Of a stretch of 64,000 bases of DNA, positions 1 to 64,000 are shown in pieces. This DNA comes from a virus, in the IMG/VR virus record IMGVR_UViG_3300025000_000083, positions 1 through 64,000 of that record, one strand, 5' to 3'. The translations under genes and the position numbers were made by a program. The stretch's first letter is position 1, and every line of letters starts with the position of its first letter. The notes beneath the pieces were generated by a model. It ran no database searches. It saw only the letters and a list, made by a program, of their open reading frames with translations, and was not told the origin of the DNA.

Positions 1-56
1 ACCTGTTTTTGGATTTGGATTTCTTTTTAAAAAGAGAAAAAATTGCTTCTTAATTC

Positions 57-145
57 TTTACTCTACTTTACTTTAGTTTACTATACTCTACTTTACTCTA
101 CTTTACTCTACTTTACTCTACTTTACTCTACTTTACTTTGTGTAC
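57..145. repeat. Tandem pentamer array (TACTY)n / (RAGTA)n, candidate replication-origin element
   Basis: Tandem tactc/tactt units directly after the initiator stop; stops occur in all minus-strand frames; adjacent direct repeats TTTCTGGCGCAGA at about 166-178 and 218-230. Confidence 0.75.
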
Positions 146-157
146 TTTGGACGCAGA

Positions 158-619
158 TTATGATGTTTCTGGCGCAGAAATATCGCTTTCTGCATCAAAT
201 ATACCGTTTTGATTGTATTTCTGGCGCAGATTAATTTTCAATTCTTCACAAATAGCAGTAAAACTCAGACACATCCTGTTCCTTTTTCGGTACACTTCCT
301 TTATTCCTTTTATAAAATTCAGCGACCAAATAATCCGGTTTTCCCAGAGTTCAAAATGAATTGCTCCAAGATCAGCAAGAGTATCATAAATTTCCTGTAA
401 TTCCTGTTCAGAAAGATTCATATAGGCAGATAAATATTGCCAATCTTCTTTCTTCCGACAATCAATAAAATGATTGTTGTTTTTACCAAGCAGTTCAAGA
501 GTTTTGAACCACACCGTATATCCCTTAAATGGATGTTTGCTATCCAATATAAACAGGGTCTTGCCATGTTCACATTGGTGTGGAAAATAATCCACAACAT
601 TTTTATCCTGTCTTGCCAT
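158..619 (-). CDS. DUF4373/Lin1244-like phage replication initiator (N-terminal wHTH)
   Basis: Starts MARQDKNVVDYFPH, then GY.VWFK.LE.L; this pattern is typical of lambda-O-like initiators. Confidence 0.7.
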   Translation of the reverse strand: MARQDKNVVDYFPHQCEHGKTLFILDSKHPFKGYTVWFKTLELLGKNNNHFIDCRKKEDWQYLSAYMNLSEQELQEIYDTLADLGAIHFELWENRIIWSLNFIKGIKEVYRKRNRMCLSFTAICEELKINLRQKYNQNGIFDAESDISAPETS

Positions 620-779
620 TTTGCCACGCTTTAGTTAAAAAGGATGCCTCCGAGACAAAAGAAAACCACATTAGGAAGCGTGACCGACCCGTTGTGGTAT
701 CTGATGCCCGGAGGCAATATCTTAATGAAATGTTTTTATTGGTTTTCATACGTCACGCTTTTAGTACACCACAAATATA
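620..779 (-). ncRNA. Promoter plus type-B structured leader of the initiator gene
   Basis: TATATTTG at 772-779; stem 705-716/645-657; loop GTCACGCTT is complementary to AAGCGTGAC (752-760) and AAAGCGTGGC (623-632). Confidence 0.65.
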
Positions 780-801
780 AACTTTATTTTCTAATTACAA
801 T

Positions 802-1668
802 TCAAATCTCATTTTCCCTGCAAAACTTATCAACACGGTTGTACATTGCATAATCTTCATCATGCAGTCGCATACGCACACGTGCCATATTGCCACGATC
901 CGTCTTTGTTGTACCCCAATAATGGGTGTACTTGCGCCCACGGTCTTCCCCTGCTTTTTTGGCATCTTTGTTAATAACTTTTACCTCCGGCCTTAGTCCA
1001 TGTGCCTTGATAAGTGATGCGGCAAAATACTGTTCATGGAATAAGTTCTGGTGGATTATCACGTCACCATAGGTCTTAAAGAATAGCTTCTGGTTCTCCG
1101 GTGCAAAGATGTACTCCTGAGAGCATTTCAGCCACTCCTTGAAGAAATCCATGTCATGTCCACCGCATATCCCGCAGTTATACGCAAAGTCCGTCACGGG
1201 GTTATCCACGATGATCTGAGGTTTGACCTTGGCTTTGTTAAAACACGGACGCAAGAGATTGTAGTAATGGTAGCCGACAAGATGCATAGGCTCATGGCTC
1301 TGAAAGCACAGACGGGCATTGAGAATCTTTGGTGCCAGCGGATCCCATAGGAACACGTCATTGTCGATATGTACAAACGGTGTAGTCTGCTCATTATATG
1401 CAAGTAGCTTGCCGTATGCCCAGAAGAACCGGGACACCTCTTTCATCTCATTGAGCTTATTGGAATAGCTTGTGATGGGTAGCCCGAGTGCCTTGATTAC
1501 ATCCACGCCCCAGTCAGAAGAAATAAACTGCACCTCCTTAAAGTGTCGGGAGGCGCAGAGTATTGATAGTGACTGAGTGAATAGAAAATCACTGAACTTA
1601 TTGAATCCTGCCCTGTTGCCGAAGGTTTCATCAGGATTGAAATAAGAAAATACTGCCTTCTTTATCAT
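802..1668 (-). CDS. DUF6734-like nucleotide-sugar transferase-fold protein
   Basis: FWAYGKL.AY, PFVHIDNDVFLW, YNCGICGG, EQY and YTHYWG motifs. Confidence 0.65.
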   Translation of the reverse strand: MIKKAVFSYFNPDETFGNRAGFNKFSDFLFTQSLSILCASRHFKEVQFISSDWGVDVIKALGLPITSYSNKLNEMKEVSRFFWAYGKLLAYNEQTTPFVHIDNDVFLWDPLAPKILNARLCFQSHEPMHLVGYHYYNLLRPCFNKAKVKPQIIVDNPVTDFAYNCGICGGHDMDFFKEWLKCSQEYIFAPENQKLFFKTYGDVIIHQNLFHEQYFAASLIKAHGLRPEVKVINKDAKKAGEDRGRKYTHYWGTTKTDRGNMARVRMRLHDEDYAMYNRVDKFCRENEI

Positions 1669-1684
1669 AGTTCTGATGGATTAA

Positions 1685-1927
1685 TTAAACCCACCCACTG
1701 CCAATGGCATCGCCATAGCTTGTGTAGTCAGTTGTGCCACTGCAGAGAATACTCTTAGCGGCTGCCAGCCTCCACTGCCATTCACTCAGGGAACATGTGG
1801 TGACACACTTGTGCATGTCGTGCCACTGTGCTCCTTCTTTGGGACCATGTGTCGTATGAGCCACAACTGTGTTCTCGACATTCACCCGGCAATTGAGGTA
1901 AACCCTCGCTTTAATGTTTGTTGCCAT
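1685..1927 (-). CDS. Small protein, paralogous to the N-terminus of 2153-2677; ends in a YGDAIG motif
   Basis: Clean ORF; G.Q and EW..RLA.A...L are shared with the neighbouring gene. Confidence 0.65.
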   Translation of the reverse strand: MATNIKARVYLNCRVNVENTVVAHTTHGPKEGAQWHDMHKCVTTCSLSEWQWRLAAAKSILCSGTTDYTSYGDAIGSGWV

Positions 1928-1984
1928 GATTAAAAAAGAATTACGTTTAGAAACTATGTTTAGAAAAATAAATTACATTATATG

Positions 1985-2146
1985 AGTTCTCCAAAATCGG
2001 CATCAACTCTTCCGCACCCTCATTTATCCTCATCGGGTTTCAGGCTGACCAATAACACAGATTTATGGTCACTTACCGGATAACGGTTGACATCCGTCTT
2101 TAATTTCCTTGTCGAAGGGAATATTTTTATCCGACTTCAAAGAACT
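1985..2146 (-). ncRNA. Candidate structured ncRNA of about 162 nt
   Basis: 16-bp closing helix 2146-2131/2000-1985, fully paired when G-U is allowed, enclosing several hairpins. Confidence 0.5.
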
Positions 2147-2152
2147 TTTTTA

Positions 2153-2677
2153 TCATACAAGAGGTGTTACAAAACTCCTCACGTTGCCATATCTCGTAAA
2201 GAGACCTGCAGTATTAGCCCATGCCCTGTAATAATACTTTGTTCCGGGGGTCAGTCCTGCTATTGCAGCGGTTATCGGTTCGTCATCGTGGAGTGCTGCC
2301 ACGGGACTTTCTGCTGCATCCTGAGTGCTGGTGTTGACATCCCTGGTTGTGCCATACACAAATCCACAACTTGCTTGTCCGTCTGTGGACACCCTGCCAT
2401 TAAGTGTTACGCTATTCTTTGTCAGAAGGGTGACATCCTCGGATACGGCTTTCGGAGGACCGTCATTATCGAGTTCCCATCCTTCGTGCAGGACAAGTGT
2501 GGCATCGGCAAGCCTACGGTCCCACTCATCTTTATCAATGGTTATCTCCGGCATGGAGGCATGGTACTAAAGTTGCCTTCCCGATTCTCTTCCGGCCTTG
2601 GATGATCCTCTCTCAGTCACCTCTACAAGAATGTAGCTGACCCGTGCTTTTACTTTAAATTCTCTTACTACTGCCAT
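2153..2677 (-). CDS. FN3-like domain protein with an in-frame TAG at codon 37 (ORF track starts it at 2554)
   Basis: ATG at 2677 is in frame with 2554; TAG at 2569-2567; C-terminal GLTPGTKYYYRAWA...YG FN3 motif. Confidence 0.6.
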
Positions 2678-2718
2678 GATACTTACGTTTTAGTTTAACA
2701 TACATTTACAGTGTAAAA

Positions 2719-3135
2719 TTAGTCTTTTTTACGAAGCAACGCAAACACATCTTTATTTTTATCATCATCCAAGGGTAATCTCGCAATACGAAACACCACC
2801 GATGAGGGTTTATCCACACCCACACCATGACACGTTCTCTCCCATGTTGCATCAATGACATGTCTTGCCAGTCCCACGTTGTTAAACACCGCACCACCGG
2901 ATGACTCTTTTCTTAACTGCCATCCCTCTGTATCAACGAACACACCAAAATCAGACTTATTCTTGGTATCTCTACACATATTCACCGTAGCATAGCCACT
3001 TTTCTTATCCAGTAGTCCCAGATGCTTCACCGCAGCTTTATTGAAGTGCACAAGACCCATATTGGTAAACCTCACCGTAGGCTCACCCCTCATGGTGTCA
3101 ATAAACTCCTCCTTGCTCAGTCTTTCTATTTCCAT
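2719..3135 (-). CDS. Hypothetical protein
   Basis: 138-aa ORF in operon. Confidence 0.6.
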   Translation of the reverse strand: MEIERLSKEEFIDTMRGEPTVRFTNMGLVHFNKAAVKHLGLLDKKSGYATVNMCRDTKNKSDFGVFVDTEGWQLRKESSGGAVFNNVGLARHVIDATWERTCHGVGVDKPSSVVFRIARLPLDDDKNKDVFALLRKKD

Positions 3136-3140
3136 AGTAA

Positions 3141-3641
3141 TTATTTGAAATTTAAGTTTGCAAATTCACCTTTAAGTTCTTTTGCTTTAGCATCGTATCT
3201 TTTTGCCGCAATTACAGGATCCCGGCTACAGCCAAGATCGTAAATTATCCCATTATGGGTTATTGTTGCAGAATAAGAAATTTCAAAAGTATTAGTCTTT
3301 TTTTTAAACCACCTATGTTCACTGACTCCGAGATAAGGGATTTTACCTCGGGGTTTAATCCAGCTCCTATTTTGATTTACAGTGCAATTTCTTAAATTAT
3401 ATTTCTGATTATTTAATCCATTCCAGTCCTTGTGGTCTGTCTGCATATTGTCGGGGGTTTTCATTATTTCCCTGTGCATTAATAGCATAATCCGCTTACC
3501 TTTTTTATTCGTTGTGTTTCTTTGCGCATAATAAGTATCTCTGCTTTTACGAGCAAACCATTTCCATTGGTTTAACCATTCGTAATCCGAATCATCGACC
3601 ATTGTAACTAATCCTCTTGTAAGTGGTATTGTTTTCATCAT
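3141..3641 (-). CDS. HNH homing endonuclease with AP2 DNA-binding domain
   Basis: MKTIPLTRG..TMVDD.DY, MHREIM, DHKDWNGLNNQKYNLR, AAKRYD..A.EL.GEFA.LNF. Confidence 0.9.
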   Translation of the reverse strand: MMKTIPLTRGLVTMVDDSDYEWLNQWKWFARKSRDTYYAQRNTTNKKGKRIMLLMHREIMKTPDNMQTDHKDWNGLNNQKYNLRNCTVNQNRSWIKPRGKIPYLGVSEHRWFKKKTNTFEISYSATITHNGIIYDLGCSRDPVIAAKRYDAKAKELKGEFANLNFK

Positions 3642-3741
3642 TCCCAGTTTTAATAAATCCAGAACATAAAAGGAATTGGAAAGGAGTTCTGGTTTCCCTT
3701 ATCAGTCGGACATGACCCCGACCTATCCAACTCCAAAGATA
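3642..3741 (-). ncRNA. Promoter plus type-A structured leader (copy 1)
   Basis: TATCTTTG, then GGAGTTGGA/TCCAATTCC closing a TAG-hairpin-TGATAA-hairpin junction; loop CCAGAAC pairs with downstream GTTCTGG. Confidence 0.75.
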
Positions 3742-3752
3742 TGCAATATTTT

Positions 3753-3971
3753 TTACTTCCCATCTTCCCTGTTGTCTAAATTTACGTCAGGAATGGGAAT
3801 TTCATCTATCCCCGATGCATCGCCACGTTCTGAAGAAGCAGGCACGTTATCCACATTAACAACTACAGGCTGCATCACTGTCATTTTCGGTCCCCGATAC
3901 CGATAATCCTCATCAGATTTGTAATTCTTCTTTTTCATAATAACATCAGTTTTTATAGGTTTAATAATCAT
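3753..3971 (-). CDS. Hypothetical protein
   Basis: ORF overlapping the upstream gene's stop. Confidence 0.45.
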   Translation of the reverse strand: MIIKPIKTDVIMKKKNYKSDEDYRYRGPKMTVMQPVVVNVDNVPASSERGDASGIDEIPIPDVNLDNREDGK

Positions 3972-4248
3972 TCCCTCGTAACATCAACTTCTGATTCTGT
4001 AATCCCCCCGGCTGACTCCCCTTGTAATATGTCTCACTCTTTAGTATCATCTTGCCATTCTCAATAAGATAACTCCTCTTCTGCCTCTTAAACACGTAAA
4101 CAAGCCTATAATACCTTATCCCTGTGGCCGTACTTAATGCCTTCTTATTACTGCAGGTTATTTTCAAACAATCCTCTAAATCTTCACCAATAGACTTGCC
4201 TTCCAAATCTACCACCATGTACATTTCCCTACCCCTTTCCTTCTTCAT
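3961..4248 (-). CDS. Hypothetical, possible HTH protein
   Basis: NKKALSTATGIRYYRL is HTH-like; lies downstream of a promoter at 4295-4302. Confidence 0.5.
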   Translation of the reverse strand: MKKERGREMYMVVDLEGKSIGEDLEDCLKITCSNKKALSTATGIRYYRLVYVFKRQKRSYLIENGKMILKSETYYKGSQPGGLQNQKLMLRGNDY

Positions 4249-4294
4249 ATTACTAATTACTTAAAACGGTGTCGCATTTACCGCCTTATTTTGA

Positions 4295-4302
4295 CAAAGA
4301 TA
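4295..4302 (-). promoter_or_regulatory. Bacteroidota sigma70 -7 element
   Basis: TATCTTTG matches TAnnTTTG, upstream of the leftward operon. Confidence 0.55.
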
Positions 4303-4613
4303 ATAACCTTGTTTCATTTACCAACATCTTTTGGCACTTTTTTATCAACAATCTACCAAAAATACCAATTTAACCATAGTGAGTATGCGCTGGTAGTCAA
4401 TGTATGTGTTTGCGGGTGCGCACTCGATCCGAAAATCAAATCTCCGACCCCGCCCCCTGGCAAACGGTTTGCGCCTCTTTTTATATGGACCTGCAAAGCG
4501 TTTCTATCCTGATCGTGCCAAACAAAGCGCATTGTAATATAATCTAATAGGGTAGGGGCAGAGCTCAACCAGATGCAATACTGTGCCCTCATCCATGCCC
4601 AGGGAAATGTTCT

Positions 4614-4641
4614 ATTTGACATAATATTAATTATAGGCTGA
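4614..4641 (-). other. dif-like XerC/XerD recombination site
   Basis: TCAGCCTATAA-TTAATA-TTATGTCAAAT in 11-6-11 layout; XerD arm matches TTATGTTAAAT at 10/11. Confidence 0.7.
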
Positions 4642-4654
4642 TTGGGGCTGACAT

Positions 4655-4744
4655 AATGAGTAGTTTTATTACTCATTTATTCACCTCACTCATTGCCTTA
4701 TGCAATGGGCGTTTGAAGCGGATTGAGTAAGTTTATTACTCAAT
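4655..4744. promoter_or_regulatory. Two palindromic operator-like sites, TGAGTA-N7-TACTCA
   Basis: AATGAGTAGTTTTATTACTCATT (4655-4677) and ATTGAGTAAGTTTATTACTCAAT (4722-4744). Confidence 0.65.
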
Positions 4745-4824
4745 TTAATGCTATAATATTATGTAAAATAGCAAGCTAACTAACTTAAAAAGTGTTTAAT
4801 ATTGTGGTTTTAAGTGTCTGACGT

Positions 4825-5439
4825 TTGAATAATTGGTTTAATCATGTACGTATGACCGGAGAAATACCGCCAAAACAACTGAAACGGGTCAAATCAGCCC
4901 TTTCTCCCTCTTCTCCTCCTCTTCTATCTAAATCCTTGAATAGTCTTTATAATAGCTTGGATGACTTTAATAAGGGTGTTTTTATGAGGGTGTTTAGTTT
5001 TATCTGGTCGTCATTGTACACACATAAAGAGTTATTTAAACGGGGTGTTCTTAATTACTGGTGTTTTGATCTTGCCCGTATTCATTCCGGCCTTACTTCT
5101 TCTGAGCTCCTTACATTGACATATTTATATCAGGTGACTAAACAGGGCGTTAACATGGTGCGTTCTGATGTTATCTATAATGGTCCAATACTGCGGGATC
5201 TTATCTATAAGTCAAAACAATGCGTTTTAAATGATCTTAAACATAAGGGATATATAACCAGGCACACGTATAACCCTGGTATTTTATATTTGTCGTGTGC
5301 TCACTCTAAGCAACCCGTATTTATTAAGATGACTAATAAAGCTACTAAGGTCCTCAATGATATTGAGAAGGATATGAGCCGGATAATGTTAAATACATCA
5401 TTCAATGATCTGACAGGGCACAACAAAAAACCCGGCTGA
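4825..5439 (+). CDS. Winged-helix (MarR-like) DNA-binding protein; start uncertain
   Basis: LTSSELLTL.YLY ... LNDLKHKGYITR ... IKMTNKA. Confidence 0.55.
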   Translation: MNNWFNHVRMTGEIPPKQLKRVKSALSPSSPPLLSKSLNSLYNSLDDFNKGVFMRVFSFIWSSLYTHKELFKRGVLNYWCFDLARIHSGLTSSELLTLTYLYQVTKQGVNMVRSDVIYNGPILRDLIYKSKQCVLNDLKHKGYITRHTYNPGILYLSCAHSKQPVFIKMTNKATKVLNDIEKDMSRIMLNTSFNDLTGHNKKPG

Positions 5440-5451
5440 TTAGTGCCGGGC
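5423..5451 (-). terminator. Intrinsic terminator between convergent genes
   Basis: CCCGGC/GCCGGG stem followed by a T-run on the minus strand. Confidence 0.65.
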
Positions 5452-5474
5452 TACTGTTCTTTGCTTCTCTCCTG

Positions 5475-5705
5475 TTATATGATGAATTGTTGTATATCTG
5501 AGCGGTTTAATGCACTCCTGCACCAATCTATTATTTTATCCTTTGTTGTGTCATCTTTAAAGGTGGTGCCAATTAATGGCGTTTTCTCCCCTGCCTTAAA
5601 CATTGACACAAATAAATTATAATTACTCTGTGAATCTGTCTGATAGACTTTTATTTTATACTCTCTGAGATTGTGAGTAATCTTATAAATAGTTTTTGTT
5701 TTCAT
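5475..5705 (-). CDS. Hypothetical early protein
   Basis: Clean ORF in a small leftward operon. Confidence 0.55.
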   Translation of the reverse strand: MKTKTIYKITHNLREYKIKVYQTDSQSNYNLFVSMFKAGEKTPLIGTTFKDDTTKDKIIDWCRSALNRSDIQQFII

Positions 5706-5724
5706 TGTCTTGGTGTTTAGTGGT

Positions 5725-5919
5725 TTAATTGTCTAATCCTTTTATATATGCGTTCGGTCCTCTCTCTGCCCTGATGCCTCTGATCTTCTTTTTATATTGC
5801 TCGTCAAGATCATCAAAGTATATGCAAAGAAACGGGGCATTAACTGGTCTTATTTCTTCAAGTCGGAAGTCAACAAAGAAATTAACCCCTGATATGCTTA
5901 TTTGTGGTAGTGCTGCCAT
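5725..5919 (-). CDS. Hypothetical early protein
   Basis: LP.I.I.G..FFVD.RL.E.R.V..P pattern. Confidence 0.55.
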   Translation of the reverse strand: MAALPQISISGVNFFVDFRLEEIRPVNAPFLCIYFDDLDEQYKKKIRGIRAERGPNAYIKGLDN

Positions 5920-5930
5920 TGTCCTTAGTT

Positions 5931-6113
5931 TTATAGTCCGTTATCTGCGTCACTGTATTGTTCATAGCTGTAATCATACGCATCATTTAATATGTCTGCG
6001 CACTCATCGCAAAGGTTAATATCTACCGGAGATATATAACCCTCTTCAATTAGGTCCCTCTGTTCCCTGCTGATCGGGAACCATTCACCGCATTTACTGC
6101 ATTTTGCTTTCAT
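5931..6113 (-). CDS. Small Zn-finger protein
   Basis: CSKC...CDEC. Confidence 0.55.
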   Translation of the reverse strand: MKAKCSKCGEWFPISREQRDLIEEGYISPVDINLCDECADILNDAYDYSYEQYSDADNGL

Positions 6114-6123
6114 ATACCTTATA

Positions 6124-6237
6124 TTATATAGGTAAATAGCTAAATGCCATCATCAACAGCGCAATGGCTGCCATAATGAGCATAAACAACCCTTTACGGG
6201 TACTGTCTTCTCTTGTTTCTAACTGTGTGTGTTTCAT
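6124..6237 (-). CDS. Small membrane peptide (37 aa, absent from ORF track)
   Basis: MKHTQLETREDSTRKGLFMLIMAAIALLMMAFSYLPI, downstream of TATCTTTG at about 6282-6289. Confidence 0.45.
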   Translation of the reverse strand: MKHTQLETREDSTRKGLFMLIMAAIALLMMAFSYLPI

Positions 6238-6432
6238 GTTTTTGCGTTTTTAGTGTGTGTTATTATGTTTATTGTCAGAAGCAAAGATATAAAGTATTTA
6301 TCATATAAGCAAATGTTTTTATATATTTATTTTGCATTATTATATTATTATTATTGCTTTTTACTTGTTTATATGATATTTATAGTTTTACTTTGTGGGG
6401 TATTAATCAATTATTTATTAAAAATCAACGCT

Positions 6433-6711
6433 ATGAAAACAGTAAATGTAAAAGTTGAACAGTTTAACGGGAACAATGGACCTGTTAAAAATCAAATGAT
6501 TATCAGAACTCCAAAGGGGGTATTTTTTCAGTCTTATTCCTCAATTATTGTGTTCATCCCGAACAAAGGAAAAACACAGTTAGACCGCAAATACTGGGAT
6601 TATTCCAAAACAACGGGCAAATATCGGAACCAGTTTTTAATGGAGGACAAAAAAGAAACACAGGCAAAAATTGACAACGGAACCTATTTATTAACTGATC
6701 TTAATAAATAA
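6433..6711 (+). CDS. Small phage early protein (start revised to MKTVNV)
   Basis: NQ.II....G..FQSY.SII...WDYSKTTGKYRNQFL motif. Confidence 0.7.
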   Translation: MKTVNVKVEQFNGNNGPVKNQMIIRTPKGVFFQSYSSIIVFIPNKGKTQLDRKYWDYSKTTGKYRNQFLMEDKKETQAKIDNGTYLLTDLNK

Positions 6712-6715
6712 GAGT

Positions 6716-6940
6716 ATGACAATCTATGAAATTAAGGAAAGAACACAGACTACAAGTCCGTACTTTTTCACCCGTGACACGCTCAGATTTTTTTACCAGA
6801 CAATGAGCATGTTTAAAACTAAAAAACAGGCAGACGGCAGGATTTTTATTTCTGCCCCTATGCGGGACCATACAGGCCGGATTGTCGGGCATACCGAAAG
6901 ATATTTTAATCCGGTAAATAATCAGCTTGAATTTGAATAG
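6716..6940 (+). CDS. Small phage protein
   Basis: MTIYEIKE...YFF.RDTLRFF motif. Confidence 0.65.
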   Translation: MTIYEIKERTQTTSPYFFTRDTLRFFYQTMSMFKTKKQADGRIFISAPMRDHTGRIVGHTERYFNPVNNQLEFE

Positions 6941-7032
6941 TGTTTAATTGGTTTTCTTGGTCTGCCTCCGGTCATTGATCGGGGGCATGTACCAGGATTA
7001 ACCACAGTTTTTTAACCTTAAATTTTAATGAC

Positions 7033-7140
7033 ATGAACACACAATTAATCTTAGTTCTGCCCTTAGTCCTCTTTGTTGGGGTGTGCCTGGTGATGATCGT
7101 TTTACCATCTGTTAAACCCTTTAACCCGGTGAAAAAATGA
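7033..7140 (+). CDS. Small membrane peptide
   Basis: MNTQLILVLPLVLFVGVCLVMIVLP...; ATGA overlap with the next ORF. Confidence 0.45.
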   Translation: MNTQLILVLPLVLFVGVCLVMIVLPSVKPFNPVKK

Positions 7141-7247
7141 TCAGGAAGCTAATTAAAGGGGCTTATGCTCCGTTTATCCTTATTCCGGCTTCTGCCCTCT
7201 ATTGGGTGCTTTTATGGCTCCTGATGACCTGGATAGGGGTGAAATGA
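7137..7247 (+). CDS. Small membrane peptide
   Basis: MIRKLIKGAYAPFILIPASALYWVLLWLLMTWIGVK. Confidence 0.45.
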   Translation: MIRKLIKGAYAPFILIPASALYWVLLWLLMTWIGVK

Positions 7248-7318
7248 GGTGTTTTATTATTGGATAGTATTGCAAAAATGAAAGTAGGTAAAATTTGAAA
7301 ACTTAAAAATACACAGAA

Positions 7319-7480
7319 ATGAAAAACTTTGAAATTAAAATCAGTGGATCCGGCACACTTGGACAAATTACAAGTGCGTTACATGAATTAATAAAAGAAC
7401 TGGATAACTTACCTTATCCCGAAGAACCCCGCAATATTTATGAAGATGAAACCATTTGCACAGAGATAACAGAATTATGA
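7319..7480 (+). CDS. Small hypothetical protein
   Basis: MKNFEIKISGSGTLGQI...; ATGA overlap with the next gene. Confidence 0.5.
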   Translation: MKNFEIKISGSGTLGQITSALHELIKELDNLPYPEEPRNIYEDETICTEITEL

Positions 7481-7719
7481 ATAAACCATCTTACACAGCC
7501 AGCGAGATGCAGAACCGCTTTATTGCGTGTTCTTTACTTCTCGATCCCCCTGCCCTGGGTGCAGTCATCCATGCAAGCGGGAAAAATGCCGGAATGCCAG
7601 TATTGTATGATTCAATAGAAGCGGCAAGAGATGAGATGTTCTTTGATGATCAGGTGGATAAGATCATACCAGCCTGTGAATATTATGAACGGATAAAAGC
7701 AGGAAATTTTAAGTTCTAA
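7477..7719 (+). CDS. Hypothetical protein
   Basis: ORF with start revised to MNKPSY. Confidence 0.5.
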   Translation: MNKPSYTASEMQNRFIACSLLLDPPALGAVIHASGKNAGMPVLYDSIEAARDEMFFDDQVDKIIPACEYYERIKAGNFKF

Positions 7720-7740
7720 CCATCAGATAAAGCGCAAATA

Positions 7741-8040
7741 ATGGTACAACGTAACTTATTTGGAGAGATAGAAATGGAGATGATTCCTGAACCGGAACCA
7801 ATTCCAGAACTGCCTGAAATGCCTGTTATCATGCGTAAATCAAAGAGAAGAAAGGATTTTGAAATAGGGGTGTGCAAACAATGTGGTCAGCTATTGCTGG
7901 ATGACCCTGATAATACCCGAATTAAGCTGAATGAGGAATTATGTGAAAATTGCGATGATAAGCTCAGAGCAAAATACGCTCAGTATAAAAACATTGCACT
8001 GATCAGAGCATTGAGAATACATAAAATGATCAATCGTTAA
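7741..8040 (+). CDS. Hypothetical Zn-finger protein
   Basis: CKQC...CENC. Confidence 0.55.
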   Translation: MVQRNLFGEIEMEMIPEPEPIPELPEMPVIMRKSKRRKDFEIGVCKQCGQLLLDDPDNTRIKLNEELCENCDDKLRAKYAQYKNIALIRALRIHKMINR

Positions 8041-8056
8041 ATTAAAAACATACAGA

Positions 8057-8407
8057 ATGACAAAAAGCATTAAGATTCAAACACAGCCTGTTATGGTTGG
8101 TCGCATATCCGATACAAAAGAGATCGGGTGGTGCGCTATCTACGTGGATGGGGTTAAACTCATATTCGATGCCTACAATGGCTCTGGACCTTCCGCTACA
8201 CCCCGCATTGACTCCCTGGTTGAAATAGTCACAGACAGAGATATATTTCACCTCACACCTGAATATCTGGTGGCTGCAGTTGCATTCTTTCAGAAGTATA
8301 ATGAGATGGGCAGTGATGTTGTACGCTTCAAAAATATGTTCCAGGTAACAATCCCGGACAGATTCAGGGATGCTCAGATGAACGCTAAAATCGGTCTTAA
8401 AATTTGA
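8057..8407 (+). CDS. Hypothetical protein
   Basis: 116-aa ORF in operon. Confidence 0.55.
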   Translation: MTKSIKIQTQPVMVGRISDTKEIGWCAIYVDGVKLIFDAYNGSGPSATPRIDSLVEIVTDRDIFHLTPEYLVAAVAFFQKYNEMGSDVVRFKNMFQVTIPDRFRDAQMNAKIGLKI

Positions 8408-8434
8408 ATTTCAAATAATGCTTATCTTTGCATA

Positions 8435-8857
8435 ATGAACGTACAGCGAGACACCGAAATAAAGCCATTAAACCGGATGAAGATCATCTTTAATAATGAT
8501 GAGGCTATTCTGGACTTCCTGGCAGAACTTAAATGCCGTGATGTGGTCAGGGTATTGGATGCGCTCATACGTGACGCCAGTAACTCCGGTATGCTTCTGT
8601 ATAATGCCCATGAGGATAGTCTAATTGTCCTCATCCTCTACCGTGACCCCTTTGGCTTCAATGAACCGGGCAATACTCTGGTCATGTACGCAAACAGATC
8701 ACTTCAGGAGATGGCTAGGTATTTCAGGAACATGCTGGATCGTACATCCCCTGAGATTGGAGATATTTATAATGCTATTGATGACATCACCCGCCTTCTT
8801 TATTGGAGATGGTGTGAGTCTCAGGATAATGAGGCTCAGGTAAACTATCTGGGCTGA
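8435..8857 (+). CDS. Hypothetical protein
   Basis: ORF with TATCTTTG (8423-8430) immediately before the ATG; possibly leaderless. Confidence 0.55.
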   Translation: MNVQRDTEIKPLNRMKIIFNNDEAILDFLAELKCRDVVRVLDALIRDASNSGMLLYNAHEDSLIVLILYRDPFGFNEPGNTLVMYANRSLQEMARYFRNMLDRTSPEIGDIYNAIDDITRLLYWRWCESQDNEAQVNYLG

Positions 8858-8864
8858 TAGGGTT

Positions 8865-8902
8865 GAGCTCCGGTTTGTGTGTTCCGGGGCTCTCCTTTTT
8901 TT
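8865..8902 (+). terminator. Intrinsic terminator
   Basis: GAGCTCCGG/CCGGGGCTC stem plus T-run. Confidence 0.7.
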
Positions 8903-8932
8903 GAACTAAACACTGTAACCAAATTAAGAACA

Positions 8933-9355
8933 ATGAGATTTATGACAATAACTTTAATAATCAGCTTGTTTTGTGCCCTTCTGACGGCTCCTCCATCTCC
9001 GGCTATGGTGATGTTCGCACCACCGGAGATAAAGCCTTATGAGGCACTATGGAACGCTACATGTGCTGTGGAAAGCAACTTTAATCCCTATGCAATTGGG
9101 GATAAGCACATGAAAAGATGGTCATACGGCATTGTGCAAATCCGCAAGTCCCGATTGGATGACTATTACAGGCAGACAGGGATCAGGTACACTGTTACTG
9201 ATATGTTTGACACTGATAAATCAAAAGAGGTGTTTATGTACTACTGCACCGGAACTGATTTAGAGCGCATCAGCAGGGAATGGAACGGTGGCAATAGAGG
9301 CATGCAGAAGAAATCAACTAAAAATTACTGGAAACAAATACAAAAACGCTTATGA
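8933..9355 (+). CDS. Lytic transglycosylase (SLT/lysozyme-like) with N-terminal signal
   Basis: AVESNFNPYAIG, YGIVQI, WNGG; hydrophobic N-terminus. Confidence 0.8.
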   Translation: MRFMTITLIISLFCALLTAPPSPAMVMFAPPEIKPYEALWNATCAVESNFNPYAIGDKHMKRWSYGIVQIRKSRLDDYYRQTGIRYTVTDMFDTDKSKEVFMYYCTGTDLERISREWNGGNRGMQKKSTKNYWKQIQKRL

Positions 9356-9492
9356 AAAAACACACTGAACCTATTCAAGACCCTGATCCAGCCGATGGCT
9401 TAAAAGCCGTGGGATGTCTATTTGCAGGAGTAATCATCCTGTTGATACTATTTGGTATTTTAAGTTTCTTAATCAATCACTTCAGACCATGA
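9352..9492 (+). CDS. Small membrane peptide
   Basis: ...GCLFAGVIILLILFGILSFLI...; ATGA overlaps on both sides. Confidence 0.5.
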   Translation: MKKHTEPIQDPDPADGLKAVGCLFAGVIILLILFGILSFLINHFRP

Positions 9493-9656
9493 GAAGAATC
9501 CTTCTGATCATTCTATTCAGCATCTTTACTGTAATTAACATCTACCTCACTGCAACATCAGAAATAGTTGCGATGGCCTTTGTATATGTCATGGCTACCC
9601 TCGCCAGTGGCTTCCTCTGTACATACTTTGCACTTAATAAAAACGAATGGCAATGA
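9489..9656 (+). CDS. Small protein with two TM segments
   Basis: MRRILLIILFSIF...; two hydrophobic segments. Confidence 0.5.
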   Translation: MRRILLIILFSIFTVINIYLTATSEIVAMAFVYVMATLASGFLCTYFALNKNEWQ

Positions 9657-9904
9657 GTCACTACACACCACGTCAAAAAAGGATTATTCCCTCATCAAAG
9701 GCTACTAAGCTGGTAAGGATTGACTTCAGAACTCAGGTAGAGGTGTCTGTGAACATCCCGGATGAACAGGCAAGGGAAAGGTACTATGCACGTCATAACA
9801 TCATCCCTGTGCCGGAGAACCTTGATCTGTACCCACTGACTATTGCTGACTGCTTCAAAGAGATACCATCCGGGAGTCTGGAACTCTTCCTGAGTGTAGA
9901 ATGA
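9647..9904 (+). CDS. Hypothetical protein
   Basis: KLVRIDFRTQVEV...ARERY; last gene of the plus-strand island. Confidence 0.55.
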   Translation: MAMSHYTPRQKRIIPSSKATKLVRIDFRTQVEVSVNIPDEQARERYYARHNIIPVPENLDLYPLTIADCFKEIPSGSLELFLSVE

Positions 9905-10174
9905 TGGGTGATCTTCAATATCTGAATATAGATGTGTATGTGCCTCCGGAGGAAATTCACCAGGAATGCCCGTTAGCTTTGAATAATCAACGGTATTGAT
10001 AAGATTGATATTTCCGACTTGTCCTGTGAGTATAGTGCCTGAAACGCTTCCTATGATGCCAAATTCGCTAAGTTTTGCTACAATGAATGAGTCGGTGGTT
10101 CCCGGGTAGAGTCTGACCAACTCCCCGTCTGTGACTTTTCTTCCGGTGCGATTCTGCAGTCTTACTTGTGGCAT
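9695..10174 (-). CDS. Tail-fibre-like fragment, convergently overlapping the previous gene
   Basis: L.GIP..FPPEAHTH..SDI fibre repeat; own TATATTTG promoter at about 10192-10199. Confidence 0.45.
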   Translation of the reverse strand: MPQVRLQNRTGRKVTDGELVRLYPGTTDSFIVAKLSEFGIIGSVSGTILTGQVGNINLINTVDYSKLTGIPGEFPPEAHTHLYSDIEDHPSFYTQEEFQTPGWYLFEAVSNSQWVQIKVLRHRDDVMTCIVPFPCLFIRDVHRHLYLSSEVNPYQLSSL

Positions 10175-10215
10175 GGAAGTAATTTATTATGCAAATATAA
10201 ACTAATTTCTGAAAT

Positions 10216-10250
10216 AAAAAGAGAGCCTGCCATTTCTGACAAACTCTCTG
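10216..10250 (-). terminator. Intrinsic terminator
   Basis: AGAGAGTTTGTCA/TGGCAGGCTCTCT stem plus T-run. Confidence 0.65.
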
Positions 10251-10272
10251 GACTTATGAAAACACTTCAACT

Positions 10273-10746
10273 CTACTTGAAGCCATCCCAAAATTCACGA
10301 TTCAACTTGCCAACTATTCTTTCCTGATCCTCCAAAGTGTATGTATAGTTCAAGGACATCCCACGTGTGCTCGGAAAATGTTTCTTGTAAAGCACCTTCA
10401 ATTCCTCTTCCAATTCCTTAACCGCATCCCATCTGGCTGTCTCTTTACCTCTGCTCTTTTCTTCTATCTCCAAGGAATAGTGGATTAAACTTTCAGGTGT
10501 GCATTGATCATAAAGTGCTCTCTCTGCAGGTGTCACGAGAATGATATTTGCATATAGGAATCGAAAGTACGGAGACTGCTTAACCGGAAGCACATGGAGA
10601 AAACAATTATTCCATAGCGGGGTGTTGACATAGCTACGCAACCACAAGCCTGTCACAAAGGATTTCTTCGGCATCCCATCCCAAAGAATCTTGAATATCA
10701 TCTGCATCGCCACTTCAGAGGCTCTTGGTGAAGCTATGTAGTTCAT
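10273..10746 (-). CDS. NinG/HNH-like fold protein, paralog of 13802-14329
   Basis: FLHVLP.K..PYFR....NIILV. Confidence 0.5.
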   Translation of the reverse strand: MNYIASPRASEVAMQMIFKILWDGMPKKSFVTGLWLRSYVNTPLWNNCFLHVLPVKQSPYFRFLYANIILVTPAERALYDQCTPESLIHYSLEIEEKSRGKETARWDAVKELEEELKVLYKKHFPSTRGMSLNYTYTLEDQERIVGKLNREFWDGFK

Positions 10747-10967
10747 TTGTCTTTGATTTCAGTTAACCCCTTCTGTCTGTCCCTTGCCCACTTAGCACCT
10801 TGTCTTCTGCAAGTTTGATCATGGGTCTCATGATGAAAATTAATTGGATATTGTTTCTCTATCTCCTCATCTGTCAGCTCTGATCTCTGGCTGGCATCCG
10901 ATTCAAGGATATATTTGCCTTTTACATCAATCTCCATTCCGTGTCTCGTCCAATTATACTTTTTCAT
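10743..10967 (-). CDS. Hypothetical protein
   Basis: LTDEEIE...GAKWARD motif. Confidence 0.55.
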   Translation of the reverse strand: MKKYNWTRHGMEIDVKGKYILESDASQRSELTDEEIEKQYPINFHHETHDQTCRRQGAKWARDRQKGLTEIKDK

Positions 10968-11401
10968 TTATTTAATTTTTCTTGTTTTAAAAAATTATCT
11001 CTTATCTCAACAGCATCTTCATACGTTTTTGCAGGAAAACTATATGTATTAGGTCTTCTGGTTATTGAAACACGATATGTAGAACAATTATTTCTTTTCT
11101 GGATACAAACACTATCACGATGTCTTCTATTTATCTGATTTTCGCTACGTGTAACGAATCTGCAATTATTAGGTTCATAATTTCCGTCATTATTTATCCT
11201 GTCTATTTGCAATGTCTCATTAAATCCATTATGATCAGCCCAGTCTTTAAATATCATAAAATCATTCCACTTATTACAAACTGAAATACCCCTACCTCCA
11301 TAATTTTTATACGATTTACAGATTGGTTTTTTACATCTATCCAGCATTCCTCTCCAAACATAATAAAGTTTGGTTTTTGATAATCCGTGTTTTCTTTTCA
11401 T
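10964..11401 (-). CDS. HNH-type homing endonuclease
   Basis: HGLSKTKLY.VW.GM..RC, YGGRGI.VC..W, IDRINNDGNYEP.NCR. Confidence 0.85.
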   Translation of the reverse strand: MKRKHGLSKTKLYYVWRGMLDRCKKPICKSYKNYGGRGISVCNKWNDFMIFKDWADHNGFNETLQIDRINNDGNYEPNNCRFVTRSENQINRRHRDSVCIQKRNNCSTYRVSITRRPNTYSFPAKTYEDAVEIRDNFLKQEKLNK

Positions 11402-11776
11402 AGTTGTAGGTTTAGTTGTTATTCAGTTTCATCATCAAAATCATCATCCACATCAGGATTAAGGAGATTAACTTTTTCTGTAAGTTCATTAATCTTATCA
11501 ATAAGTTGATTGATTACTCCGGCCAATTCATGAGCATCAGTATAATTTGCTGCATCATGTAATCTAAAATCTAATTTTTCAATCTTTTTCATATCTCTGT
11601 TTATTGGTTACTCTTATCCTCAAAATAGTCATCCTTTACGTACTTTCGTGGAATAGTAATTTTTTCATCTTCATCTATCCATCCGGTTCCATTACAGTAT
11701 TTACATGGTACAGGCACGGCGTAATATCCATTCCAATCAACATACAATCCACTTGATGAACAATGTTTGCAGTTTT

Positions 11777-12742
11777 TCATAGCTTACTCTTATCCTTCAA
11801 CTTTAATAGCTCTGATTCAAAATAAATCCAATTAAACCTTTCAAGTTTATTTCTTATTTCCATAATATTACAGTTATCTTGTTCTCCTCCAAAACCCCAA
11901 ACAATAAACAATCCTTTTCTTTTTGGGATTTTAAATACATTATGAACTTCTAATCTATGTCCTGCATTCAATCTTAACCAACATCCTTCTTTATTTGGAA
12001 AATTTGTGAACTTTTCAGTCTTTTTTTGCTTCTCTATAATGGCTTTGTCGGTCGGGCAGGTAGCATAGTGTAACATCATTTTATGACATTTCCTATACCA
12101 ATTAATTATTTCACCTTTTGACATTTTATCATATTCGGCATCAGAAAAATCAAATATAGGAATAGAATTTGCAAGTTTTTCCTCTGCGCTTGTCTGAGGC
12201 TCTTGGCTTATCGGAATTTTAACACCACTATTGCCGAAAAAGGGAGTATTGATATTAGGCTCTTGACTCGGTGGTTTACTTTTACCATTGACAATATCCA
12301 TTAACTGTTCGTGTGTAATTCTGCCTTGATATTCCATACAAACGGGATTATCACAATTACATCCCTCTCCATGACATCTATGTTCGAATGGTTTTCTAAC
12401 ATTACAACCATCGCAAATTACTATTTTCTCTCTCTGTCCGGTATCAGAGTAAAGTTCAGAGGCGATATCTTCTATTCTTGTATTATCAATATAACCATCC
12501 AAATAATCATGCAGAACTTCAATAACCTTTTCCCTGCTGAGTTCTGGCTGAGAAATAGGAAGTAAGTACCAGTCAACAGCATCCCTCCAGATTCTATAAC
12601 CTATTTTATCATCTTTTTCAAATGACCTGTCTCCTATGTATTTTCTATCTTTATCCATACAAAAATACATTCCATTTCCTTTCGGCAAATCCGCTTCACT
12701 GCGAATGTAAACCCGTTTGTAATATATTTCTTCGTCTTTCAT
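11777..12742 (-). CDS. Mosaic hypothetical protein
   Basis: 321-aa ORF with repeated SQEP linkers and a Cys/His cluster. Confidence 0.55.
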   Translation of the reverse strand: MKDEEIYYKRVYIRSEADLPKGNGMYFCMDKDRKYIGDRSFEKDDKIGYRIWRDAVDWYLLPISQPELSREKVIEVLHDYLDGYIDNTRIEDIASELYSDTGQREKIVICDGCNVRKPFEHRCHGEGCNCDNPVCMEYQGRITHEQLMDIVNGKSKPPSQEPNINTPFFGNSGVKIPISQEPQTSAEEKLANSIPIFDFSDAEYDKMSKGEIINWYRKCHKMMLHYATCPTDKAIIEKQKKTEKFTNFPNKEGCWLRLNAGHRLEVHNVFKIPKRKGLFIVWGFGGEQDNCNIMEIRNKLERFNWIYFESELLKLKDKSKL

Positions 12743-12746
12743 AGTC

Positions 12747-13151
12747 CTATTTGTTAGTGATTTTCATAAGTACCTCAAAATTTATAATGTCTAATATGCC
12801 TGTATTGTCAGGATGCGGATCATGTACGATTCCATTTTTCCAGACAACAGCATGATTAAATCTTTCTTCATTGCTTCTTGGACTTTTACCCACTGCAATA
12901 ACATAACCATCAATACTATAATCTAATAAATTATACTCTTTTGTTTCTGCAATGTTTATTGATCCCCACTCATAACCATATCCTTTAAGTACATTAAACA
13001 CTTTTGGGTAATATTGATCAAATGGCTCATTAACGTCCCATTCTGGAAAAACATCAATTTCTAATTCAAGTATTGAAGCCATACAAGCACGCCAACAATC
13101 TCCATTTTGTTTACCTTCAATATAAATGTACTTTTGATTTACTGCTTTCAT
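12747..13151 (-). CDS. Papain-like (C39-related) small protein
   Basis: GDCWRAC.ASIL ... HAVV ... HDPHP. Confidence 0.55.
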   Translation of the reverse strand: MKAVNQKYIYIEGKQNGDCWRACMASILELEIDVFPEWDVNEPFDQYYPKVFNVLKGYGYEWGSINIAETKEYNLLDYSIDGYVIAVGKSPRSNEERFNHAVVWKNGIVHDPHPDNTGILDIINFEVLMKITNK

Positions 13152-13179
13152 CTTATTTTATTTTATTGTCTCTGAGTGC

Positions 13180-13641
13180 CTATAAATTTCGTATCTGTGA
13201 ATAACTCATCTTTTTTACAAGCTTTGACTTCCAATTCCAATGATCAAAAAGCTCATCAATAGTAAATGCCCTAACACCTCCATCCTGATCAATATAAAAT
13301 TCAGTATATGAGTTATTATGATCATATCCTTTTTCAATCATCCATTCTTTAAAACCTTTGATATGAAGTTTTGATTCTATCATATCATTGATTGCTTTCT
13401 CAATTTCATCCGTCACAACCTTACTTCTCTTAACTAAGTCAAGATACCATTTTGCAATAGTTTCTTTATCATGTGTCATTAATGATTCTAAGTCTTCATC
13501 TTTACTGTCGGGAAGGGATTTCAATAGCTCATTACAAACCATCAAAGCACCCTGAGCTTCAATATAATGCTCATTTGGATAGTCCCATTCTGCAAGTTGC
13601 TTTTCTGCTCTTGCTTTAATTTCAAGGATTTTGGCTTTCAT
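13180..13641 (-). CDS. Hypothetical protein
   Basis: 153-aa ORF. Confidence 0.55.
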   Translation of the reverse strand: MKAKILEIKARAEKQLAEWDYPNEHYIEAQGALMVCNELLKSLPDSKDEDLESLMTHDKETIAKWYLDLVKRSKVVTDEIEKAINDMIESKLHIKGFKEWMIEKGYDHNNSYTEFYIDQDGGVRAFTIDELFDHWNWKSKLVKKMSYSQIRNL

Positions 13642-13801
13642 TTGGTTAAAAATTAAGGTTATCGTAATAAATATCCAACATTATATCATCGTGATACTTG
13701 AATGCCCTCCATGTCTGATAAATGATATATGGCATTATCAAAATACATCCGATGATTTTTAAGATAGTCAGTAGCTTTTCCATTGTTATGTTTTAATTGG
13801 T

Positions 13802-14329
13802 TCATGCAAGGTGATTCTCAATCTTAAACTTCCGGTATTGCTCCTTCATGTCAATGACAAGTGCGTCCCATGCGTCAAACTTCCATCCTGGATGCCTTTT
13901 TCTATCATCTGTGCTACCCTGATCCACAATTCTATGAAATGTAGGATGAACAATCATAATATTTACAGGATTAAGCCGGAAATACGTGTAGTTCTTTTTG
14001 TTCAAGATATGTGAAAATACATTCCAGAAATACGGTGTCCCCTTAAATCTGTCAAGTTTCTCTCCCGTAAACGGGCAAATGATACCCTTGCCTGACACAT
14101 AACGGTCATGCCACAAGTCCAGAAACATCTCCATCTGGTTTGTGTAGCCAAAACTCTTCTCTATCGGTATTTTCTCTGCTTCCATCTTCTTCTGTGGTGT
14201 GAATCGCTTCTCCTTGGACTCTTTTTGTTTTCTGAGATACTTTTCATCAGTCCTTTGTCTTTGGTGTGATTGACAAAAACCATGGCTGAACACCGGACGA
14301 AAACATCCTGATGCTCTACAAACCTTCAT
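13802..14329 (-). CDS. NinG/HNH-like nuclease-fold protein with N-terminal Zn finger
   Basis: C...GC...G.C..H; FSHIL.K..Y..FRL...NI......H. Confidence 0.55.
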   Translation of the reverse strand: MKVCRASGCFRPVFSHGFCQSHQRQRTDEKYLRKQKESKEKRFTPQKKMEAEKIPIEKSFGYTNQMEMFLDLWHDRYVSGKGIICPFTGEKLDRFKGTPYFWNVFSHILNKKNYTYFRLNPVNIMIVHPTFHRIVDQGSTDDRKRHPGWKFDAWDALVIDMKEQYRKFKIENHLA

Positions 14330-14660
14330 TTCTCAGGGTGTGTATTATTTCTGAGATAAAATTTCCTGCACCTATTCCAGTAAACGCCCCTATAACTGCA
14401 ATCATCCACGGTGGAGTGAAGTACATGATGTACCATACTTCAAGCAAAAATACAATCCATATTGATAAACAAAAGGAACATCTTAATAAGAATATCCACA
14501 CGGAGTCGGTTGTGTACTCAATGAGATGCTTATTATTCTGTATCTCCATCCATTTGCCCAACTTGCGAAATATCATGTTCTTGCGGGTAATTCTTGTCCA
14601 CAGTCCGGCAATGAAGCCACCTGCTATCCCCAAGAGTATCATAAACTGTAAATCTTTCAT
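14316..14660 (-). CDS. Membrane protein (DUF1360-like)
   Basis: TM segments with LL.C.FC.SIW. Confidence 0.5.
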   Translation of the reverse strand: MKDLQFMILLGIAGGFIAGLWTRITRKNMIFRKLGKWMEIQNNKHLIEYTTDSVWIFLLRCSFCLSIWIVFLLEVWYIMYFTPPWMIAVIGAFTGIGAGNFISEIIHTLRNEGL

Positions 14661-14775
14661 GTTTTTGTTTTTAAGGTTAAATTTATATTAAAAAAGAGGC
14701 ACTTTCCGTCTCGGCAGTAATCCTCTTTCTATCTTTTGTCCAGTAATGACAAGAAGTGTTACTGCAAATGTATGA

Positions 14776-15441
14776 TTATTTAATGTCATTGAGTTTGTAT
14801 TCTGTAAGATTATTTGCGATAATGTAATTATTCCGGGCAATTGCGGCTTCCTTAGGGGTCCTATGACACCCAAGATATATCTCTTTTTTATTCACACAAA
14901 TACCCGCTTGCCAATGATTTAGGGTATTAGGGGAGAAGCAAATTCCTGTATATCCTGACGTATTTGTTCTTCTCATCTTGGTATTAGTCCCCTGTATATG
15001 CCTTGTAGCATATCGTAAATTTCCCGGTTCATAATTACCTTCAGAGTCTATTCGGTCAATTGTGTAGCCTTCTTCACGATGATGAGGTAACTTATAGATA
15101 TATGATATAAACGCTTCCACGTCATTAAACCATTCATCACATAAGCGAATCCCCTTTCCTCCATAAAATTTATACTTTGGATTTTTTGGATTACATGTTC
15201 TTTCTTTTATATTCTGCCACACCTTAAAGTCTTTAAATTCACGCAATTCATGTATCCGATGAGAATCTCCTGCTCTTTTTCTCTGGTAGCAACCACAAGA
15301 CATTGTATTGCCTCTTTTTACATTTATTATACTTGCTTTAAAATGAGACTTGCAAAAAGGGCATTCAAAAATTGCGTTGTGTTGCGGTTGTTTACTTGTA
15401 GGTGTTGCATACTGATGTCCTAAATCTTCAATCATTTTCAT
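14776..15441 (-). CDS. HNH-AP2 homing endonuclease (alternative in-frame start at 15543)
   Basis: CPFC, SCGC, YGGKGI.LC..W, IDRID..GNYEPGNLR, NTSGY.G, AP2 tail. Confidence 0.88.
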   Translation of the reverse strand: MKMIEDLGHQYATPTSKQPQHNAIFECPFCKSHFKASIINVKRGNTMSCGCYQRKRAGDSHRIHELREFKDFKVWQNIKERTCNPKNPKYKFYGGKGIRLCDEWFNDVEAFISYIYKLPHHREEGYTIDRIDSEGNYEPGNLRYATRHIQGTNTKMRRTNTSGYTGICFSPNTLNHWQAGICVNKKEIYLGCHRTPKEAAIARNNYIIANNLTEYKLNDIK

Positions 15442-15571
15442 GGCAGTAAATATAAGGGCTCCGCAAGCAGAAGGACTATCAACAACACCCGAAGGAGTAA
15501 TTGCATCTGCTATTGGAGCCGTTAGTATTTCTTTTGATTGCATGATGTTGTTAATAGTCAATACAAAGATA
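15442..15571 (-). ncRNA. Promoter plus type-B structured leader
   Basis: TATCTTTG at 15564-15571; helices 15559-15544/15489-15474 and 15520-15506/15471-15457. Confidence 0.7.
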
Positions 15572-15575
15572 TAAA

Positions 15576-17204
15576 TTAATTTGTATTTAGCAAACTATTA
15601 ATTTCCGAAACCGTTGCATACTTACAAAACGTCTCTTTGTCTTTGTACTTTTCAAGCAACCCTAACTTCTCAGCTAAGATTAAATACCTTGGAGAAGTTA
15701 TCTGCGGGTCGATCCCGACCATTTTATTATATAACGTCTTTGTAAGAGCAAAGTCTCGTTCAGAATCTTTGTCATAATTAGGAACATCAAGTCTGTATTT
15801 ATTCCCCTCTTCTGTTTTCTTTTCTTTCATTGGTGCATTGAGAAAATCATCAGCCTCCTTGTCCACATCTTTTGGCTTCTGGTCAAAAGACTTGTTTATG
15901 GGTATTTCTCCCTGCGCTGGTGTCGTTCCTTCTTTATTTTCCTCCTTTGGCATGTTAGCAGCCACATATTCTGCAAGTTTATTCTCCTGGTGTGCAAAGA
16001 ATATCCCACGTAATTTCTTATTGGTGTTCTTGCCCCCGATGATTTCACAAGCCTCCATTGAATCCATATCATCCATGACCATCTTCTTCAATACCTCCGT
16101 ATCCATATCCTCCAATTGCTTCATAGTGTACTTGCCCTCTCTTTCTTCCGGTGCATCATTCTCAGGATGAACATCCCTGATCACTGGTTCTCCATCCTTT
16201 GCCACAACCACACCATCCATGTAAGCTACTGAACCTTTCTCTGCTTTGAAAGGGGATTCTTCTTTCGTCTCAGGTGAAACAATCACAGCATCCGTTACCT
16301 GTTGTCCTACAAACTTATCAGGATTGATTTTATTCACTGCACGTGCCGTTCTGTCTTCTGATTTGGCAGCATCCGTTTTATTGATAACAATTTGTTTCCC
16401 ATCTCCGGTGTTGATAACGTCCTTTTCTTCTGGCTTATGAGAATCCTCATTGTCCACGTAATCATAATCCTTTGCATCGACATCCCTTATCTCTGCCTGA
16501 TCATAGACAATGGCATTCATCATGTTGATGTCCACGGACAGGGGGGCATAGGTAGAGAGATTCAGCTTTAACACGGTCTTTTCACACATCTGCTCATAAC
16601 CTCCTTCTTCCTTGTCTGCCCATTTTCCCTTGCCTCTCTGGAAGGACTTACTGTACCTCTTGGCGTGGGTGTCAAGTTTCTCAATGGGCATGTAGTAATA
16701 CTTCTCAAAACCATTAATGAGCCTGAAATACGACACGTAACCAATGATGTTATCAGACTTCTTGCCTGTCTCGTCAAAGATATACTCTCCGGTGAATTTG
16801 TTATGGCTTTTCATTTCTCCCTCATACACCTCAGATACATTGATGATCTTAAACAGACCCGTTCTCTGAGCCAACTGAATGAAGCCTTTCTTCATCACTT
16901 GGAACTGTGCTTTCATTGACTGTGATGGTCCGTCAAAATAAGGCACGATGCCTGCAAATCCAAGTCCGGGGGTAAGGGGTAAATCCATACTTGCAGCCAT
17001 GAGTGCTGATGATATGACACTCATGTGGTCGCACTTCTGTAACTCTGCGCTTCCACTCATTATTGTTGTGATATTACTCACAAACATAGGGGCTTTCTTC
17101 CCCAATGCCTCCTCAAACTTCTTCTTGATAACATCTTGACTTAATAGGTTTCTGAACTTCTGTAATGAGGATCCTTCTGTTTTTGCTAATTCATTGTTTT
17201 CCAT
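15576..17204 (-). CDS. recT: RecT-family recombinase with long C-terminal extension
   Basis: L.KC...S..., LG.A.IVPY, AQFQ...KG.IQLA.R.G, VYEGE, IIGY, M..KTVLK. Confidence 0.9.
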   Translation of the reverse strand: MENNELAKTEGSSLQKFRNLLSQDVIKKKFEEALGKKAPMFVSNITTIMSGSAELQKCDHMSVISSALMAASMDLPLTPGLGFAGIVPYFDGPSQSMKAQFQVMKKGFIQLAQRTGLFKIINVSEVYEGEMKSHNKFTGEYIFDETGKKSDNIIGYVSYFRLINGFEKYYYMPIEKLDTHAKRYSKSFQRGKGKWADKEEGGYEQMCEKTVLKLNLSTYAPLSVDINMMNAIVYDQAEIRDVDAKDYDYVDNEDSHKPEEKDVINTGDGKQIVINKTDAAKSEDRTARAVNKINPDKFVGQQVTDAVIVSPETKEESPFKAEKGSVAYMDGVVVAKDGEPVIRDVHPENDAPEEREGKYTMKQLEDMDTEVLKKMVMDDMDSMEACEIIGGKNTNKKLRGIFFAHQENKLAEYVAANMPKEENKEGTTPAQGEIPINKSFDQKPKDVDKEADDFLNAPMKEKKTEEGNKYRLDVPNYDKDSERDFALTKTLYNKMVGIDPQITSPRYLILAEKLGLLEKYKDKETFCKYATVSEINSLLNTN

Positions 17205-17220
17205 GTCTGTAATTTTAAAT

Positions 17221-17496
17221 TTATGATTTACAATTTTTACTTTTCATCTCATCTGCTATTTGTTTTTGGGCTAATGACATCAGAAAGTCCTCACATGCCC
17301 TACTAAATTCTTTATACATTTTTGGACTCATATAAAGCTGAAACATCTTCGGAGGTTCTGGCTTATGACAAGCAAGATCAATAATGAAATCGGGAATTTC
17401 TTCATCATCATTATATAAACTTAATAAAAGAGAATGAGTAATATAGCCCTCTTCCATTTTCTCCTGCATATACTTGATAACCTCTGCCTTTTTCAT
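17221..17496 (-). CDS. Hypothetical protein
   Basis: ORF in operon. Confidence 0.55.
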   Translation of the reverse strand: MKKAEVIKYMQEKMEEGYITHSLLLSLYNDDEEIPDFIIDLACHKPEPPKMFQLYMSPKMYKEFSRACEDFLMSLAQKQIADEMKSKNCKS

Positions 17497-18074
17497 AACG
17501 AATAATTGTACTCTGCTTTACTACTTACCCATGACCTCTTTTGTGGCTCAATCCATTCAATGCCAATGAAGGCAAAGAAGTCCTCTTCCGTAATAAATGG
17601 AGGTGGCAATGTCGGGCAATTCTTATACTCAGGCTTGATGCGCCACGTGCTCCCCTTATGATCACACTCTCTTTTATACCTTAATCCGTCCATTGTGCCA
17701 CATAGACCCCTGCGATTCCATTGTACTGCCAACCCATGAGAAAAAACTGAGGATCCTGTCGAAATTGCAAGTATTCGTCCATAATCAGCAAGTGTAGTGA
17801 CGTGCAACTCTATCTGAATGCCCGATTCGGGGTATTTGAAGCGTTTTAAGCGAGTGCCGTTCGTCACAAGTCCTTTGAATCCTTCCGGGAACGCAATTCC
17901 CATGGAGAACTCGTCCTTGGGTACAATGACAAATTCTAAATCACCGACCATCTCACATTCCCGCCTAACTGAGCCAGCAATTGATATTTTTACACAAAAG
18001 GGAGAAATATATTTCTCAAACCTTTCTGCTATTTTTCTTGCTCGATCAAGAGACATTTTTAAATTTTTGCTCAT
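17493..18074 (-). CDS. polX: Minimal DNA polymerase X-like nucleotidyltransferase
   Basis: IAGSVRR...VGDLEFV, TGS..F, TEED.F..IG..WIEP..R; start revised to MSKNLK. Confidence 0.8.
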   Translation of the reverse strand: MSKNLKMSLDRARKIAERFEKYISPFCVKISIAGSVRRECEMVGDLEFVIVPKDEFSMGIAFPEGFKGLVTNGTRLKRFKYPESGIQIELHVTTLADYGRILAISTGSSVFSHGLAVQWNRRGLCGTMDGLRYKRECDHKGSTWRIKPEYKNCPTLPPPFITEEDFFAFIGIEWIEPQKRSWVSSKAEYNYSL

Positions 18075-18819
18075 ATATTTTAATTGCCTCAATTTCAGTT
18101 TTAAAATATCCGAAAAAATATCGTTTCCCATTAATTCGTTTAGCCGCAGCCCATCTTCCATTAGAACAATATACCCCATTGTATTGAGAACTTTTTTTCT
18201 TTCTAAATTGAGTAAAGTCGATACTAGTGTGCTTCCATGATTTATTATAAATAATTCGAGATAATTGTTCTGTTTTAATTTTAAAAGCAGAAGCAATTTT
18301 GGATCGTGGGGTTTTTTCTAATAGCATATCATGTATTCTTTTTAAATCGGATTCTTTAATTTTAGAAAAAAAATTTTGTTCTCCTAACATTCCTGTTTTT
18401 AAACCTATAGTATAAGCATGTTTATTATTTTCACTTGTTGTACACCATTTAAGGTTACTCACATGATTACAGCTTTGTATTCCATTGATGTGATTTACTA
18501 TTTTTTTGTCACTTTTTTCTAAAAAAGTTATTGCAACTAATCTATGTACGTAGAATACCTTTTCTTTATTCTCTTTCCATAAAATAACATGAAAGTAATT
18601 TAACTGCTTATTCCTTTTCCAATGGGATATAACTCTTGTTTTTGTATCAATATGCCCACATACGACACATTTTTTTTGAGACAAAGAAATTACCCTTCCA
18701 TAATTACTTATATAATATAGATTTTCATATTCAGGAATAGGCTTAAATATTTCATTAGGATACCTATATCTAAAATCTTTAAAATTAGAATCTTCGTAAA
18801 TGTTTAAATAATCTTTCAT
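18046..18819 (-). CDS. NUMOD4-HNH homing endonuclease with AP2-like tail
   Basis: FKPIPEYE.LY.ISNYGRV, VHRLVA..F, VNHING...N...NL.W.T..EN..H. Confidence 0.9.
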   Translation of the reverse strand: MKDYLNIYEDSNFKDFRYRYPNEIFKPIPEYENLYYISNYGRVISLSQKKCVVCGHIDTKTRVISHWKRNKQLNYFHVILWKENKEKVFYVHRLVAITFLEKSDKKIVNHINGIQSCNHVSNLKWCTTSENNKHAYTIGLKTGMLGEQNFFSKIKESDLKRIHDMLLEKTPRSKIASAFKIKTEQLSRIIYNKSWKHTSIDFTQFRKKKSSQYNGVYCSNGRWAAAKRINGKRYFFGYFKTEIEAIKIYEQKFKNVS

Positions 18820-18921
18820 TGTCAAGCTATTTAAGATTGTCAAGCAAAAAAGCAGAGAGAAGGAGGCTTGACTTCTCCGTATCACAGGGGGATCAATCCC
18901 TGCTATCTCTCCACAAATATA
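18820..18921 (-). ncRNA. Promoter plus type-A structured leader (copy 2)
   Basis: TATATTTG; GAGAGA-TAG-CAGGGATTGATCCCCCTG-TGATAC-GGAG..GTCAAGC.CTCC-T-TCTCTC; GCTTGAC occurs twice downstream. Confidence 0.8.
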
Positions 18922-18946
18922 TGAACTGTTGTTCATCTGTGCAAGT

Positions 18947-19477
18947 TTATTTTTTATTTAAAGGATTAACAAAGTCATTCCGATACCGCCATGTTCTATT
19001 CTCCTTACCAAACTTACCCATCTCCCTCTCATCCCATGAGCATTTGATGAGCCTGTTTGCCTTTGTCAGATTGGTGATGCTCCTGCGCACCGAGTTAAGC
19101 AATATCTTCTCTCCCTCTGCTTCAAGTATCTCATGCACCTTTGCCGGGGTGAACTTGTATGCAAACCTCTTTCTGAAGAAGTCCAATACAATGCCGTTCT
19201 GCTTTGCTGCCGTATCACGTGCCTGTGATAGTTGTTCTTCTGGCAACGGTACGGTGTCATGAAATACATTTTCTGGTTCCTTCATAAAAAATCTTTCTGC
19301 ACCGACAGGAAATCTATAATTTTCCATCTCCTTGGAAACTTCAATGTCTCTACATTCTTCCAAAATGCTCAAATGTTTATCCCTGTCTTTATCCTCCTCA
19401 TGGAACGTCAACTCAGGTTCTCTTGCAGACGGTAATGCCTCTGCTTTTCTTGGTCTGTGCTTATCAAATATTCCCAT
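18947..19477 (-). CDS. Winged-helix protein
   Basis: SVRRSITNL......K...G..G......W. Confidence 0.55.
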   Translation of the reverse strand: MGIFDKHRPRKAEALPSAREPELTFHEEDKDRDKHLSILEECRDIEVSKEMENYRFPVGAERFFMKEPENVFHDTVPLPEEQLSQARDTAAKQNGIVLDFFRKRFAYKFTPAKVHEILEAEGEKILLNSVRRSITNLTKANRLIKCSWDEREMGKFGKENRTWRYRNDFVNPLNKK

Positions 19478-19488
19478 GTCTTATCCTC

Positions 19489-19800
19489 CTATCCCTTGAT
19501 GCAAGTCAATCCTGAAAGTCTGTTATACCACTTACCCTTGCCATCTTTGATGACCTTATTGCCATCCAGACAGAAGGTAATCGTACACCAACACCCATCG
19601 GTAAGCTGATTAAGCTGAGTCATGTTCGTCTCATTGAACTCAAACATTACTTCCCTGGGATATTGCCCGATAAAAGTTTCCATGATTAAAATACGGAACT
19701 GTTTTGTTACCCCTGCTTTTGTCGTGAATGTCTCTGGCATCCCTACGTGGATGACCTTGCCGGAATAATCAAATTGATTTACGCTCTTGTTTTGTGACAT
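19489..19800 (-). CDS. DUF3127 OB-fold (SSB-like) protein
   Basis: YP.EV.FEF...F.L.G......KWYN.L. Confidence 0.75.
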   Translation of the reverse strand: MSQNKSVNQFDYSGKVIHVGMPETFTTKAGVTKQFRILIMETFIGQYPREVMFEFNETNMTQLNQLTDGCWCTITFCLDGNKVIKDGKGKWYNRLSGLTCIKG

Positions 19801-19808
19801 AGTTTTAG

Positions 19809-20225
19809 TTATAAAGTTTGAATTAAAATATACGTTCTTGGTGACTCTGAATATAGCTTCTCTGAGAATAACCTGCATATCTGTGAGTCGTCTTTGTAAA
19901 ATATGTGATTCATAGAATCGGTTGCGAATTTTACACAGTTATCCAAATCTTTCTTGCAGGTGTGAAACTCCGGTGCGTTATCTCTGAGCATGGAACTCTT
20001 TGCGCCACTACCATAATGACTCTTTGGTCTGCCGAAATAGAATATTATGGTTATGCCTATGGGTCCTTCTAACGGCTCCTTTGGTGCTTTCTGCTGTATC
20101 ACCGATAAAAAGTCATTTTTCTTATCACTTGATGGGTCATAGGTGCCTGAGAACTTACCTCTCTTGAAACTCCTGTGCCGCATCTGAGCATTGGGCTCAC
20201 CAAGCATCATTAATTCTATTGTCAT
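19809..20225 (-). CDS. rusA: RusA Holliday junction resolvase
   Basis: GEP....R.R, K.DLDN..K...D, DDSQI....K.Y. Confidence 0.9.
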   Translation of the reverse strand: MTIELMMLGEPNAQMRHRSFKRGKFSGTYDPSSDKKNDFLSVIQQKAPKEPLEGPIGITIIFYFGRPKSHYGSGAKSSMLRDNAPEFHTCKKDLDNCVKFATDSMNHIFYKDDSQICRLFSEKLYSESPRTYILIQTL

Positions 20226-21031
20226 TCTTTTATCTGTTTACCTATTATCCTCAACTTTTTTTCTGCATGACGTTTTATTTGAGACAAATGCATTTTTAAT
20301 TTTGTCTCGGATGTATGCAATTTCCCTAACCTATCCTTATTCCCTGTTTTGCATAGGCGCATTGCTTCTCTTTTTTCTTCTGACCACTTCCTCCCTACTG
20401 AATTTTTATTTCCTATCTTAGCCAAAGACATCTTTTTCCTTACTTCAAGAGACATGACTTTTCCTTTTTTAGCAAGACTCATTTTTAACTTTGCTTCATT
20501 TGAATGTGTCTTCCCTAAAAAGCTTTGCTGTCCCATTTTTGCCTTGCTGATATTCTCACATCTTTGTTTTTTATTATTATTCCAAGATTCACTAATTTTC
20601 TTTTTAAATTCTGGGGTTAATGGCTTCCCTTTTCCCCAAGGTATATGCCCCTTTTTAAATTCGGTATGCGGAGATATATGCAAGCCCTTATTTCGTAAAC
20701 TCTGCTTTCTACGTGATTCTACTGAATGCTTACAGCCAAGAGGGCTTCCCGCAATCTTAGAGATATTAAAATAAGGATTATATAAATCTATAAAAAATTG
20801 TTCGTTCCTAAGTAAATCAATCCTATCACAACCAATTAGCGTAGAAAAACACAAGTCATCTTCTCCATATTTATTGTAATGATCTTGCAATAAAAAAGAA
20901 TGATGTTTTTGTAATCTAAGGTCTTTGATATGTATGTTTTTTCTTTGCTCTATATGGACTGAACTTCCAATATAGCATCTTTGAAGATTACTTATAGATT
21001 GAATCATGTAAATGCCAGTGGTTGCTTTCAT
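20222..21031 (-). CDS. GIY-YIG homing endonuclease with NUMOD3 repeats (alternative start at 21136)
   Basis: GIY.I.....YIGSS, EQ.FI, repeated HS.E.K.KMS. Confidence 0.9.
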   Translation of the reverse strand: MKATTGIYMIQSISNLQRCYIGSSVHIEQRKNIHIKDLRLQKHHSFLLQDHYNKYGEDDLCFSTLIGCDRIDLLRNEQFFIDLYNPYFNISKIAGSPLGCKHSVESRRKQSLRNKGLHISPHTEFKKGHIPWGKGKPLTPEFKKKISESWNNNKKQRCENISKAKMGQQSFLGKTHSNEAKLKMSLAKKGKVMSLEVRKKMSLAKIGNKNSVGRKWSEEKREAMRLCKTGNKDRLGKLHTSETKLKMHLSQIKRHAEKKLRIIGKQIKE

Positions 21032-21164
21032 GTTAAGTATAAAAACCCCGATTGAAAGCGGCTTACTACTCGATCCATGTGATTGGAGGGAATACACTTT
21101 CGCACGGGGTGTTAATATTTCAGTTTCTTTTAACATGAATGAGTAGTAAAGCACTACAAATATA
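21032..21164 (-). ncRNA. Promoter plus type-B structured leader
   Basis: TATATTTG at 21157-21164; helices 21152-21133/21080-21061 and 21110-21095/21060-21045. Confidence 0.7.
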
Positions 21165-21175
21165 AGAAATTATGA

Positions 21176-21421
21176 TTACTTTGCTATACTTCGACCTATA
21201 ATTTTTATCTGACCCGGCAAAAAGGTCTCAATTTGCCCTGTCTTAACGTGCTCACATACTGCTATGGTGTAGTTCACTGCTGCTATCCTTTCTGCATCCA
21301 CATCAAACACCTTGTAGTCCAATCCCCAATAATGAAGCCAGTATTCACCCTTCTCATACATCGGTTCTCCGTCCTTTAACTCTCCGTCCTTCTCCCATGT
21401 TGCTTCTACAAGTATCTTCAT
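21176..21421 (-). CDS. Hypothetical protein
   Basis: H.WG...YT.A..E...GQI....P..I pattern. Confidence 0.6.
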   Translation of the reverse strand: MKILVEATWEKDGELKDGEPMYEKGEYWLHYWGLDYKVFDVDAERIAAVNYTIAVCEHVKTGQIETFLPGQIKIIGRSIAK

Positions 21422-21737
21422 CTTCTTTGTATTTCCAAATGTGTCCTGCCCTTGTTTTCTTTCCTGATTTCAATGATCTCAGTATCGCTCTTGATGTGTA
21501 TCCTACTGCCTTTGCAGCCACAAGTTGATTCTCAAATTCCGCTATCTCGATCCCTCCAAGATCACACTGTATGATCTTCTTTCCCGTTGCGTGCCCATAG
21601 TGCTTTGTCCCTTCACAGAACGATATTGACACTAACTCCCTGATGTACTCCTCTGCCCTGTCCTGTCTCCATGGAGTAATCAACCCCTCCTTCTTCATCC
21701 AATACAATGCCCTCTTAACGGCTCGTTCCTGATCCAT
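21354..21737 (-). CDS. NUMOD1-domain protein
   Basis: IIQ.DL.G..I.EF.....AA....I......K.T..GHIWKY. Confidence 0.65.
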   Translation of the reverse strand: MDQERAVKRALYWMKKEGLITPWRQDRAEEYIRELVSISFCEGTKHYGHATGKKIIQCDLGGIEIAEFENQLVAAKAVGYTSRAILRSLKSGKKTRAGHIWKYKEDEDTCRSNMGEGRRVKGRRTDV

Positions 21738-22401
21738 CTCTTATAATATTCAATGGATGTTCCGTTCCATGTGCGATAACAAAATCATTGTAGGCTCGGG
21801 CTGCCTGTTCGGGGGTTAAGTGATATCCTAAACGGTATTTTTCCCCATTATAATGAATCTCAGCAACCCATCGTTTTATTCTTTCTCCTGTTTTAATATA
21901 AGAAATACCCCTATATCCTGTTGTATTTGTCTTTCTTAGTAGCCGGGTGTTCTCATTACTGATGTTTGATGTAATCCACCTGCAATTACTTGGGTAATAA
22001 CCCTTGTCATTATTTTCTCTGTCAAGCAATAATCCTTTTTTATACCCATTTACTATTGCCCAATTATAAAATGAAACAAAATTATTTTTCCATTCATCAC
22101 AAATAGTTATTCCCCTGCCCCCCCATTCTGGATATGCTTTATCTTTAGGATTCAAACACCGTTGTTGCATAGCCTTAAACACACCATAAAGAGGATGTTT
22201 GACTAACCCATGCTTTATACTTCGTTCTAAAAATAATCTTGCGTTTTCACAATGGCATGATTTTATATACCCCCGGCTTATTGCACTTACACATGCTCTG
22301 AAAGGTTGCTTACAAATAGGGCATTCATAAATGGCAAGGTGCTTTTTTTGCTTACTATTCTCTGTTGTAAATTGTCTTCCTAAATCGTGAATCATTTTCA
22401 T
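21715..22401 (-). CDS. HNH-AP2 homing endonuclease (alternative start at 22509)
   Basis: Paralog of 14776: MKMI.DLG.Q, CPIC, GGRGI.IC.EW, DR.NND.GY.P.NCRW, AP2 tail. Confidence 0.88.
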   Translation of the reverse strand: MKMIHDLGRQFTTENSKQKKHLAIYECPICKQPFRACVSAISRGYIKSCHCENARLFLERSIKHGLVKHPLYGVFKAMQQRCLNPKDKAYPEWGGRGITICDEWKNNFVSFYNWAIVNGYKKGLLLDRENNDKGYYPSNCRWITSNISNENTRLLRKTNTTGYRGISYIKTGERIKRWVAEIHYNGEKYRLGYHLTPEQAARAYNDFVIAHGTEHPLNIIRDGSGTSR

Positions 22402-22544
22402 GGGTGGAAATAATGGAGCATCCCCGGCTGCTTTAATCATCGGCATCTGTGTCGAAACGACAGAATTAGACGAAACCAGGGATGCAGTATTTTTACTTAA
22501 AATTTCCATTATTCAGATACCGTGATTAAAGCGTAGTAAAGATA
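22402..22544 (-). ncRNA. Promoter-like site plus type-B structured leader
   Basis: TATCTTTA at 22537-22544; helices 22532-22514/22449-22430 and 22485-22474/22429-22418. Confidence 0.7.
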
Positions 22545-22552
22545 TGCTAATT

Positions 22553-23716
22553 TTATTCCCAATCCAAATTTATTTTATCAAACTCTTCCAGAACTCTTTC
22601 TTCAGAGGGCGATTCCTTGATCTTATTTGAAGCAACTCTGTTCTTTGATCCTTTCCTTTCGCTCCACGAATAGCTTCCGAGACGACCAAAGTCTATGGCT
22701 TCTGCTCCGCTTAAAGTAAGTTGTTTGATTAAAGTATTGGCAATGCCTGTGCGCTCCTCCTCAATAACATTCTTCACCTTTAGAAGCATTTTGTCCTGCT
22801 TACATAATCCATACGCTTCCATCGTTCCCTCAATTGTCTCCCTTTCCTGTAGATACCTCTTATTAAGAAACTCCTGATAGGATTTCGTCTTATCGGGATC
22901 CGGTTCATGCTTCTGAATGATAGCATCCTGTTTTTCCACTTCAGATAGATTACCCGCTCTCTCAGCTTCCTGTCTTTTGGCAAATGCCTCTTTAGCGGGT
23001 AACACCCGGTTGTACCAAAATCCCTTGGTTATTTCAATGATTTTCTCACAGAGTCCATCATCACGCTGTATTTTCTCTACTCTTAGCCTATTGCCATTTT
23101 CCAGAATACAAATTTCGGCATAGTCAGATTCAATGATCGCCATGTACTGATGTATCTGCATGAGGTAATAAATGGGCATTCCGTCCTCCCATTTTTGGGC
23201 AACCCATTGGTTCATTGCCTTGCATTCCAATACGGCTTCTGTGGTCAGAGGATCGCCTGTAAGTAAGTTTCTTCCCCCTGTGATATTCATTACCCTGTCA
23301 AGAGATGCAAATAGCCATGGATATTTTGGATTTACCACATACCCATTAACACTCCTGCATTCCCTTATGATCTTTTTATCCTTATAGTTCTGAATATAAC
23401 CCTCTTGCGTTCCGTCCCAATAACGCCATTTATCTGCAATCTGATCTTCGAGTTCTCTTCCCCAAAACATAGACTCGTTATCGTTCTTGCGGGTATCAAT
23501 AGTCCCTACTTTTTCATGGAATATCCATATTGCAGAATCATAGTCAGGATTAGGTAAAAGCAGATTCCCTACTTCAGAGCCGCCAATTCCATTTTTACGA
23601 AACCGATACCATTCTTCGGAATGTTCTGGTATCCTGGTAATAATCAAATCACTTCTCATTTTTTCTGATGTATTTTTCAAGTTTCTTTTTAGCCCTTTTG
23701 AGTTTTCCCTTCTCAA
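22553..23716 (-). CDS. YqaJ/lambda-exonuclease-like recombination nuclease (true start probably 23659)
   Basis: EW...R..GIGGSE, M.WG..LE, PWL.ASLDR, LECK, Y..Q...YM. Confidence 0.9.
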   Translation of the reverse strand: MRRENSKGLKRNLKNTSEKMRSDLIITRIPEHSEEWYRFRKNGIGGSEVGNLLLPNPDYDSAIWIFHEKVGTIDTRKNDNESMFWGRELEDQIADKWRYWDGTQEGYIQNYKDKKIIRECRSVNGYVVNPKYPWLFASLDRVMNITGGRNLLTGDPLTTEAVLECKAMNQWVAQKWEDGMPIYYLMQIHQYMAIIESDYAEICILENGNRLRVEKIQRDDGLCEKIIEITKGFWYNRVLPAKEAFAKRQEAERAGNLSEVEKQDAIIQKHEPDPDKTKSYQEFLNKRYLQERETIEGTMEAYGLCKQDKMLLKVKNVIEEERTGIANTLIKQLTLSGAEAIDFGRLGSYSWSERKGSKNRVASNKIKESPSEERVLEEFDKINLDWE

Positions 23717-23775
23717 TTAATAAGGCTACATGAATATATTGTTCTAAACTAATGCCACTCATCGTTATATTTCTT

Positions 23776-24264
23776 TTATTGTCCCCAGAGTTCTTTCCTT
23801 CTTTTCTCTGCTGCCTTTAAGTTATCCTCTCCCAACTCAGTTTTTCTTCCGTGATCGTCAATACATTTGTCAGGCAGTAGTAAAAACATTCCCTTCGCAT
23901 CAGGAATCCAGACAACATCATTATCTTTCCAATGAAAGTCTCCCCTCTCTCCTTTAAACGGAGGAATAAGGTCTGGCATTTCTTCTTCATCTTTTAGCAT
24001 GTGTTTCAAATCGGGAGGGAGTTGATCAAGATGATAAACTTCAACAATACATCCCTCTACTTTTTTGTACCAGAAAGGTAAGCACATATACTCATTTCCC
24101 CCTTCTGCAATAAGGCTCCCTGACGATTCAATAAAATCAATTACTTCCTGTTTTACTTCTACTCTATCCATGGCTATTTCATGTTTAATGGTTGCGGAGG
24201 TTTGATGTCCAGCTTCAATGGCTGTAACTCTTTGTATATCTCTGTGAAGATTTCGTTGATCCAA
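23776..24264 (-). CDS. Hypothetical protein (true start probably 24171)
   Basis: ORF in operon. Confidence 0.5.
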   Translation of the reverse strand: MDQRNLHRDIQRVTAIEAGHQTSATIKHEIAMDRVEVKQEVIDFIESSGSLIAEGGNEYMCLPFWYKKVEGCIVEVYHLDQLPPDLKHMLKDEEEMPDLIPPFKGERGDFHWKDNDVVWIPDAKGMFLLLPDKCIDDHGRKTELGEDNLKAAEKRRKELWGQ

Positions 24265-24602
24265 TCGGCTTGGATGCTCATCAACTCAACTTCCTGGCGA
24301 CCTTCATTGCTGATGTCGCTGTACCATTTCGCATATAGTTTCGCTAAATTATTGACAAGCCTCTCGTGCTGTGCACATAGTTTCATTCCCTCATCATAGT
24401 GCGTTTGGTACACCGCCAGCCATGCCTTGTAAGCATCGTACTGTGCCTGTCCTGCTTTCTTTTTGTCTTCGCTTTCCCATTTATAGGTGTCATCGTGCAT
24501 GATGGCTTCGGCCTTGGCTACTTTCTCCTTCTGAGGGTCGAGTATCTTCTGCTTAAACACTTGCAATTTATTCGCAAACGCATAATCATTAACATTGCTC
24601 AT
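24174..24602 (-). CDS. Hypothetical coiled-coil protein
   Basis: ORF in operon. Confidence 0.6.
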   Translation of the reverse strand: MSNVNDYAFANKLQVFKQKILDPQKEKVAKAEAIMHDDTYKWESEDKKKAGQAQYDAYKAWLAVYQTHYDEGMKLCAQHERLVNNLAKLYAKWYSDISNEGRQEVELMSIQADWINEIFTEIYKELQPLKLDIKPPQPLNMK

Positions 24603-24880
24603 ATCTTCTTGTTTTTAGTTTTGTCCCTTCCAAAGAATAACCTGTGCTCATTGACCAGAAAATGATCAGTGCCATCAATCACCATCAGCGATGCACTCTT
24701 GCGTGGAAAGTAAACGTGCTCCCCCTTCTTGAATACCCTGCACTCACTACCCAAATCTGTTATTGTACCCCACTCAGGCAACATTTCCACAGAGTTTTTT
24801 GGGATGATGAGTTGTCCTGATGGTGTTCTCTCCGGCAATTTGTCCGGCTTAATAAGCACTACTGTTCCTAAAATTATCAT
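24599..24880 (-). CDS. groES: GroES-like co-chaperonin
   Basis: VLIKP....E.T.SG.LIIP...G.I...G....GE.V.F...IDG......E. Confidence 0.85.
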   Translation of the reverse strand: MIILGTVVLIKPDKLPERTPSGQLIIPKNSVEMLPEWGTITDLGSECRVFKKGEHVYFPRKSASLMVIDGTDHFLVNEHRLFFGRDKTKNKKI

Positions 24881-24902
24881 ATCAAATTGTTTTTAAGTTA
24901 CA

Positions 24903-26873
24903 TCAAAAGGGCAGGTCCGACTCATTCTTTCCGTTATCTCCGAACACATCATCGTCCTTTTGGTTCTTTGGAGGATTAAGTGCTCCCCTTATTGGCTCCG
25001 GTGCTTTCTTTTCCTTGTCATCCACAAGTTCAAAACGTCCTCCCTTCTTATAGTCCATCTTCAACTTTACCCTGTCATGTATCCCTTCTTCTTCAAATCT
25101 TATCTTCTCTGTTCTGAGAATAGTAGGTGTTTCGGAATCTACAAAATACTTATCATCCTCATCTGCCTCCTCGGGAATATCCTCTTTCTTCTTCTTACGG
25201 TTCATATTCCGGTGAACAATGATACCTATGTCACTCTTCTCTTTCCATGCTGAACTCCCTTTGATGTCATACAAGCACGGCATCCGGTAGTTAATCCCTA
25301 TTTTCTCTATTTTGGTGGGGTGTGCAACGATTATGCCATGCAGGTCATAGTAGTCATTAAAATCAATGAGATGATCAAGCTGTGAACTTATATATGCCGT
25401 TTCAGTGATGTTCTTCGGCTGCTCATGTTCAATCTTGTTCCACGCATCAATGATATAACCAAAGATGTTCTCCGTCTTTTTGAGATACACAAGGTACTCG
25501 CATATTGATGCCATGGTGTTCACCTTATCTGATTTTATCTTGCCATTAAAGGTGTCAAAGTTCCTCCTGTCTGGTGATACGACAAAGAAATGCTTTTGTA
25601 TGTACCACATGGTCTTGTCACGCAATGGTTTTCCCATGGAGTTACCCCAACCATCCCTGAAATACTTGCCTGTGATAACCTCTGCTATCTTTACATATTC
25701 CCTACTTACTGGTCTGTTCTCAGGGGTGAATAACCCAAACTTCAAATCTGCTTTATCATTATGACTGATAAGTTCCGTGGTGTGCCATCTGACATACGTG
25801 CTCTTGCCTGATCCGGGCAAGCCAGTAACCACCTGCAGTCTCTTTGGCTTCTCGGTATAGAGTCTGTCAATCTCTGGGGTTCCCATCATCAAACCTTTTG
25901 TAAACCCTTCCTTTGCATATACTTCAAGTTCATCCTTGACATCCATTGGCCTAATGATCCCTGCAAGCGGGAATGATGATAGATTCTGATAGCACTCATC
26001 AACACCCGCTTTCCCAAGTGCCGGAAGTTTCTTATCGTCTTTATTAACCCCTATATAAACTTCGTTTGAATCCTTGTACCCAATAGGATAATTAACATAC
26101 TTGCACTTCTCTTTGCCAAGAAGCAACGCTAAGTGATTTCTTAACTTAATCCCTGCAGCATCTCCATCTGTGGCAATGATATGTAATTCAACGTCCGCAA
26201 TGACACTTTGAACATACTTATCGTGAATATAATCAAACTCGTTTTCAAAATTCTTCGCTAAAAGACTTGGTGCCCCTGATGGTACGCTTATAATGTTTTT
26301 ATAATCACACTGAATCCACGTAAGAGTATCTACATGCCCTTCTGTCCACGTAAGTATCTTCTTCTCTTCGGGAGGAAAATTGACGTATTCGAGTCCCCAC
26401 GGAAGCGTTCTGGTGCCATATTCCTTATTGAGATTCCACCATTTTGTAAAATCATCTCCCTTCTTCCACCGGATATTAAGATACTTCACATCTACAAGAG
26501 TCTGGCTGATGTAGGTAGGGAAGCCAAGTATAGGCTTCTGCCCCATGGAAAATTCAAAAACCTTTCTTCCTAATGGAATCTTTAAGTCAATTCCTCTGCT
26601 CTCCCAATATGCTCTTATCTCCTTCGAGTAGGTTTCAGCAAACTGCTTTGGCATTTTAGACCTCTCTTGTACCTTAGCATAAATCTCCATTGCCCCCAAA
26701 TTAGCACTCCATGAGCAATGATGACATTTTATCCAAACATTTCCGGGCTCATTATTAACGGTAAGGCACGGTGCGTTCTTATGATGCTGACGAGTATCAT
26801 TGCACTTTGGGCACTGCGTTGACCAACGTACTTTTCCGGGAATTGTTTTTATGCCGAGGTCTTCGAGAATCAT
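24903..26873 (-). CDS. T7 gp4/Twinkle-like primase-helicase
   Basis: Zn ribbon CPKC..CHHC, Toprim TEG..D and D.D.AG, Walker A GLPGSGKS, IID.WN, VAHP.K, YDI.GS..W. Confidence 0.92.
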   Translation of the reverse strand: MILEDLGIKTIPGKVRWSTQCPKCNDTRQHHKNAPCLTVNNEPGNVWIKCHHCSWSANLGAMEIYAKVQERSKMPKQFAETYSKEIRAYWESRGIDLKIPLGRKVFEFSMGQKPILGFPTYISQTLVDVKYLNIRWKKGDDFTKWWNLNKEYGTRTLPWGLEYVNFPPEEKKILTWTEGHVDTLTWIQCDYKNIISVPSGAPSLLAKNFENEFDYIHDKYVQSVIADVELHIIATDGDAAGIKLRNHLALLLGKEKCKYVNYPIGYKDSNEVYIGVNKDDKKLPALGKAGVDECYQNLSSFPLAGIIRPMDVKDELEVYAKEGFTKGLMMGTPEIDRLYTEKPKRLQVVTGLPGSGKSTYVRWHTTELISHNDKADLKFGLFTPENRPVSREYVKIAEVITGKYFRDGWGNSMGKPLRDKTMWYIQKHFFVVSPDRRNFDTFNGKIKSDKVNTMASICEYLVYLKKTENIFGYIIDAWNKIEHEQPKNITETAYISSQLDHLIDFNDYYDLHGIIVAHPTKIEKIGINYRMPCLYDIKGSSAWKEKSDIGIIVHRNMNRKKKKEDIPEEADEDDKYFVDSETPTILRTEKIRFEEEGIHDRVKLKMDYKKGGRFELVDDKEKKAPEPIRGALNPPKNQKDDDVFGDNGKNESDLPF

Positions 26874-27199
26874 ACCTTAATATACTTTTCTGACTTTTCA
26901 TTACGTACGATGAACTTCGGGCCATCATTACCTTCTTTGTCTGGATACAAGTAACAGTAGTCCAGTTCGGTGTCATACTTGCCATCTATTATCAGTGGCC
27001 TTGTTTTATTGGTAATTGTTGATACTGCCAAATTCGTTATGAGGGCAAACTGGCTTATCGTAAAGACATTGTAAAGCATTATTGTCTTTATCCTATCTTC
27101 ATCCATCCCTGTTTTTAAGGATATTGCTTTAATGAGCTCGGTGTCCGTCTTATGCAATTGACACTTTACTCCCCTTATAAGTCCAAATTTTTCTTCCAT
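26870..27199 (-). CDS. Probable HTH DNA-binding protein
   Basis: FTISQFALITNLAVSTI; TAGCTTTG promoter element at about 27220-27227. Confidence 0.55.
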   Translation of the reverse strand: MEEKFGLIRGVKCQLHKTDTELIKAISLKTGMDEDRIKTIMLYNVFTISQFALITNLAVSTITNKTRPLIIDGKYDTELDYCYLYPDKEGNDGPKFIVRNEKSEKYIKV

Positions 27200-27297
27200 G
27201 GTGAAATAATTGATTCATGCAAAGCTAATGCTTGTTATTTTATTTTGCAAATATATTTTATAATTTGTTTTTGTAAAGTTATTAACAGCCACCAAAT

Positions 27298-27323
27298 AAA
27301 AAGGGAAACATTACTGTCTCCCT
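27298..27323 (-). terminator. Probable terminator closing the late operon
   Basis: AGGGAGACA/TGTTTCCCT stem plus T-run. Confidence 0.55.
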
Positions 27324-27352
27324 GATTCGATGCGTCTGAGATGCACAATAAG

Positions 27353-28099
27353 TTAATTTTTATCTTTCTGACGCACTCGTCTTATTTTCCATGCTAATAC
27401 TAATTTTGTTTTTTGTTCTTGGGACATAGGGATTCCTTTATTATGAGCAGGGGTACCCTTACGTGCTTCACTTATCTTCTTTTTTATTTCATCTAACATA
27501 GGTCCTCGCTTTGGCATCTTATGAGATTTTCCTATTCTACAAAGACTTCTATTTATTAATGCCTGCCCAACTATTTTTCTTCCTTTATTTGCCTTAATTA
27601 TTGCTTGCCTGGTTTTTTCTGGCATTTTCCTTCCAAAATTAGGATGCTTATCTCCCTTAATAGATAATCCTCTTCTCTTTTTCCATTCCTCAGACTGTAT
27701 GCGTCCTTTGTTAGCTATACTCATTTTCCTTCTAACTTCTTCTGGTATTATCTTACCTCTATTAGCCTTTATTATTTTTTGCTTAGTTTCTTCAGTCATT
27801 TTGCGACCCAATGTACTTCCTGCTATTTTACATACATTAAAGTATGGCTGCAGAGTGTTAATATAGTATTGTTCTCTCTCAATAAGAAATTGAGGCAAAC
27901 AGGGTTCTATGATTGAAAAAATCAAATCATCAATCCCATATTTATCTGCATGATGTTGAAGTTTGGGATTATGATGAGTTTTTAGCCTAAGTTGTCTTTT
28001 GTGATCCGCCCATCTATTTTTATAATAAATAGCACTCCCAATGTAAATCCTTTCGGGCTTAACCTTGGATTGAATCTTATATATGACAGGAACGATCAT
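27353..28099 (-). CDS. GIY-YIG homing endonuclease with NUMOD3 repeats
   Basis: VIYKIQSKVKPERIYIGS, REQYYI, PYFN.CKIAGS. Confidence 0.9.
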   Translation of the reverse strand: MIVPVIYKIQSKVKPERIYIGSAIYYKNRWADHKRQLRLKTHHNPKLQHHADKYGIDDLIFSIIEPCLPQFLIEREQYYINTLQPYFNVCKIAGSTLGRKMTEETKQKIIKANRGKIIPEEVRRKMSIANKGRIQSEEWKKRRGLSIKGDKHPNFGRKMPEKTRQAIIKANKGRKIVGQALINRSLCRIGKSHKMPKRGPMLDEIKKKISEARKGTPAHNKGIPMSQEQKTKLVLAWKIRRVRQKDKN

Positions 28100-28200
28100 A
28101 ACTGAACTTATTAATGACACTGAACTTAAAAAAGATGGAAGAGCGTTCAGTAAACCCTTGTCATCGGGGGATCAATCCCGACTATCCATCTTCAAAGATA
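28100..28200 (-). ncRNA. Promoter plus type-A structured leader (copy 3)
   Basis: TATCTTTG; AAGATGGA-TAG-TCGGGATTGATCCCCCGA-TGACAA-GGGT..ACTGAAC-GCTC-T-TCCATCTT; GTTCAGT occurs twice downstream. Confidence 0.8.
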
Positions 28201-28203
28201 TAA

Positions 28204-28833
28204 CTATTTTTGGAATAATTTTATCCCTACTTTGACGGAATGAAAGTTCTCTGTGCCATACCTTTGATATAGGTAGCCTATATCGGTGTTCTTTTTGGTG
28301 ATGAAATCGAGTCCTCCTCCCCAGAGAAACGACTGTCCGTTACCCCCTGCGATACCATACCCGTATAGGCCACGTTGAGACACTTTAGAGATCACCTGTA
28401 CTTCAACGGGTACTGGATACGGAATTGAATCTGTTCGGTGTATAGTGGTCACGATTGGCTTGTATTCCCATTCTTTTGCCAGTAGCTTACCCTCGGTGAT
28501 GAAATGATACCTGACATCAATATCCTTCTGTACAAGGCTGTCTGAGTAGTTATAGATTGAATCAACAGGGTCATTATCGGTGATGTCTGATACTGGTATT
28601 CCCGGGATAAGGACTGGATCTCCTTTAAGATAAATGGTATCTATGTGAATTATTGGTGGTTTATTAGCTGCATCAATCATTGACTGCCAATCCGCTTTCT
28701 TCACTATTTTCTCGTCCTCTGCCGGACATGGTGGTTGTTTCTTGCATTCTCTTAAAAACAAAATATAGAGCACTGCTACTATCAGGAGTACGATTGCTCC
28801 ATTACCGATTAATTTCTGCCAAAATTCTTTCAT
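28204..28833 (-). CDS. Membrane-anchored lysis accessory protein (spanin-like)
   Basis: N-terminal TM, DTIY/DSI motifs, beta-rich C-terminus; next to the endolysin. Confidence 0.5.
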   Translation of the reverse strand: MKEFWQKLIGNGAIVLLIVAVLYILFLRECKKQPPCPAEDEKIVKKADWQSMIDAANKPPIIHIDTIYLKGDPVLIPGIPVSDITDNDPVDSIYNYSDSLVQKDIDVRYHFITEGKLLAKEWEYKPIVTTIHRTDSIPYPVPVEVQVISKVSQRGLYGYGIAGGNGQSFLWGGGLDFITKKNTDIGYLYQRYGTENFHSVKVGIKLFQK

Positions 28834-28838
28834 AGTTT

Positions 28839-29276
28839 TTATGGTTTAAATACATATACTTGCTGCCCTGTGTCTTGCACATCACAATGTACCCACGACA
28901 CCCCATCTTCAAGTCTTATCGGATACGGGATGATGTTCTTGTTCTTTATGAGCCACTGCCTGATCTCCTCTGCCACCATACCTTGCACGTCCAGATCAGC
29001 CCCTTGCCCTAACATGTGAGGTGACACATATAAACGCTTCTGAGTGATAGCTTTCTGCACCAATGAACACTGGATGCACCGATACCCCCTCTCATCAAAC
29101 TTGCCTCCGCTATCCCAACTGTTTATAAAGACAGGCTTGTTTAAGCGGTTTCTTATCCAATCAAGGGTGATGATCAGGCGTGGATCGAAGAACTGCCATG
29201 CAGTCTGCCCGAATCTGTCGAACACATCCTTGCATACAAGCTCCTCTATAATGAAGTTCTCTGCTATCAGTGCCAT
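28839..29276 (-). CDS. Endolysin, peptidase M15-like
   Basis: RGYRC, S.H..G.G.D, WVH.D Zn ligands. Confidence 0.8.
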   Translation of the reverse strand: MALIAENFIIEELVCKDVFDRFGQTAWQFFDPRLIITLDWIRNRLNKPVFINSWDSGGKFDERGYRCIQCSLVQKAITQKRLYVSPHMLGQGADLDVQGMVAEEIRQWLIKNKNIIPYPIRLEDGVSWVHCDVQDTGQQVYVFKP

Positions 29277-29278
29277 GG

Positions 29279-32200
29279 TTATTCTTCATAAAGTTTCTTC
29301 ACATAAAATTCTCTTGTGGTGTTCATCCTTGCTCTTTCCCATGCAAGGTTAAATGTTTCTTCAAGGAGAGTTCCTTCTTTATTCATGTCATAAGGTTTTT
29401 TAGATTGCTGGCTTTGATATTTGTCCTTAGTCTCACCAAGTAATCTCTTTACCTCTTTGCCATAGTTCTCAATAAATTTCTCATTGTAGAGCCTTGACTT
29501 CTCCATGCTCAGATCAATGGGCTTGAATCCGTCTGCGGTAATTCTTACTTTCTGATCAACATCCTTAAATCCTCCAAATTCCCTGATGTTATCAAAGATG
29601 ACTTTATTATCCTTCCTTAACATCTGCCAATATGGACTGTATAAGTTCTGCTGCTGCTTAAGGTCTCCCCTGACATCCTTCTTTTCATCCCTCATCTTCT
29701 CGATGATCTCATCCATGCCCTTCCCATAATCAAAGAACTCCTCTTTTTCATAAGCCTCCTTAAATTTGATGGCTGTCTCTTGAACAATATCATTCATGCG
29801 CTTTATCTCCAATTGTTTTTCTTTCATTGATAGCAGATCATCTTTCATTACTGCATATCCCGCATCTCTTATCCATGTCAATGATGCTCTGAAATTATTA
29901 ATTGCCGTGGAGTTGCCTTCATAGAATGAATACATCCTCTGATTGTCGGGGTCTGCCATTAGCTTATCCAACTTCTCATAATTCTCTGTCTTAACCAGAT
30001 TATTGAATGTGGAGTTAAGTTGCTCTACCTTATCAAGGGTTTCATAAAAATCAGATACATATCCACTCTGTAAGCCTACGGGTCTTTCTGTCAATAAGGC
30101 TTTGAATACAGGCATCCTACTGAGCATGGTGAATGAATCCTCTGGCTTCTTGTCAACCAATCCTGCTGCCTGTAATGTCTCATCAAGGATATTTACAGCA
30201 CCCATCCCTGCTCCTCCTGTATAACTCTTGACATAATGGTTTATCTTAACAGGAGACCAATTCAATGCCTCACCTATTTTTTTATATATCTCAGGAGTCG
30301 AATTGTAATATTGCTCAGAGGGTTTTAGCTTTTTCATGGACTCGGAAATAATAGGCTTCCCTGTATACCCTTGTTTATTTGCCCACATCTCAACTTCTGG
30401 TCTTATTATAAATGGGACAAGTTCTGTAATGTTGCCCACCGGAGAAAACTGTTTGAATAACTCATTTGGTAATTCCTCTACAACCCTATCATCATCAGCA
30501 ACCATGCTATCCATGAATGCTTCAATTGAGGATCCAAACACAACTCCAAAGAATCCTTTGGGCATTGGAAGGAAATGATCTGTTCCAGGTATCCTTATGT
30601 TGAACATCCCTACCCTTCTCCATGCTGGAAGCGATTGGTATAGTTTTCTTGATTCTTCGTCCTGATTATTCCACAGCCAGTTTACAAGTGCAGGAGCGGT
30701 TATAGCCATACCCTTCATAAATAGACTGCCGGGATTTTTCATGGCTTCCACGGTCATCCTTGCATGCTGTGCCCTTGCATTTAAGAAAGGGTACATCCCC
30801 AATACGGCTTTTACCCTTGCTCCATGTATCCCATAATCTGCAGACACATCACGAGACTCAATCGCTGCCTTCCATACATCGTTTGTTTTCTTATATGCGT
30901 TCTTGAAAGCACCTAACCTTGTGCCTATCTCCGATGCTCTGGATAAGTCCTGAAATGCTGCAAGCGGATTACGTTTGTATGTCTCCCATTTTCTATTGAG
31001 GGTTCTCCCGATCTTCTTTTTGGCATAATCTTTTTCCATCATCTGATCTGCAGACACAAGGAACGACTGATCTCCTCCACTTGCAAGCCATTTCTGATAT
31101 GCCTCATCCTTACCCATGAAAGATGCAATCCCTTTAATGAAATCAGTAGGCAGATAGTTATACTTTGAATAGAACCATGATGACTGCTGATCTCTGAATA
31201 TGTTCCTTATTGGGAATGTAGGATCATACACAACGGCACCTGCCTGTAACCATCTTGAAGGCAGACTTAATTTTCTAAATATCTCAGATACCTTTGCTTC
31301 CTGCTGAAATATCGGGTCGTAATATTCCGGTGCAACATCATAGTAATGCGCTTCACCTTTCTCCCATACACTTAGTATCCTTCCCTGCTTTGGCTTCTCC
31401 TTGGTGATAGTATAACGCATCTCTCCCGTCTCTACATCAAAGTATGCCTTGACCTGATTTGGAGGAATTTCTTCAATAATAGAGGTGTCTATTTTCTTGG
31501 AACGATTATATTTTTGGATGTCCATGAACGCATCCCTGACATTCGTTAAGAGAACATTTCTCTCTCCGGCAGCAAGTATCTGATAGGTGTTCTCAATCAT
31601 GCTCTGATAAATATCCTTGACCGCTTTCATAGACCCATGCCTTGCCCAAACTGCTTTTTCTGAAGTTGCAAGAACATCTTTCACCCCTATGTTCCGACCT
31701 CCACCTACTTCATATTCATCAAAAACTCTCTTTAATGGAACATAATATTCGTGCTGTGACTTAATAAGTTTCACGGTTTCCTGAGACATCTTTCCGGTTT
31801 CAACATAAAAGTCCAATAATGCCTCGTTATATCTTTGAATCTTTTCCTGAAAGTCTAATAAGTCCTTTCTCCCGTATTGCTTCTCCCATAACTCAATAGC
31901 CTTATTTGCCAATTCGGATGACATTACTGCTTTTTCAGGATGGCCTTGCTTATAAGCCTCCATACTATCCATAGCAAGAAGATAACCTCTGTAATCCATA
32001 TCTTTTGCCGTTCCTATTATCGGTTTAAGTACAGACACTAATCCTTCAATATCCTTTCTTATCTTAATGTCATTCCCATTTCTTAAATAGGGGTGGTGCA
32101 GTAGCCATTGTTGAGCCCTCCCGTCAATACCCATCATTGTCTTGGCAGATATTAACGGGTCTTTGCTCGTACTGTAACCCGAACCAACAATTTTTTTCCA

Positions 32201-35200
32201 TGGAGCAGCTAATTTCTGATCCATGTGTTGCAGATGATTCACCCATGAATAAAGAATCTCATCCTTATCAAGTTTTATTATGCCATCAAGAAATGAAGGT
32301 TTCTCCTCTTTCTCTGCAAACAATGATAAAACTTTTGTTCTTGGATCCTGTGCATCATACCTATTCCAATCCGTTCTTGCCTGAGTAAGTGCATTTTTAA
32401 TCTCCGGTGCGTTCTCAATTAATTTTTCAAACCAAGCATAGAACTTTGGAGTAACCTGCTTAACCTGATCAGGATTGATCACATAGTCCTTCACAAACTC
32501 AGCGATAGCCTCAGTCCTTTTCTCTGATGGATAACCTACATATTTAAGGTAGTCTGTTAATTCTTTCTTAAACTCAGCCCTCTGCATCACTCCATCAACT
32601 ATCTCGTCTCCATGTTTCTCCCTGAGTGTAACGAGTCTTGAATCTCTTGCTTTTAATTGGATGGTGAGTTTTCCAATAAGATCATTTGCCTTTGGTGATT
32701 TTATCCTCCCTTTCGTCACGTCTGCATTTATAGCATCCTCGGTCTTGTATGTCCTTCCTTTATACTTAACTCCGGGGATTTTTACTGCGGCAGTAACATC
32801 AGCAAATCTATCTCCCTCAACCTTTGATCTATGGCCAATAACTCCACGAATGTCAAAAGCAAACTGATCTATGTAGTGACCTATCTCATGGGCTAATACC
32901 CTGACATCACTGATATTCTTAACCCTGATGACTCCACTCTGAGAATTGAATATCCCTGCTGCCTTCCGCATAAACCTCTTGATCATTCCGGTTCTGACCT
33001 GTTCTCCCTCAGTCTTGCCTATGTTCTTTACAAGTCCTCTGCCCATATTACGAAGTGACATGGCATTATTCAAATCACTTGACTTATAATTCGGGTCTTC
33101 TGTTGTCGATACGGGCAATGGCTGATCCCATGCAAGTTCTTCTGGATTGTCTGTTTTGGGTTCTGTCTTTAGTTTCTTCTGTCCTTTTGCCCTTGGTGCT
33201 GATGGGAATCCTTCTACCTTCCCCCCTTTGCCTCCCTTTTTAGGTGGTGGAGGATTAAGATTATTCACATCCTCCCTGATCTGCTTTGACTCATCAAAGG
33301 TTATCTCTCCCCTGTCAATAGCCTCCAATACTTCATCTACGGATTGGTAGGTTTTGTCTTTAAAGGTGACTCCGTTCTTTTCTACTTTTGCGGCAATAGG
33401 TTTTGCCTCACCTTCTGTTTCAACTGGTTTAACATCTGTCTCTGTGCCTCCTGAAACGATATTCCCTTCTTCTTTGCCAGTAGTAATGTCTCCTTGGTTT
33501 GGTTTTTCATTGGTGTCTGATTTTATTCCTTCGGTTCCTTTTTCTTTGCCGCCTTCAACATCGCCAGTAGCGTTAGCAAGGTAGTCTTCTTCGGCTGTTC
33601 TGGACTCTTGTTCTGCTTTTCTGATGTACTCTGTGATTTCATCATATTCGATTTTAGTTATTAATCCTTTTTCAAGTGCCTTATCTGCATCGGTGTATGA
33701 GTAATTATCAAGTTCTGCACGGTTTCTCTTTATCAAATCCTCCCTCTCTGCACGTATATCATCACGGGATATTGATACCTTGGACTTTCCTTCTGCATTC
33801 CAGATGTCAATACCTCCATGCTCTTTATACATGCGTTCAAGTTCATTCAATGCCTGTGCTGATGCGGTGGATTTCTTTCCTTCTTTGATGTCACGGAATG
33901 CCTGAGCCCTCTGTTCATTACTCAGACCGCCTATCATCACACCATAGAGATCGGGGTTCGTATCGAATACATCCGCAACATACTTCTGAAACTCAGCATC
34001 TCTCTCTGAGAGTGGCTTCTGTGATTCAATCTTAACCTTATCAACCTTTGTCGGGTCTTTTCTGAGAGCAAGAAATTTGCCATCTTTGATAACACCTACC
34101 TTCCACTCATCGCCCTCTTTTACTTCATATCCAAGTCTCTTTGCATTTACCCTTATGGTGTTTGCCTGTAAAGCATTTTTCTTCTTCTGTGATGCGGATA
34201 AGATGCTATAACTACGTGCTGCGTCAATAAGTTCATTCTTTTCAAGTTCTTTCTGGGGTGTCTTAACAAGTCCTGTCTCAACGGGTTCCTCTTTGCCTTT
34301 CTGCTTAGACTTTATCTCGGCTTTTTTGTTCTCCGTCCATTCATTGATTGCCTTAACAGTCTCGGGTGACGGCCATGAATTGACCTCTCTGTCAAACCAC
34401 CTCTCATCAACTTCACCGCTCTTTTTATCAATGGCAACATCTTCCAGATAGGTAGCAAGTTCCTTCTTGTCAGCAAATGACTTGTCACCTAATGCCAATT
34501 TCTCATCAGTTACTTCTTCCGGTGCTTTCTCTGACTTCTTCTCCTTCTTGGGTGCATAATCCTCCAATGGCTTGCTTAAAGTAGTTTCAAGTGCCTTATT
34601 CTGTTCCTCGATCTGAGTTGTGATAGACTGTACCTTTGCATCTTTTATCTTCTGATCGGTGCTGGTATCTTCCTGCCAATACTGCAACTCGGATTCCTTT
34701 TTCCTGATGTCATCCACAATCGGCTCTGCTTCTGTAATACGTGGGTCGGCTTCCTTTACTGTGGTGTTGATCTTGTCAGTCCATATCTTTTTTTCCTTTG
34801 CAGATAGCTTCGGGTCATTCTGTATGTTATCAATGAATGCCTTGGGATTCTTTACTATTTCCTGAGTCATGGCATTTACGCTGATGATGTTGTCAATGGA
34901 TGTCTTTTCATCAAGTAACTTCTTTTTCAGTTCTGGATCAGTTTCCTTTTCATACTCATTCCACAACTCATCAGACTGCTTCCGTAACTTCATCGGGTCA
35001 ACCTGCATCTTGGATATTGTCTTGATGGCATTATCCGTGGTGGTCAGGTATGAAATGTACGACCTGTGAGCAATAGACCTGTTCATAGCCTCCATGCCAA
35101 TATCATATCCTGAGAATAAGCCTCCCATTATAGCTCCTTCCATGAATGTACCTCCCTTTAACTTTGAATCGGCACCGAACATTATGCTATTTGCAAGTCC

Positions 35201-36316
35201 TTTTGATGTTGACGATAATGTTTGTCCTCCTCCAAGTTCCTTTACGAGTTGACCTACACGTCCTGCTACAATTCCCATACCTTCATAGGTTAGCCCATTG
35301 GCAATACCTTCGGCTGTAGATAATGCTACCTTGCCCGGAGATTTCCCTGTTCTTGCAGCCTCTCCTCCTTCCATTACACCTAAATATGCAGGGAATAATG
35401 GAGTTCTTTCCATTCCATATTTTGCTAATGATGCAAGTTTGGGGGTCGGAGGCGTTTTTATAGCCATAAGATCAAACAAAATACTCCCTGTAGATGCAAG
35501 GGTTTTTCCAATAAGATCATTCGGTATTGCTTCGGGATTCCCCGCTTTTTCAAGGGCATTTGCAAGTAATTCATAATCATCCTTAGCAAAAGCACCTAAT
35601 AGTGGCACATTAGAAAACGCACTTCGTAAATATTGTTCTGAAATGCCCTCTTTCTTTCCTGATGCCTTTTCAACTAAATATGCTGCGGATTCAATAGGAC
35701 TTGTAACTGCATTACCGATTATTCTTATGGCTTGTGCGGCTCTCTGATTAAAGCCTTGTGGCAATGCGGTAAGATATGCTTGTATTGTAGGTTTCTCCTC
35801 TTTTACTTCGGGTGACTTCAATAGTCCTTTTGCCAGAACATCCTCTATGGTAGTCTGAGGATAGCCTGATGAATCGGGTGTTTTTAATGATGTGTCGGGT
35901 TTGATGAACTTGCTGAAGTCTGTTTCTTCGGGTGCAGGCATCGTGTCTAATGCGTGACCTACTACATCACGTGGCTCATTAAACTTAAAGTTTGCCAGTT
36001 CAGACGGTGATGGCTTCTTGCTTACTTCGGGTTTCTCTTTTGGGGAAGAATCCTCGCCAAAAACTTCGAGAACCAAGTCTTTGCCAAAGCCAAGAGTCTT
36101 GTATAAGTCTTTTTTTTTTAATCCTAATGTCTCGGAAAAACTCTCATAGGTATCAGGAGCATCAAACTTATTAGCCTTCAGATAGTCATAATACTGTTTT
36201 GCATTTGCCTCATCAGCCAATGTTGAAGAGAATGATTCGTAGGTACTCGGCACATCTGCTTTTGCAGTTACCAAATAGTCGTAATACTTTCGTAAGTTGT
36301 CATCTTTTACTTCCAT
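29279..36316 (-). CDS. Large polyvalent internal/ejection protein (zincin-like HExxH plus LPD38-like C-terminus)
   Basis: LAHEIGHYID..EAIAEF; PFLNA..Q, PMPK.F, E..ANK..TG.PI, SP.KI.H....YTGG. Confidence 0.75.
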   Translation of the reverse strand: MEVKDDNLRKYYDYLVTAKADVPSTYESFSSTLADEANAKQYYDYLKANKFDAPDTYESFSETLGLKKKDLYKTLGFGKDLVLEVFGEDSSPKEKPEVSKKPSPSELANFKFNEPRDVVGHALDTMPAPEETDFSKFIKPDTSLKTPDSSGYPQTTIEDVLAKGLLKSPEVKEEKPTIQAYLTALPQGFNQRAAQAIRIIGNAVTSPIESAAYLVEKASGKKEGISEQYLRSAFSNVPLLGAFAKDDYELLANALEKAGNPEAIPNDLIGKTLASTGSILFDLMAIKTPPTPKLASLAKYGMERTPLFPAYLGVMEGGEAARTGKSPGKVALSTAEGIANGLTYEGMGIVAGRVGQLVKELGGGQTLSSTSKGLANSIMFGADSKLKGGTFMEGAIMGGLFSGYDIGMEAMNRSIAHRSYISYLTTTDNAIKTISKMQVDPMKLRKQSDELWNEYEKETDPELKKKLLDEKTSIDNIISVNAMTQEIVKNPKAFIDNIQNDPKLSAKEKKIWTDKINTTVKEADPRITEAEPIVDDIRKKESELQYWQEDTSTDQKIKDAKVQSITTQIEEQNKALETTLSKPLEDYAPKKEKKSEKAPEEVTDEKLALGDKSFADKKELATYLEDVAIDKKSGEVDERWFDREVNSWPSPETVKAINEWTENKKAEIKSKQKGKEEPVETGLVKTPQKELEKNELIDAARSYSILSASQKKKNALQANTIRVNAKRLGYEVKEGDEWKVGVIKDGKFLALRKDPTKVDKVKIESQKPLSERDAEFQKYVADVFDTNPDLYGVMIGGLSNEQRAQAFRDIKEGKKSTASAQALNELERMYKEHGGIDIWNAEGKSKVSISRDDIRAEREDLIKRNRAELDNYSYTDADKALEKGLITKIEYDEITEYIRKAEQESRTAEEDYLANATGDVEGGKEKGTEGIKSDTNEKPNQGDITTGKEEGNIVSGGTETDVKPVETEGEAKPIAAKVEKNGVTFKDKTYQSVDEVLEAIDRGEITFDESKQIREDVNNLNPPPPKKGGKGGKVEGFPSAPRAKGQKKLKTEPKTDNPEELAWDQPLPVSTTEDPNYKSSDLNNAMSLRNMGRGLVKNIGKTEGEQVRTGMIKRFMRKAAGIFNSQSGVIRVKNISDVRVLAHEIGHYIDQFAFDIRGVIGHRSKVEGDRFADVTAAVKIPGVKYKGRTYKTEDAINADVTKGRIKSPKANDLIGKLTIQLKARDSRLVTLREKHGDEIVDGVMQRAEFKKELTDYLKYVGYPSEKRTEAIAEFVKDYVINPDQVKQVTPKFYAWFEKLIENAPEIKNALTQARTDWNRYDAQDPRTKVLSLFAEKEEKPSFLDGIIKLDKDEILYSWVNHLQHMDQKLAAPWKKIVGSGYSTSKDPLISAKTMMGIDGRAQQWLLHHPYLRNGNDIKIRKDIEGLVSVLKPIIGTAKDMDYRGYLLAMDSMEAYKQGHPEKAVMSSELANKAIELWEKQYGRKDLLDFQEKIQRYNEALLDFYVETGKMSQETVKLIKSQHEYYVPLKRVFDEYEVGGGRNIGVKDVLATSEKAVWARHGSMKAVKDIYQSMIENTYQILAAGERNVLLTNVRDAFMDIQKYNRSKKIDTSIIEEIPPNQVKAYFDVETGEMRYTITKEKPKQGRILSVWEKGEAHYYDVAPEYYDPIFQQEAKVSEIFRKLSLPSRWLQAGAVVYDPTFPIRNIFRDQQSSWFYSKYNYLPTDFIKGIASFMGKDEAYQKWLASGGDQSFLVSADQMMEKDYAKKKIGRTLNRKWETYKRNPLAAFQDLSRASEIGTRLGAFKNAYKKTNDVWKAAIESRDVSADYGIHGARVKAVLGMYPFLNARAQHARMTVEAMKNPGSLFMKGMAITAPALVNWLWNNQDEESRKLYQSLPAWRRVGMFNIRIPGTDHFLPMPKGFFGVVFGSSIEAFMDSMVADDDRVVEELPNELFKQFSPVGNITELVPFIIRPEVEMWANKQGYTGKPIISESMKKLKPSEQYYNSTPEIYKKIGEALNWSPVKINHYVKSYTGGAGMGAVNILDETLQAAGLVDKKPEDSFTMLSRMPVFKALLTERPVGLQSGYVSDFYETLDKVEQLNSTFNNLVKTENYEKLDKLMADPDNQRMYSFYEGNSTAINNFRASLTWIRDAGYAVMKDDLLSMKEKQLEIKRMNDIVQETAIKFKEAYEKEEFFDYGKGMDEIIEKMRDEKKDVRGDLKQQQNLYSPYWQMLRKDNKVIFDNIREFGGFKDVDQKVRITADGFKPIDLSMEKSRLYNEKFIENYGKEVKRLLGETKDKYQSQQSKKPYDMNKEGTLLEETFNLAWERARMNTTREFYVKKLYEE

Positions 36317-37611
36317 GTTATTCCGCTATTTTTAAGTACAGTGCCTCTTCCTATTGTCTTAGGGTCTTGCTTTCCATAGATGTCTTTCAACTTGCCTGCC
36401 TTGCCATCATCCTTTATTATTGGCAGATCACCAGCCTGATCACCTAATCGTTCACGTGGAACGGAGAATATTTGCTTTCTATACACTCCTGCTTCCTGTG
36501 AATCTGATGTTGATGTGAAAATAAATGAATCAGTCTTCGGGTCATAGAAGTTCAACTGAGCACTAACCAAGCCTCCTGCGTCTGTCACTTTCTCCCATTT
36601 ACCCCCCTGTAATACATCAGCACCAAGATCGCTCATGGGTATCCCAATAAAAGGTGTTCTTATGTTAAAATCATAATGCTCATCATAATCCCTGTCTCCA
36701 AGACGTACTTTCTGATCATTCCTCGCTGTGGGCTGCGCCTTCGCCTTCTGACTTCCAAATAAAGTGATATTAAGACCACCACCTTCATCCTTCTCCTGTA
36801 ATGCACGTGTCAGTTTTCCACTTGCTGCCCTGTTGTATCTGGCTACAAAGTAATCTTTAAGAGGTACTACCTTATACTTGGTATTTTTCGCTTTCTCTGC
36901 TTCCAATGCACGTAACTCCGGCTCTGGCATCCTTTCAAATAGTTTCACTAAATCTTCTTCTTGCGCCCTCTCCATATTTGCATTTGGCACTCCTGATTCG
37001 GGGTCAACCATTACCTGAGTGACATAATCTTTGTTGTCATCAACAAACTTATCCACATTACCAATGGTGGGTTTCATTACCAATGCGGTGTTTAAGATAG
37101 CATCTCTTCCTTCAAGGGTGTTGTTGTTAAGCCCTGCTGTTAAATTCTTCTGAGTAGCATCCCAATCAACAAATCGCTGATTCTCCGGCTTCTTAAACTC
37201 TTCTGCTCTCAGTTTTTCAATAACATCAATTTTTACCTTCTGTGCGTTTCGCAGATCAGCCATCTCCTTTGTCTTTGCCTGATAGTCGGTGAGTGCCTTA
37301 TATGCCATGACCTCTCCCTCTGTGGTAGGATTGACAAAGTTCACTCCCTTGGTGGCAAGTTCCATGTACATATCCTTGGCTTTCTGCTGACGTGACATGA
37401 CCTCCCTGAATCCCTCTTTGTCATTCCATCCGTCAAGGTCAATCATTAACTTATCGAGTCCCTTTGCGGTGTTTCTTTCAATCTCATCCTGACGTTCACG
37501 CTTGCGCTGATACTTAATTGCATTCTGCCTGCGAGCGAACTCAATAGGATCATGGGATGAATCACCAAGATAAGGTGCTGCCTGAAATGAGGGATCTACT
37601 GTCTTAGCCAT
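36307..37611 (-). CDS. Internal virion (ejection) protein
   Basis: Helical protein located before the giant protein. Confidence 0.55.
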   Translation of the reverse strand: MAKTVDPSFQAAPYLGDSSHDPIEFARRQNAIKYQRKRERQDEIERNTAKGLDKLMIDLDGWNDKEGFREVMSRQQKAKDMYMELATKGVNFVNPTTEGEVMAYKALTDYQAKTKEMADLRNAQKVKIDVIEKLRAEEFKKPENQRFVDWDATQKNLTAGLNNNTLEGRDAILNTALVMKPTIGNVDKFVDDNKDYVTQVMVDPESGVPNANMERAQEEDLVKLFERMPEPELRALEAEKAKNTKYKVVPLKDYFVARYNRAASGKLTRALQEKDEGGGLNITLFGSQKAKAQPTARNDQKVRLGDRDYDEHYDFNIRTPFIGIPMSDLGADVLQGGKWEKVTDAGGLVSAQLNFYDPKTDSFIFTSTSDSQEAGVYRKQIFSVPRERLGDQAGDLPIIKDDGKAGKLKDIYGKQDPKTIGRGTVLKNSGITWK

Positions 37612-37616
37612 GGTGT

Positions 37617-38408
37617 CTATTGTTTTTCAAGTCCCTTAATCGCTTCCAAAATACTATTCAGGTCAATGCTGCCTGTCGCATTATTTTTTCCCTTACCCCA
37701 CATCAGGGATGAGTTGAAGTCCTGATTTGTTGAACTGAGGTATTCTGCACCCGAACCAAGTACGTTCTTAACACCTGAGTTGATGTTTTTCATTCCTGAG
37801 TCCCTTAACATCTGTGCTATCTGTGCAGCCTGCAAGTACGGATCGGCCTTGTTCCATTCCCATACACGGTTTTCTTCTCCTGCTTTTGTTCCAAGTGCAC
37901 TCATGTAGTCTCCCTGATAACCGGCTATCTGTTGTGCGGTGTCTCTTGCCATCTCTCCAAACTGATTCTGCTGCCTACCTACAAGTTCACCCATCATGCC
38001 ATAAGCCTCTGCACCACTTCCAAGTTCTGATGCTGCTCTTAATCCTGCTGACGTGGCTCCCTTTATCTCATTACGGTACATCTCTCCACCAGGGATGTCA
38101 TTTGCAAGCGTCCTTCCATACGAGTAATTAACAAGTTTATCAACACTCGGTGCAATAACGGCTTCGGGACGTGGGTTATTTGCCTCCATCTCCTTTGCCT
38201 GCTTTAACTGCCTCCCCCCGACTATTCCCTGAAATATTGACGGCAGGATGTTAAGCACCTGTGCAACAATCTCACTTGTGCCTCCGGTGGCTACTCCTAA
38301 TCCGGCTCTTGCTGCATTGCCTGCCAATGATGCGGCATATTTCTGACCTCTCTCATACTGCCCTTGATTGGCTGCAGCATACTTAGTTGGTGTGGGTGCC
38401 CATGTCAT
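37617..38408 (-). CDS. Internal virion (ejection/pilot) protein
   Basis: Gly/Ala-rich N-terminus and helical body. Confidence 0.6.
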   Translation of the reverse strand: MTWAPTPTKYAAANQGQYERGQKYAASLAGNAARAGLGVATGGTSEIVAQVLNILPSIFQGIVGGRQLKQAKEMEANNPRPEAVIAPSVDKLVNYSYGRTLANDIPGGEMYRNEIKGATSAGLRAASELGSGAEAYGMMGELVGRQQNQFGEMARDTAQQIAGYQGDYMSALGTKAGEENRVWEWNKADPYLQAAQIAQMLRDSGMKNINSGVKNVLGSGAEYLSSTNQDFNSSLMWGKGKNNATGSIDLNSILEAIKGLEKQ

Positions 38409-38412
38409 ATCT

Positions 38413-41058
38413 TTAAATATTACGTTCTGATGGTGTTGAAAATACTGTTATCGAATCAATCCTGACCTTCTCATCATGTTCTGATGTCCTGAGTTTGACA
38501 AAGCAGAATCTCCCTCTCATCTCCCTTCCATTAAGTTTACGGCTAAGTGATGTCAGGAAATTCCCCTTGGAGTTCTCATCCTTCATTATCTTGCCAAAAT
38601 AAACTCCCTCTCTGCGTTCAAATACCGGAACATTACTTTCCATAAGTTCTCCGGCTGCTGATGCTTCTGCGGGGATGGACACATACCTTGCAAGTGACTC
38701 GAGCAGATGATCAGCAATAACTCCAATGGCTGTGAACACCTTGTTTTTAACAGGTTCCATATTAGAAACGACCTCTATCTCTGCATAGGTGGATGTTCCT
38801 GACCACGAAAGATAATCCTGTCCCTCATCCATATTCATAATCCACAGTCTTTGATGATACAAATGTGCGAAAAAATTACCTAAGTGAAGGTAGCTTTCGG
38901 TTATTTGATCTATCTCCGTGACAAACCTCCCTCTCTTTTCACTGAATACGATGCCCTTGATCTCATCTCCCTGACGGAATGTTGCCCATACTTCTTCAAA
39001 CTCATTGTTTGCTCCGATGTTCACCACAAGTGCATCTCCACCCCCTGTTGTTCTTATCCATGCCACAAGGTCTTTAAACCATCTTGACATCTTATATTCG
39101 GGTCCTGATAATGCAAGTTGTCCATTGGGTGCTGATCTTATAAGAGCTCCCTGACTGTTATCCCAATAATACAGATTCCTTCCATTTACCATTATGCTGT
39201 CGGGATGCTGACACCCATAGTCAGTCTCCATAGGACGTGTCTCTGCAAGGAACTGGTCAGTAAGTACGAACTGCTCTGTACCATCAGGATTAAAGGTCTG
39301 TATCCTGTTTACATAGATAGATGTCTCCTTATATAGTTGGATGATCTTTAAGGTGAACCCTACCTCTCTCAGTCCTGTTATGTCACCATTCTTCTTAGGC
39401 AGGTCAACAAAATCATCATAGACAAAATGAGCAATGTTATTTGTGCGTGTCCCTGTTATCAGAAATCCTCCGTTTCTTATCCTCTCATGCAATACTGTCT
39501 GCCTCTGGCTCAGATCATCCAAGAACGGGAATCCCTGAGATGTGAGTTTGTTCGCAATAAGCTGATCACTCCACCAATCACTCGGAAAGATGCTCTCTGC
39601 CCAAAATGGATATATGAGATTCGATGCGTGTTTATAGTTTAACCGGATATATTTGAAACAGTCATGTGCGGTGCTGTTAACCTCCGCTTCTTGCACCAAC
39701 ACCCCGTTTGCGCCAAATATCTGATCAACATCTCCTTTGTGATATTTCTTCCCATATTCATTTGTTGCAATGTCAAACACCATTCCTGCACCATAAGCAA
39801 CGGTTTGTCCTAATCCCTTACGTGGACGATATAGTTCGACTACGATGTTCTCTGCACCTTCAAATGGAGTAGGGTGTTCTACTGCCTGAAAGATAAGCCA
39901 ATCGCCTCCGATGGTATCTCCGTATTGCGTCCCTGTGGATTCTATCTCGTAATCATAAACGTAATCACTACCTATTGCCTCTCCATAACTTGTGGTTTCA
40001 TCAATAGTCCCTACAAGCCTTATCCTATCTCCTTCTTCCCATACATAAGTAGGAACCTTCCACCTGTTATTCTTGCCCTGTGTCCATTCAAATGTATCGG
40101 TGACATTAAGAGCATATCGGTTATTCCCTATCCCTGTTATATTATCAGCACGAATCTGTACAAAATAATCCATAGAGATATTCCCGTAATACACAATCTC
40201 GTATGTCTCTGCCCAATCAGGGGGGGTGTGTTTAATCTTGAATAATAAAGAGACTATTTCATTAAGTGCCGGACCTCCTTCTTTAGAGTAGAAAGGAATA
40301 TAGATGTCGAGAAGTTTGGTTTTTACTACTGAACATTGCCTTCCACTCCTATCTTTATAAACAATCCCGAATCCGTGGGTTGCGCCACATTTTAAGTCCG
40401 TGAACTTTGATGTAAATCCGTATGATGATATATATGCAGTCAATGTAAGATAATCAAACATCACTGTCAAATCCTTTATTTCATAAGGATCAAAACAGAA
40501 TGTCCTCCCTGTCTCGTCCATGTATATCTGATTATAAGGAGATCCTGCTACAACTGACATCCCAGCCAAAGTCATTGCTGCAGACAGTCCTGCTTTTACA
40601 TCTGCCAATGTGTCTCCGGGATTTGCTACATACGAAGCACTTAAATCAGTGCCATCCATGACGTTTACTGCATTCACAAAATAAGTGCCACCTTCTACTA
40701 TGCTCTCAGGGATTGTAATTGCCATTACTGCTGTCACAATCTCCCATTCTTTACAGTGACCTGCGGGGTCAACTCCAATAGATGATCCTGTTTGTACCGG
40801 AGATGCATCAAGTATAGTAGATGGTACTACACTCCCTGCGTCTGTGTAGATAATCTCATAGTTAATGTCCGGCTGAATCACATCAGACCCCTCGGTTATC
40901 ATTCCAAAGACAAGAGCATTACCCCCTACCAGTTCCATGTGTCCTGCAAGTGGAGGGACATAGGTAAATGGTTCGGCAATGACCCCTGCATCAATGATCT
41001 CCTTCACCCTATCATTATAGAATGCAAGATTATAATCCGAGTTGTGTGCTGCTATCAT
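38413..41058 (-). CDS. crAss-like muzzle/tail-stabiliser (P22 gp10-like), C-terminal part
   Basis: FYND...VP..A...N.L.FG...EG; LK.G....FGIVY.D..GR; YG.QHP.S...Y.WD; KNKVF; REG.YF; GR.MRG. Confidence 0.75.
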   Translation of the reverse strand: MIAAHNSDYNLAFYNDRVKEIIDAGVIAEPFTYVPPLAGHMELVGGNALVFGMITEGSDVIQPDINYEIIYTDAGSVVPSTILDASPVQTGSSIGVDPAGHCKEWEIVTAVMAITIPESIVEGGTYFVNAVNVMDGTDLSASYVANPGDTLADVKAGLSAAMTLAGMSVVAGSPYNQIYMDETGRTFCFDPYEIKDLTVMFDYLTLTAYISSYGFTSKFTDLKCGATHGFGIVYKDRSGRQCSVVKTKLLDIYIPFYSKEGGPALNEIVSLLFKIKHTPPDWAETYEIVYYGNISMDYFVQIRADNITGIGNNRYALNVTDTFEWTQGKNNRWKVPTYVWEEGDRIRLVGTIDETTSYGEAIGSDYVYDYEIESTGTQYGDTIGGDWLIFQAVEHPTPFEGAENIVVELYRPRKGLGQTVAYGAGMVFDIATNEYGKKYHKGDVDQIFGANGVLVQEAEVNSTAHDCFKYIRLNYKHASNLIYPFWAESIFPSDWWSDQLIANKLTSQGFPFLDDLSQRQTVLHERIRNGGFLITGTRTNNIAHFVYDDFVDLPKKNGDITGLREVGFTLKIIQLYKETSIYVNRIQTFNPDGTEQFVLTDQFLAETRPMETDYGCQHPDSIMVNGRNLYYWDNSQGALIRSAPNGQLALSGPEYKMSRWFKDLVAWIRTTGGGDALVVNIGANNEFEEVWATFRQGDEIKGIVFSEKRGRFVTEIDQITESYLHLGNFFAHLYHQRLWIMNMDEGQDYLSWSGTSTYAEIEVVSNMEPVKNKVFTAIGVIADHLLESLARYVSIPAEASAAGELMESNVPVFERREGVYFGKIMKDENSKGNFLTSLSRKLNGREMRGRFCFVKLRTSEHDEKVRIDSITVFSTPSERNI

Positions 41059-41065
41059 CAGTGTG

Positions 41066-41494
41066 TTAGCTTACATAGATTATGCCAAGAGCGTTCCATG
41101 TGATGGTGCTTGTGCCATTACTCACAATCTGGTCTGTCTCGAGATCAATGATTGCCCTAATTTTTGATGTTGCGGGGTTTCCGGTATCGGCATATACTAC
41201 CAAATAACGGTAATTGAGACTTGCTCCCGGCCCTATCACCTGATCTGTTGCGTCAAGAAAATAGTTATTACCATGTGCTGTTGATGCGTTTCCGGCAATA
41301 GCCACTCCTCCTGCTGCATATCCGGTTGTCGCTGCAATCTCATACGTTGCAGTATCAAGGTTAGATACATACTGATGCGTAGCGGCATTTGGAGTAAAGG
41401 TATTTTTCAGCAACATGAGTTTCAGAGATTCATTCTTCCATGCGGTAGTGATCTCATCTTTTACAAATTTTGGAATACAACTAAGACTTGCCAT
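41066..41494 (-). CDS. Small virion/tail-fibre-associated protein
   Basis: LKLMLL...P....EI..TGY.AGG.....YLVVY.DTG...ID....NG..TITW...GI. Confidence 0.6.
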   Translation of the reverse strand: MASLSCIPKFVKDEITTAWKNESLKLMLLKNTFTPNAATHQYVSNLDTATYEIAATTGYAAGGVAIAGNASTAHGNNYFLDATDQVIGPGASLNYRYLVVYADTGNPATSKIRAIIDLETDQIVSNGTSTITWNALGIIYVS

Positions 41495-41506
41495 GATATT
41501 TTGAAT

Positions 41507-43954
41507 TTAAGTTATTTCGACTGTTGATAAATATACTCTTACTGTGTCTCCTGTGTACATCGCTACATCTGCTGCAAAGTACCTGTCAAATGCTCCATTA
41601 TAAACATCCTGCGAGGTGGCATTGTGTCCACGTGTCACACCATTGACGGTTATCTTCCACCATAATATGAATGGGTCACTGTTGCCAAAATCATAAGATA
41701 TTGTGCCCGTGACCCTGATTACCGTGCCTCCACTTGCCACAACCCCTGCGCCTGAGGTTATCCTCAGATCAGTAGGCTCATCCATGTCAATGCTTACATA
41801 ACAGGTGACATCTGACGGAGGTATGACCACTGCTGCTGACTGCTCTACCCATACTGATATTGTATCTCCGGCATCCGTCATAAAGGTTATCGGTGCTGAT
41901 GGCTTTGCTCCTCCGATGTTCTCCTCTGTCGGATATACTTCAAGGGTGTCACCATCATTGAAATACATGCCTTCTGACATAGGGTAGTCACCATTTCTGT
42001 TTACAGTGAGCCAATCCGGTTTTGCACTCATATAAGCATTATACGGTAATGCCTCCATAATCAAATCCTCTTTGTTTGCCACACCAAATTCTGCTGCTGT
42101 CCATATAAGATGATTTGCGGATGCAGCAACACTTGAATTTACAATGCTTGGCTTAATTGGTGTCAGTCCCAATGGTATCTGTGTATTCGCTGCCTTCTGA
42201 ATATCTACTGCTGAGAGATACACATCTACCGTTTCTCCTGCCACCAAGTTCCTGTTTAATGCTATCGGTACTGGGTAATTTATAGTGCCATTGGTCACTG
42301 AGAAACTACCACCACCATACGGCAATACCCCTATATCTGCCCTCCAATACATCGTAAATGTATCACCAGGATTATAGTCTGAGTTGTCAGTTCTGAATAC
42401 CAACGTCACAAGCCTGCTCTGGCTCATTGCCGAAGCGGAGTTATTAGTTATAGTCTGAGGACTTGCATCATCGGGGTCTTTCTGTACTGTACAGACTATT
42501 GCTACCGGAGGGGGAGGGCTTGCTGCTGCCTGAGAAACGAGTATTGATGAACTGTCACCATAAGAGTTTGTCAAAACAATGTATCCCGACCTTGCCACGT
42601 ATGCGGTGTTCTCTGTTGCGGGAAATACTGCGATTACTTCACCATTAACCATGGTCATCCCTGCTGACATGTCAAAACCACCACCATTGCGAAGTGTAAG
42701 CCATGATGGAAATGAAGTCAGAAACAAAGATACGGGGGAACAATCTATGATTATCTCCTCCCTGTCATCATATCCCTCCTCTGCTGCTCCAAAAGCTATT
42801 GCAGGGATGGTTGACACATAGGACATAAACACATCTGGGGTGAGGGGGGTTAATCCTAATCCAACCTCCTCGGGCAATGATTCAATTGAGTTTTCTACTG
42901 ATGGCAACGGCACGGATAATGCCAATTCAACATACCCTGCCTCAGTAGTTCGGGAAATCTCATTGCCTCTCTCCTGCTCCTCAAACTTATTTATTGTCTC
43001 TATAAGGAACCATTTTGATGTGTCCTGACTGCTTCTGCCTATAACCTCTATGGCTCGTACTTCTTCTCCTCCTGTGTCGAAAGTTATTTGTAGCTTGTTG
43101 TTCAATGACACCATCTCATTTGCAAGGCCTGTGGCTGTTTCTTCTTCTGCCTGTGGCACGGGAATAATACTTGCCGGAGAAAAGGTACTCTTTCTCCAAT
43201 CCATGTACACATACCTGTATGCCACCTGAAATAATGTCTGCCTGAGATTATTTATTTTGCGTGTGTCGTCTGACTCATAGGTGACTACCGGAGGATGTTT
43301 TGGTGGTGCTGCCTCAAAATAGAAGTTCTTCACATCCATAGAGTAATACGCATCCTCAATGAGACATTTCAGATTAAGCCATGCTGTCCCTGCATCTGAC
43401 TTTGGTTCATTGCCTACATTTGCGTTAAGAAGACTCTTGTAATAACCATTGCCATTGCTGACTATCTGATCTATGTCATAACTTTCTATCGCACTCCACT
43501 CTAATGTCTGAGGGTACTGACCATAACCGATGCCAAGCAAAAATGACTTCTTTGCTCTTGCTATGTCCATCTGATAGATTGGATTCAGATTATCCGTCCA
43601 TACGAGTCTTCCATGCACCACACGTGGATTATTAAACTTATACTTAGCATTGAAGCCTATGTCATTATACTGGTCATAATAAACTACTGTCTGTACACGG
43701 GTGTCGATGTTTATCTCTATTATCCATGCTGAATATCTCTCTGTGTCAATATAAAAGACATACAAACACCTTGTCTCTGGATCAATGCATTTACCATTCA
43801 GCAGGATATTTGTGATATAAGAAGGGTCAATAGAAGTCGTTGCGCCATCTTCCTTTATGAGCCTCACAGACCTCCAATAAGTCTTCAGTGCTGATGCTTT
43901 TGTTGCAACGGCACTGTCATATGAAAGGGATAATATTTTAGCGTATGAACTCAT
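41507..43954 (-). CDS. Muzzle/tail-stabiliser middle part, with a CBM-like insert and duplicated BACON/Ig-like domains
   Basis: L.WTDN.NP, FQ.AYRYVY.D...S.FSP.S; duplicated P.WLT...V.P..EN and G.TV.VYLS.V.I units. Confidence 0.7.
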   Translation of the reverse strand: MSSYAKILSLSYDSAVATKASALKTYWRSVRLIKEDGATTSIDPSYITNILLNGKCIDPETRCLYVFYIDTERYSAWIIEINIDTRVQTVVYYDQYNDIGFNAKYKFNNPRVVHGRLVWTDNLNPIYQMDIARAKKSFLLGIGYGQYPQTLEWSAIESYDIDQIVSNGNGYYKSLLNANVGNEPKSDAGTAWLNLKCLIEDAYYSMDVKNFYFEAAPPKHPPVVTYESDDTRKINNLRQTLFQVAYRYVYMDWRKSTFSPASIIPVPQAEEETATGLANEMVSLNNKLQITFDTGGEEVRAIEVIGRSSQDTSKWFLIETINKFEEQERGNEISRTTEAGYVELALSVPLPSVENSIESLPEEVGLGLTPLTPDVFMSYVSTIPAIAFGAAEEGYDDREEIIIDCSPVSLFLTSFPSWLTLRNGGGFDMSAGMTMVNGEVIAVFPATENTAYVARSGYIVLTNSYGDSSSILVSQAAASPPPPVAIVCTVQKDPDDASPQTITNNSASAMSQSRLVTLVFRTDNSDYNPGDTFTMYWRADIGVLPYGGGSFSVTNGTINYPVPIALNRNLVAGETVDVYLSAVDIQKAANTQIPLGLTPIKPSIVNSSVAASANHLIWTAAEFGVANKEDLIMEALPYNAYMSAKPDWLTVNRNGDYPMSEGMYFNDGDTLEVYPTEENIGGAKPSAPITFMTDAGDTISVWVEQSAAVVIPPSDVTCYVSIDMDEPTDLRITSGAGVVASGGTVIRVTGTISYDFGNSDPFILWWKITVNGVTRGHNATSQDVYNGAFDRYFAADVAMYTGDTVRVYLSTVEIT

Positions 43955-43963
43955 TCTTAATTA

Positions 43964-45481
43964 TTAAGGCGTATCCCGCATGCAACGAACCGAACATCCA
44001 GCTGACTTATTAATATCGCTTCTAAATGCTTGAATATTATTCCATAAAATATAGCGAGACCATGCATTCGCTCCCCCTGCCACAGTAGAACTCCATTTAT
44101 TACCATAGTTAGTTTTTTGATAAAACACACCATCATTGCCACGATAACCACCAGGCATATATTTGAGTCCATATTCATCTGTAGCCCCTGTATTTGGTGT
44201 TGTCCAATGATCTAATCCCATTTCTTTTAGTTTCCCCCCAGCAACAAAATCGCCCCCTGCGAATGCCATTAAAGCAGACCAATCTGCATCACTTGGGACT
44301 CTCCATCCCGTAGGTGCAAGATAGGCTCCTGCAACAACATTGTGATGATCTACTGCGTACCAATTATAAAGTAATCCATAATCAGGTATATTTAAAGGAT
44401 CATTATTGTAAGCACAATATCCTTCTGTTATCAATGCTGCCCATGCGGCATTACCAACTACTTCTGTTATTGGAGACCCATCTCGGAATTTAGTTGTCTT
44501 TAGATTCTCTACCATCCACTGCTGAGCACCAATAGTAACATAAGTATAAACATTACCATCTGCATCAATAATTCCATCTTGGGTTGTTATAGTCGAGGTA
44601 TTTGAATTTGGACTTGTACCAACATCATTATATGCACGTACACGGTAATAATATGGTGTCAGAGGTGATAATCCACTGACTGTATCAAATAATACATTGC
44701 CTACATCCTTATTGTTAAACCCTGCCACAAATGCAGTAAAATTCACATCCGTTGCTACATCGAGATAATATCCCGTCACCCCTTCTACTGCCAACCAGTT
44801 TGCTATAAAGGTCGTAGGTGTCTTCACACTCCCATTTATCGCTACCGGAGCCACGGGTTCACCCTCATCAGCAAGCCACAAAAGACAATTATCTCCAAGT
44901 AGGTCAAACAATAAATCAAACTTACCTCCGGGCACTGCACGGAATCCTGAAAGATCACTTGCCCCTGTATTCGGGTCTGTCCAATGCTGTTCCCCTGTCT
45001 CCTTTAATTTTCCGCCTGCTATCGCTGCACCACCAAGATATGTTAATAACGTGTCAATATCTGCCTCCGTAGGTACTCTCCACCCATCAGGGCAAAAGCC
45101 TGCTGTCATTACCTGACCATGCGTATAAAGCCTCCCATAGATGTCTGCATTATCCTCAGTGTCATCATATACCTTACTGCCCGGATACTCACCATCATAG
45201 TTCTTCTTCATCCACGTTTGAGTGCCTATAACTATCTCATTATAGCCACTATAAACAAATTGTCCACCAATACTCGATCCATAATATGTGATGAGATTAT
45301 TGGGATTGATTAAAATGCAAACTTCAGACTGCAATGATTCAGCATTTCCGCTTTCGTTCTGAGATGCAGAGGATAAAGCACGGATATTTAAAGCCTCGAT
45401 ATATTCTCCGGGCTGCAAATCGGCAGGCGCATCGTCTTTGTTCAAGCCAATCTTAAATGATTTCTTATCCTTCAATTGCAT
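43964..45481 (-). CDS. Muzzle N-terminal fragment fused to FISUMP-FN3-FISUMP
   Basis: F..GLNKD......GEY..ALNIR; IG.Q.WM..NL, YG.LYNW, P.GWRVP, G.SVRC..D; YYYRVRAYN..G.S. Confidence 0.75.
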   Translation of the reverse strand: MQLKDKKSFKIGLNKDDAPADLQPGEYIEALNIRALSSASQNESGNAESLQSEVCILINPNNLITYYGSSIGGQFVYSGYNEIVIGTQTWMKKNYDGEYPGSKVYDDTEDNADIYGRLYTHGQVMTAGFCPDGWRVPTEADIDTLLTYLGGAAIAGGKLKETGEQHWTDPNTGASDLSGFRAVPGGKFDLLFDLLGDNCLLWLADEGEPVAPVAINGSVKTPTTFIANWLAVEGVTGYYLDVATDVNFTAFVAGFNNKDVGNVLFDTVSGLSPLTPYYYRVRAYNDVGTSPNSNTSTITTQDGIIDADGNVYTYVTIGAQQWMVENLKTTKFRDGSPITEVVGNAAWAALITEGYCAYNNDPLNIPDYGLLYNWYAVDHHNVVAGAYLAPTGWRVPSDADWSALMAFAGGDFVAGGKLKEMGLDHWTTPNTGATDEYGLKYMPGGYRGNDGVFYQKTNYGNKWSSTVAGGANAWSRYILWNNIQAFRSDINKSAGCSVRCMRDTP

Positions 45482-46284
45482 AATGATGCTTCTTGTTGCT
45501 CTATTTTATTTTTTAATTTTCTTAATTCCCATGTTTTTAATGCAGATAAACGACATCTTTCCTTTACCTCGGAGGATCTCGGCTTCCGCATTTTCTGTTT
45601 ACTCTCCTCTGTATGTTTAAATCCTTTATGCGACTGACTCATCTTCTCTCGCAGTTCTTCCGGCATCTTTTTACCCTTCCATGGACCAGGTCTCCCTTTG
45701 CTTGCTATTGACATCTTCGCTAAAGTCTCTTTTGAAAAGCGTCCATGAGTCCCTTTATACTTATTTGGTCTGCCTGTACTTGCAATGCGAGTTCTCTCTC
45801 GATGCATATCAGACATTTTTCTCCCTAAGTTATTTTTATTCCCCTTATGAGCCCTCGACATCTTCTCTCTTGTTTCTTTTGAATATATCCTGTTTTTAGC
45901 AAATTCCCTCATCTTTTGTCTTGTTTTTTCCGATGGGTTACTATTTGCTTTTCCAATCTTCTTTCTTGTTTCTCCTGATAATTTACGTCCTAAAGAACTT
46001 CCTGCTATCTTACAGATATTAAAATATGGTTTCAATTTACTTATATAAAACTGTTCTCTGTTTATCATCCAATCAGAAAAACAAGGTTCAATAATTGAGA
46101 ATTGTAAATCGTCAATCCCGTATTTATTAACATGATATTGAAGTTTTTTAGAATGATGTTTATTGTCGATTAAATGTTTAAAGTGTTCTCTCCACCGATG
46201 AGTTATATCTAAAGAACTTCCAATATAAATCCTTTCGGGTTTAATCTTAGACTGAATCTTATATATGCCAGATTGGTTTTTCAT
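45472..46284 (-). CDS. GIY-YIG homing endonuclease with NUMOD3 repeats
   Basis: GIYKIQSKIKPERIYIGS. Confidence 0.9.
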   Translation of the reverse strand: MKNQSGIYKIQSKIKPERIYIGSSLDITHRWREHFKHLIDNKHHSKKLQYHVNKYGIDDLQFSIIEPCFSDWMINREQFYISKLKPYFNICKIAGSSLGRKLSGETRKKIGKANSNPSEKTRQKMREFAKNRIYSKETREKMSRAHKGNKNNLGRKMSDMHRERTRIASTGRPNKYKGTHGRFSKETLAKMSIASKGRPGPWKGKKMPEELREKMSQSHKGFKHTEESKQKMRKPRSSEVKERCRLSALKTWELRKLKNKIEQQEASLCN

Positions 46285-47066
46285 CTGCGGGGGGCTTGAT
46301 AGGTAGTACTATAAACCATCCTGAGATATTCGTCTTTTGTGAATGCGTTCTCATGTGACCTCAATGCTTCAATCGCTTCTTCATGTTCTGTTTTAAGCCT
46401 TTCCTTTGCGTTGTAAGCTATCCTTTGGTCATTTTCGTCCTTCTGCCAGAGAACATAAGTTCTGAGTGCAGGAACGCATATACGTGGTATCAGAGATGAA
46501 CCATCGGGTTTTAATCCGGTACTGACATATTCCAAAACAATTTCTGACCTTGGGGTGCTGCCTGAGAACACAAACTGCCTGTTCTCTCTGTCCTCACGAA
46601 AATATGCATCATCAATGGCTCCGGGTAGTCCATATAAACCTCCAACAAAAACACCATTTTTCCAGTGATCTTGGAAGTAGATTATATTTGCTACATCAGC
46701 AGCTCCAATGGCTGCACCGTAATAATTGCCTATTTCCTCTCCTGTATCATCGAATACCCTTGGGAGTAATATGCTATCTTTCTTTGTGATGACCACCAAT
46801 TTGCCCTCACTCGGGTAGCCAATTTTGATGTAATCTATGTAGTCTGCCGGAAATGCAACTGTTTTGGCTGCACTCATGTGAAGATAAACTACTTCTGAAC
46901 CCGAGTCCAGATGATACATAGAAAGTTCTTCCGAGAATCCCTCAATGGCAATCTGCATATATCTGAGGTACGATTTTAAACTATAGTCCTGCAGTCTGTT
47001 AAGCATCGACATGACCACATATCTCAGTGTCACAAGTCCGGCGGTCTTTGGTATGGCAGTTGACAT
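46281..47066 (-). CDS. Tail ring protein (P22 gp4-like, crAss ring family)
   Basis: FP.DYIDYIKIG, IVLEY.S.G, AL..Y..W. Confidence 0.7.
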   Translation of the reverse strand: MSTAIPKTAGLVTLRYVVMSMLNRLQDYSLKSYLRYMQIAIEGFSEELSMYHLDSGSEVVYLHMSAAKTVAFPADYIDYIKIGYPSEGKLVVITKKDSILLPRVFDDTGEEIGNYYGAAIGAADVANIIYFQDHWKNGVFVGGLYGLPGAIDDAYFREDRENRQFVFSGSTPRSEIVLEYVSTGLKPDGSSLIPRICVPALRTYVLWQKDENDQRIAYNAKERLKTEHEEAIEALRSHENAFTKDEYLRMVYSTTYQAPRR

Positions 47067-47069
47067 TGC

Positions 47070-47732
47070 TTATTGGTTTTTAGTTATGACCATATCATTC
47101 GACACGTCAGCAGTAGGTTTGCCTCGCATCACTTCAATAACCATCTTCATCAGATCATCCTCCCCATTCTCGGGCAGGGCAAGGTCATCAAAATCGTCAA
47201 TCTGATCCAGATTTTGGACTAATAAGGCATCGACACTTGTTATTAATGTAGCAGGAGCCACAGGTAGTTTATCGAGCCTAAGTAGGTGACTTGCTTCTCC
47301 TGCGCCTGTGCTCAGATAGTTTTGTTCAAGCGAGTAGGTGGGTGTCGAATCCATGGTATTCACTTCAAGTTCTGCAAACACTACTGCTGCCGTTGCCTCC
47401 ATTGGCGCAAACACATTTGATGGATCATCGGTGTCTGAAATTTGTCTTATCCCTGCATTTTCCGGCAACTGAACAGGAGCAAATGGCAATAATACATGAG
47501 CCTTTGTGCCTACCTGACTTGCTACTGCACATGGATACATCTTACTCCATGCGTCAATCTGACTGAACTCATTGTACTTCTTTCCGTTTCTCCATGCATT
47601 GATGATGATCTTATTGAATGCAGATGACATCCATACCTTAATCTCTTCTGGGTGGTACTGTCCTTTCAAATCACCCGCATTATCAGATGCAAGCCACGAT
47701 TGAATATTGTCAACCAAGTTTATTTTCTTCAT
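47070..47732 (-). CDS. Tail ring protein
   Basis: Position and size between ring paralogs. Confidence 0.55.
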   Translation of the reverse strand: MKKINLVDNIQSWLASDNAGDLKGQYHPEEIKVWMSSAFNKIIINAWRNGKKYNEFSQIDAWSKMYPCAVASQVGTKAHVLLPFAPVQLPENAGIRQISDTDDPSNVFAPMEATAAVVFAELEVNTMDSTPTYSLEQNYLSTGAGEASHLLRLDKLPVAPATLITSVDALLVQNLDQIDDFDDLALPENGEDDLMKMVIEVMRGKPTADVSNDMVITKNQ

Positions 47733-47733
47733 G

Positions 47734-48432
47734 TTATCCTTCTTTTATCTTGGCATTTGCATAATTCACAATATCCGACTCACGCAAATTTACTCCAATA
47801 TATTCCAAGCACCGCCTCATTATAGGTATTTTTTCATCCTCTGGCCATTCCAGTTCGGTTGATGTGGCAGCATCATACACAATATACCCATCATGTTCAG
47901 TGTATTGGAATGACGGTGTTGCCGGAAATTTGTAGTAATTTAAATCCGAATTTACTATTGTCAAAGGTCTTATGTGTATTCCATCGCTGCGAATAATTCC
48001 GCAAGGACTTGCAGTTGTTGGTCTCTTGGTATAGTTGCCCTCTCTTGCTGCGAACTCTGCCTCTCTGAGTATCTCTACTGGCTTTGGAAGGGTGGTGGCA
48101 ACACCGTTGATGGTCTTTGAGAAATTATAAACTACTGTCATTAAATGAACGTAGTTGGAAGGAAAGTCCATCACTCCGTTTGTCACAGTTCGGTTTGGCA
48201 GACGCACCTTAAAGGCTTTCATATCGTCAATATTCTTCAGGGTTATCTCCGAACCTTCACTTGCTATCGGTCTTCCTGGTGCGTATTCTTCTGGCAGCCC
48301 ATATTTATCTCTAAAGTGATCTATGTTAGCAGTGGCAATAAGCAAATTGAATCTTTCGGGTGTAACAACCAGCCCGTCAAAGTCCTTGTTTACTATCAGT
48401 TCAATTAACGAATAAATTTGCCCCAATGTCAT
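47734..48432 (-). CDS. Tail ring protein
   Basis: NKD..G..TP..FN...A, P.NY, Y...P..P, GVNLRE. Confidence 0.7.
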   Translation of the reverse strand: MTLGQIYSLIELIVNKDFDGLVVTPERFNLLIATANIDHFRDKYGLPEEYAPGRPIASEGSEITLKNIDDMKAFKVRLPNRTVTNGVMDFPSNYVHLMTVVYNFSKTINGVATTLPKPVEILREAEFAAREGNYTKRPTTASPCGIIRSDGIHIRPLTIVNSDLNYYKFPATPSFQYTEHDGYIVYDAATSTELEWPEDEKIPIMRRCLEYIGVNLRESDIVNYANAKIKEG

Positions 48433-48450
48433 CTCACGTCCCTCCCTATT

Positions 48451-48705
48451 TTATACTTGTTTTGCTGATTCTATTGGATTCTGTTTAATTTGTGCCTGTA
48501 CTGCTACTGGCATGTGTTCAGAGATAAAGTTAGATAATAACTTGACAAATATACTAACCTTCAATGCCCAATCTACATCAGTCCATAATGAACTAATGAC
48601 AAGACTTGCGAATAACAGAAAATCACAAGTAAACTTTATCAACTGAGGCGTTCTGTTTTTCCAGTTTGTAGTACCTATACTGTACTTTGAATTTCCTATC
48701 TGCAT
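48451..48705 (-). CDS. Small membrane protein, holin-like
   Basis: W...TP..I....D.LL followed by TM segments. Confidence 0.5.
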   Translation of the reverse strand: MQIGNSKYSIGTTNWKNRTPQLIKFTCDFLLFASLVISSLWTDVDWALKVSIFVKLLSNFISEHMPVAVQAQIKQNPIESAKQV

Positions 48706-48788
48706 AATTTCAAGAATTAGTTATTTCTTTCTAAACATTAAGTACCACAAAAAAGTTACAATCAAAGACAGTATTAAGAATTTAAGTA

Positions 48789-49316
48789 TCACTTCTTACT
48801 CCTCACTTTTGTAATCACAAACATATAAGCCGAATCAGTAGGCCAGTAATAAATCTTAGTTGTATCATTGAATAACACCGGATCACCTCTTTTGTTAGTT
48901 ATAAACGGAGTGCCAAGATTCTGAGTCTCCTTTTTGATTATTGCCACATCATTGGGCACGGTTTTATTTCTGAGTATATTAAACACTCCAAGCACAATAG
49001 AAACGACAATCCCAAATATCACTATCCATCGTCCGGCACTTGCCTTGCGATCTTCCTTGTCATCTTTTGCCCTTCTATCAAGTGCTTTTTTGCCAGTCAG
49101 CTCATCCCTTAACTCCTCAATAGTATCTTTTTGAACGCAATGAACAACAGAATGCGGAAGGTTCTCGGTAATTTTCAACTCATGTTTAGCCACAGATCCG
49201 TTCAGTCTGGCCAGATGATCGTTTATAGATGTCAACTTATCACTAAGCCCTTCGAATTGAGCCTCTAAATATAGCCGGTAGTCTGAATTGTCTGTCATGG
49301 TTTTATTTATAACCAT
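48789..49316 (-). CDS. Single-TM coiled-coil protein, holin/antiholin-like
   Basis: HL.RLNGSV.KHE plus one TM segment. Confidence 0.5.
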   Translation of the reverse strand: MVINKTMTDNSDYRLYLEAQFEGLSDKLTSINDHLARLNGSVAKHELKITENLPHSVVHCVQKDTIEELRDELTGKKALDRRAKDDKEDRKASAGRWIVIFGIVVSIVLGVFNILRNKTVPNDVAIIKKETQNLGTPFITNKRGDPVLFNDTTKIYYWPTDSAYMFVITKVRSKK

Positions 49317-51136
49317 CCCACTGGTATATCCCCGTAATTACTTATGCTCGTTAAGCTATTACCCGCCCCATTGAAGCAGTCAGTTGATATTAATGGAGAT
49401 GTTTCAACAGGATATGCTGCACCCTGATTAGCTAATTTTGTTGGTACTCCTGTAACGCCTATTATTTCGTCAAGAGCATAATTTCCAGTTACATCTTTTA
49501 GTAGTATTTTCCATGATCCATACCATGCACAGAAAGTACCTGTAACACCGCTTGTTTGCCCTGTAATTATATCACCCGCTACCCATGCAACAGATGGACG
49601 AACGTTAACTTCCCACACTTCAGGGAATACAGCACTCCATAAAGCAGGGGCAGTTCCTTGTGTCCCTGAAAACGAAGACCTATTAATAAATTCCGTAAAA
49701 TCACTCACTCCCGCATACAAAAATCTTGTAGTTAAGTCTGGCCCGAAAATATCTGAACGTAATTGTAATTTTACACAATCTTTAAATGTACCCTCAAATC
49801 CATCCGTTGTGACAAGTAGATTATACCGAAACAAGTCAGGGCATAATGTTTGAAGATTTGAACACCCCTGAAATGTTACAAAAAAGTTATCGTTAAGAGT
49901 ATTATATCTAAACAAGTCTGTTGGTAGAGTTGTAAGCGAGGTGCATGTAATAAATGTTCCTTCAAACGAATGAGTAGATACATTAATATTATACCTGAAT
50001 ATATCTTGTGGTATTGCTGAAAGTGACGAACATCCCTGAAAAGTATCTCTGAAAGCATAAGTGGTACATGTAGTATTATACCTGAATAAATCATCAGGTA
50101 GTGTAACTATTGACGAACATTCCCTAAATGTCTGATTAAATCCCCATATAGTTACGGCTGTATTATATCTGAATAGATCAGCCGGAACGGTTGTTATGGA
50201 GTAACACTGGAAGAAACACATATTAAATGCGTATGTCGTAGCCAGTGTATTATACTTAAACAAGTCTGCCGGAATACTTGCAAGTACGATACAGTGATTA
50301 AATGCACTCTGAAAGGCTGTTGTAGTTATAGCAGTATGATTGTCAAACAATCCGGCAGGAATAGCCGTTAATGTATTACAATTAAAACAGAATTGAGCAA
50401 AACCCTGAGTCAATACCCCTGTTCCGCTTGCAAGTATCTTTCCGGTTCCGAGTGATGTAAGATTAATGCAACCATAAAAAGCACTGTATAGATATTTAAA
50501 CCCATTAAACACCCCGGCAGTACCCCAGTTAATAACCTTTGTGATTTTCAATTTATCACCACCATTATTAAAGCTCCACCCCTCCATTGTACCAGTTATA
50601 TTAACCTGATACGTTCCGTTTGCGGCGTATGTATGCGCCCTTGCTGCATCGTTATAAGCGGTAACTGTCGAATGAGCAGAACCATCACCCCAATCAACAT
50701 CACAGTTATATGCCAAAGCTCCTTCAGTTCTTGTATTCACTAATGGGAGGGTAATAGTTCTTGCAGCGGAATCGCCTGACACAACCCATTCTGTTTTAAA
50801 GCCAATGCCTACAATATTATTTGTAACATTAGCCGTTTCGCCTGTCTTAACAAAAGTAACTACCGGAGTATCACCGTAAACAAAAGCAACTGATACTGTT
50901 AAAGTTAAGACAGAACCAACCCATACGGCTCCTGATATAGTTTTCCCTGCAATAGTAAAATCACTTGCAACTAAAGAAGTTTTTGCAGTCGGGAATGTCA
51001 AAACAACATCAGCTGGTGCAGCATCTTCAACTGTTGCTGAAATCAGTGTCGCCCAGTACGCACTCCATGAAGCACCGGAGCGAGCAATACCTCCTATTCC
51101 GGCATTGATTCCAATGTTAGTATTAATCCGTGGCAT
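49307..51136 (-). CDS. Tail fibre/receptor-binding protein with PKD-like domain and BspA-type LRRs
   Basis: VDWGDGS...HTYA..GTY.V; about 8 repeats of F..C..L..IP.DLFRYN. Confidence 0.7.
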   Translation of the reverse strand: MPRINTNIGINAGIGGIARSGASWSAYWATLISATVEDAAPADVVLTFPTAKTSLVASDFTIAGKTISGAVWVGSVLTLTVSVAFVYGDTPVVTFVKTGETANVTNNIVGIGFKTEWVVSGDSAARTITLPLVNTRTEGALAYNCDVDWGDGSAHSTVTAYNDAARAHTYAANGTYQVNITGTMEGWSFNNGGDKLKITKVINWGTAGVFNGFKYLYSAFYGCINLTSLGTGKILASGTGVLTQGFAQFCFNCNTLTAIPAGLFDNHTAITTTAFQSAFNHCIVLASIPADLFKYNTLATTYAFNMCFFQCYSITTVPADLFRYNTAVTIWGFNQTFRECSSIVTLPDDLFRYNTTCTTYAFRDTFQGCSSLSAIPQDIFRYNINVSTHSFEGTFITCTSLTTLPTDLFRYNTLNDNFFVTFQGCSNLQTLCPDLFRYNLLVTTDGFEGTFKDCVKLQLRSDIFGPDLTTRFLYAGVSDFTEFINRSSFSGTQGTAPALWSAVFPEVWEVNVRPSVAWVAGDIITGQTSGVTGTFCAWYGSWKILLKDVTGNYALDEIIGVTGVPTKLANQGAAYPVETSPLISTDCFNGAGNSLTSISNYGDIPVGWL

Positions 51137-51140
51137 TGGA

Positions 51141-51845
51141 TTATGGTTTTAAATTTATTAATTCCTTTTCTCTCATAGCTCTTATCTTTCGAGAATTGCT
51201 CATTTTTTGTTTGGTGATTTCTGATACTAGTTTATTTATATGAGCTATCTTATTTTTTAAATTAGATTCCGGCTTATGATGTTTCCCGAAGAAGGGATGA
51301 TTTGCATCTGCATATTTCCCTTTTCTTGCATCACTCATCCGCTTCCGAGTATCTTCTGATATTACGTTCTTCATCCCTTTATTCCATGAAGGTTTTCCTG
51401 TTTTTTTACCTTTGTTCCATGCGATCACAACACCTTTAGTACCTTTATTAGAAGGAGACTGTCCTTTATGCGAATTACTCATCTGCTGTATGGTTTCATC
51501 TGAAAAACAATCTTTCTTCCCCTTGTTCCATGGAATCTGCCCCTTAACACCAAACCTGCTCCCTGCAATTTTACATAAATTAAAATAGGGTTTTAATGTA
51601 TCGAGATAATATTGTTCTCTTGCAAGTAAAAACGCAGAAAAGCAGGGTTCTATAATCGTAAATATCAAATCGGATTCTCCGTACTTATTAAAATGGTTTT
51701 TAAACTTAACAGAATGATGTCCTCTCTGTTTAAAATCTCGCAAATGGACTTTCCATCTATCTTTTATATTCATTGCACTCCCGATATAAATCCTTTCGGG
51801 TTTAATCTTAGACTGAATTTGATATATTCCGCTAACCGGGGCCAT
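51141..51845 (-). CDS. GIY-YIG homing endonuclease with NUMOD3 repeats
   Basis: GIYQIQSKIKPERIYIGS; PWNKG repeats. Confidence 0.9.
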   Translation of the reverse strand: MAPVSGIYQIQSKIKPERIYIGSAMNIKDRWKVHLRDFKQRGHHSVKFKNHFNKYGESDLIFTIIEPCFSAFLLAREQYYLDTLKPYFNLCKIAGSRFGVKGQIPWNKGKKDCFSDETIQQMSNSHKGQSPSNKGTKGVVIAWNKGKKTGKPSWNKGMKNVISEDTRKRMSDARKGKYADANHPFFGKHHKPESNLKNKIAHINKLVSEITKQKMSNSRKIRAMREKELINLKP

Positions 51846-51851
51846 TATATT

Positions 51852-52136
51852 TTATTTTAATGGTTGTAGCCATAAGGCCACAGAATCATTTAACCCATTG
51901 AGCGTTATTGATGTTATTGGAGGATTAAACGGGATGTACTCATTCACTATGAGTGCAATATTCTCATTGGAGTCATCTACCACTGCTACTCCTGATTGAG
52001 TAATAGACTTGATTTGGGTGGCATCGACTCTCACAGAACATCCGTATGCCTTATATCCGGTCTTTACTGCGTGTGGCCCGACACCAACAACTGTCTGACG
52101 ACCTTCACTGCCGATAATTTTATTTTCTATCTCCAT
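51852..52136 (-). CDS. Small beta-rich virion protein
   Basis: 94-aa ORF with ITSITL near the C-terminus. Confidence 0.55.
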   Translation of the reverse strand: MEIENKIIGSEGRQTVVGVGPHAVKTGYKAYGCSVRVDATQIKSITQSGVAVVDDSNENIALIVNEYIPFNPPITSITLNGLNDSVALWLQPLK

Positions 52137-52200
52137 GGCTATACGTTTTACGTGTTACTACTTACTTACAAAACTCGCATAAAGTTAAATCATTTCAATG

Positions 52201-52232
52201 AAAAAAGCCGGATTCTCGTTAAAAAATCCGGC
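52201..52232 (-). terminator. Intrinsic terminator
   Basis: GCCGGATT/AATCCGGC stem plus T6. Confidence 0.75.
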
Positions 52233-52262
52233 CTGACATGAAAGCACTCAGAAAAAAGAATA

Positions 52263-53216
52263 TTATTCGTCCCCCTCGCCCTCTTTATCTTTGGGTTTAT
52301 CCTTGCCAGCCTTGGGGTTTTTTGTCAGCAATACAGCCTGTACGTCCTGACGGAATCCCTCGTTTCCAAGGTAATGTTCATACAAGGCTTCATTTGGACT
52401 CTTATCTGGTGGCACTTTGCATATCTGCTCAACACCTTCTTTGGTTTTCCACACCCATCTTTTCATCTTTCCGGTGTTCTCGTAAACCAATATCTGCATG
52501 TCAACAGCTTTCGTTATCGACACCCGTGTCTTGATCTCCTCATCTGCACCTACCATGCGGAAAAACTCATCGGGGCCGTTCTTGGTCTCATTAACCTTAT
52601 TCTCGAGTTGCCACTTGACCTGTGCCAGAGTGTAATCATCAACACCAGGAATGAAGTATGCCTTGGCAACCTCACGTAACTTGACTTCTGATAATCCAAA
52701 GTCCTCGCCATAGAGTAGTCCGTCAATCTTGGTGGCAATACGTTTCTTCTCAGCCCTCTTTTCTGCCTCGGTGACAAGATCCTCAAAGACAAACTTTGGT
52801 GATGTTGACTGCACCAGTTTTGGGTCTGCTTTAAGTTCTTCCTCGCTTATAAGGCGATACTCAGATTTTCTCAGAAGGAAATAGATGAGCTCGATGTCAT
52901 TGCGCTTCAGCCATTTTGAGCCAAAAAACAGGAATTTCTTCGGGGTGTACCTCTTGACTCCTTTTTCATTCACCGTGACATTCTCTGCATATCTCCATAC
53001 CTCCGTACCGTCAGGAGTCTTAACGATGGCTTTTAAATCAAATGAGATGGAGTTGGGTTTGTCAGGTTTGCGGTTGTGCTTCAGTTTGCTTGGAACAATC
53101 CTGTTTGGAGGATACACTACCTTGACCGGGAATTTGCCGTGAAAATACTTTTCAATCTTCTTAATCTCTTCTGGTCTGGTTCTTAAATCATAGATTTCAT
53201 CATTTTTGTATAACAT
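52263..53216 (-). CDS. crAss-like structural-module protein downstream of MCP
   Basis: Synteny; F.FED...EA.... Confidence 0.55.
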   Translation of the reverse strand: MLYKNDEIYDLRTRPEEIKKIEKYFHGKFPVKVVYPPNRIVPSKLKHNRKPDKPNSISFDLKAIVKTPDGTEVWRYAENVTVNEKGVKRYTPKKFLFFGSKWLKRNDIELIYFLLRKSEYRLISEEELKADPKLVQSTSPKFVFEDLVTEAEKRAEKKRIATKIDGLLYGEDFGLSEVKLREVAKAYFIPGVDDYTLAQVKWQLENKVNETKNGPDEFFRMVGADEEIKTRVSITKAVDMQILVYENTGKMKRWVWKTKEGVEQICKVPPDKSPNEALYEHYLGNEGFRQDVQAVLLTKNPKAGKDKPKDKEGEGDE

Positions 53217-53280
53217 AGCTATTAATATTAAAGAAGATGGGATGAAGTTCCCCTCATCCCTCTCCTGTGGTTACAAAACC

Positions 53281-54654
53281 TTAAACTGCTTCCAGAATGA
53301 CCATCTGGTTTCCACCTCTCTGGTGTGCACCAATATGGCATCTCTGGTATGTGTTGCGTTCATCAATGTCAGTCACTTTCAGACCTTCACCTGCACCGCC
53401 TACCTGCCAAACTTCCATTCTCCGGCTGTACTTGCCAAGAGCACGGTAACGAGTACCAATGCTGTCAACCATATTACCGGATTTGGGGTCTTTTTTCTTG
53501 TTCAGGGGAAGGAATACTCCCATCTTACGTGCAGAATAACCGTCTGCTCCTGCGAGCTTCTTGTTATTGAATCCGCCCATTCTCTTGAACATAAATGTCC
53601 TTTCTGATTTTGTCAGATAGGTGAAGTTCACCGATGCACTCAGAGCCTCGTTTGACTTGAACAGAACCTCGTTGGTTGCCTGCTTTGCAAACTGGATGTT
53701 GGTGTTCTGGAAATAAGCCACAAGAGCATTCTCGATGTCCTGATGCAGTGATATGCCAAGCAGTCCGAGAATATGGTTTCCTGCAAACTCCCTGTCAAGG
53801 GTGTTGCTCATCTCGTCAAACTCATCCACGGTAAATGCACCATCAACACTTGTCTGCTCATTTCCTACTCGTCTGATGTAAGGAATAAGACCTTCTGTGG
53901 TCTTGATTGGACGACCTGTATCAGGGTCAGTGATAACGTTAGTTGACCTCTTCTGCCAAAGCAAAGCACCATCAATTTTCAGTGCCAAGCGGTAGTCAAG
54001 ATCAATCTGTCCTTTGAAATAGAATGCCGGAAGTGCCTGTCCTTCGCTGGTCACAGTTACCCATGACTGATTCACCATCTCCGAACCTGTAACCCCCATG
54101 GATTCCTTTATGATCTGAGCATCGTTATCATATTCCCATGTGCCGGATACTGCGCCTGCTGGCTGTCCTGATCCTTCTGAGAAACCACTGGATGTGATTA
54201 TCAGTTCTTCTCCCGCTGTGAGTGCAGGGAACTGGTCGGTTATCTCATTAAGCCTTACGGTGATTATGGGTGCTGCCGGAACGGTCACGTCAAGGTCAAT
54301 CACTGACCCTGTAACTTCATTCGGAAACATCATAATGTCCCAAAGCCTAACATAAAAATTATTATTTGCATCAAGGTCAACCGGATCGAGTGTGAACGAT
54401 ATATTCGCTCCGACTGCGGGTTGTCCCACGTTTGCCAAAACATGAACTACCTCGTGAACATGATTGTCCTCAAAGTGTCCGTATGTGTCGTTCGCTACAG
54501 GGGATTCAAATCCCATGGATCTGATCAACTGAAAATAGCTTGCGCCCTGATCACCAAACCTGCTAAACAGGGTATTCAGAATCTCTGGCTTGTGAAGGTC
54601 AAAGTTTGAAATGATGTCCGAGGCGTATATTTGAGCAATAGCTTCTGGTCCCAT
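53281..54654 (-). CDS. Major capsid protein (crAss-like)
   Basis: 457 aa; E..N..QIIKES..V.GS.M....WV, T.GL.P.I..GN; synteny TerL-portal-scaffold-MCP. Confidence 0.85.
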   Translation of the reverse strand: MGPEAIAQIYASDIISNFDLHKPEILNTLFSRFGDQGASYFQLIRSMGFESPVANDTYGHFEDNHVHEVVHVLANVGQPAVGANISFTLDPVDLDANNNFYVRLWDIMMFPNEVTGSVIDLDVTVPAAPIITVRLNEITDQFPALTAGEELIITSSGFSEGSGQPAGAVSGTWEYDNDAQIIKESMGVTGSEMVNQSWVTVTSEGQALPAFYFKGQIDLDYRLALKIDGALLWQKRSTNVITDPDTGRPIKTTEGLIPYIRRVGNEQTSVDGAFTVDEFDEMSNTLDREFAGNHILGLLGISLHQDIENALVAYFQNTNIQFAKQATNEVLFKSNEALSASVNFTYLTKSERTFMFKRMGGFNNKKLAGADGYSARKMGVFLPLNKKKDPKSGNMVDSIGTRYRALGKYSRRMEVWQVGGAGEGLKVTDIDERNTYQRCHIGAHQRGGNQMVILEAV

Positions 54655-54721
54655 TGTATTAAAATTTTTTAATGAATACTATTTAACAATACATTGCCTC
54701 TTGTGATTACTGTCTTAAAAA

Positions 54722-55903
54722 TTACTTGCCCATCTCAATGTTGTAGGCCGCCTGCCTCTGTTCCTCCAACTTATCCTTTCCTCCTGTGGGCGGTGGAGCA
54801 TCGGTGTTCTTTTTTGAAGGATTATGGTAAACTTTCAATATCTCCTCCTCAGTAAGACTTCTTGCACGCTCAAATATGGCATGGTAGATGTCCTCCCTGT
54901 GAGTAAATAGTATATCGGAGTACATTGCGCCTGCTACACTCTTTACATTATCCTCATTAACTTCCAACTGGTTGCTAACTACATAATCAAGGGCGTTTTG
55001 CAGTATTGACTTCCTCGTCTCCTCTGGTAATACAAAGTTGACAATTGGTTCCTTGGCTCCTTTAAGGACTATTGGAATCTTTGCAAACTCCTCACCCATC
55101 TTTTCGTTTACCGATGACCATACGGACTTCTGTTTGGTCTCAATTTCAGGCGTCCACTTTTTTGATGCCATGGCTTCTTCTGCCACGGGTTCAGGCATCT
55201 TGATCTTGCCTTTCAGTTCAAGAAGTTTCCCTTTGGCTTTCTCAGCTTCAATCTGCAAATCCATCTGGTTGTACTTCAATTCCTGCTCGGTAAGTTCTCC
55301 TGCCTCTACTTTTGCTTTGTCCACATTGTATTTCCTCTCGAAATACCCTCGTATCTCCTGTGGACTTTCGCTTGCAAGACGTGGATTCTCAATAACATGA
55401 TACAGCGATAACGCATCTATGTCAGACATATTTGCTAAGTCGGCTGCATTTAGTTTGTTGAAAACCGTAACGTCTTTGATGCCCGTCTCCCTTACAAACT
55501 CATTCATCTTGGCAATGTCATCATTTGCAAACTGATGCTTTGGTTTTGCCTTAACGAGTGCGTCAAGTTCCTGGTTCTTCTGTCTCAGAGTCACCAGTTC
55601 TTGAAGTGATGCGGGTATATTTGCTTTTTTAAAATCCTCAACCGTCTTAAACTGATCTCCCCACATCTCGTGGAGCATGTCAGTGCGGATAGTCTCTGGA
55701 TCGGATACGTTCTTTGACTTATCTTCCGGCTTGATCTCCTCGGGTTTTTTCTCCTCTGGCTTTTTTTCTTCCGGGTTTTTCTCTATTACAGGTGTTTCTA
55801 CTCCCTTAATTTTGTTCAACTGTGCCGTTATTGATGCCTGATCCACTCCCTGTACTTCTAAGAGTGCGTTCATCTCTGCGTCTCTGCCGTCATTCTTTGC
55901 CAT
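54722..55903 (-). CDS. Scaffold-like protein
   Basis: Charged coiled coil with (K)PEEK repeats; TAAATTTG promoter element just upstream. Confidence 0.65.
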   Translation of the reverse strand: MAKNDGRDAEMNALLEVQGVDQASITAQLNKIKGVETPVIEKNPEEKKPEEKKPEEIKPEDKSKNVSDPETIRTDMLHEMWGDQFKTVEDFKKANIPASLQELVTLRQKNQELDALVKAKPKHQFANDDIAKMNEFVRETGIKDVTVFNKLNAADLANMSDIDALSLYHVIENPRLASESPQEIRGYFERKYNVDKAKVEAGELTEQELKYNQMDLQIEAEKAKGKLLELKGKIKMPEPVAEEAMASKKWTPEIETKQKSVWSSVNEKMGEEFAKIPIVLKGAKEPIVNFVLPEETRKSILQNALDYVVSNQLEVNEDNVKSVAGAMYSDILFTHREDIYHAIFERARSLTEEEILKVYHNPSKKNTDAPPPTGGKDKLEEQRQAAYNIEMGK

Positions 55904-55941
55904 AGTGTCTATTTATTTTAGGTTCTACAAATTTATAAAAC

Positions 55942-58236
55942 TTATGATACGGGTACTGCCGATTCTACCTCTGATGTCTTTTCGATGATATTAAGAGAGC
56001 TCTGTAATCCAAGTTTTTCCATGTCTCTTTCGTGTTGCAACTTGGCATATTTCTCATCAATCTGCTTTTTAGCATCATAAACTCTTATTTCCTCATCTGA
56101 CTTAACTTTTTCCTCAGCTTTTAAAAGTTCATCTTTCAGCTTAATTGCTTCTTGTTCCCGTTGTTTATCCAAGTTCATGTTAGCTTCTTGTAACTTCTGC
56201 TGTCTTTCCTTATTCTTTTTGGTTTTGTGGTTCAAGAATGCCTCTGCGTATTTCAAACTACCTCCTTCAAGAAGTCTTTCGATCATCAAAAAGTCGGCCA
56301 ACTCAATCCCGATTATACCATCCCGGTCAGGATTCATTGCCTGTACTGCTGCCTGACGGATGATCTCTTTCCTCTCTTTCGTGGGTTTTGCCTCATATTT
56401 GATGTAATAATCAGCATCCACGGTGTCTGCGCCTACGCTTATAACCTGCACCCCTATTGTGCCTATCACGGGCATATAACCCTTATAAGCCTCTTTATCA
56501 TGGGCAATAAGCAATTGTAATCTCAGAGAGATGTTCCTTGCCGTTTGCTCCTTAATGTCAATATAGCCACTGTAAATAGGTCTGAGTGCGTTATTAGTTG
56601 CTGCAAGTGCCATTTCCGACCCTCCTACCGACATCTCGGGATTAGGTGCGGATGCGTCTGCAATCTGATTTATGCCTGTAAGTTCACGTATAGCATTGGT
56701 GTTGAACTCGAATAATGTCAGGAACTCATTTAGCTGTGCGCCTATGCCTCCCTGTAACTCCTGTATCGGGTTTCTGCCTGCAGGGAGATTGGGATTACCC
56801 TTATGTGTGGTGGCTTTCCAGATCAAGTCTCCGGTTTGCCTCTTGATCTTTAATATCTCCAATGGCTGCATCTTGTTTGTGCCAAGGGTCATATTTTGAA
56901 GTGACGTGAACTCAATGGCAATACCCGGAGGTGATGCCATGGCTATTGCGTTCTGCAGCTTATAAAATCCGAGTGCCATCTGGTCAAGATGTGCTTCTGA
57001 CAAACTTACCAGTGACCTGTATGGTAGTTTGTAAAGGTGATATGACAACTCCACTTCTTTCTTGCCCGGACGTGGCACATCATACTGCAAGCCAAAATCA
57101 TAAACATAACCGGAACCGATAATCCACTTGCACTTATAAACAACTTTTATGTCAAACTTCTCAGTTTTCTTCTTATCGGTGTTATAGACTTTTCCAAACT
57201 CCTCATCATACATGTTCTCTGTACCATCAGGTGCTTTTCTCTTGGTCTTATACTTGCTGTTTACCGAGAACCATTCTGCATCCATGACATCAACAAGAAA
57301 TCCGTCATAGTTGCCTGTGTGCATATCGTCATCGTAACTGTAACTGTCAAGGGATGGGTTACCTCCTACTCCTCCATACTGCTTTGCCAATGCCTGTAAT
57401 TCGCTTTCGGGAATATCGGGGTTAAGTTTACGAAGGTCTGATATTGTTACTTGGATGATCTCGCCACCATATTCCATGTTGCGGTGGTCATTGTGCTTTG
57501 AGTATTGACCTACAAAGACTCCGGGGTCAACATATCGCACATTTACTTTCTTGGTGTACTGATCGGTATAGTCCTTTGTTGCTGCACAGTTGATTACGCA
57601 AAAGTCACGTATGATCTGTTTCTTAATCTCTTTCCACTGTGATATGTAGAATGTATAGTCAAGTCCCTGCTCGATCTCTGTCTCCTTGGCAAGTTTAAAT
57701 CCCCCTGCTCCTTCATACAGATTCAGCTCTTCCATTGACTCAGGCACGTATTCACCTGACCGGTCAATTCCCATGGATTTGTCAATATAGTCAAGTGTCT
57801 CTTTGAACTTCATCCGGTACTGCATATCCAGTTTTGCAGATTCTTTTTCTTCGGTGCTGGATGGGTCAACGGCTGTGGCTACCACCTGATGATCGGTCTG
57901 CTCCATCATGCCCTCAACCACTCTCAGGAACTTAGGCATCACAGAATATACCTCCCAACTGATGTTCATATATCCGGTGACTGCGCCATTGGCTTCACTT
58001 ACGTCAACTAATATTTTCTGGTATTTAAGGGGACTCTGACGACCATCTGCAAGTAACCTCAGATGCTTTATTTCATCAATGGCACTGTAAGGGATGGCTG
58101 TTTTGCCCTGTCGCCAGCGAGCATACATGGCTTCACACCACTGTTTGCCCCATTTTTCATTCTTATCATCTGGATTGATGTCGTCTTTTGGAAAGGCATA
58201 TCCACCTTTTATGTATTGCTCAAATGCGACTGCCAT
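55942..58236 (-). CDS. Portal protein (crAss-like)
   Basis: G.Q...KY, Y.NI.W....V.PKF..VV.G, YVDP, IRELTGIN...DAS.P. Confidence 0.88.
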   Translation of the reverse strand: MAVAFEQYIKGGYAFPKDDINPDDKNEKWGKQWCEAMYARWRQGKTAIPYSAIDEIKHLRLLADGRQSPLKYQKILVDVSEANGAVTGYMNISWEVYSVMPKFLRVVEGMMEQTDHQVVATAVDPSSTEEKESAKLDMQYRMKFKETLDYIDKSMGIDRSGEYVPESMEELNLYEGAGGFKLAKETEIEQGLDYTFYISQWKEIKKQIIRDFCVINCAATKDYTDQYTKKVNVRYVDPGVFVGQYSKHNDHRNMEYGGEIIQVTISDLRKLNPDIPESELQALAKQYGGVGGNPSLDSYSYDDDMHTGNYDGFLVDVMDAEWFSVNSKYKTKRKAPDGTENMYDEEFGKVYNTDKKKTEKFDIKVVYKCKWIIGSGYVYDFGLQYDVPRPGKKEVELSYHLYKLPYRSLVSLSEAHLDQMALGFYKLQNAIAMASPPGIAIEFTSLQNMTLGTNKMQPLEILKIKRQTGDLIWKATTHKGNPNLPAGRNPIQELQGGIGAQLNEFLTLFEFNTNAIRELTGINQIADASAPNPEMSVGGSEMALAATNNALRPIYSGYIDIKEQTARNISLRLQLLIAHDKEAYKGYMPVIGTIGVQVISVGADTVDADYYIKYEAKPTKERKEIIRQAAVQAMNPDRDGIIGIELADFLMIERLLEGGSLKYAEAFLNHKTKKNKERQQKLQEANMNLDKQREQEAIKLKDELLKAEEKVKSDEEIRVYDAKKQIDEKYAKLQHERDMEKLGLQSSLNIIEKTSEVESAVPVS

Positions 58237-58257
58237 GTGTTAGAAATTTGAGTAAAG

Positions 58258-60504
58258 TTAATAACTTCTCAGCGAACTGTAAGTGATCTTCTTTAAATAA
58301 TTGTCCATGGTGTACCCCTTTTCATCTATCTGTGCTATCTCATCAAATAATCCACGTGTGCCAAGTAATGCGTACCCCCCTGCTGTGAATAGGTCATAAT
58401 TAGTCATATCCTCCGGGCCATCAATATCCCTGCACTCCTCCAATATCTCAGTGTGATTCTCTATATCTGCTTCATTCTCAATCCATGTCATGTACTCTGT
58501 AAAGATGTCCTGTTTAGTGCGGTTTGCGGTGTCACCGGGGGTGTTGCTTATCTTGAATGAGTTCGGGTCCATCTTATAAAGCAAGTATCCCTGATAACCC
58601 CTGTCTCTGAAATAGTCCCACAGGAACGGCACGTCAATCTCAGGGAACATAGGCACTCCGAAATAGATGCACATCATCAACATATCCTCTCCATAGATGT
58701 TCTTGTCGTATGTCCTCTGAGCATAGGTGCAGGCAAACTTACGCTTCATCGCGAAGTCACCATCCTTTATCATCCCTTTCTTGACTACTGCACCACCTCC
58801 TTTGGACTTGCGATTTCCCTTGGTGATGTTGAACTTGAACGGGTCTCCTCCGGCTACTCCCCAATGGGCATTGGCAGGCTTCCACCCTTCCTCCTCGTCA
58901 CTCCAAAACTTCTTATTCGATTCATTGTCATTTAGCTGGTGGCTTATCCTGAATTTGCCCTGTGAATTAGCGACAAACTCCACCCTACTGTCCCTGATAT
59001 TTCCCTTCCATACAAGGTTGCCTACTGCTATATTTTGTCTGCTGAAGGATAGTTCATCAATATATGATTCGAGTTTGTTCATGTTGAACCCTGATGACTT
59101 GGCTGATGTGCGAAAACACTCTGCAAACCGTATCGGGAACTTGCGTATCTCCTCAGACAATGCCTCCTGATCACCCTTTGCGGAATAACTCTTTCTCTGG
59201 TTTAAGATGTACTCTTTTGCTCCAATGTCACTTCCGATGTACTCTCTCTGCTGTTTATTTGGTGTGTGGATGACACTCATTCCGTACTCATCAATGAACC
59301 CATCCAATCCATCATAGGCGGGTATAAACAATGTGGCAAGTCCTGACTCCGGCTGACCATTGGGGTTTCTCCGGTAATAATTACTCATCTCACACTGATG
59401 CTTAAACACACGACCTCCCCCTTTTTCCATCTCTCCAACAGTAGATGTCTTTATGGTGAACCCCTTGATGTTCACACCCTCTCCCAATGTCTCTTTTACT
59501 ACAAGGTGACGTGTCCAGCATGATAGTCCCTCGGTAAGTTTTCCCACCTCATCATCGTGGTGAAAATAGAGTTTCCATCCGTCATAAGCCCTTGGGTCTG
59601 CCACGGCATAGTTGATACTCGACTCCAATCCTAACTGAGACATGGACAATGAGCCACGTGATGAAAGTCTTGTGGACGGAGGTGCAAATGACAGTTCTGT
59701 TTTTGGTGATGTGGATCCTTCGTAAAGAGGTTTGAAGAAGAACGGCAGCTTCTTCCATGGCTGTACGAGATGAACCAGAAAACACGCTCTGGCAGCCTTG
59801 TCGTTCATCGACTGAATACCCCCTCTTGCATTGAGCATACGGCTTATGATCTCATAACCTATGCACTCAGCCTTGTATGTTGCTCCTTCACGTCTGTGCT
59901 TGGGATAGTTGAACCCATAGAATAACCTCCTCTTAAACTCTGTCCATTCATAGTTGCCTCTCTTATCTGTAATGGCAATACCATTGGCGTCACACTTGGG
60001 TGCTTTTGTCTCAGTATAAATCTTCCGTGCAAATAAAAAGAATCTCCTGTCCCTATCCCTATATTTTGGCAGTCCGACATCAATACTCCACCATCCACAA
60101 TAGAAATGATGCCATCCGTCAATATATGTAGGTACTCCGTTATTGTAAAACCAATAGCCATTAAGCCTCCTGTCCCATTGTAGTTTTATAAACGCAATTT
60201 CTTCCTCGTATATATCCTGATGTGCTTCCAGTTCTGCCCATATATCGTCAAGGGTTTCAAGTTTCGACTGCAGTTCTTTCAGTCTCTTTGGCATTTTGGG
60301 AGGATGCCACATCTGCTCTCTTGCAGGAAGTCCCCAGTTATCTATCAGGTGTGGCTCCGGTGGCTGTGGAAGGACTATCTCTATTGGGATAAGGTCTTTG
60401 TCATCGGTGTTCACAAATACGCTCTTTTCCGCATCCTGATACCCTGCCAATATCTGAGCATCAACCTCCTTGTAATATCGTTTTAAGAGTGCGAGTGAGT
60501 TCAT
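58258..60504 (-). CDS. terL: Terminase large subunit
   Basis: G.WF.N.G.PTYI.G.H, K.RR.G.T, DG.KL....DE.GK, STV, LFIPA, R.FP, G.DPF. Confidence 0.92.
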   Translation of the reverse strand: MNSLALLKRYYKEVDAQILAGYQDAEKSVFVNTDDKDLIPIEIVLPQPPEPHLIDNWGLPAREQMWHPPKMPKRLKELQSKLETLDDIWAELEAHQDIYEEEIAFIKLQWDRRLNGYWFYNNGVPTYIDGWHHFYCGWWSIDVGLPKYRDRDRRFFLFARKIYTETKAPKCDANGIAITDKRGNYEWTEFKRRLFYGFNYPKHRREGATYKAECIGYEIISRMLNARGGIQSMNDKAARACFLVHLVQPWKKLPFFFKPLYEGSTSPKTELSFAPPSTRLSSRGSLSMSQLGLESSINYAVADPRAYDGWKLYFHHDDEVGKLTEGLSCWTRHLVVKETLGEGVNIKGFTIKTSTVGEMEKGGGRVFKHQCEMSNYYRRNPNGQPESGLATLFIPAYDGLDGFIDEYGMSVIHTPNKQQREYIGSDIGAKEYILNQRKSYSAKGDQEALSEEIRKFPIRFAECFRTSAKSSGFNMNKLESYIDELSFSRQNIAVGNLVWKGNIRDSRVEFVANSQGKFRISHQLNDNESNKKFWSDEEEGWKPANAHWGVAGGDPFKFNITKGNRKSKGGGAVVKKGMIKDGDFAMKRKFACTYAQRTYDKNIYGEDMLMMCIYFGVPMFPEIDVPFLWDYFRDRGYQGYLLYKMDPNSFKISNTPGDTANRTKQDIFTEYMTWIENEADIENHTEILEECRDIDGPEDMTNYDLFTAGGYALLGTRGLFDEIAQIDEKGYTMDNYLKKITYSSLRSY

Positions 60505-61832
60505 TGTGGTGTCGATTTGCCATGCAAGGTATAACCTTCTTCGTCATGGTGACATGTGAGTGTCGTTATAAGATACCCTTTTTTGCCTGTTGCCTTCATC
60601 TCTGCTGCAAGCCTCTCCCATAGATCAGCATCGGCAGGATTGGCTTTCCCTGTTGCTTCAAACACATCCCTTGCCCTTAATTGGGTGTCGGAATACTTTA
60701 TACATGAACTCGAGCAGATCATTCCTCCGGGTACGGGAAGAAACTCAATCACCTGATCTGTTTTCGGAAGATATGGCAGGTGAATGTTTGAGTATGATGC
60801 CATGGTGCAGACAAACAGTGGATTCTTTTCTTCGATGACCTTATTGATCAACTCCAAGTGATTTGGTTCCCACCAATCATCATGGTCATGGTGACAGATA
60901 TAGTTTATCCCGTCCTTTAATGCCTCTGCAATGCCTGTTAATACTGCGGTGTTGCCACCTATGCTCCATAGTTCCATGCTCCCTGCCTGATACTTCTCAC
61001 GTTCTACTGCATGCGGAAGATTAATACATTTCACATTCAGATAAGGTGACACAACCGACTTCAACTCCTGATCATTTTCATAATGGTCTCCCATAACATA
61101 TACCTGATAGTTTCTGAATGTCTGCAGGCTGATCTTTGATAATGCACGGTTAAGGTATCCGGGTGTCTTACCATCCCTGCGCATATACGTGGAGATGACA
61201 ATGCCAATCTTCGGATTATTCTTTTTCAGGATGAAGCAATTACTATTGGTTATCTCTTTCGGAAATGCGCCTATCTCATTCTTTAATGAGCCAATGATCT
61301 CATATCCTCCCTGTAATGTTGTTAGCACCTTATCAACTGCAGGTCTTACTTCTGGACTGAATTGACTGTCAAGGTAGTCATCAAAAACTATGTATCCTCC
61401 TGCCTTGACTAATCCCGAATACATATTGAAGTCCTGAATGACATCATCAAATGAGTGTCCTCCGTCAATAAAGAGTATGTCAATACCATTTCCCCTGAGT
61501 GCTGTTCGTAACCTGTTGAAAACTGCATTATCATGTGAACTGCCCTGTATGTACTCAAATCGGTTTCCGAGAACATTGTGCCTTAAAACATTTGCTGTGG
61601 CGGTTCCTGGTGCTATGGGCATGCCTGTGTCAATTGAGAACACATTTGTATTGGGTCTCTGAGTCATAAGACACGCACTCGCTCCGGCATAGCATCCTAT
61701 CTCCACATAGTTTATTGTGCCGTGAAACAACCTTCCGATGTCATACAACACATGGAAATGATGGTGGAATGTCTTTATGGTTTTACTGATGTGCTCAGTC
61801 AGGATGACGGATTCTCTTGAATGGACTATCAT
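60501..61832 (-). CDS. SAM methyltransferase (Methyltransf_24-like) fused to a GT2-like glycosyltransferase
   Basis: VEIG...G.S, IDILFIDGGH, GGYIVFDD; IVI.TY.R, DHDD.W...HL. Confidence 0.85.
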   Translation of the reverse strand: MIVHSRESVILTEHISKTIKTFHHHFHVLYDIGRLFHGTINYVEIGCYAGASACLMTQRPNTNVFSIDTGMPIAPGTATANVLRHNVLGNRFEYIQGSSHDNAVFNRLRTALRGNGIDILFIDGGHSFDDVIQDFNMYSGLVKAGGYIVFDDYLDSQFSPEVRPAVDKVLTTLQGGYEIIGSLKNEIGAFPKEITNSNCFILKKNNPKIGIVISTYMRRDGKTPGYLNRALSKISLQTFRNYQVYVMGDHYENDQELKSVVSPYLNVKCINLPHAVEREKYQAGSMELWSIGGNTAVLTGIAEALKDGINYICHHDHDDWWEPNHLELINKVIEEKNPLFVCTMASYSNIHLPYLPKTDQVIEFLPVPGGMICSSSCIKYSDTQLRARDVFEATGKANPADADLWERLAAEMKATGKKGYLITTLTCHHDEEGYTLHGKSTPQ

Positions 61833-62530
61833 ACTATTTTGCGGTAGTTACATGTTTTTGTCTGATTGAAAATATTAGGATTGTTCTTTCTGAACTCATA
61901 GTACGGGTGTCCCTTCACATAATAGTCCCACGTCAGGTGATAGGCTTTACTGATCTTTGTCTTTACCCATTTAAGCCTCTTTGATGCACATGCCATGCGA
62001 AAATCATTGTCTAATGCTTTCGGGGCATTGAGCATTATGTCAAGATTCCTGTTCTTTAGAGTCATTAGATGCGCTCCTGTCAGACATTCCACATAATTAT
62101 TCCCAATAAAAGTCGGCTTTGGTAGCCAATCGGAAGGCTTTGCCAAATGATGCGGAAAATTAGTCATCTTTAAATCGACTGTGCACACTCCTATCTCCGG
62201 TCTCTCCAATATACCTCCCATCTCTGCAAAGGTGAATGTGATGTCGTCTATAAGTAAATCTCCATCGGTGAATGTGATGTATGAATACTGCCGGAGTAAC
62301 ATCTGATAGTCTTTCAGAAATCGCTTTACCGCATTATCCCCTATGTTTTCCTCAAACTGGACGTATCCTGCGAGTCTCTTATCCTTGAAATATGCCTCTA
62401 TCTGAGGACTGTTTGGACTTGGATTCTCAATGATGAAATAATCCACTGCATCCATATAAATGCTCTCAAAGCACTTAACGATATGTTCATAGTTATTAAA
62501 ACACCACAATATGCAGATGTGTTCTTTCAT
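61829..62530 (-). CDS. GT-A fold glycosyltransferase-like protein
   Basis: IIEN.S, FTDGDL, HLTWD. Confidence 0.6.
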   Translation of the reverse strand: MKEHICILWCFNNYEHIVKCFESIYMDAVDYFIIENPSPNSPQIEAYFKDKRLAGYVQFEENIGDNAVKRFLKDYQMLLRQYSYITFTDGDLLIDDITFTFAEMGGILERPEIGVCTVDLKMTNFPHHLAKPSDWLPKPTFIGNNYVECLTGAHLMTLKNRNLDIMLNAPKALDNDFRMACASKRLKWVKTKISKAYHLTWDYYVKGHPYYEFRKNNPNIFNQTKTCNYRKIV

Positions 62531-63156
62531 TTACTATGGTAATTTGACACGACCACCTTGGTTATCGGCTCGTATGTGAGTAGCGTATTGTTCTCAATAT
62601 CCTTATCCACAGTCATCCCCGCATGTATGCCATTATCCCTGCCAATTCGGATATGAGGTGCAACTGCTGTCCTTATGCCAAAGAAGTTATTGCAGTTTAC
62701 CGACACGTGGCCACAGAGTATTGTGGCTGACAGGACGTTGTTATTCCCCACCTTGCAGTCATGCCCGATTATTGACTGAGGACAAAAGTGATTGAAGTCC
62801 CCAATCTCAGTGTTTGCACCTATCATCACGTATGGATGTACAATATTGCCCTCTCCCATAACCGATGGCTCCTGAATTATTGCCAAGGGGTGTAATAGGT
62901 TGATGAACTTGCCTCCACGTGCCTTCATTTTCTCAATCATCTTCCACCGGAACTCAATGTTTGTCATCCCAATCACAAAGCGGTCATCCTCCTGTATCTC
63001 ATAACTGTCAATGTCTCCGAGTATGGGTTCCTTTAACTGGTATCGCTTCCAATATTTTTCGATGTTGTAATCAAATTCGAGATAACCTTTGATGTCCATG
63101 TCAAACCACTGCAGTTCTGATGCTACTGCACCTGTGCCTATGATGATTATGTTCAT
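62527..63156 (-). CDS. NeuD/PglD-like sugar acetyltransferase
   Basis: IIIG.G..A.E, LLHP.A, hexapeptide repeats, IGHD. Confidence 0.85.
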   Translation of the reverse strand: MNIIIIGTGAVASELQWFDMDIKGYLEFDYNIEKYWKRYQLKEPILGDIDSYEIQEDDRFVIGMTNIEFRWKMIEKMKARGGKFINLLHPLAIIQEPSVMGEGNIVHPYVMIGANTEIGDFNHFCPQSIIGHDCKVGNNNVLSATILCGHVSVNCNNFFGIRTAVAPHIRIGRDNGIHAGMTVDKDIENNTLLTYEPITKVVVSNYHSK

Positions 63157-63782
63157 GGTTTCGTGTATATGGGGAATTTACTGAGGTCTGGATATGGTAA
63201 TGTAATATTTGGCATAACCTTTTTGCTCCCATCGAGATTATAAAATTTTGCCATATTAAGCAATCCAAGACTTGCTATCATTGGATTCATATAGAAATTC
63301 CATCCCAAATCCGTAAAATTATCTTCATGGTAAGAAATTTCATTTCTCCCAGAGAAACGTGCTTTTTTAAACCACTCATAAGCATCCATGTCGTCTGTCA
63401 AAATACAACCACCCTTACCTAAATTCAAGTGTTTGAAAGCTCCGGTGAATGAACAACACATGAAATATCCCGGAACGTACATATCTGCGGTAAAGCATAA
63501 AGCAGAGTCTATTACGTTGACATCATGTAATTGATACCACCCTGTTAGGGTTTTTTCCCCTGTGTTATAAAATTTCACCGTTCCCCCTGCGTGAATTATT
63601 TCGCATGGAACGCTCATGTATGTGCGACAAGGGATGGATATCGTTAACCCTGTAATGTTTGCACATTTTAATGCAAGAAACAAAGCATTACTCTCATTAT
63701 CCGTGGTGACACAATACGGTGCTCCGGTGTATTTGGCAATCTCCAATTCAAATAGTTTAGTGACATTATGTGGATTCTCCAT
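63153..63782 (-). CDS. Short DegT/DnrJ-family PLP aminotransferase
   Basis: FE..IA.Y.G.PY, AL.LAL, IP..TY.S, DSA, SF...KHL..G.GG.I.TDD. Confidence 0.8.
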   Translation of the reverse strand: MENPHNVTKLFELEIAKYTGAPYCVTTDNESNALFLALKCANITGLTISIPCRTYMSVPCEIIHAGGTVKFYNTGEKTLTGWYQLHDVNVIDSALCFTADMYVPGYFMCCSFTGAFKHLNLGKGGCILTDDMDAYEWFKKARFSGRNEISYHEDNFTDLGWNFYMNPMIASLGLLNMAKFYNLDGSKKVMPNITLPYPDLSKFPIYTKP

Positions 63783-64000
63783 GGCATTTTTGTATTGTGG
63801 CTTCAATCAACTTAAAACTGATCAAGTTCCCGACTATCTCATCCGGTATGGTGATGTCAAACTCCCTTTCAAGGAATACTATGAGATGCATGTGGCGCAA
63901 TGAATCCCAATTCTCAATGGTGTCCTGATTCGACTTATCGGTAATCTGCTCCACGGGAACACCGAATGCCTTTGCCATAATCGCCTTTATTCTTTCATTC
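63766..64000 (-). CDS. Acyl carrier protein (start probably just outside the window)
   Basis: WDSLRHM.LI..LE.EF.I; frame open to the window edge (..NERIKAIMAKAF). Confidence 0.85.
   Translation of the reverse strand, partial: NERIKAIMAKAFGVPVEQITDKSNQDTIENWDSLRHMHLIVFLEREFDITIPDEIVGNLISFKLIEATIQKCHGEST

Follow-up and report, generated by a model that had tools for sequence, protein, structure and literature searches.

The muzzle is the nozzle-type protein at the tail tip of crAss-like and Pervagoviridae-like podophages, and it is encoded in pieces in the phage studied here, whose complete environmental genome of 72,210 bp carries terminal repeats (IMG/VR record IMGVR_UViG_3300025000_000083; all coordinates refer to the analysed window, its first 64,000 nucleotides). 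The locus holds four genes, all on the minus strand and at the positions given in the original prediction. ORF1 (45481..43964, 505 aa) begins with N1 (45308..45481, the initial ~58 codons), which corresponds by homology to the start of single-chain muzzle proteins, and continues as extension 1 (43964..45307), a linker followed by C-type-lectin-like modules in the order FISUMP–fn3–FISUMP. ORF2 (43954..41507, 815 aa) starts with N2 (42965..43954, the initial ~330 codons), comprising ~50 clade-specific N-terminal residues and then the equivalent of blades 1–2 and an IG1-like domain, and ends in extension 2 (41507..42964), a tandem pair of ~240-aa modules that are each BACON-like plus Ig-like. The separate 142-aa gene that had been predicted in the second gap, p142, was located between ORF2 and ORF3 at 41494..41066, and ORF3, or C (41058..38413, 881 aa), covers blade 3 onward, with an IG2/crass-like body, the other blades and the C-terminal domain. 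Every muzzle motif that had been quoted as running colinearly over three ORFs was found: GLNKD, GEYIEALNIR and GNAESL in ORF1, CID, WTDNLNP, AYRYVY and FLIETINK in ORF2, and YNLAFYND in ORF3. The label ‘gp10-like’ found no support in the analysis, the solved muzzle being gp44 of crAss001.

The order of these pieces was compared with that of P0090, a 1195-aa single-chain homolog. ORF1 1–54 corresponds to P0090 1–54 (43% identity, E 2e-6 in pairwise comparison), ORF2 54–321 to P0090 69–337 (42%, E 9e-49) and ORF3 10–880 to P0090 355–1194 (35%, E 3e-166); at the seam of break 2, N2 residue 330 pairs with P0090 346, followed by ORF3 residue 2 with P0090 348. Across all 72,210 bp of the genome, the search gave exactly these three muzzle matches and no further muzzle copy. 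N1 is short and its match to P0090 is modest (E 0.001 in the genome search), and its motif is common to eight unsplit N-termini (alignment A5); N2 shows 61 invariant columns across 42 sequences. The three ORFs map in like order, more weakly, onto the 1324-aa single chain phi38:1 gp097 (N1 at E 0.14), and PHROG 14478 matches both N2 (positions 167–285) and ORF3 (positions 967–1094). The pieces follow one another on P0090 without overlap, and the alignments confirm the predicted arrangement, with the three ORFs as colinear parts of one muzzle homolog.

The evidence on fold comes from an AF2 model of P0090 (pLDDT 83.8, pTM 0.74), to which the ORFs of the window are only 35–43% identical. Its best Foldseek matches were chains of the crAss001 muzzle (7qol_P, E 4.7e-34; 7qok_A, E 1.9e-33), and VIA aligned 869 residues of model 1–1190 with residues 2–1371 of the crAss001 gp44 chain (Z 30.2, rmsd 5.7), as against about 400–485 residues at Z 17–23 for ordinary nozzles. 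P0090 was found to have the whole-chain fold of the crAss type, with a ring-joining part, a seven-bladed propeller with Ig-like inserts and a large distal body. At the breaks the pLDDT of 10-residue blocks of this model falls to 68 (51–60) and 63 (341–350), and with domains assigned by strand order and from the published description of crAss001, both breaks are predicted to lie in low-confidence loops between strands, at domain boundaries. On the same footing, N1 more likely belongs to the ring-joining (platform) domain, as its N-terminal part, and less likely forms a propeller blade. At the sequence level no match to crAss001 gp44 was obtained, identity being too low, and no PDB chain was found with the family profile. 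The Pfam family crAss_MUZ_C (PF25729, cut-off 27) matches ORF3 weakly (749–826, 18 bits); it reaches the cut-off in 7 of 17 scanned single-chain relatives, with 67.9 bits in phi38:1 gp097 and 27.0–37.0 bits in L024, L016, P0093, L021, L017 and L030, and several ORF3-like proteins carry a precomputed PF25729 annotation.

The split is widespread. Among 30 related IMG/VR loci, 14 have the layout of N1 with an extension, N2 with an extension, the 142-aa gene and C (complete in 13, the remaining locus, L013, being cut upstream), and 15 of the 16 others encode a single ORF of 1129–1671 aa, the sixteenth (L028) being cut. Of 89 C-type proteins, 81 begin at the ORF3 start, five are N-truncated fragments and three are whole chains; N2 is borne by 127 protein clusters, and the C part was present in none of the 120 among those listed. 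In a phylogenetic tree the 24 split rows group together in a single clade (support 100) with the whole-chain P0090 as sister, and loci of the sister clade keep the synteny, encode the muzzle as one gene and lack p142. On this comparison the split is shown to have a single origin. The surroundings of the muzzle are likewise conserved: the order g232-g220-g261-muzzle-g263-g434-giant protein is common to split and single-chain genomes, so placed that the muzzle follows small virion-protein genes and precedes the giant protein gene within the virion gene module, and phi38:1 has a like order downstream of its terminase, portal and structural genes. Other large virion genes nearby encode proteins of 609 aa (49307–51136) and 434 aa (36307–37611). 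Directly upstream of ORF1 lies a homing endonuclease gene (GIY-YIG/NUMOD3 by Pfam and PHROG matches; 45472..46284, minus strand), the 3′ end of which shares 10 nt with the start of ORF1. The gene is missing from that position in eight related split loci and, judged from these, is specific to this genome and outside the conserved split.

Whether the cell nevertheless receives one chain, by intron splicing, stop-codon recoding or readthrough, frameshifting or intein-like ligation, can be judged from the junctions. Two points would allow it, namely that ORF1, ORF2 and p142 share one frame in this genome and that crAss-like phages, in the part of the literature available, recode stop codons. All four genes nevertheless stop at TAA, ORF1 with a tandem TAA TAA, in a window that uses all three stop types (41 TAA, 25 TGA and 9 TAG); across nine lineages the junction gaps range from −8 to +18 nt, overlaps included, and vary in frame; and the DNA that would be ‘intervening’ codes for folded, conserved domains that continue the reading frame of the upstream piece. 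No Rfam family, and hence no intron model, was matched in 37500–47500, and Pfam gave no intein or Hint domain in the ORFs of the locus. The description of the ORFs as intact and free of intron or intein motifs is thereby upheld, no sign of a restored single chain was seen, and we regard such restoration as very improbable. Even less credible is the view that the muzzle gene is non-functional and in decay, or that the assembly is at fault, for which nothing speaks except the interruption itself. No second muzzle copy exists in the complete genome, and 14 loci and over 100 protein clusters show the same layout of intact ORFs. Logan contigs from four runs are identical over 38300–45600, with zero differences, an agreement that is not independent support because these may be the very runs of the source samples. 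Damage does not explain the split.

The relatives also bear on whether the pieces act together. Three of the 120 N2-bearing proteins among those listed hold N1, FISUMP and N2 in one chain, in two further 5′-cut proteins lectin sequence runs directly into N2, and the three fusions are nested in the N2-only clade at two separate places. Judged from these sequences, break 1 is facultative, because some relatives hold N1-lectin-N2 as a single chain, and the re-fusion of ORF1 with ORF2 in a few relatives argues that the two products sit together. It could be supposed instead that ORF1 and ORF2 have become fibre or decoration proteins in their own right, attached elsewhere on the tail, with ORF3 alone as a reduced muzzle that has dispensed with blades 1–2 and the N-terminal platform strands; shortened muzzles could exist, since P0344 begins after N1 and P0328 before the IG1-like part. 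This we consider unlikely, as N2 is conserved like C (0.61 versus 0.55 identity per length) and has parts needed for closing a seven-bladed propeller, residues are neither missing nor duplicated at the seam of break 2, and, besides the re-fusions, all three parts are one chain in the sister clade.

The predicted FISUMP–fn3–FISUMP series of ORF1 was recovered as a Fib_succ_major match (FISUMP, PF09603; 192.1 bits, cut-off 33.9) in two stretches around fn3 (216–298; 24.8 bits, slightly below the cut-off of 25), and the BACON/Ig-like repeats predicted on ORF2 as a BACON domain (PF13004) at 416–476 (28.8 bits, cut-off 25) within a ~480-aa tail made of two tandem copies of a duplicated ~240-aa module (30% identity, E 2e-26). 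Measured as identity per length over 36 lineage pairs, N1 (0.52), the N2 and C pieces at the values given above and p142 (0.54) are conserved, whereas extension 1 stands at 0.31 and extension 2 at 0.14, with BLAST coverage down to 0. Among relatives the extensions include FISUMP, Lcl_C, fn3 arrays, LRR, BACON, Ig_Rha78A_N and a Pel9A-like beta-helix. It is thus shown by sequence comparison that extensions are exchanged and muzzle pieces kept, which fits the exchangeable modules proposed for the new C-termini. Domain-appending on the N2 chain is not universal, because in three loci (L006–L008) the N2 ORF has just ~59 extra residues and the beta-helix is a separate ORF of 929 aa that follows it. 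Fib_succ_major/DUF1566 motifs are described, in the part of the literature available, as C-type-lectin-fold targets of diversity-generating retroelements that in Bacteroides phages are tied to tropism. Swappable, of sugar-binding type and set on two new protein ends, the extensions probably serve to grip the host. The pieces might also assemble with extensions that are structural decorations or general adhesins to a polysaccharide matrix, receptor specificity residing in other tail proteins. The generic nature of BACON, fn3 and Ig-like domains and the nearby 609-aa and 434-aa virion proteins could be cited in favour; against this, no other part of the locus is exchanged as much as the extensions, a Pel9A-like beta-helix of the kind usual in depolymerase tailspikes occurs among them, and the C-type-lectin-fold motifs that they also contain are, in the accounts available, variable ligand-binding targets in other phages. 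We give this reading a minor chance, slightly above that of fibres placed elsewhere on the tail.

The small gene p142 accompanies the split, being present in the window and in 14 of 14 split loci and absent from the 16 other loci, from phi38:1 and from six sister-clade loci. It matches PHROG 644 (E 9e-16). In VIA its model reached Z 5.8–8.0, values up to 8.0 lying, according to the tool, in a range that can reflect a common arrangement; all seven chains with Z of at least 5 come from phage tails or necks, after which scores drop to 4.8. Among them are Sf14 neck chain K (Z 7.9, 103 residues aligned) and the GP4 fibre I/adaptor 8jou_a (Z 6.2), and Foldseek gave connector chains of Bas63 a probability of 0.94 and no match in the PDB at E ≤ 0.001. 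There was no sequence-level match to whisker/Fiber-1 proteins, and an Atlas lead (PF23140) scored just 0.86. GP4 Fiber-1, Bas63 gp5 and the Sf14 neck protein are grouped, in the available part of the report, as structural homologs that dock on a ‘rope’ (Sci Adv 2025, PMC12609058). The best structural matches of the p142 model include members of this group, and from this weak fold match p142 is probably a small whisker/Fiber-1-like tail appendage protein; unlike in that system, a rope segment was not identified at this locus.

Taken together, these observations support the original interpretation, and an old, fixed fission of the muzzle gene into three reassembling chains, with C-termini that display exchangeable adhesion modules, appears to us the likely explanation. 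The ancestor of a widespread environmental phage clade with genomes of ~72–79 kb would have had a single muzzle gene for its nozzle-type tail-tip protein. Foreign coding DNA would then have entered two surface loops of this gene, the first behind the N-terminal ring-joining segment and the second where the chain leaves the IG1-like domain, ahead of blade 3, and every insertion would have added a stop and a restart, so that the muzzle came to be made as three polypeptides: N1 with lectin-like modules from ORF1; a new ~50-aa leader with blades 1–2, the IG1-like domain and BACON/Ig modules from ORF2; and the rest of the muzzle from ORF3. Translated from tightly packed cistrons, the three chains would come together again in the usual protomer, without covalent links. 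In it N1 and N2 would act as built-in anchors, and the free C-termini would carry exchangeable modules of carbohydrate-binding or depolymerase type outward from the tail tip, where these would adhere to the host or recognise it. p142 would have come with the second insertion, probably as a small whisker/fibre-like appendage. Co-assembly, outward display, binding function and the role of p142 are the steps that we infer.

Several known systems invite comparison. The muzzle gp44 of crAss001 has a solved structure (PDB 7QOK/7QOL; Bayfield et al. 2023, in the part available). Muzzles of this type sit at the tail tip as hexamers and gate ejection. With it and with phi38:1 gp097 the locus shares a like genome position and, judged on the unsplit P0090, a like overall architecture; crAss001 gp44 is one chain, whereas here there are three genes, cut at two domain-boundary loops, with large lectin/BACON/Ig modules on the new C-termini and a 142-aa gene in the second gap. 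The nearest precedent comes from the Pseudomonas podophage A1002, with nozzle-rope gp39, nozzle-base gp42 and fibre dimers gp40/gp41 (PLoS Biol, Nov 2026, PMC13730344). As far as the available part of that account goes, more than one chain makes up its nozzle-type tail protein, the chains jointly complete platform and propeller, and one nozzle piece also docks fibres; by gene numbering, small fibre genes lie between the nozzle genes, as p142 does between ORF2 and ORF3. In A1002 there are, on the same account, two pieces, with C-terminal platform/propeller parts (gp39 domains) detached and supplied, along with a rope, by the extra chain, and the division is proven by cryo-EM. In the phage studied here, by sequence colinearity, platform and propeller parts are spread over three chains, with the N-terminal ~55 and ~280 residues detached, and the split is known from sequence alone; the muzzle is of the much larger crAss type, and globular lectin/BACON/Ig modules are appended in place of a rope. 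On this comparison the two splits are analogous and not the same family of event.

Insertions in phage genes can also give rise to genes in pieces, an example being the ribonucleotide reductase of Aeromonas phage Aeh1, reportedly split by a homing endonuclease gene. Like the muzzle described here, it is an essential phage protein coded in pieces that need reassembly; unlike in Aeh1, the insert at the muzzle locus is not a homing endonuclease gene, and the insertions also give the pieces functional domains.

Descriptions of the muzzle, the tail-tip machine that is the hallmark of crAss-like phages and their relatives, present it as a single conserved chain of very large size. In the genome examined here, which is complete, viral and 72,210 bp long with direct terminal repeats, muzzle sequence is found within a tightly packed row of four minus-strand genes: ORF1 (45481..43964, 505 aa), ORF2 (43954..41507, 815 aa), p142 (41494..41066, a 142-aa gene) and ORF3 (41058..38413, 881 aa). 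Every muzzle motif quoted in the original prediction was found in the translated ORFs, and the domains that it had named were recovered using Pfam. ORF1 contains two stretches of Fib_succ_major (FISUMP; 192 bits) flanking an fn3 domain that itself scores 24.8 bits, slightly below the Pfam cut-off, and the BACON/Ig-like repeats of ORF2 include a BACON hit of 28.8 bits at 416-476. A ~240-aa module, present in tandem duplicate, makes up the tail of this protein. The neighbours of the locus form a typical late module (terminase, portal, small virion proteins, two further genes and endolysin), in which a virion structural protein gene may encode the capsid protein. Three genes downstream of ORF3 lies the gene for a 2345-aa giant protein with an LPD38 domain (29279-36316, minus strand; 108 bits); relatives carry large homologs at the equivalent place and, by analogy with related podophages, it is probably an ejected protein. 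Upstream of the terminase, sugar-modification-type genes (60501-63782, minus strand) comprise one for a methyltransferase that weakly matches glycosyltransferase-2, one for a hexapeptide-repeat transferase and one for a short piece (209 aa) of a DegT/DnrJ-like aminotransferase. A scan for promoters, terminators and repeats found none above shuffled sequence or of note.

A search with ORF3 retrieved 89 proteins, including three long single chains, the closest of which is P0090 (1195 aa). As had been proposed, the three ORFs match successive, non-overlapping stretches of this one homolog: P0090 1-54 corresponds to ORF1 1-54 (43% identity, E 2e-6), 69-337 to ORF2 54-321 (42%, E 9e-49) and 355-1194 to ORF3 10-880 (35%, E 3e-166). 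The seam at the second split point (break 2), as placed by multiple alignment, joins P0090 346, equivalent to ORF2 330, to P0090 348, equivalent to ORF3 2, with no residues lost or duplicated. When P0090 was compared with the whole genome, these three places matched and no others. The order is also preserved on the homolog from the cultured Cellulophaga phage phi38:1, a single gene (gp097, 1324 aa), with matches weaker than on P0090. The N-terminal ~50 residues of ORF2 have no P0090 counterpart and are conserved inside the split clade; the idea that they are a degenerate copy of N1, the muzzle segment at the start of ORF1, was rejected, the N1 HMM being silent there.

The identification as a muzzle comes from predicted structure. 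Sequence searches against solved structures returned no match for ORF2, ORF3 or the muzzle family profile (A2), and for ORF1 fn3 domains only. An AlphaFold2 model of P0090 (38-sequence alignment; pLDDT 83.8, pTM 0.74) placed the crAss001 tail muzzle on top in Foldseek (E 4.7e-34 and 1.9e-33), and VIA-align matched the two over the whole chain (Z 30.2, rmsd 5.7, 869 residues aligned), compared with Z 17-23 and ~400-485 aligned residues for ordinary podophage nozzles. The Pfam family crAss_MUZ_C lies at or above cut-off in seven single-chain relatives, phi38:1 gp097 with 67.9 bits and six others with 27.0-37.0 bits, and scores only 18 bits in ORF3. On this modelled fold the three ORFs are the muzzle, the evidence reaching them through homology to the protein modelled, P0090. 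The crAss001 muzzle, gp44, is described by Bayfield et al. (2023) as a ring-joining domain plus a seven-bladed propeller, blade 3 of which holds the inserted IG2 and ‘crass’ body. In the P0090 model each split point falls in a loop, that of the first (break 1) linking strand 54-56 to the first long blade strand (65-73) and that of break 2 linking strand 331-338 to strand 354-358; the pLDDT of the corresponding 10-residue blocks (68 and 63, respectively) is among the lowest of the first 400 residues. Judged by strand order, N1 would form the N-terminal portion of the ring-joining/platform domain, N2 (the muzzle segment at the start of ORF2) an IG1-like domain with blades 1-2, and ORF3 the muzzle from blade 3 on.

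It could be supposed that the split reflects damage, recoding or splicing of a single reading frame; these accounts are made very unlikely by the stops, the varied junctions and the nulls for Rfam and intein searches. ORF1, ORF2, p142 and ORF3 all end in TAA (TAA TAA in ORF1), and TAA, TGA and TAG all serve as stops across the window. Across nine lineages, the stop-to-start gaps range from -8 to +18 nt, with differing frames and some overlaps. Rfam gave no match over 37500-47500, and the lack of intein motifs noted in the original prediction was borne out, intein-type domains not being found with Pfam. In Logan contigs of four runs, 38300-45600 recurs with 0 differences and 0 joints, an agreement that serves as an assembly check only because the four runs may be source samples; the listed public runs with the locus include no RNA runs. 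Within 41494-45481 (minus strand), ORF1, ORF2 and p142 share one reading frame, with spacers of TAA TAA plus two codons and TAA plus four codons; this common frame looks like coincidence because relatives differ in spacing and frame.

The split arrangement is widespread and appears to be of single origin. Among 30 IMG/VR loci retrieved by means of a profile built on ORF3 relatives, 14 (L002-L015, with L013 cut upstream) carry N1 plus extension, N2 plus extension, p142 and the C part (equivalent to ORF3) in that order, the last being 48-76% identical in the best segment; by their identical BLAST statistics, L006-L008 are one and the same here, and so are L009, L010, L011 and L014. The more distant L016-L031 (about 24-37% identity) have one ORF of 1129-1671 aa in 15 of 16 cases, L028 being cut. 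The 89 C-type proteins divide into 81 with an ORF3-like start, five N-truncated fragments and three whole chains, and N2 as query retrieved 127 clusters, of which the 120 listed have 118-899 residues beyond N2 and in no case the C part. With N1 alone as query, a word search returned four proteins only. In a FastTree phylogeny of 16 whole chains and 24 of the 81 split-type proteins (supports local, no bootstrap), the split rows all fall in one clade (support 100) whose sister is P0090 (support 100); sister-clade loci have the same neighbours, a single 1198-aa gene and no p142. Among 1.84 billion representatives, a profile search found 9605 muzzle family members; of the best 150, about 126 are unbroken chains covered along their whole length, and C pieces of the split type number four. 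The simplest account of these sequences is one fission event within an otherwise single-chain family. Against 50,697 phage records, tblastn with ORF3 gave no match at E <= 1e-5, ORF2 matched seven Cellulophaga phage records, all in one single structural-protein gene, and a cultured member of the split clade was not found; scans of viral contigs for close relatives of ORF3, P0090 and P0344 found none.

Several further loci were noted. The distant family members P0344 (1163 aa), which starts at the equivalent of P0090 residue 68 and is without N1, and P0328 (1089 aa), which starts at the equivalent of ~234 and is without blades 1-2, may have arisen by fission independently, or be genes that were miscalled or cut. 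In the sister clade, the muzzle frame of L035:1446-5149 appears as two ORFs of 986 and 202 aa, ~135 nt apart, an interruption for which a frameshift, a further break and an error in sequencing are all candidate causes. The genome also carries five homing endonuclease genes, four GIY-YIG/NUMOD3 and one HNH/NUMOD4 (45472-46284 on the minus strand, 20222-21136, 27353-28099, 51141-51845 and 18046-18936); identity among the three GIY-YIG genes compared is 41-45%. The first, HEG270, overlaps the ORF1 start by 10 nt; as a cause of the split it was rejected, being missing there from the eight related split loci examined.

Break 1 appears to have been closed again in some relatives. N1, a FISUMP module and N2 occur in one chain in P0165, P0169 and P0209 (three of the 120 N2-bearing proteins listed), and in the 5'-cut P0154 and P0179 lectin sequence continues directly into N2. 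A 117-row tree of N2 puts the three fused proteins that are complete at two separate places within the N2-only clade, and the simplest reading is therefore that the ORF1-ORF2 fusion is secondary. Such re-fused relatives imply that break 1 can be open or closed, and thereby favour a particle in which ORF2 begins next to where ORF1 ends.

The muzzle segments are conserved and the appended domains are exchanged. Over 36 pairs among nine lineages, identity per length is 0.52 for N1, 0.61 for N2, 0.54 for p142 and 0.55 for C, compared with 0.31 for extension 1 (appended to N1) and 0.14 for extension 2 (appended to N2), for which BLAST coverage is zero in some lineage pairs. Extension 1 begins with a FISUMP module in every case, followed by fn3, Lcl_C, LRR or further FISUMP; extension 2 can be BACON/Ig, fn3 arrays with Ig_Rha78A_N, FISUMP or a Pel9A-like beta-helix. 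In L006-L008, just ~59 extra residues follow N2 in its ORF; between this short gene and p142 sits a separate 929-aa Pel9A-like right-handed beta-helix gene (L006:5762-8551, plus strand, 63.5 bits; likewise in L007 and L008), a putative tailspike-like depolymerase gene lodged within the former muzzle reading frame. The extensions are read as presumptive host-binding modules because published surveys class Fib_succ_major and DUF1566 motifs among C-type-lectin-fold variable targets, among others in Bacteroides phages, in which a link to tropism was made. An in-chain insertion at the break 1 site was considered for the 1671-aa single-chain muzzle of L019:6586-11601 and rejected; relative to L018:6090-9629 (1179 aa, 46% identical), its repeat-rich insertion of ~495 aa starts deeper, after residue ~114, and the N-terminal propeller region can therefore accept large insertions within the chain at other places.

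The separate gene predicted in the second gap, p142, is present at every split locus and, by HMM, at no single-chain locus, and the proposal that it is a displaced neighbour gene of single-chain genomes was rejected, the HMM finding no copy there. It belongs to PHROG 644, a family of unknown function. Its profile had no match among solved structures by sequence, and its model (pLDDT 75.7) had none in the PDB by Foldseek at E <= 0.001; in BFVD there were nine matches at this threshold, a 7-7-1 structural protein among them. An exhaustive VIA search gave seven chains at Z >= 5, every one a phage tail or neck part, namely the Bxb1 tail tip (Z 8.0), Sf14 neck (7.9), KP1 baseplate (7.8), phi812 baseplate (6.5), 7-7-1 tail fibres (6.5), GP4 fibre I/adaptor (6.2) and HFTV1 tail (5.8), with the next at 4.8, where Z <= 8 can mean merely a common arrangement. 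Proteins of Sf14, Bas63 and GP4 are, according to a 2025 paper (PMC12609058), whisker/Fiber-1 homologs that dock on the ‘rope’. Tentatively, and with somewhat less than even confidence, the p142 model may be called whisker-like.

A large uncultured clade with a three-chain muzzle would reveal which loops of the fold tolerate cutting and cargo, and would be a natural design by which a podophage tail tip could be fitted with binding domains of foreign origin. A further suggestion is that receptor-binding proteins could gain anchors through fission of the structure to which they are bound. For annotation, ORF1-like and ORF2-like proteins are now unnamed or labelled as lectin-family proteins. We infer that the chains co-assemble and that the extensions are displayed outwards and bind, as we do the role of p142. 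A wider reading, which we regard as possible and rather doubtful, is that the muzzle gene is the host-range locus of the clade: its N-terminal segments would act as universal anchors; lectin, BACON/Ig, fn3-array and depolymerase cassettes would be exchanged, even as whole inserted genes, inside the former muzzle frame; and whisker-like p142 would dock on a conserved new segment, e.g. the ~50-aa leader of ORF2.

A literature search, with subscription journals outside its coverage, found no published account of a split muzzle. The nearest precedent is the nozzle of phage A1002 (PLoS Biol, November 2026, PMC13730344), known by cryo-EM, in which a rope piece is the dock for fibre dimers. There the split yields two pieces, with the C-terminal parts detached, whereas the muzzle described here is, as predicted from its genes, in three pieces with N-terminal parts detached, is of the far larger crAss type and carries globular binding modules. 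Under the host-range-locus reading, crAss-type tails would offer a second, independent and convergent ‘split nozzle as fibre platform’. Set beside the A1002 structure, the three-chain muzzle itself hints that the splitting of nozzles into fibre-docking pieces recurs in podophage evolution.
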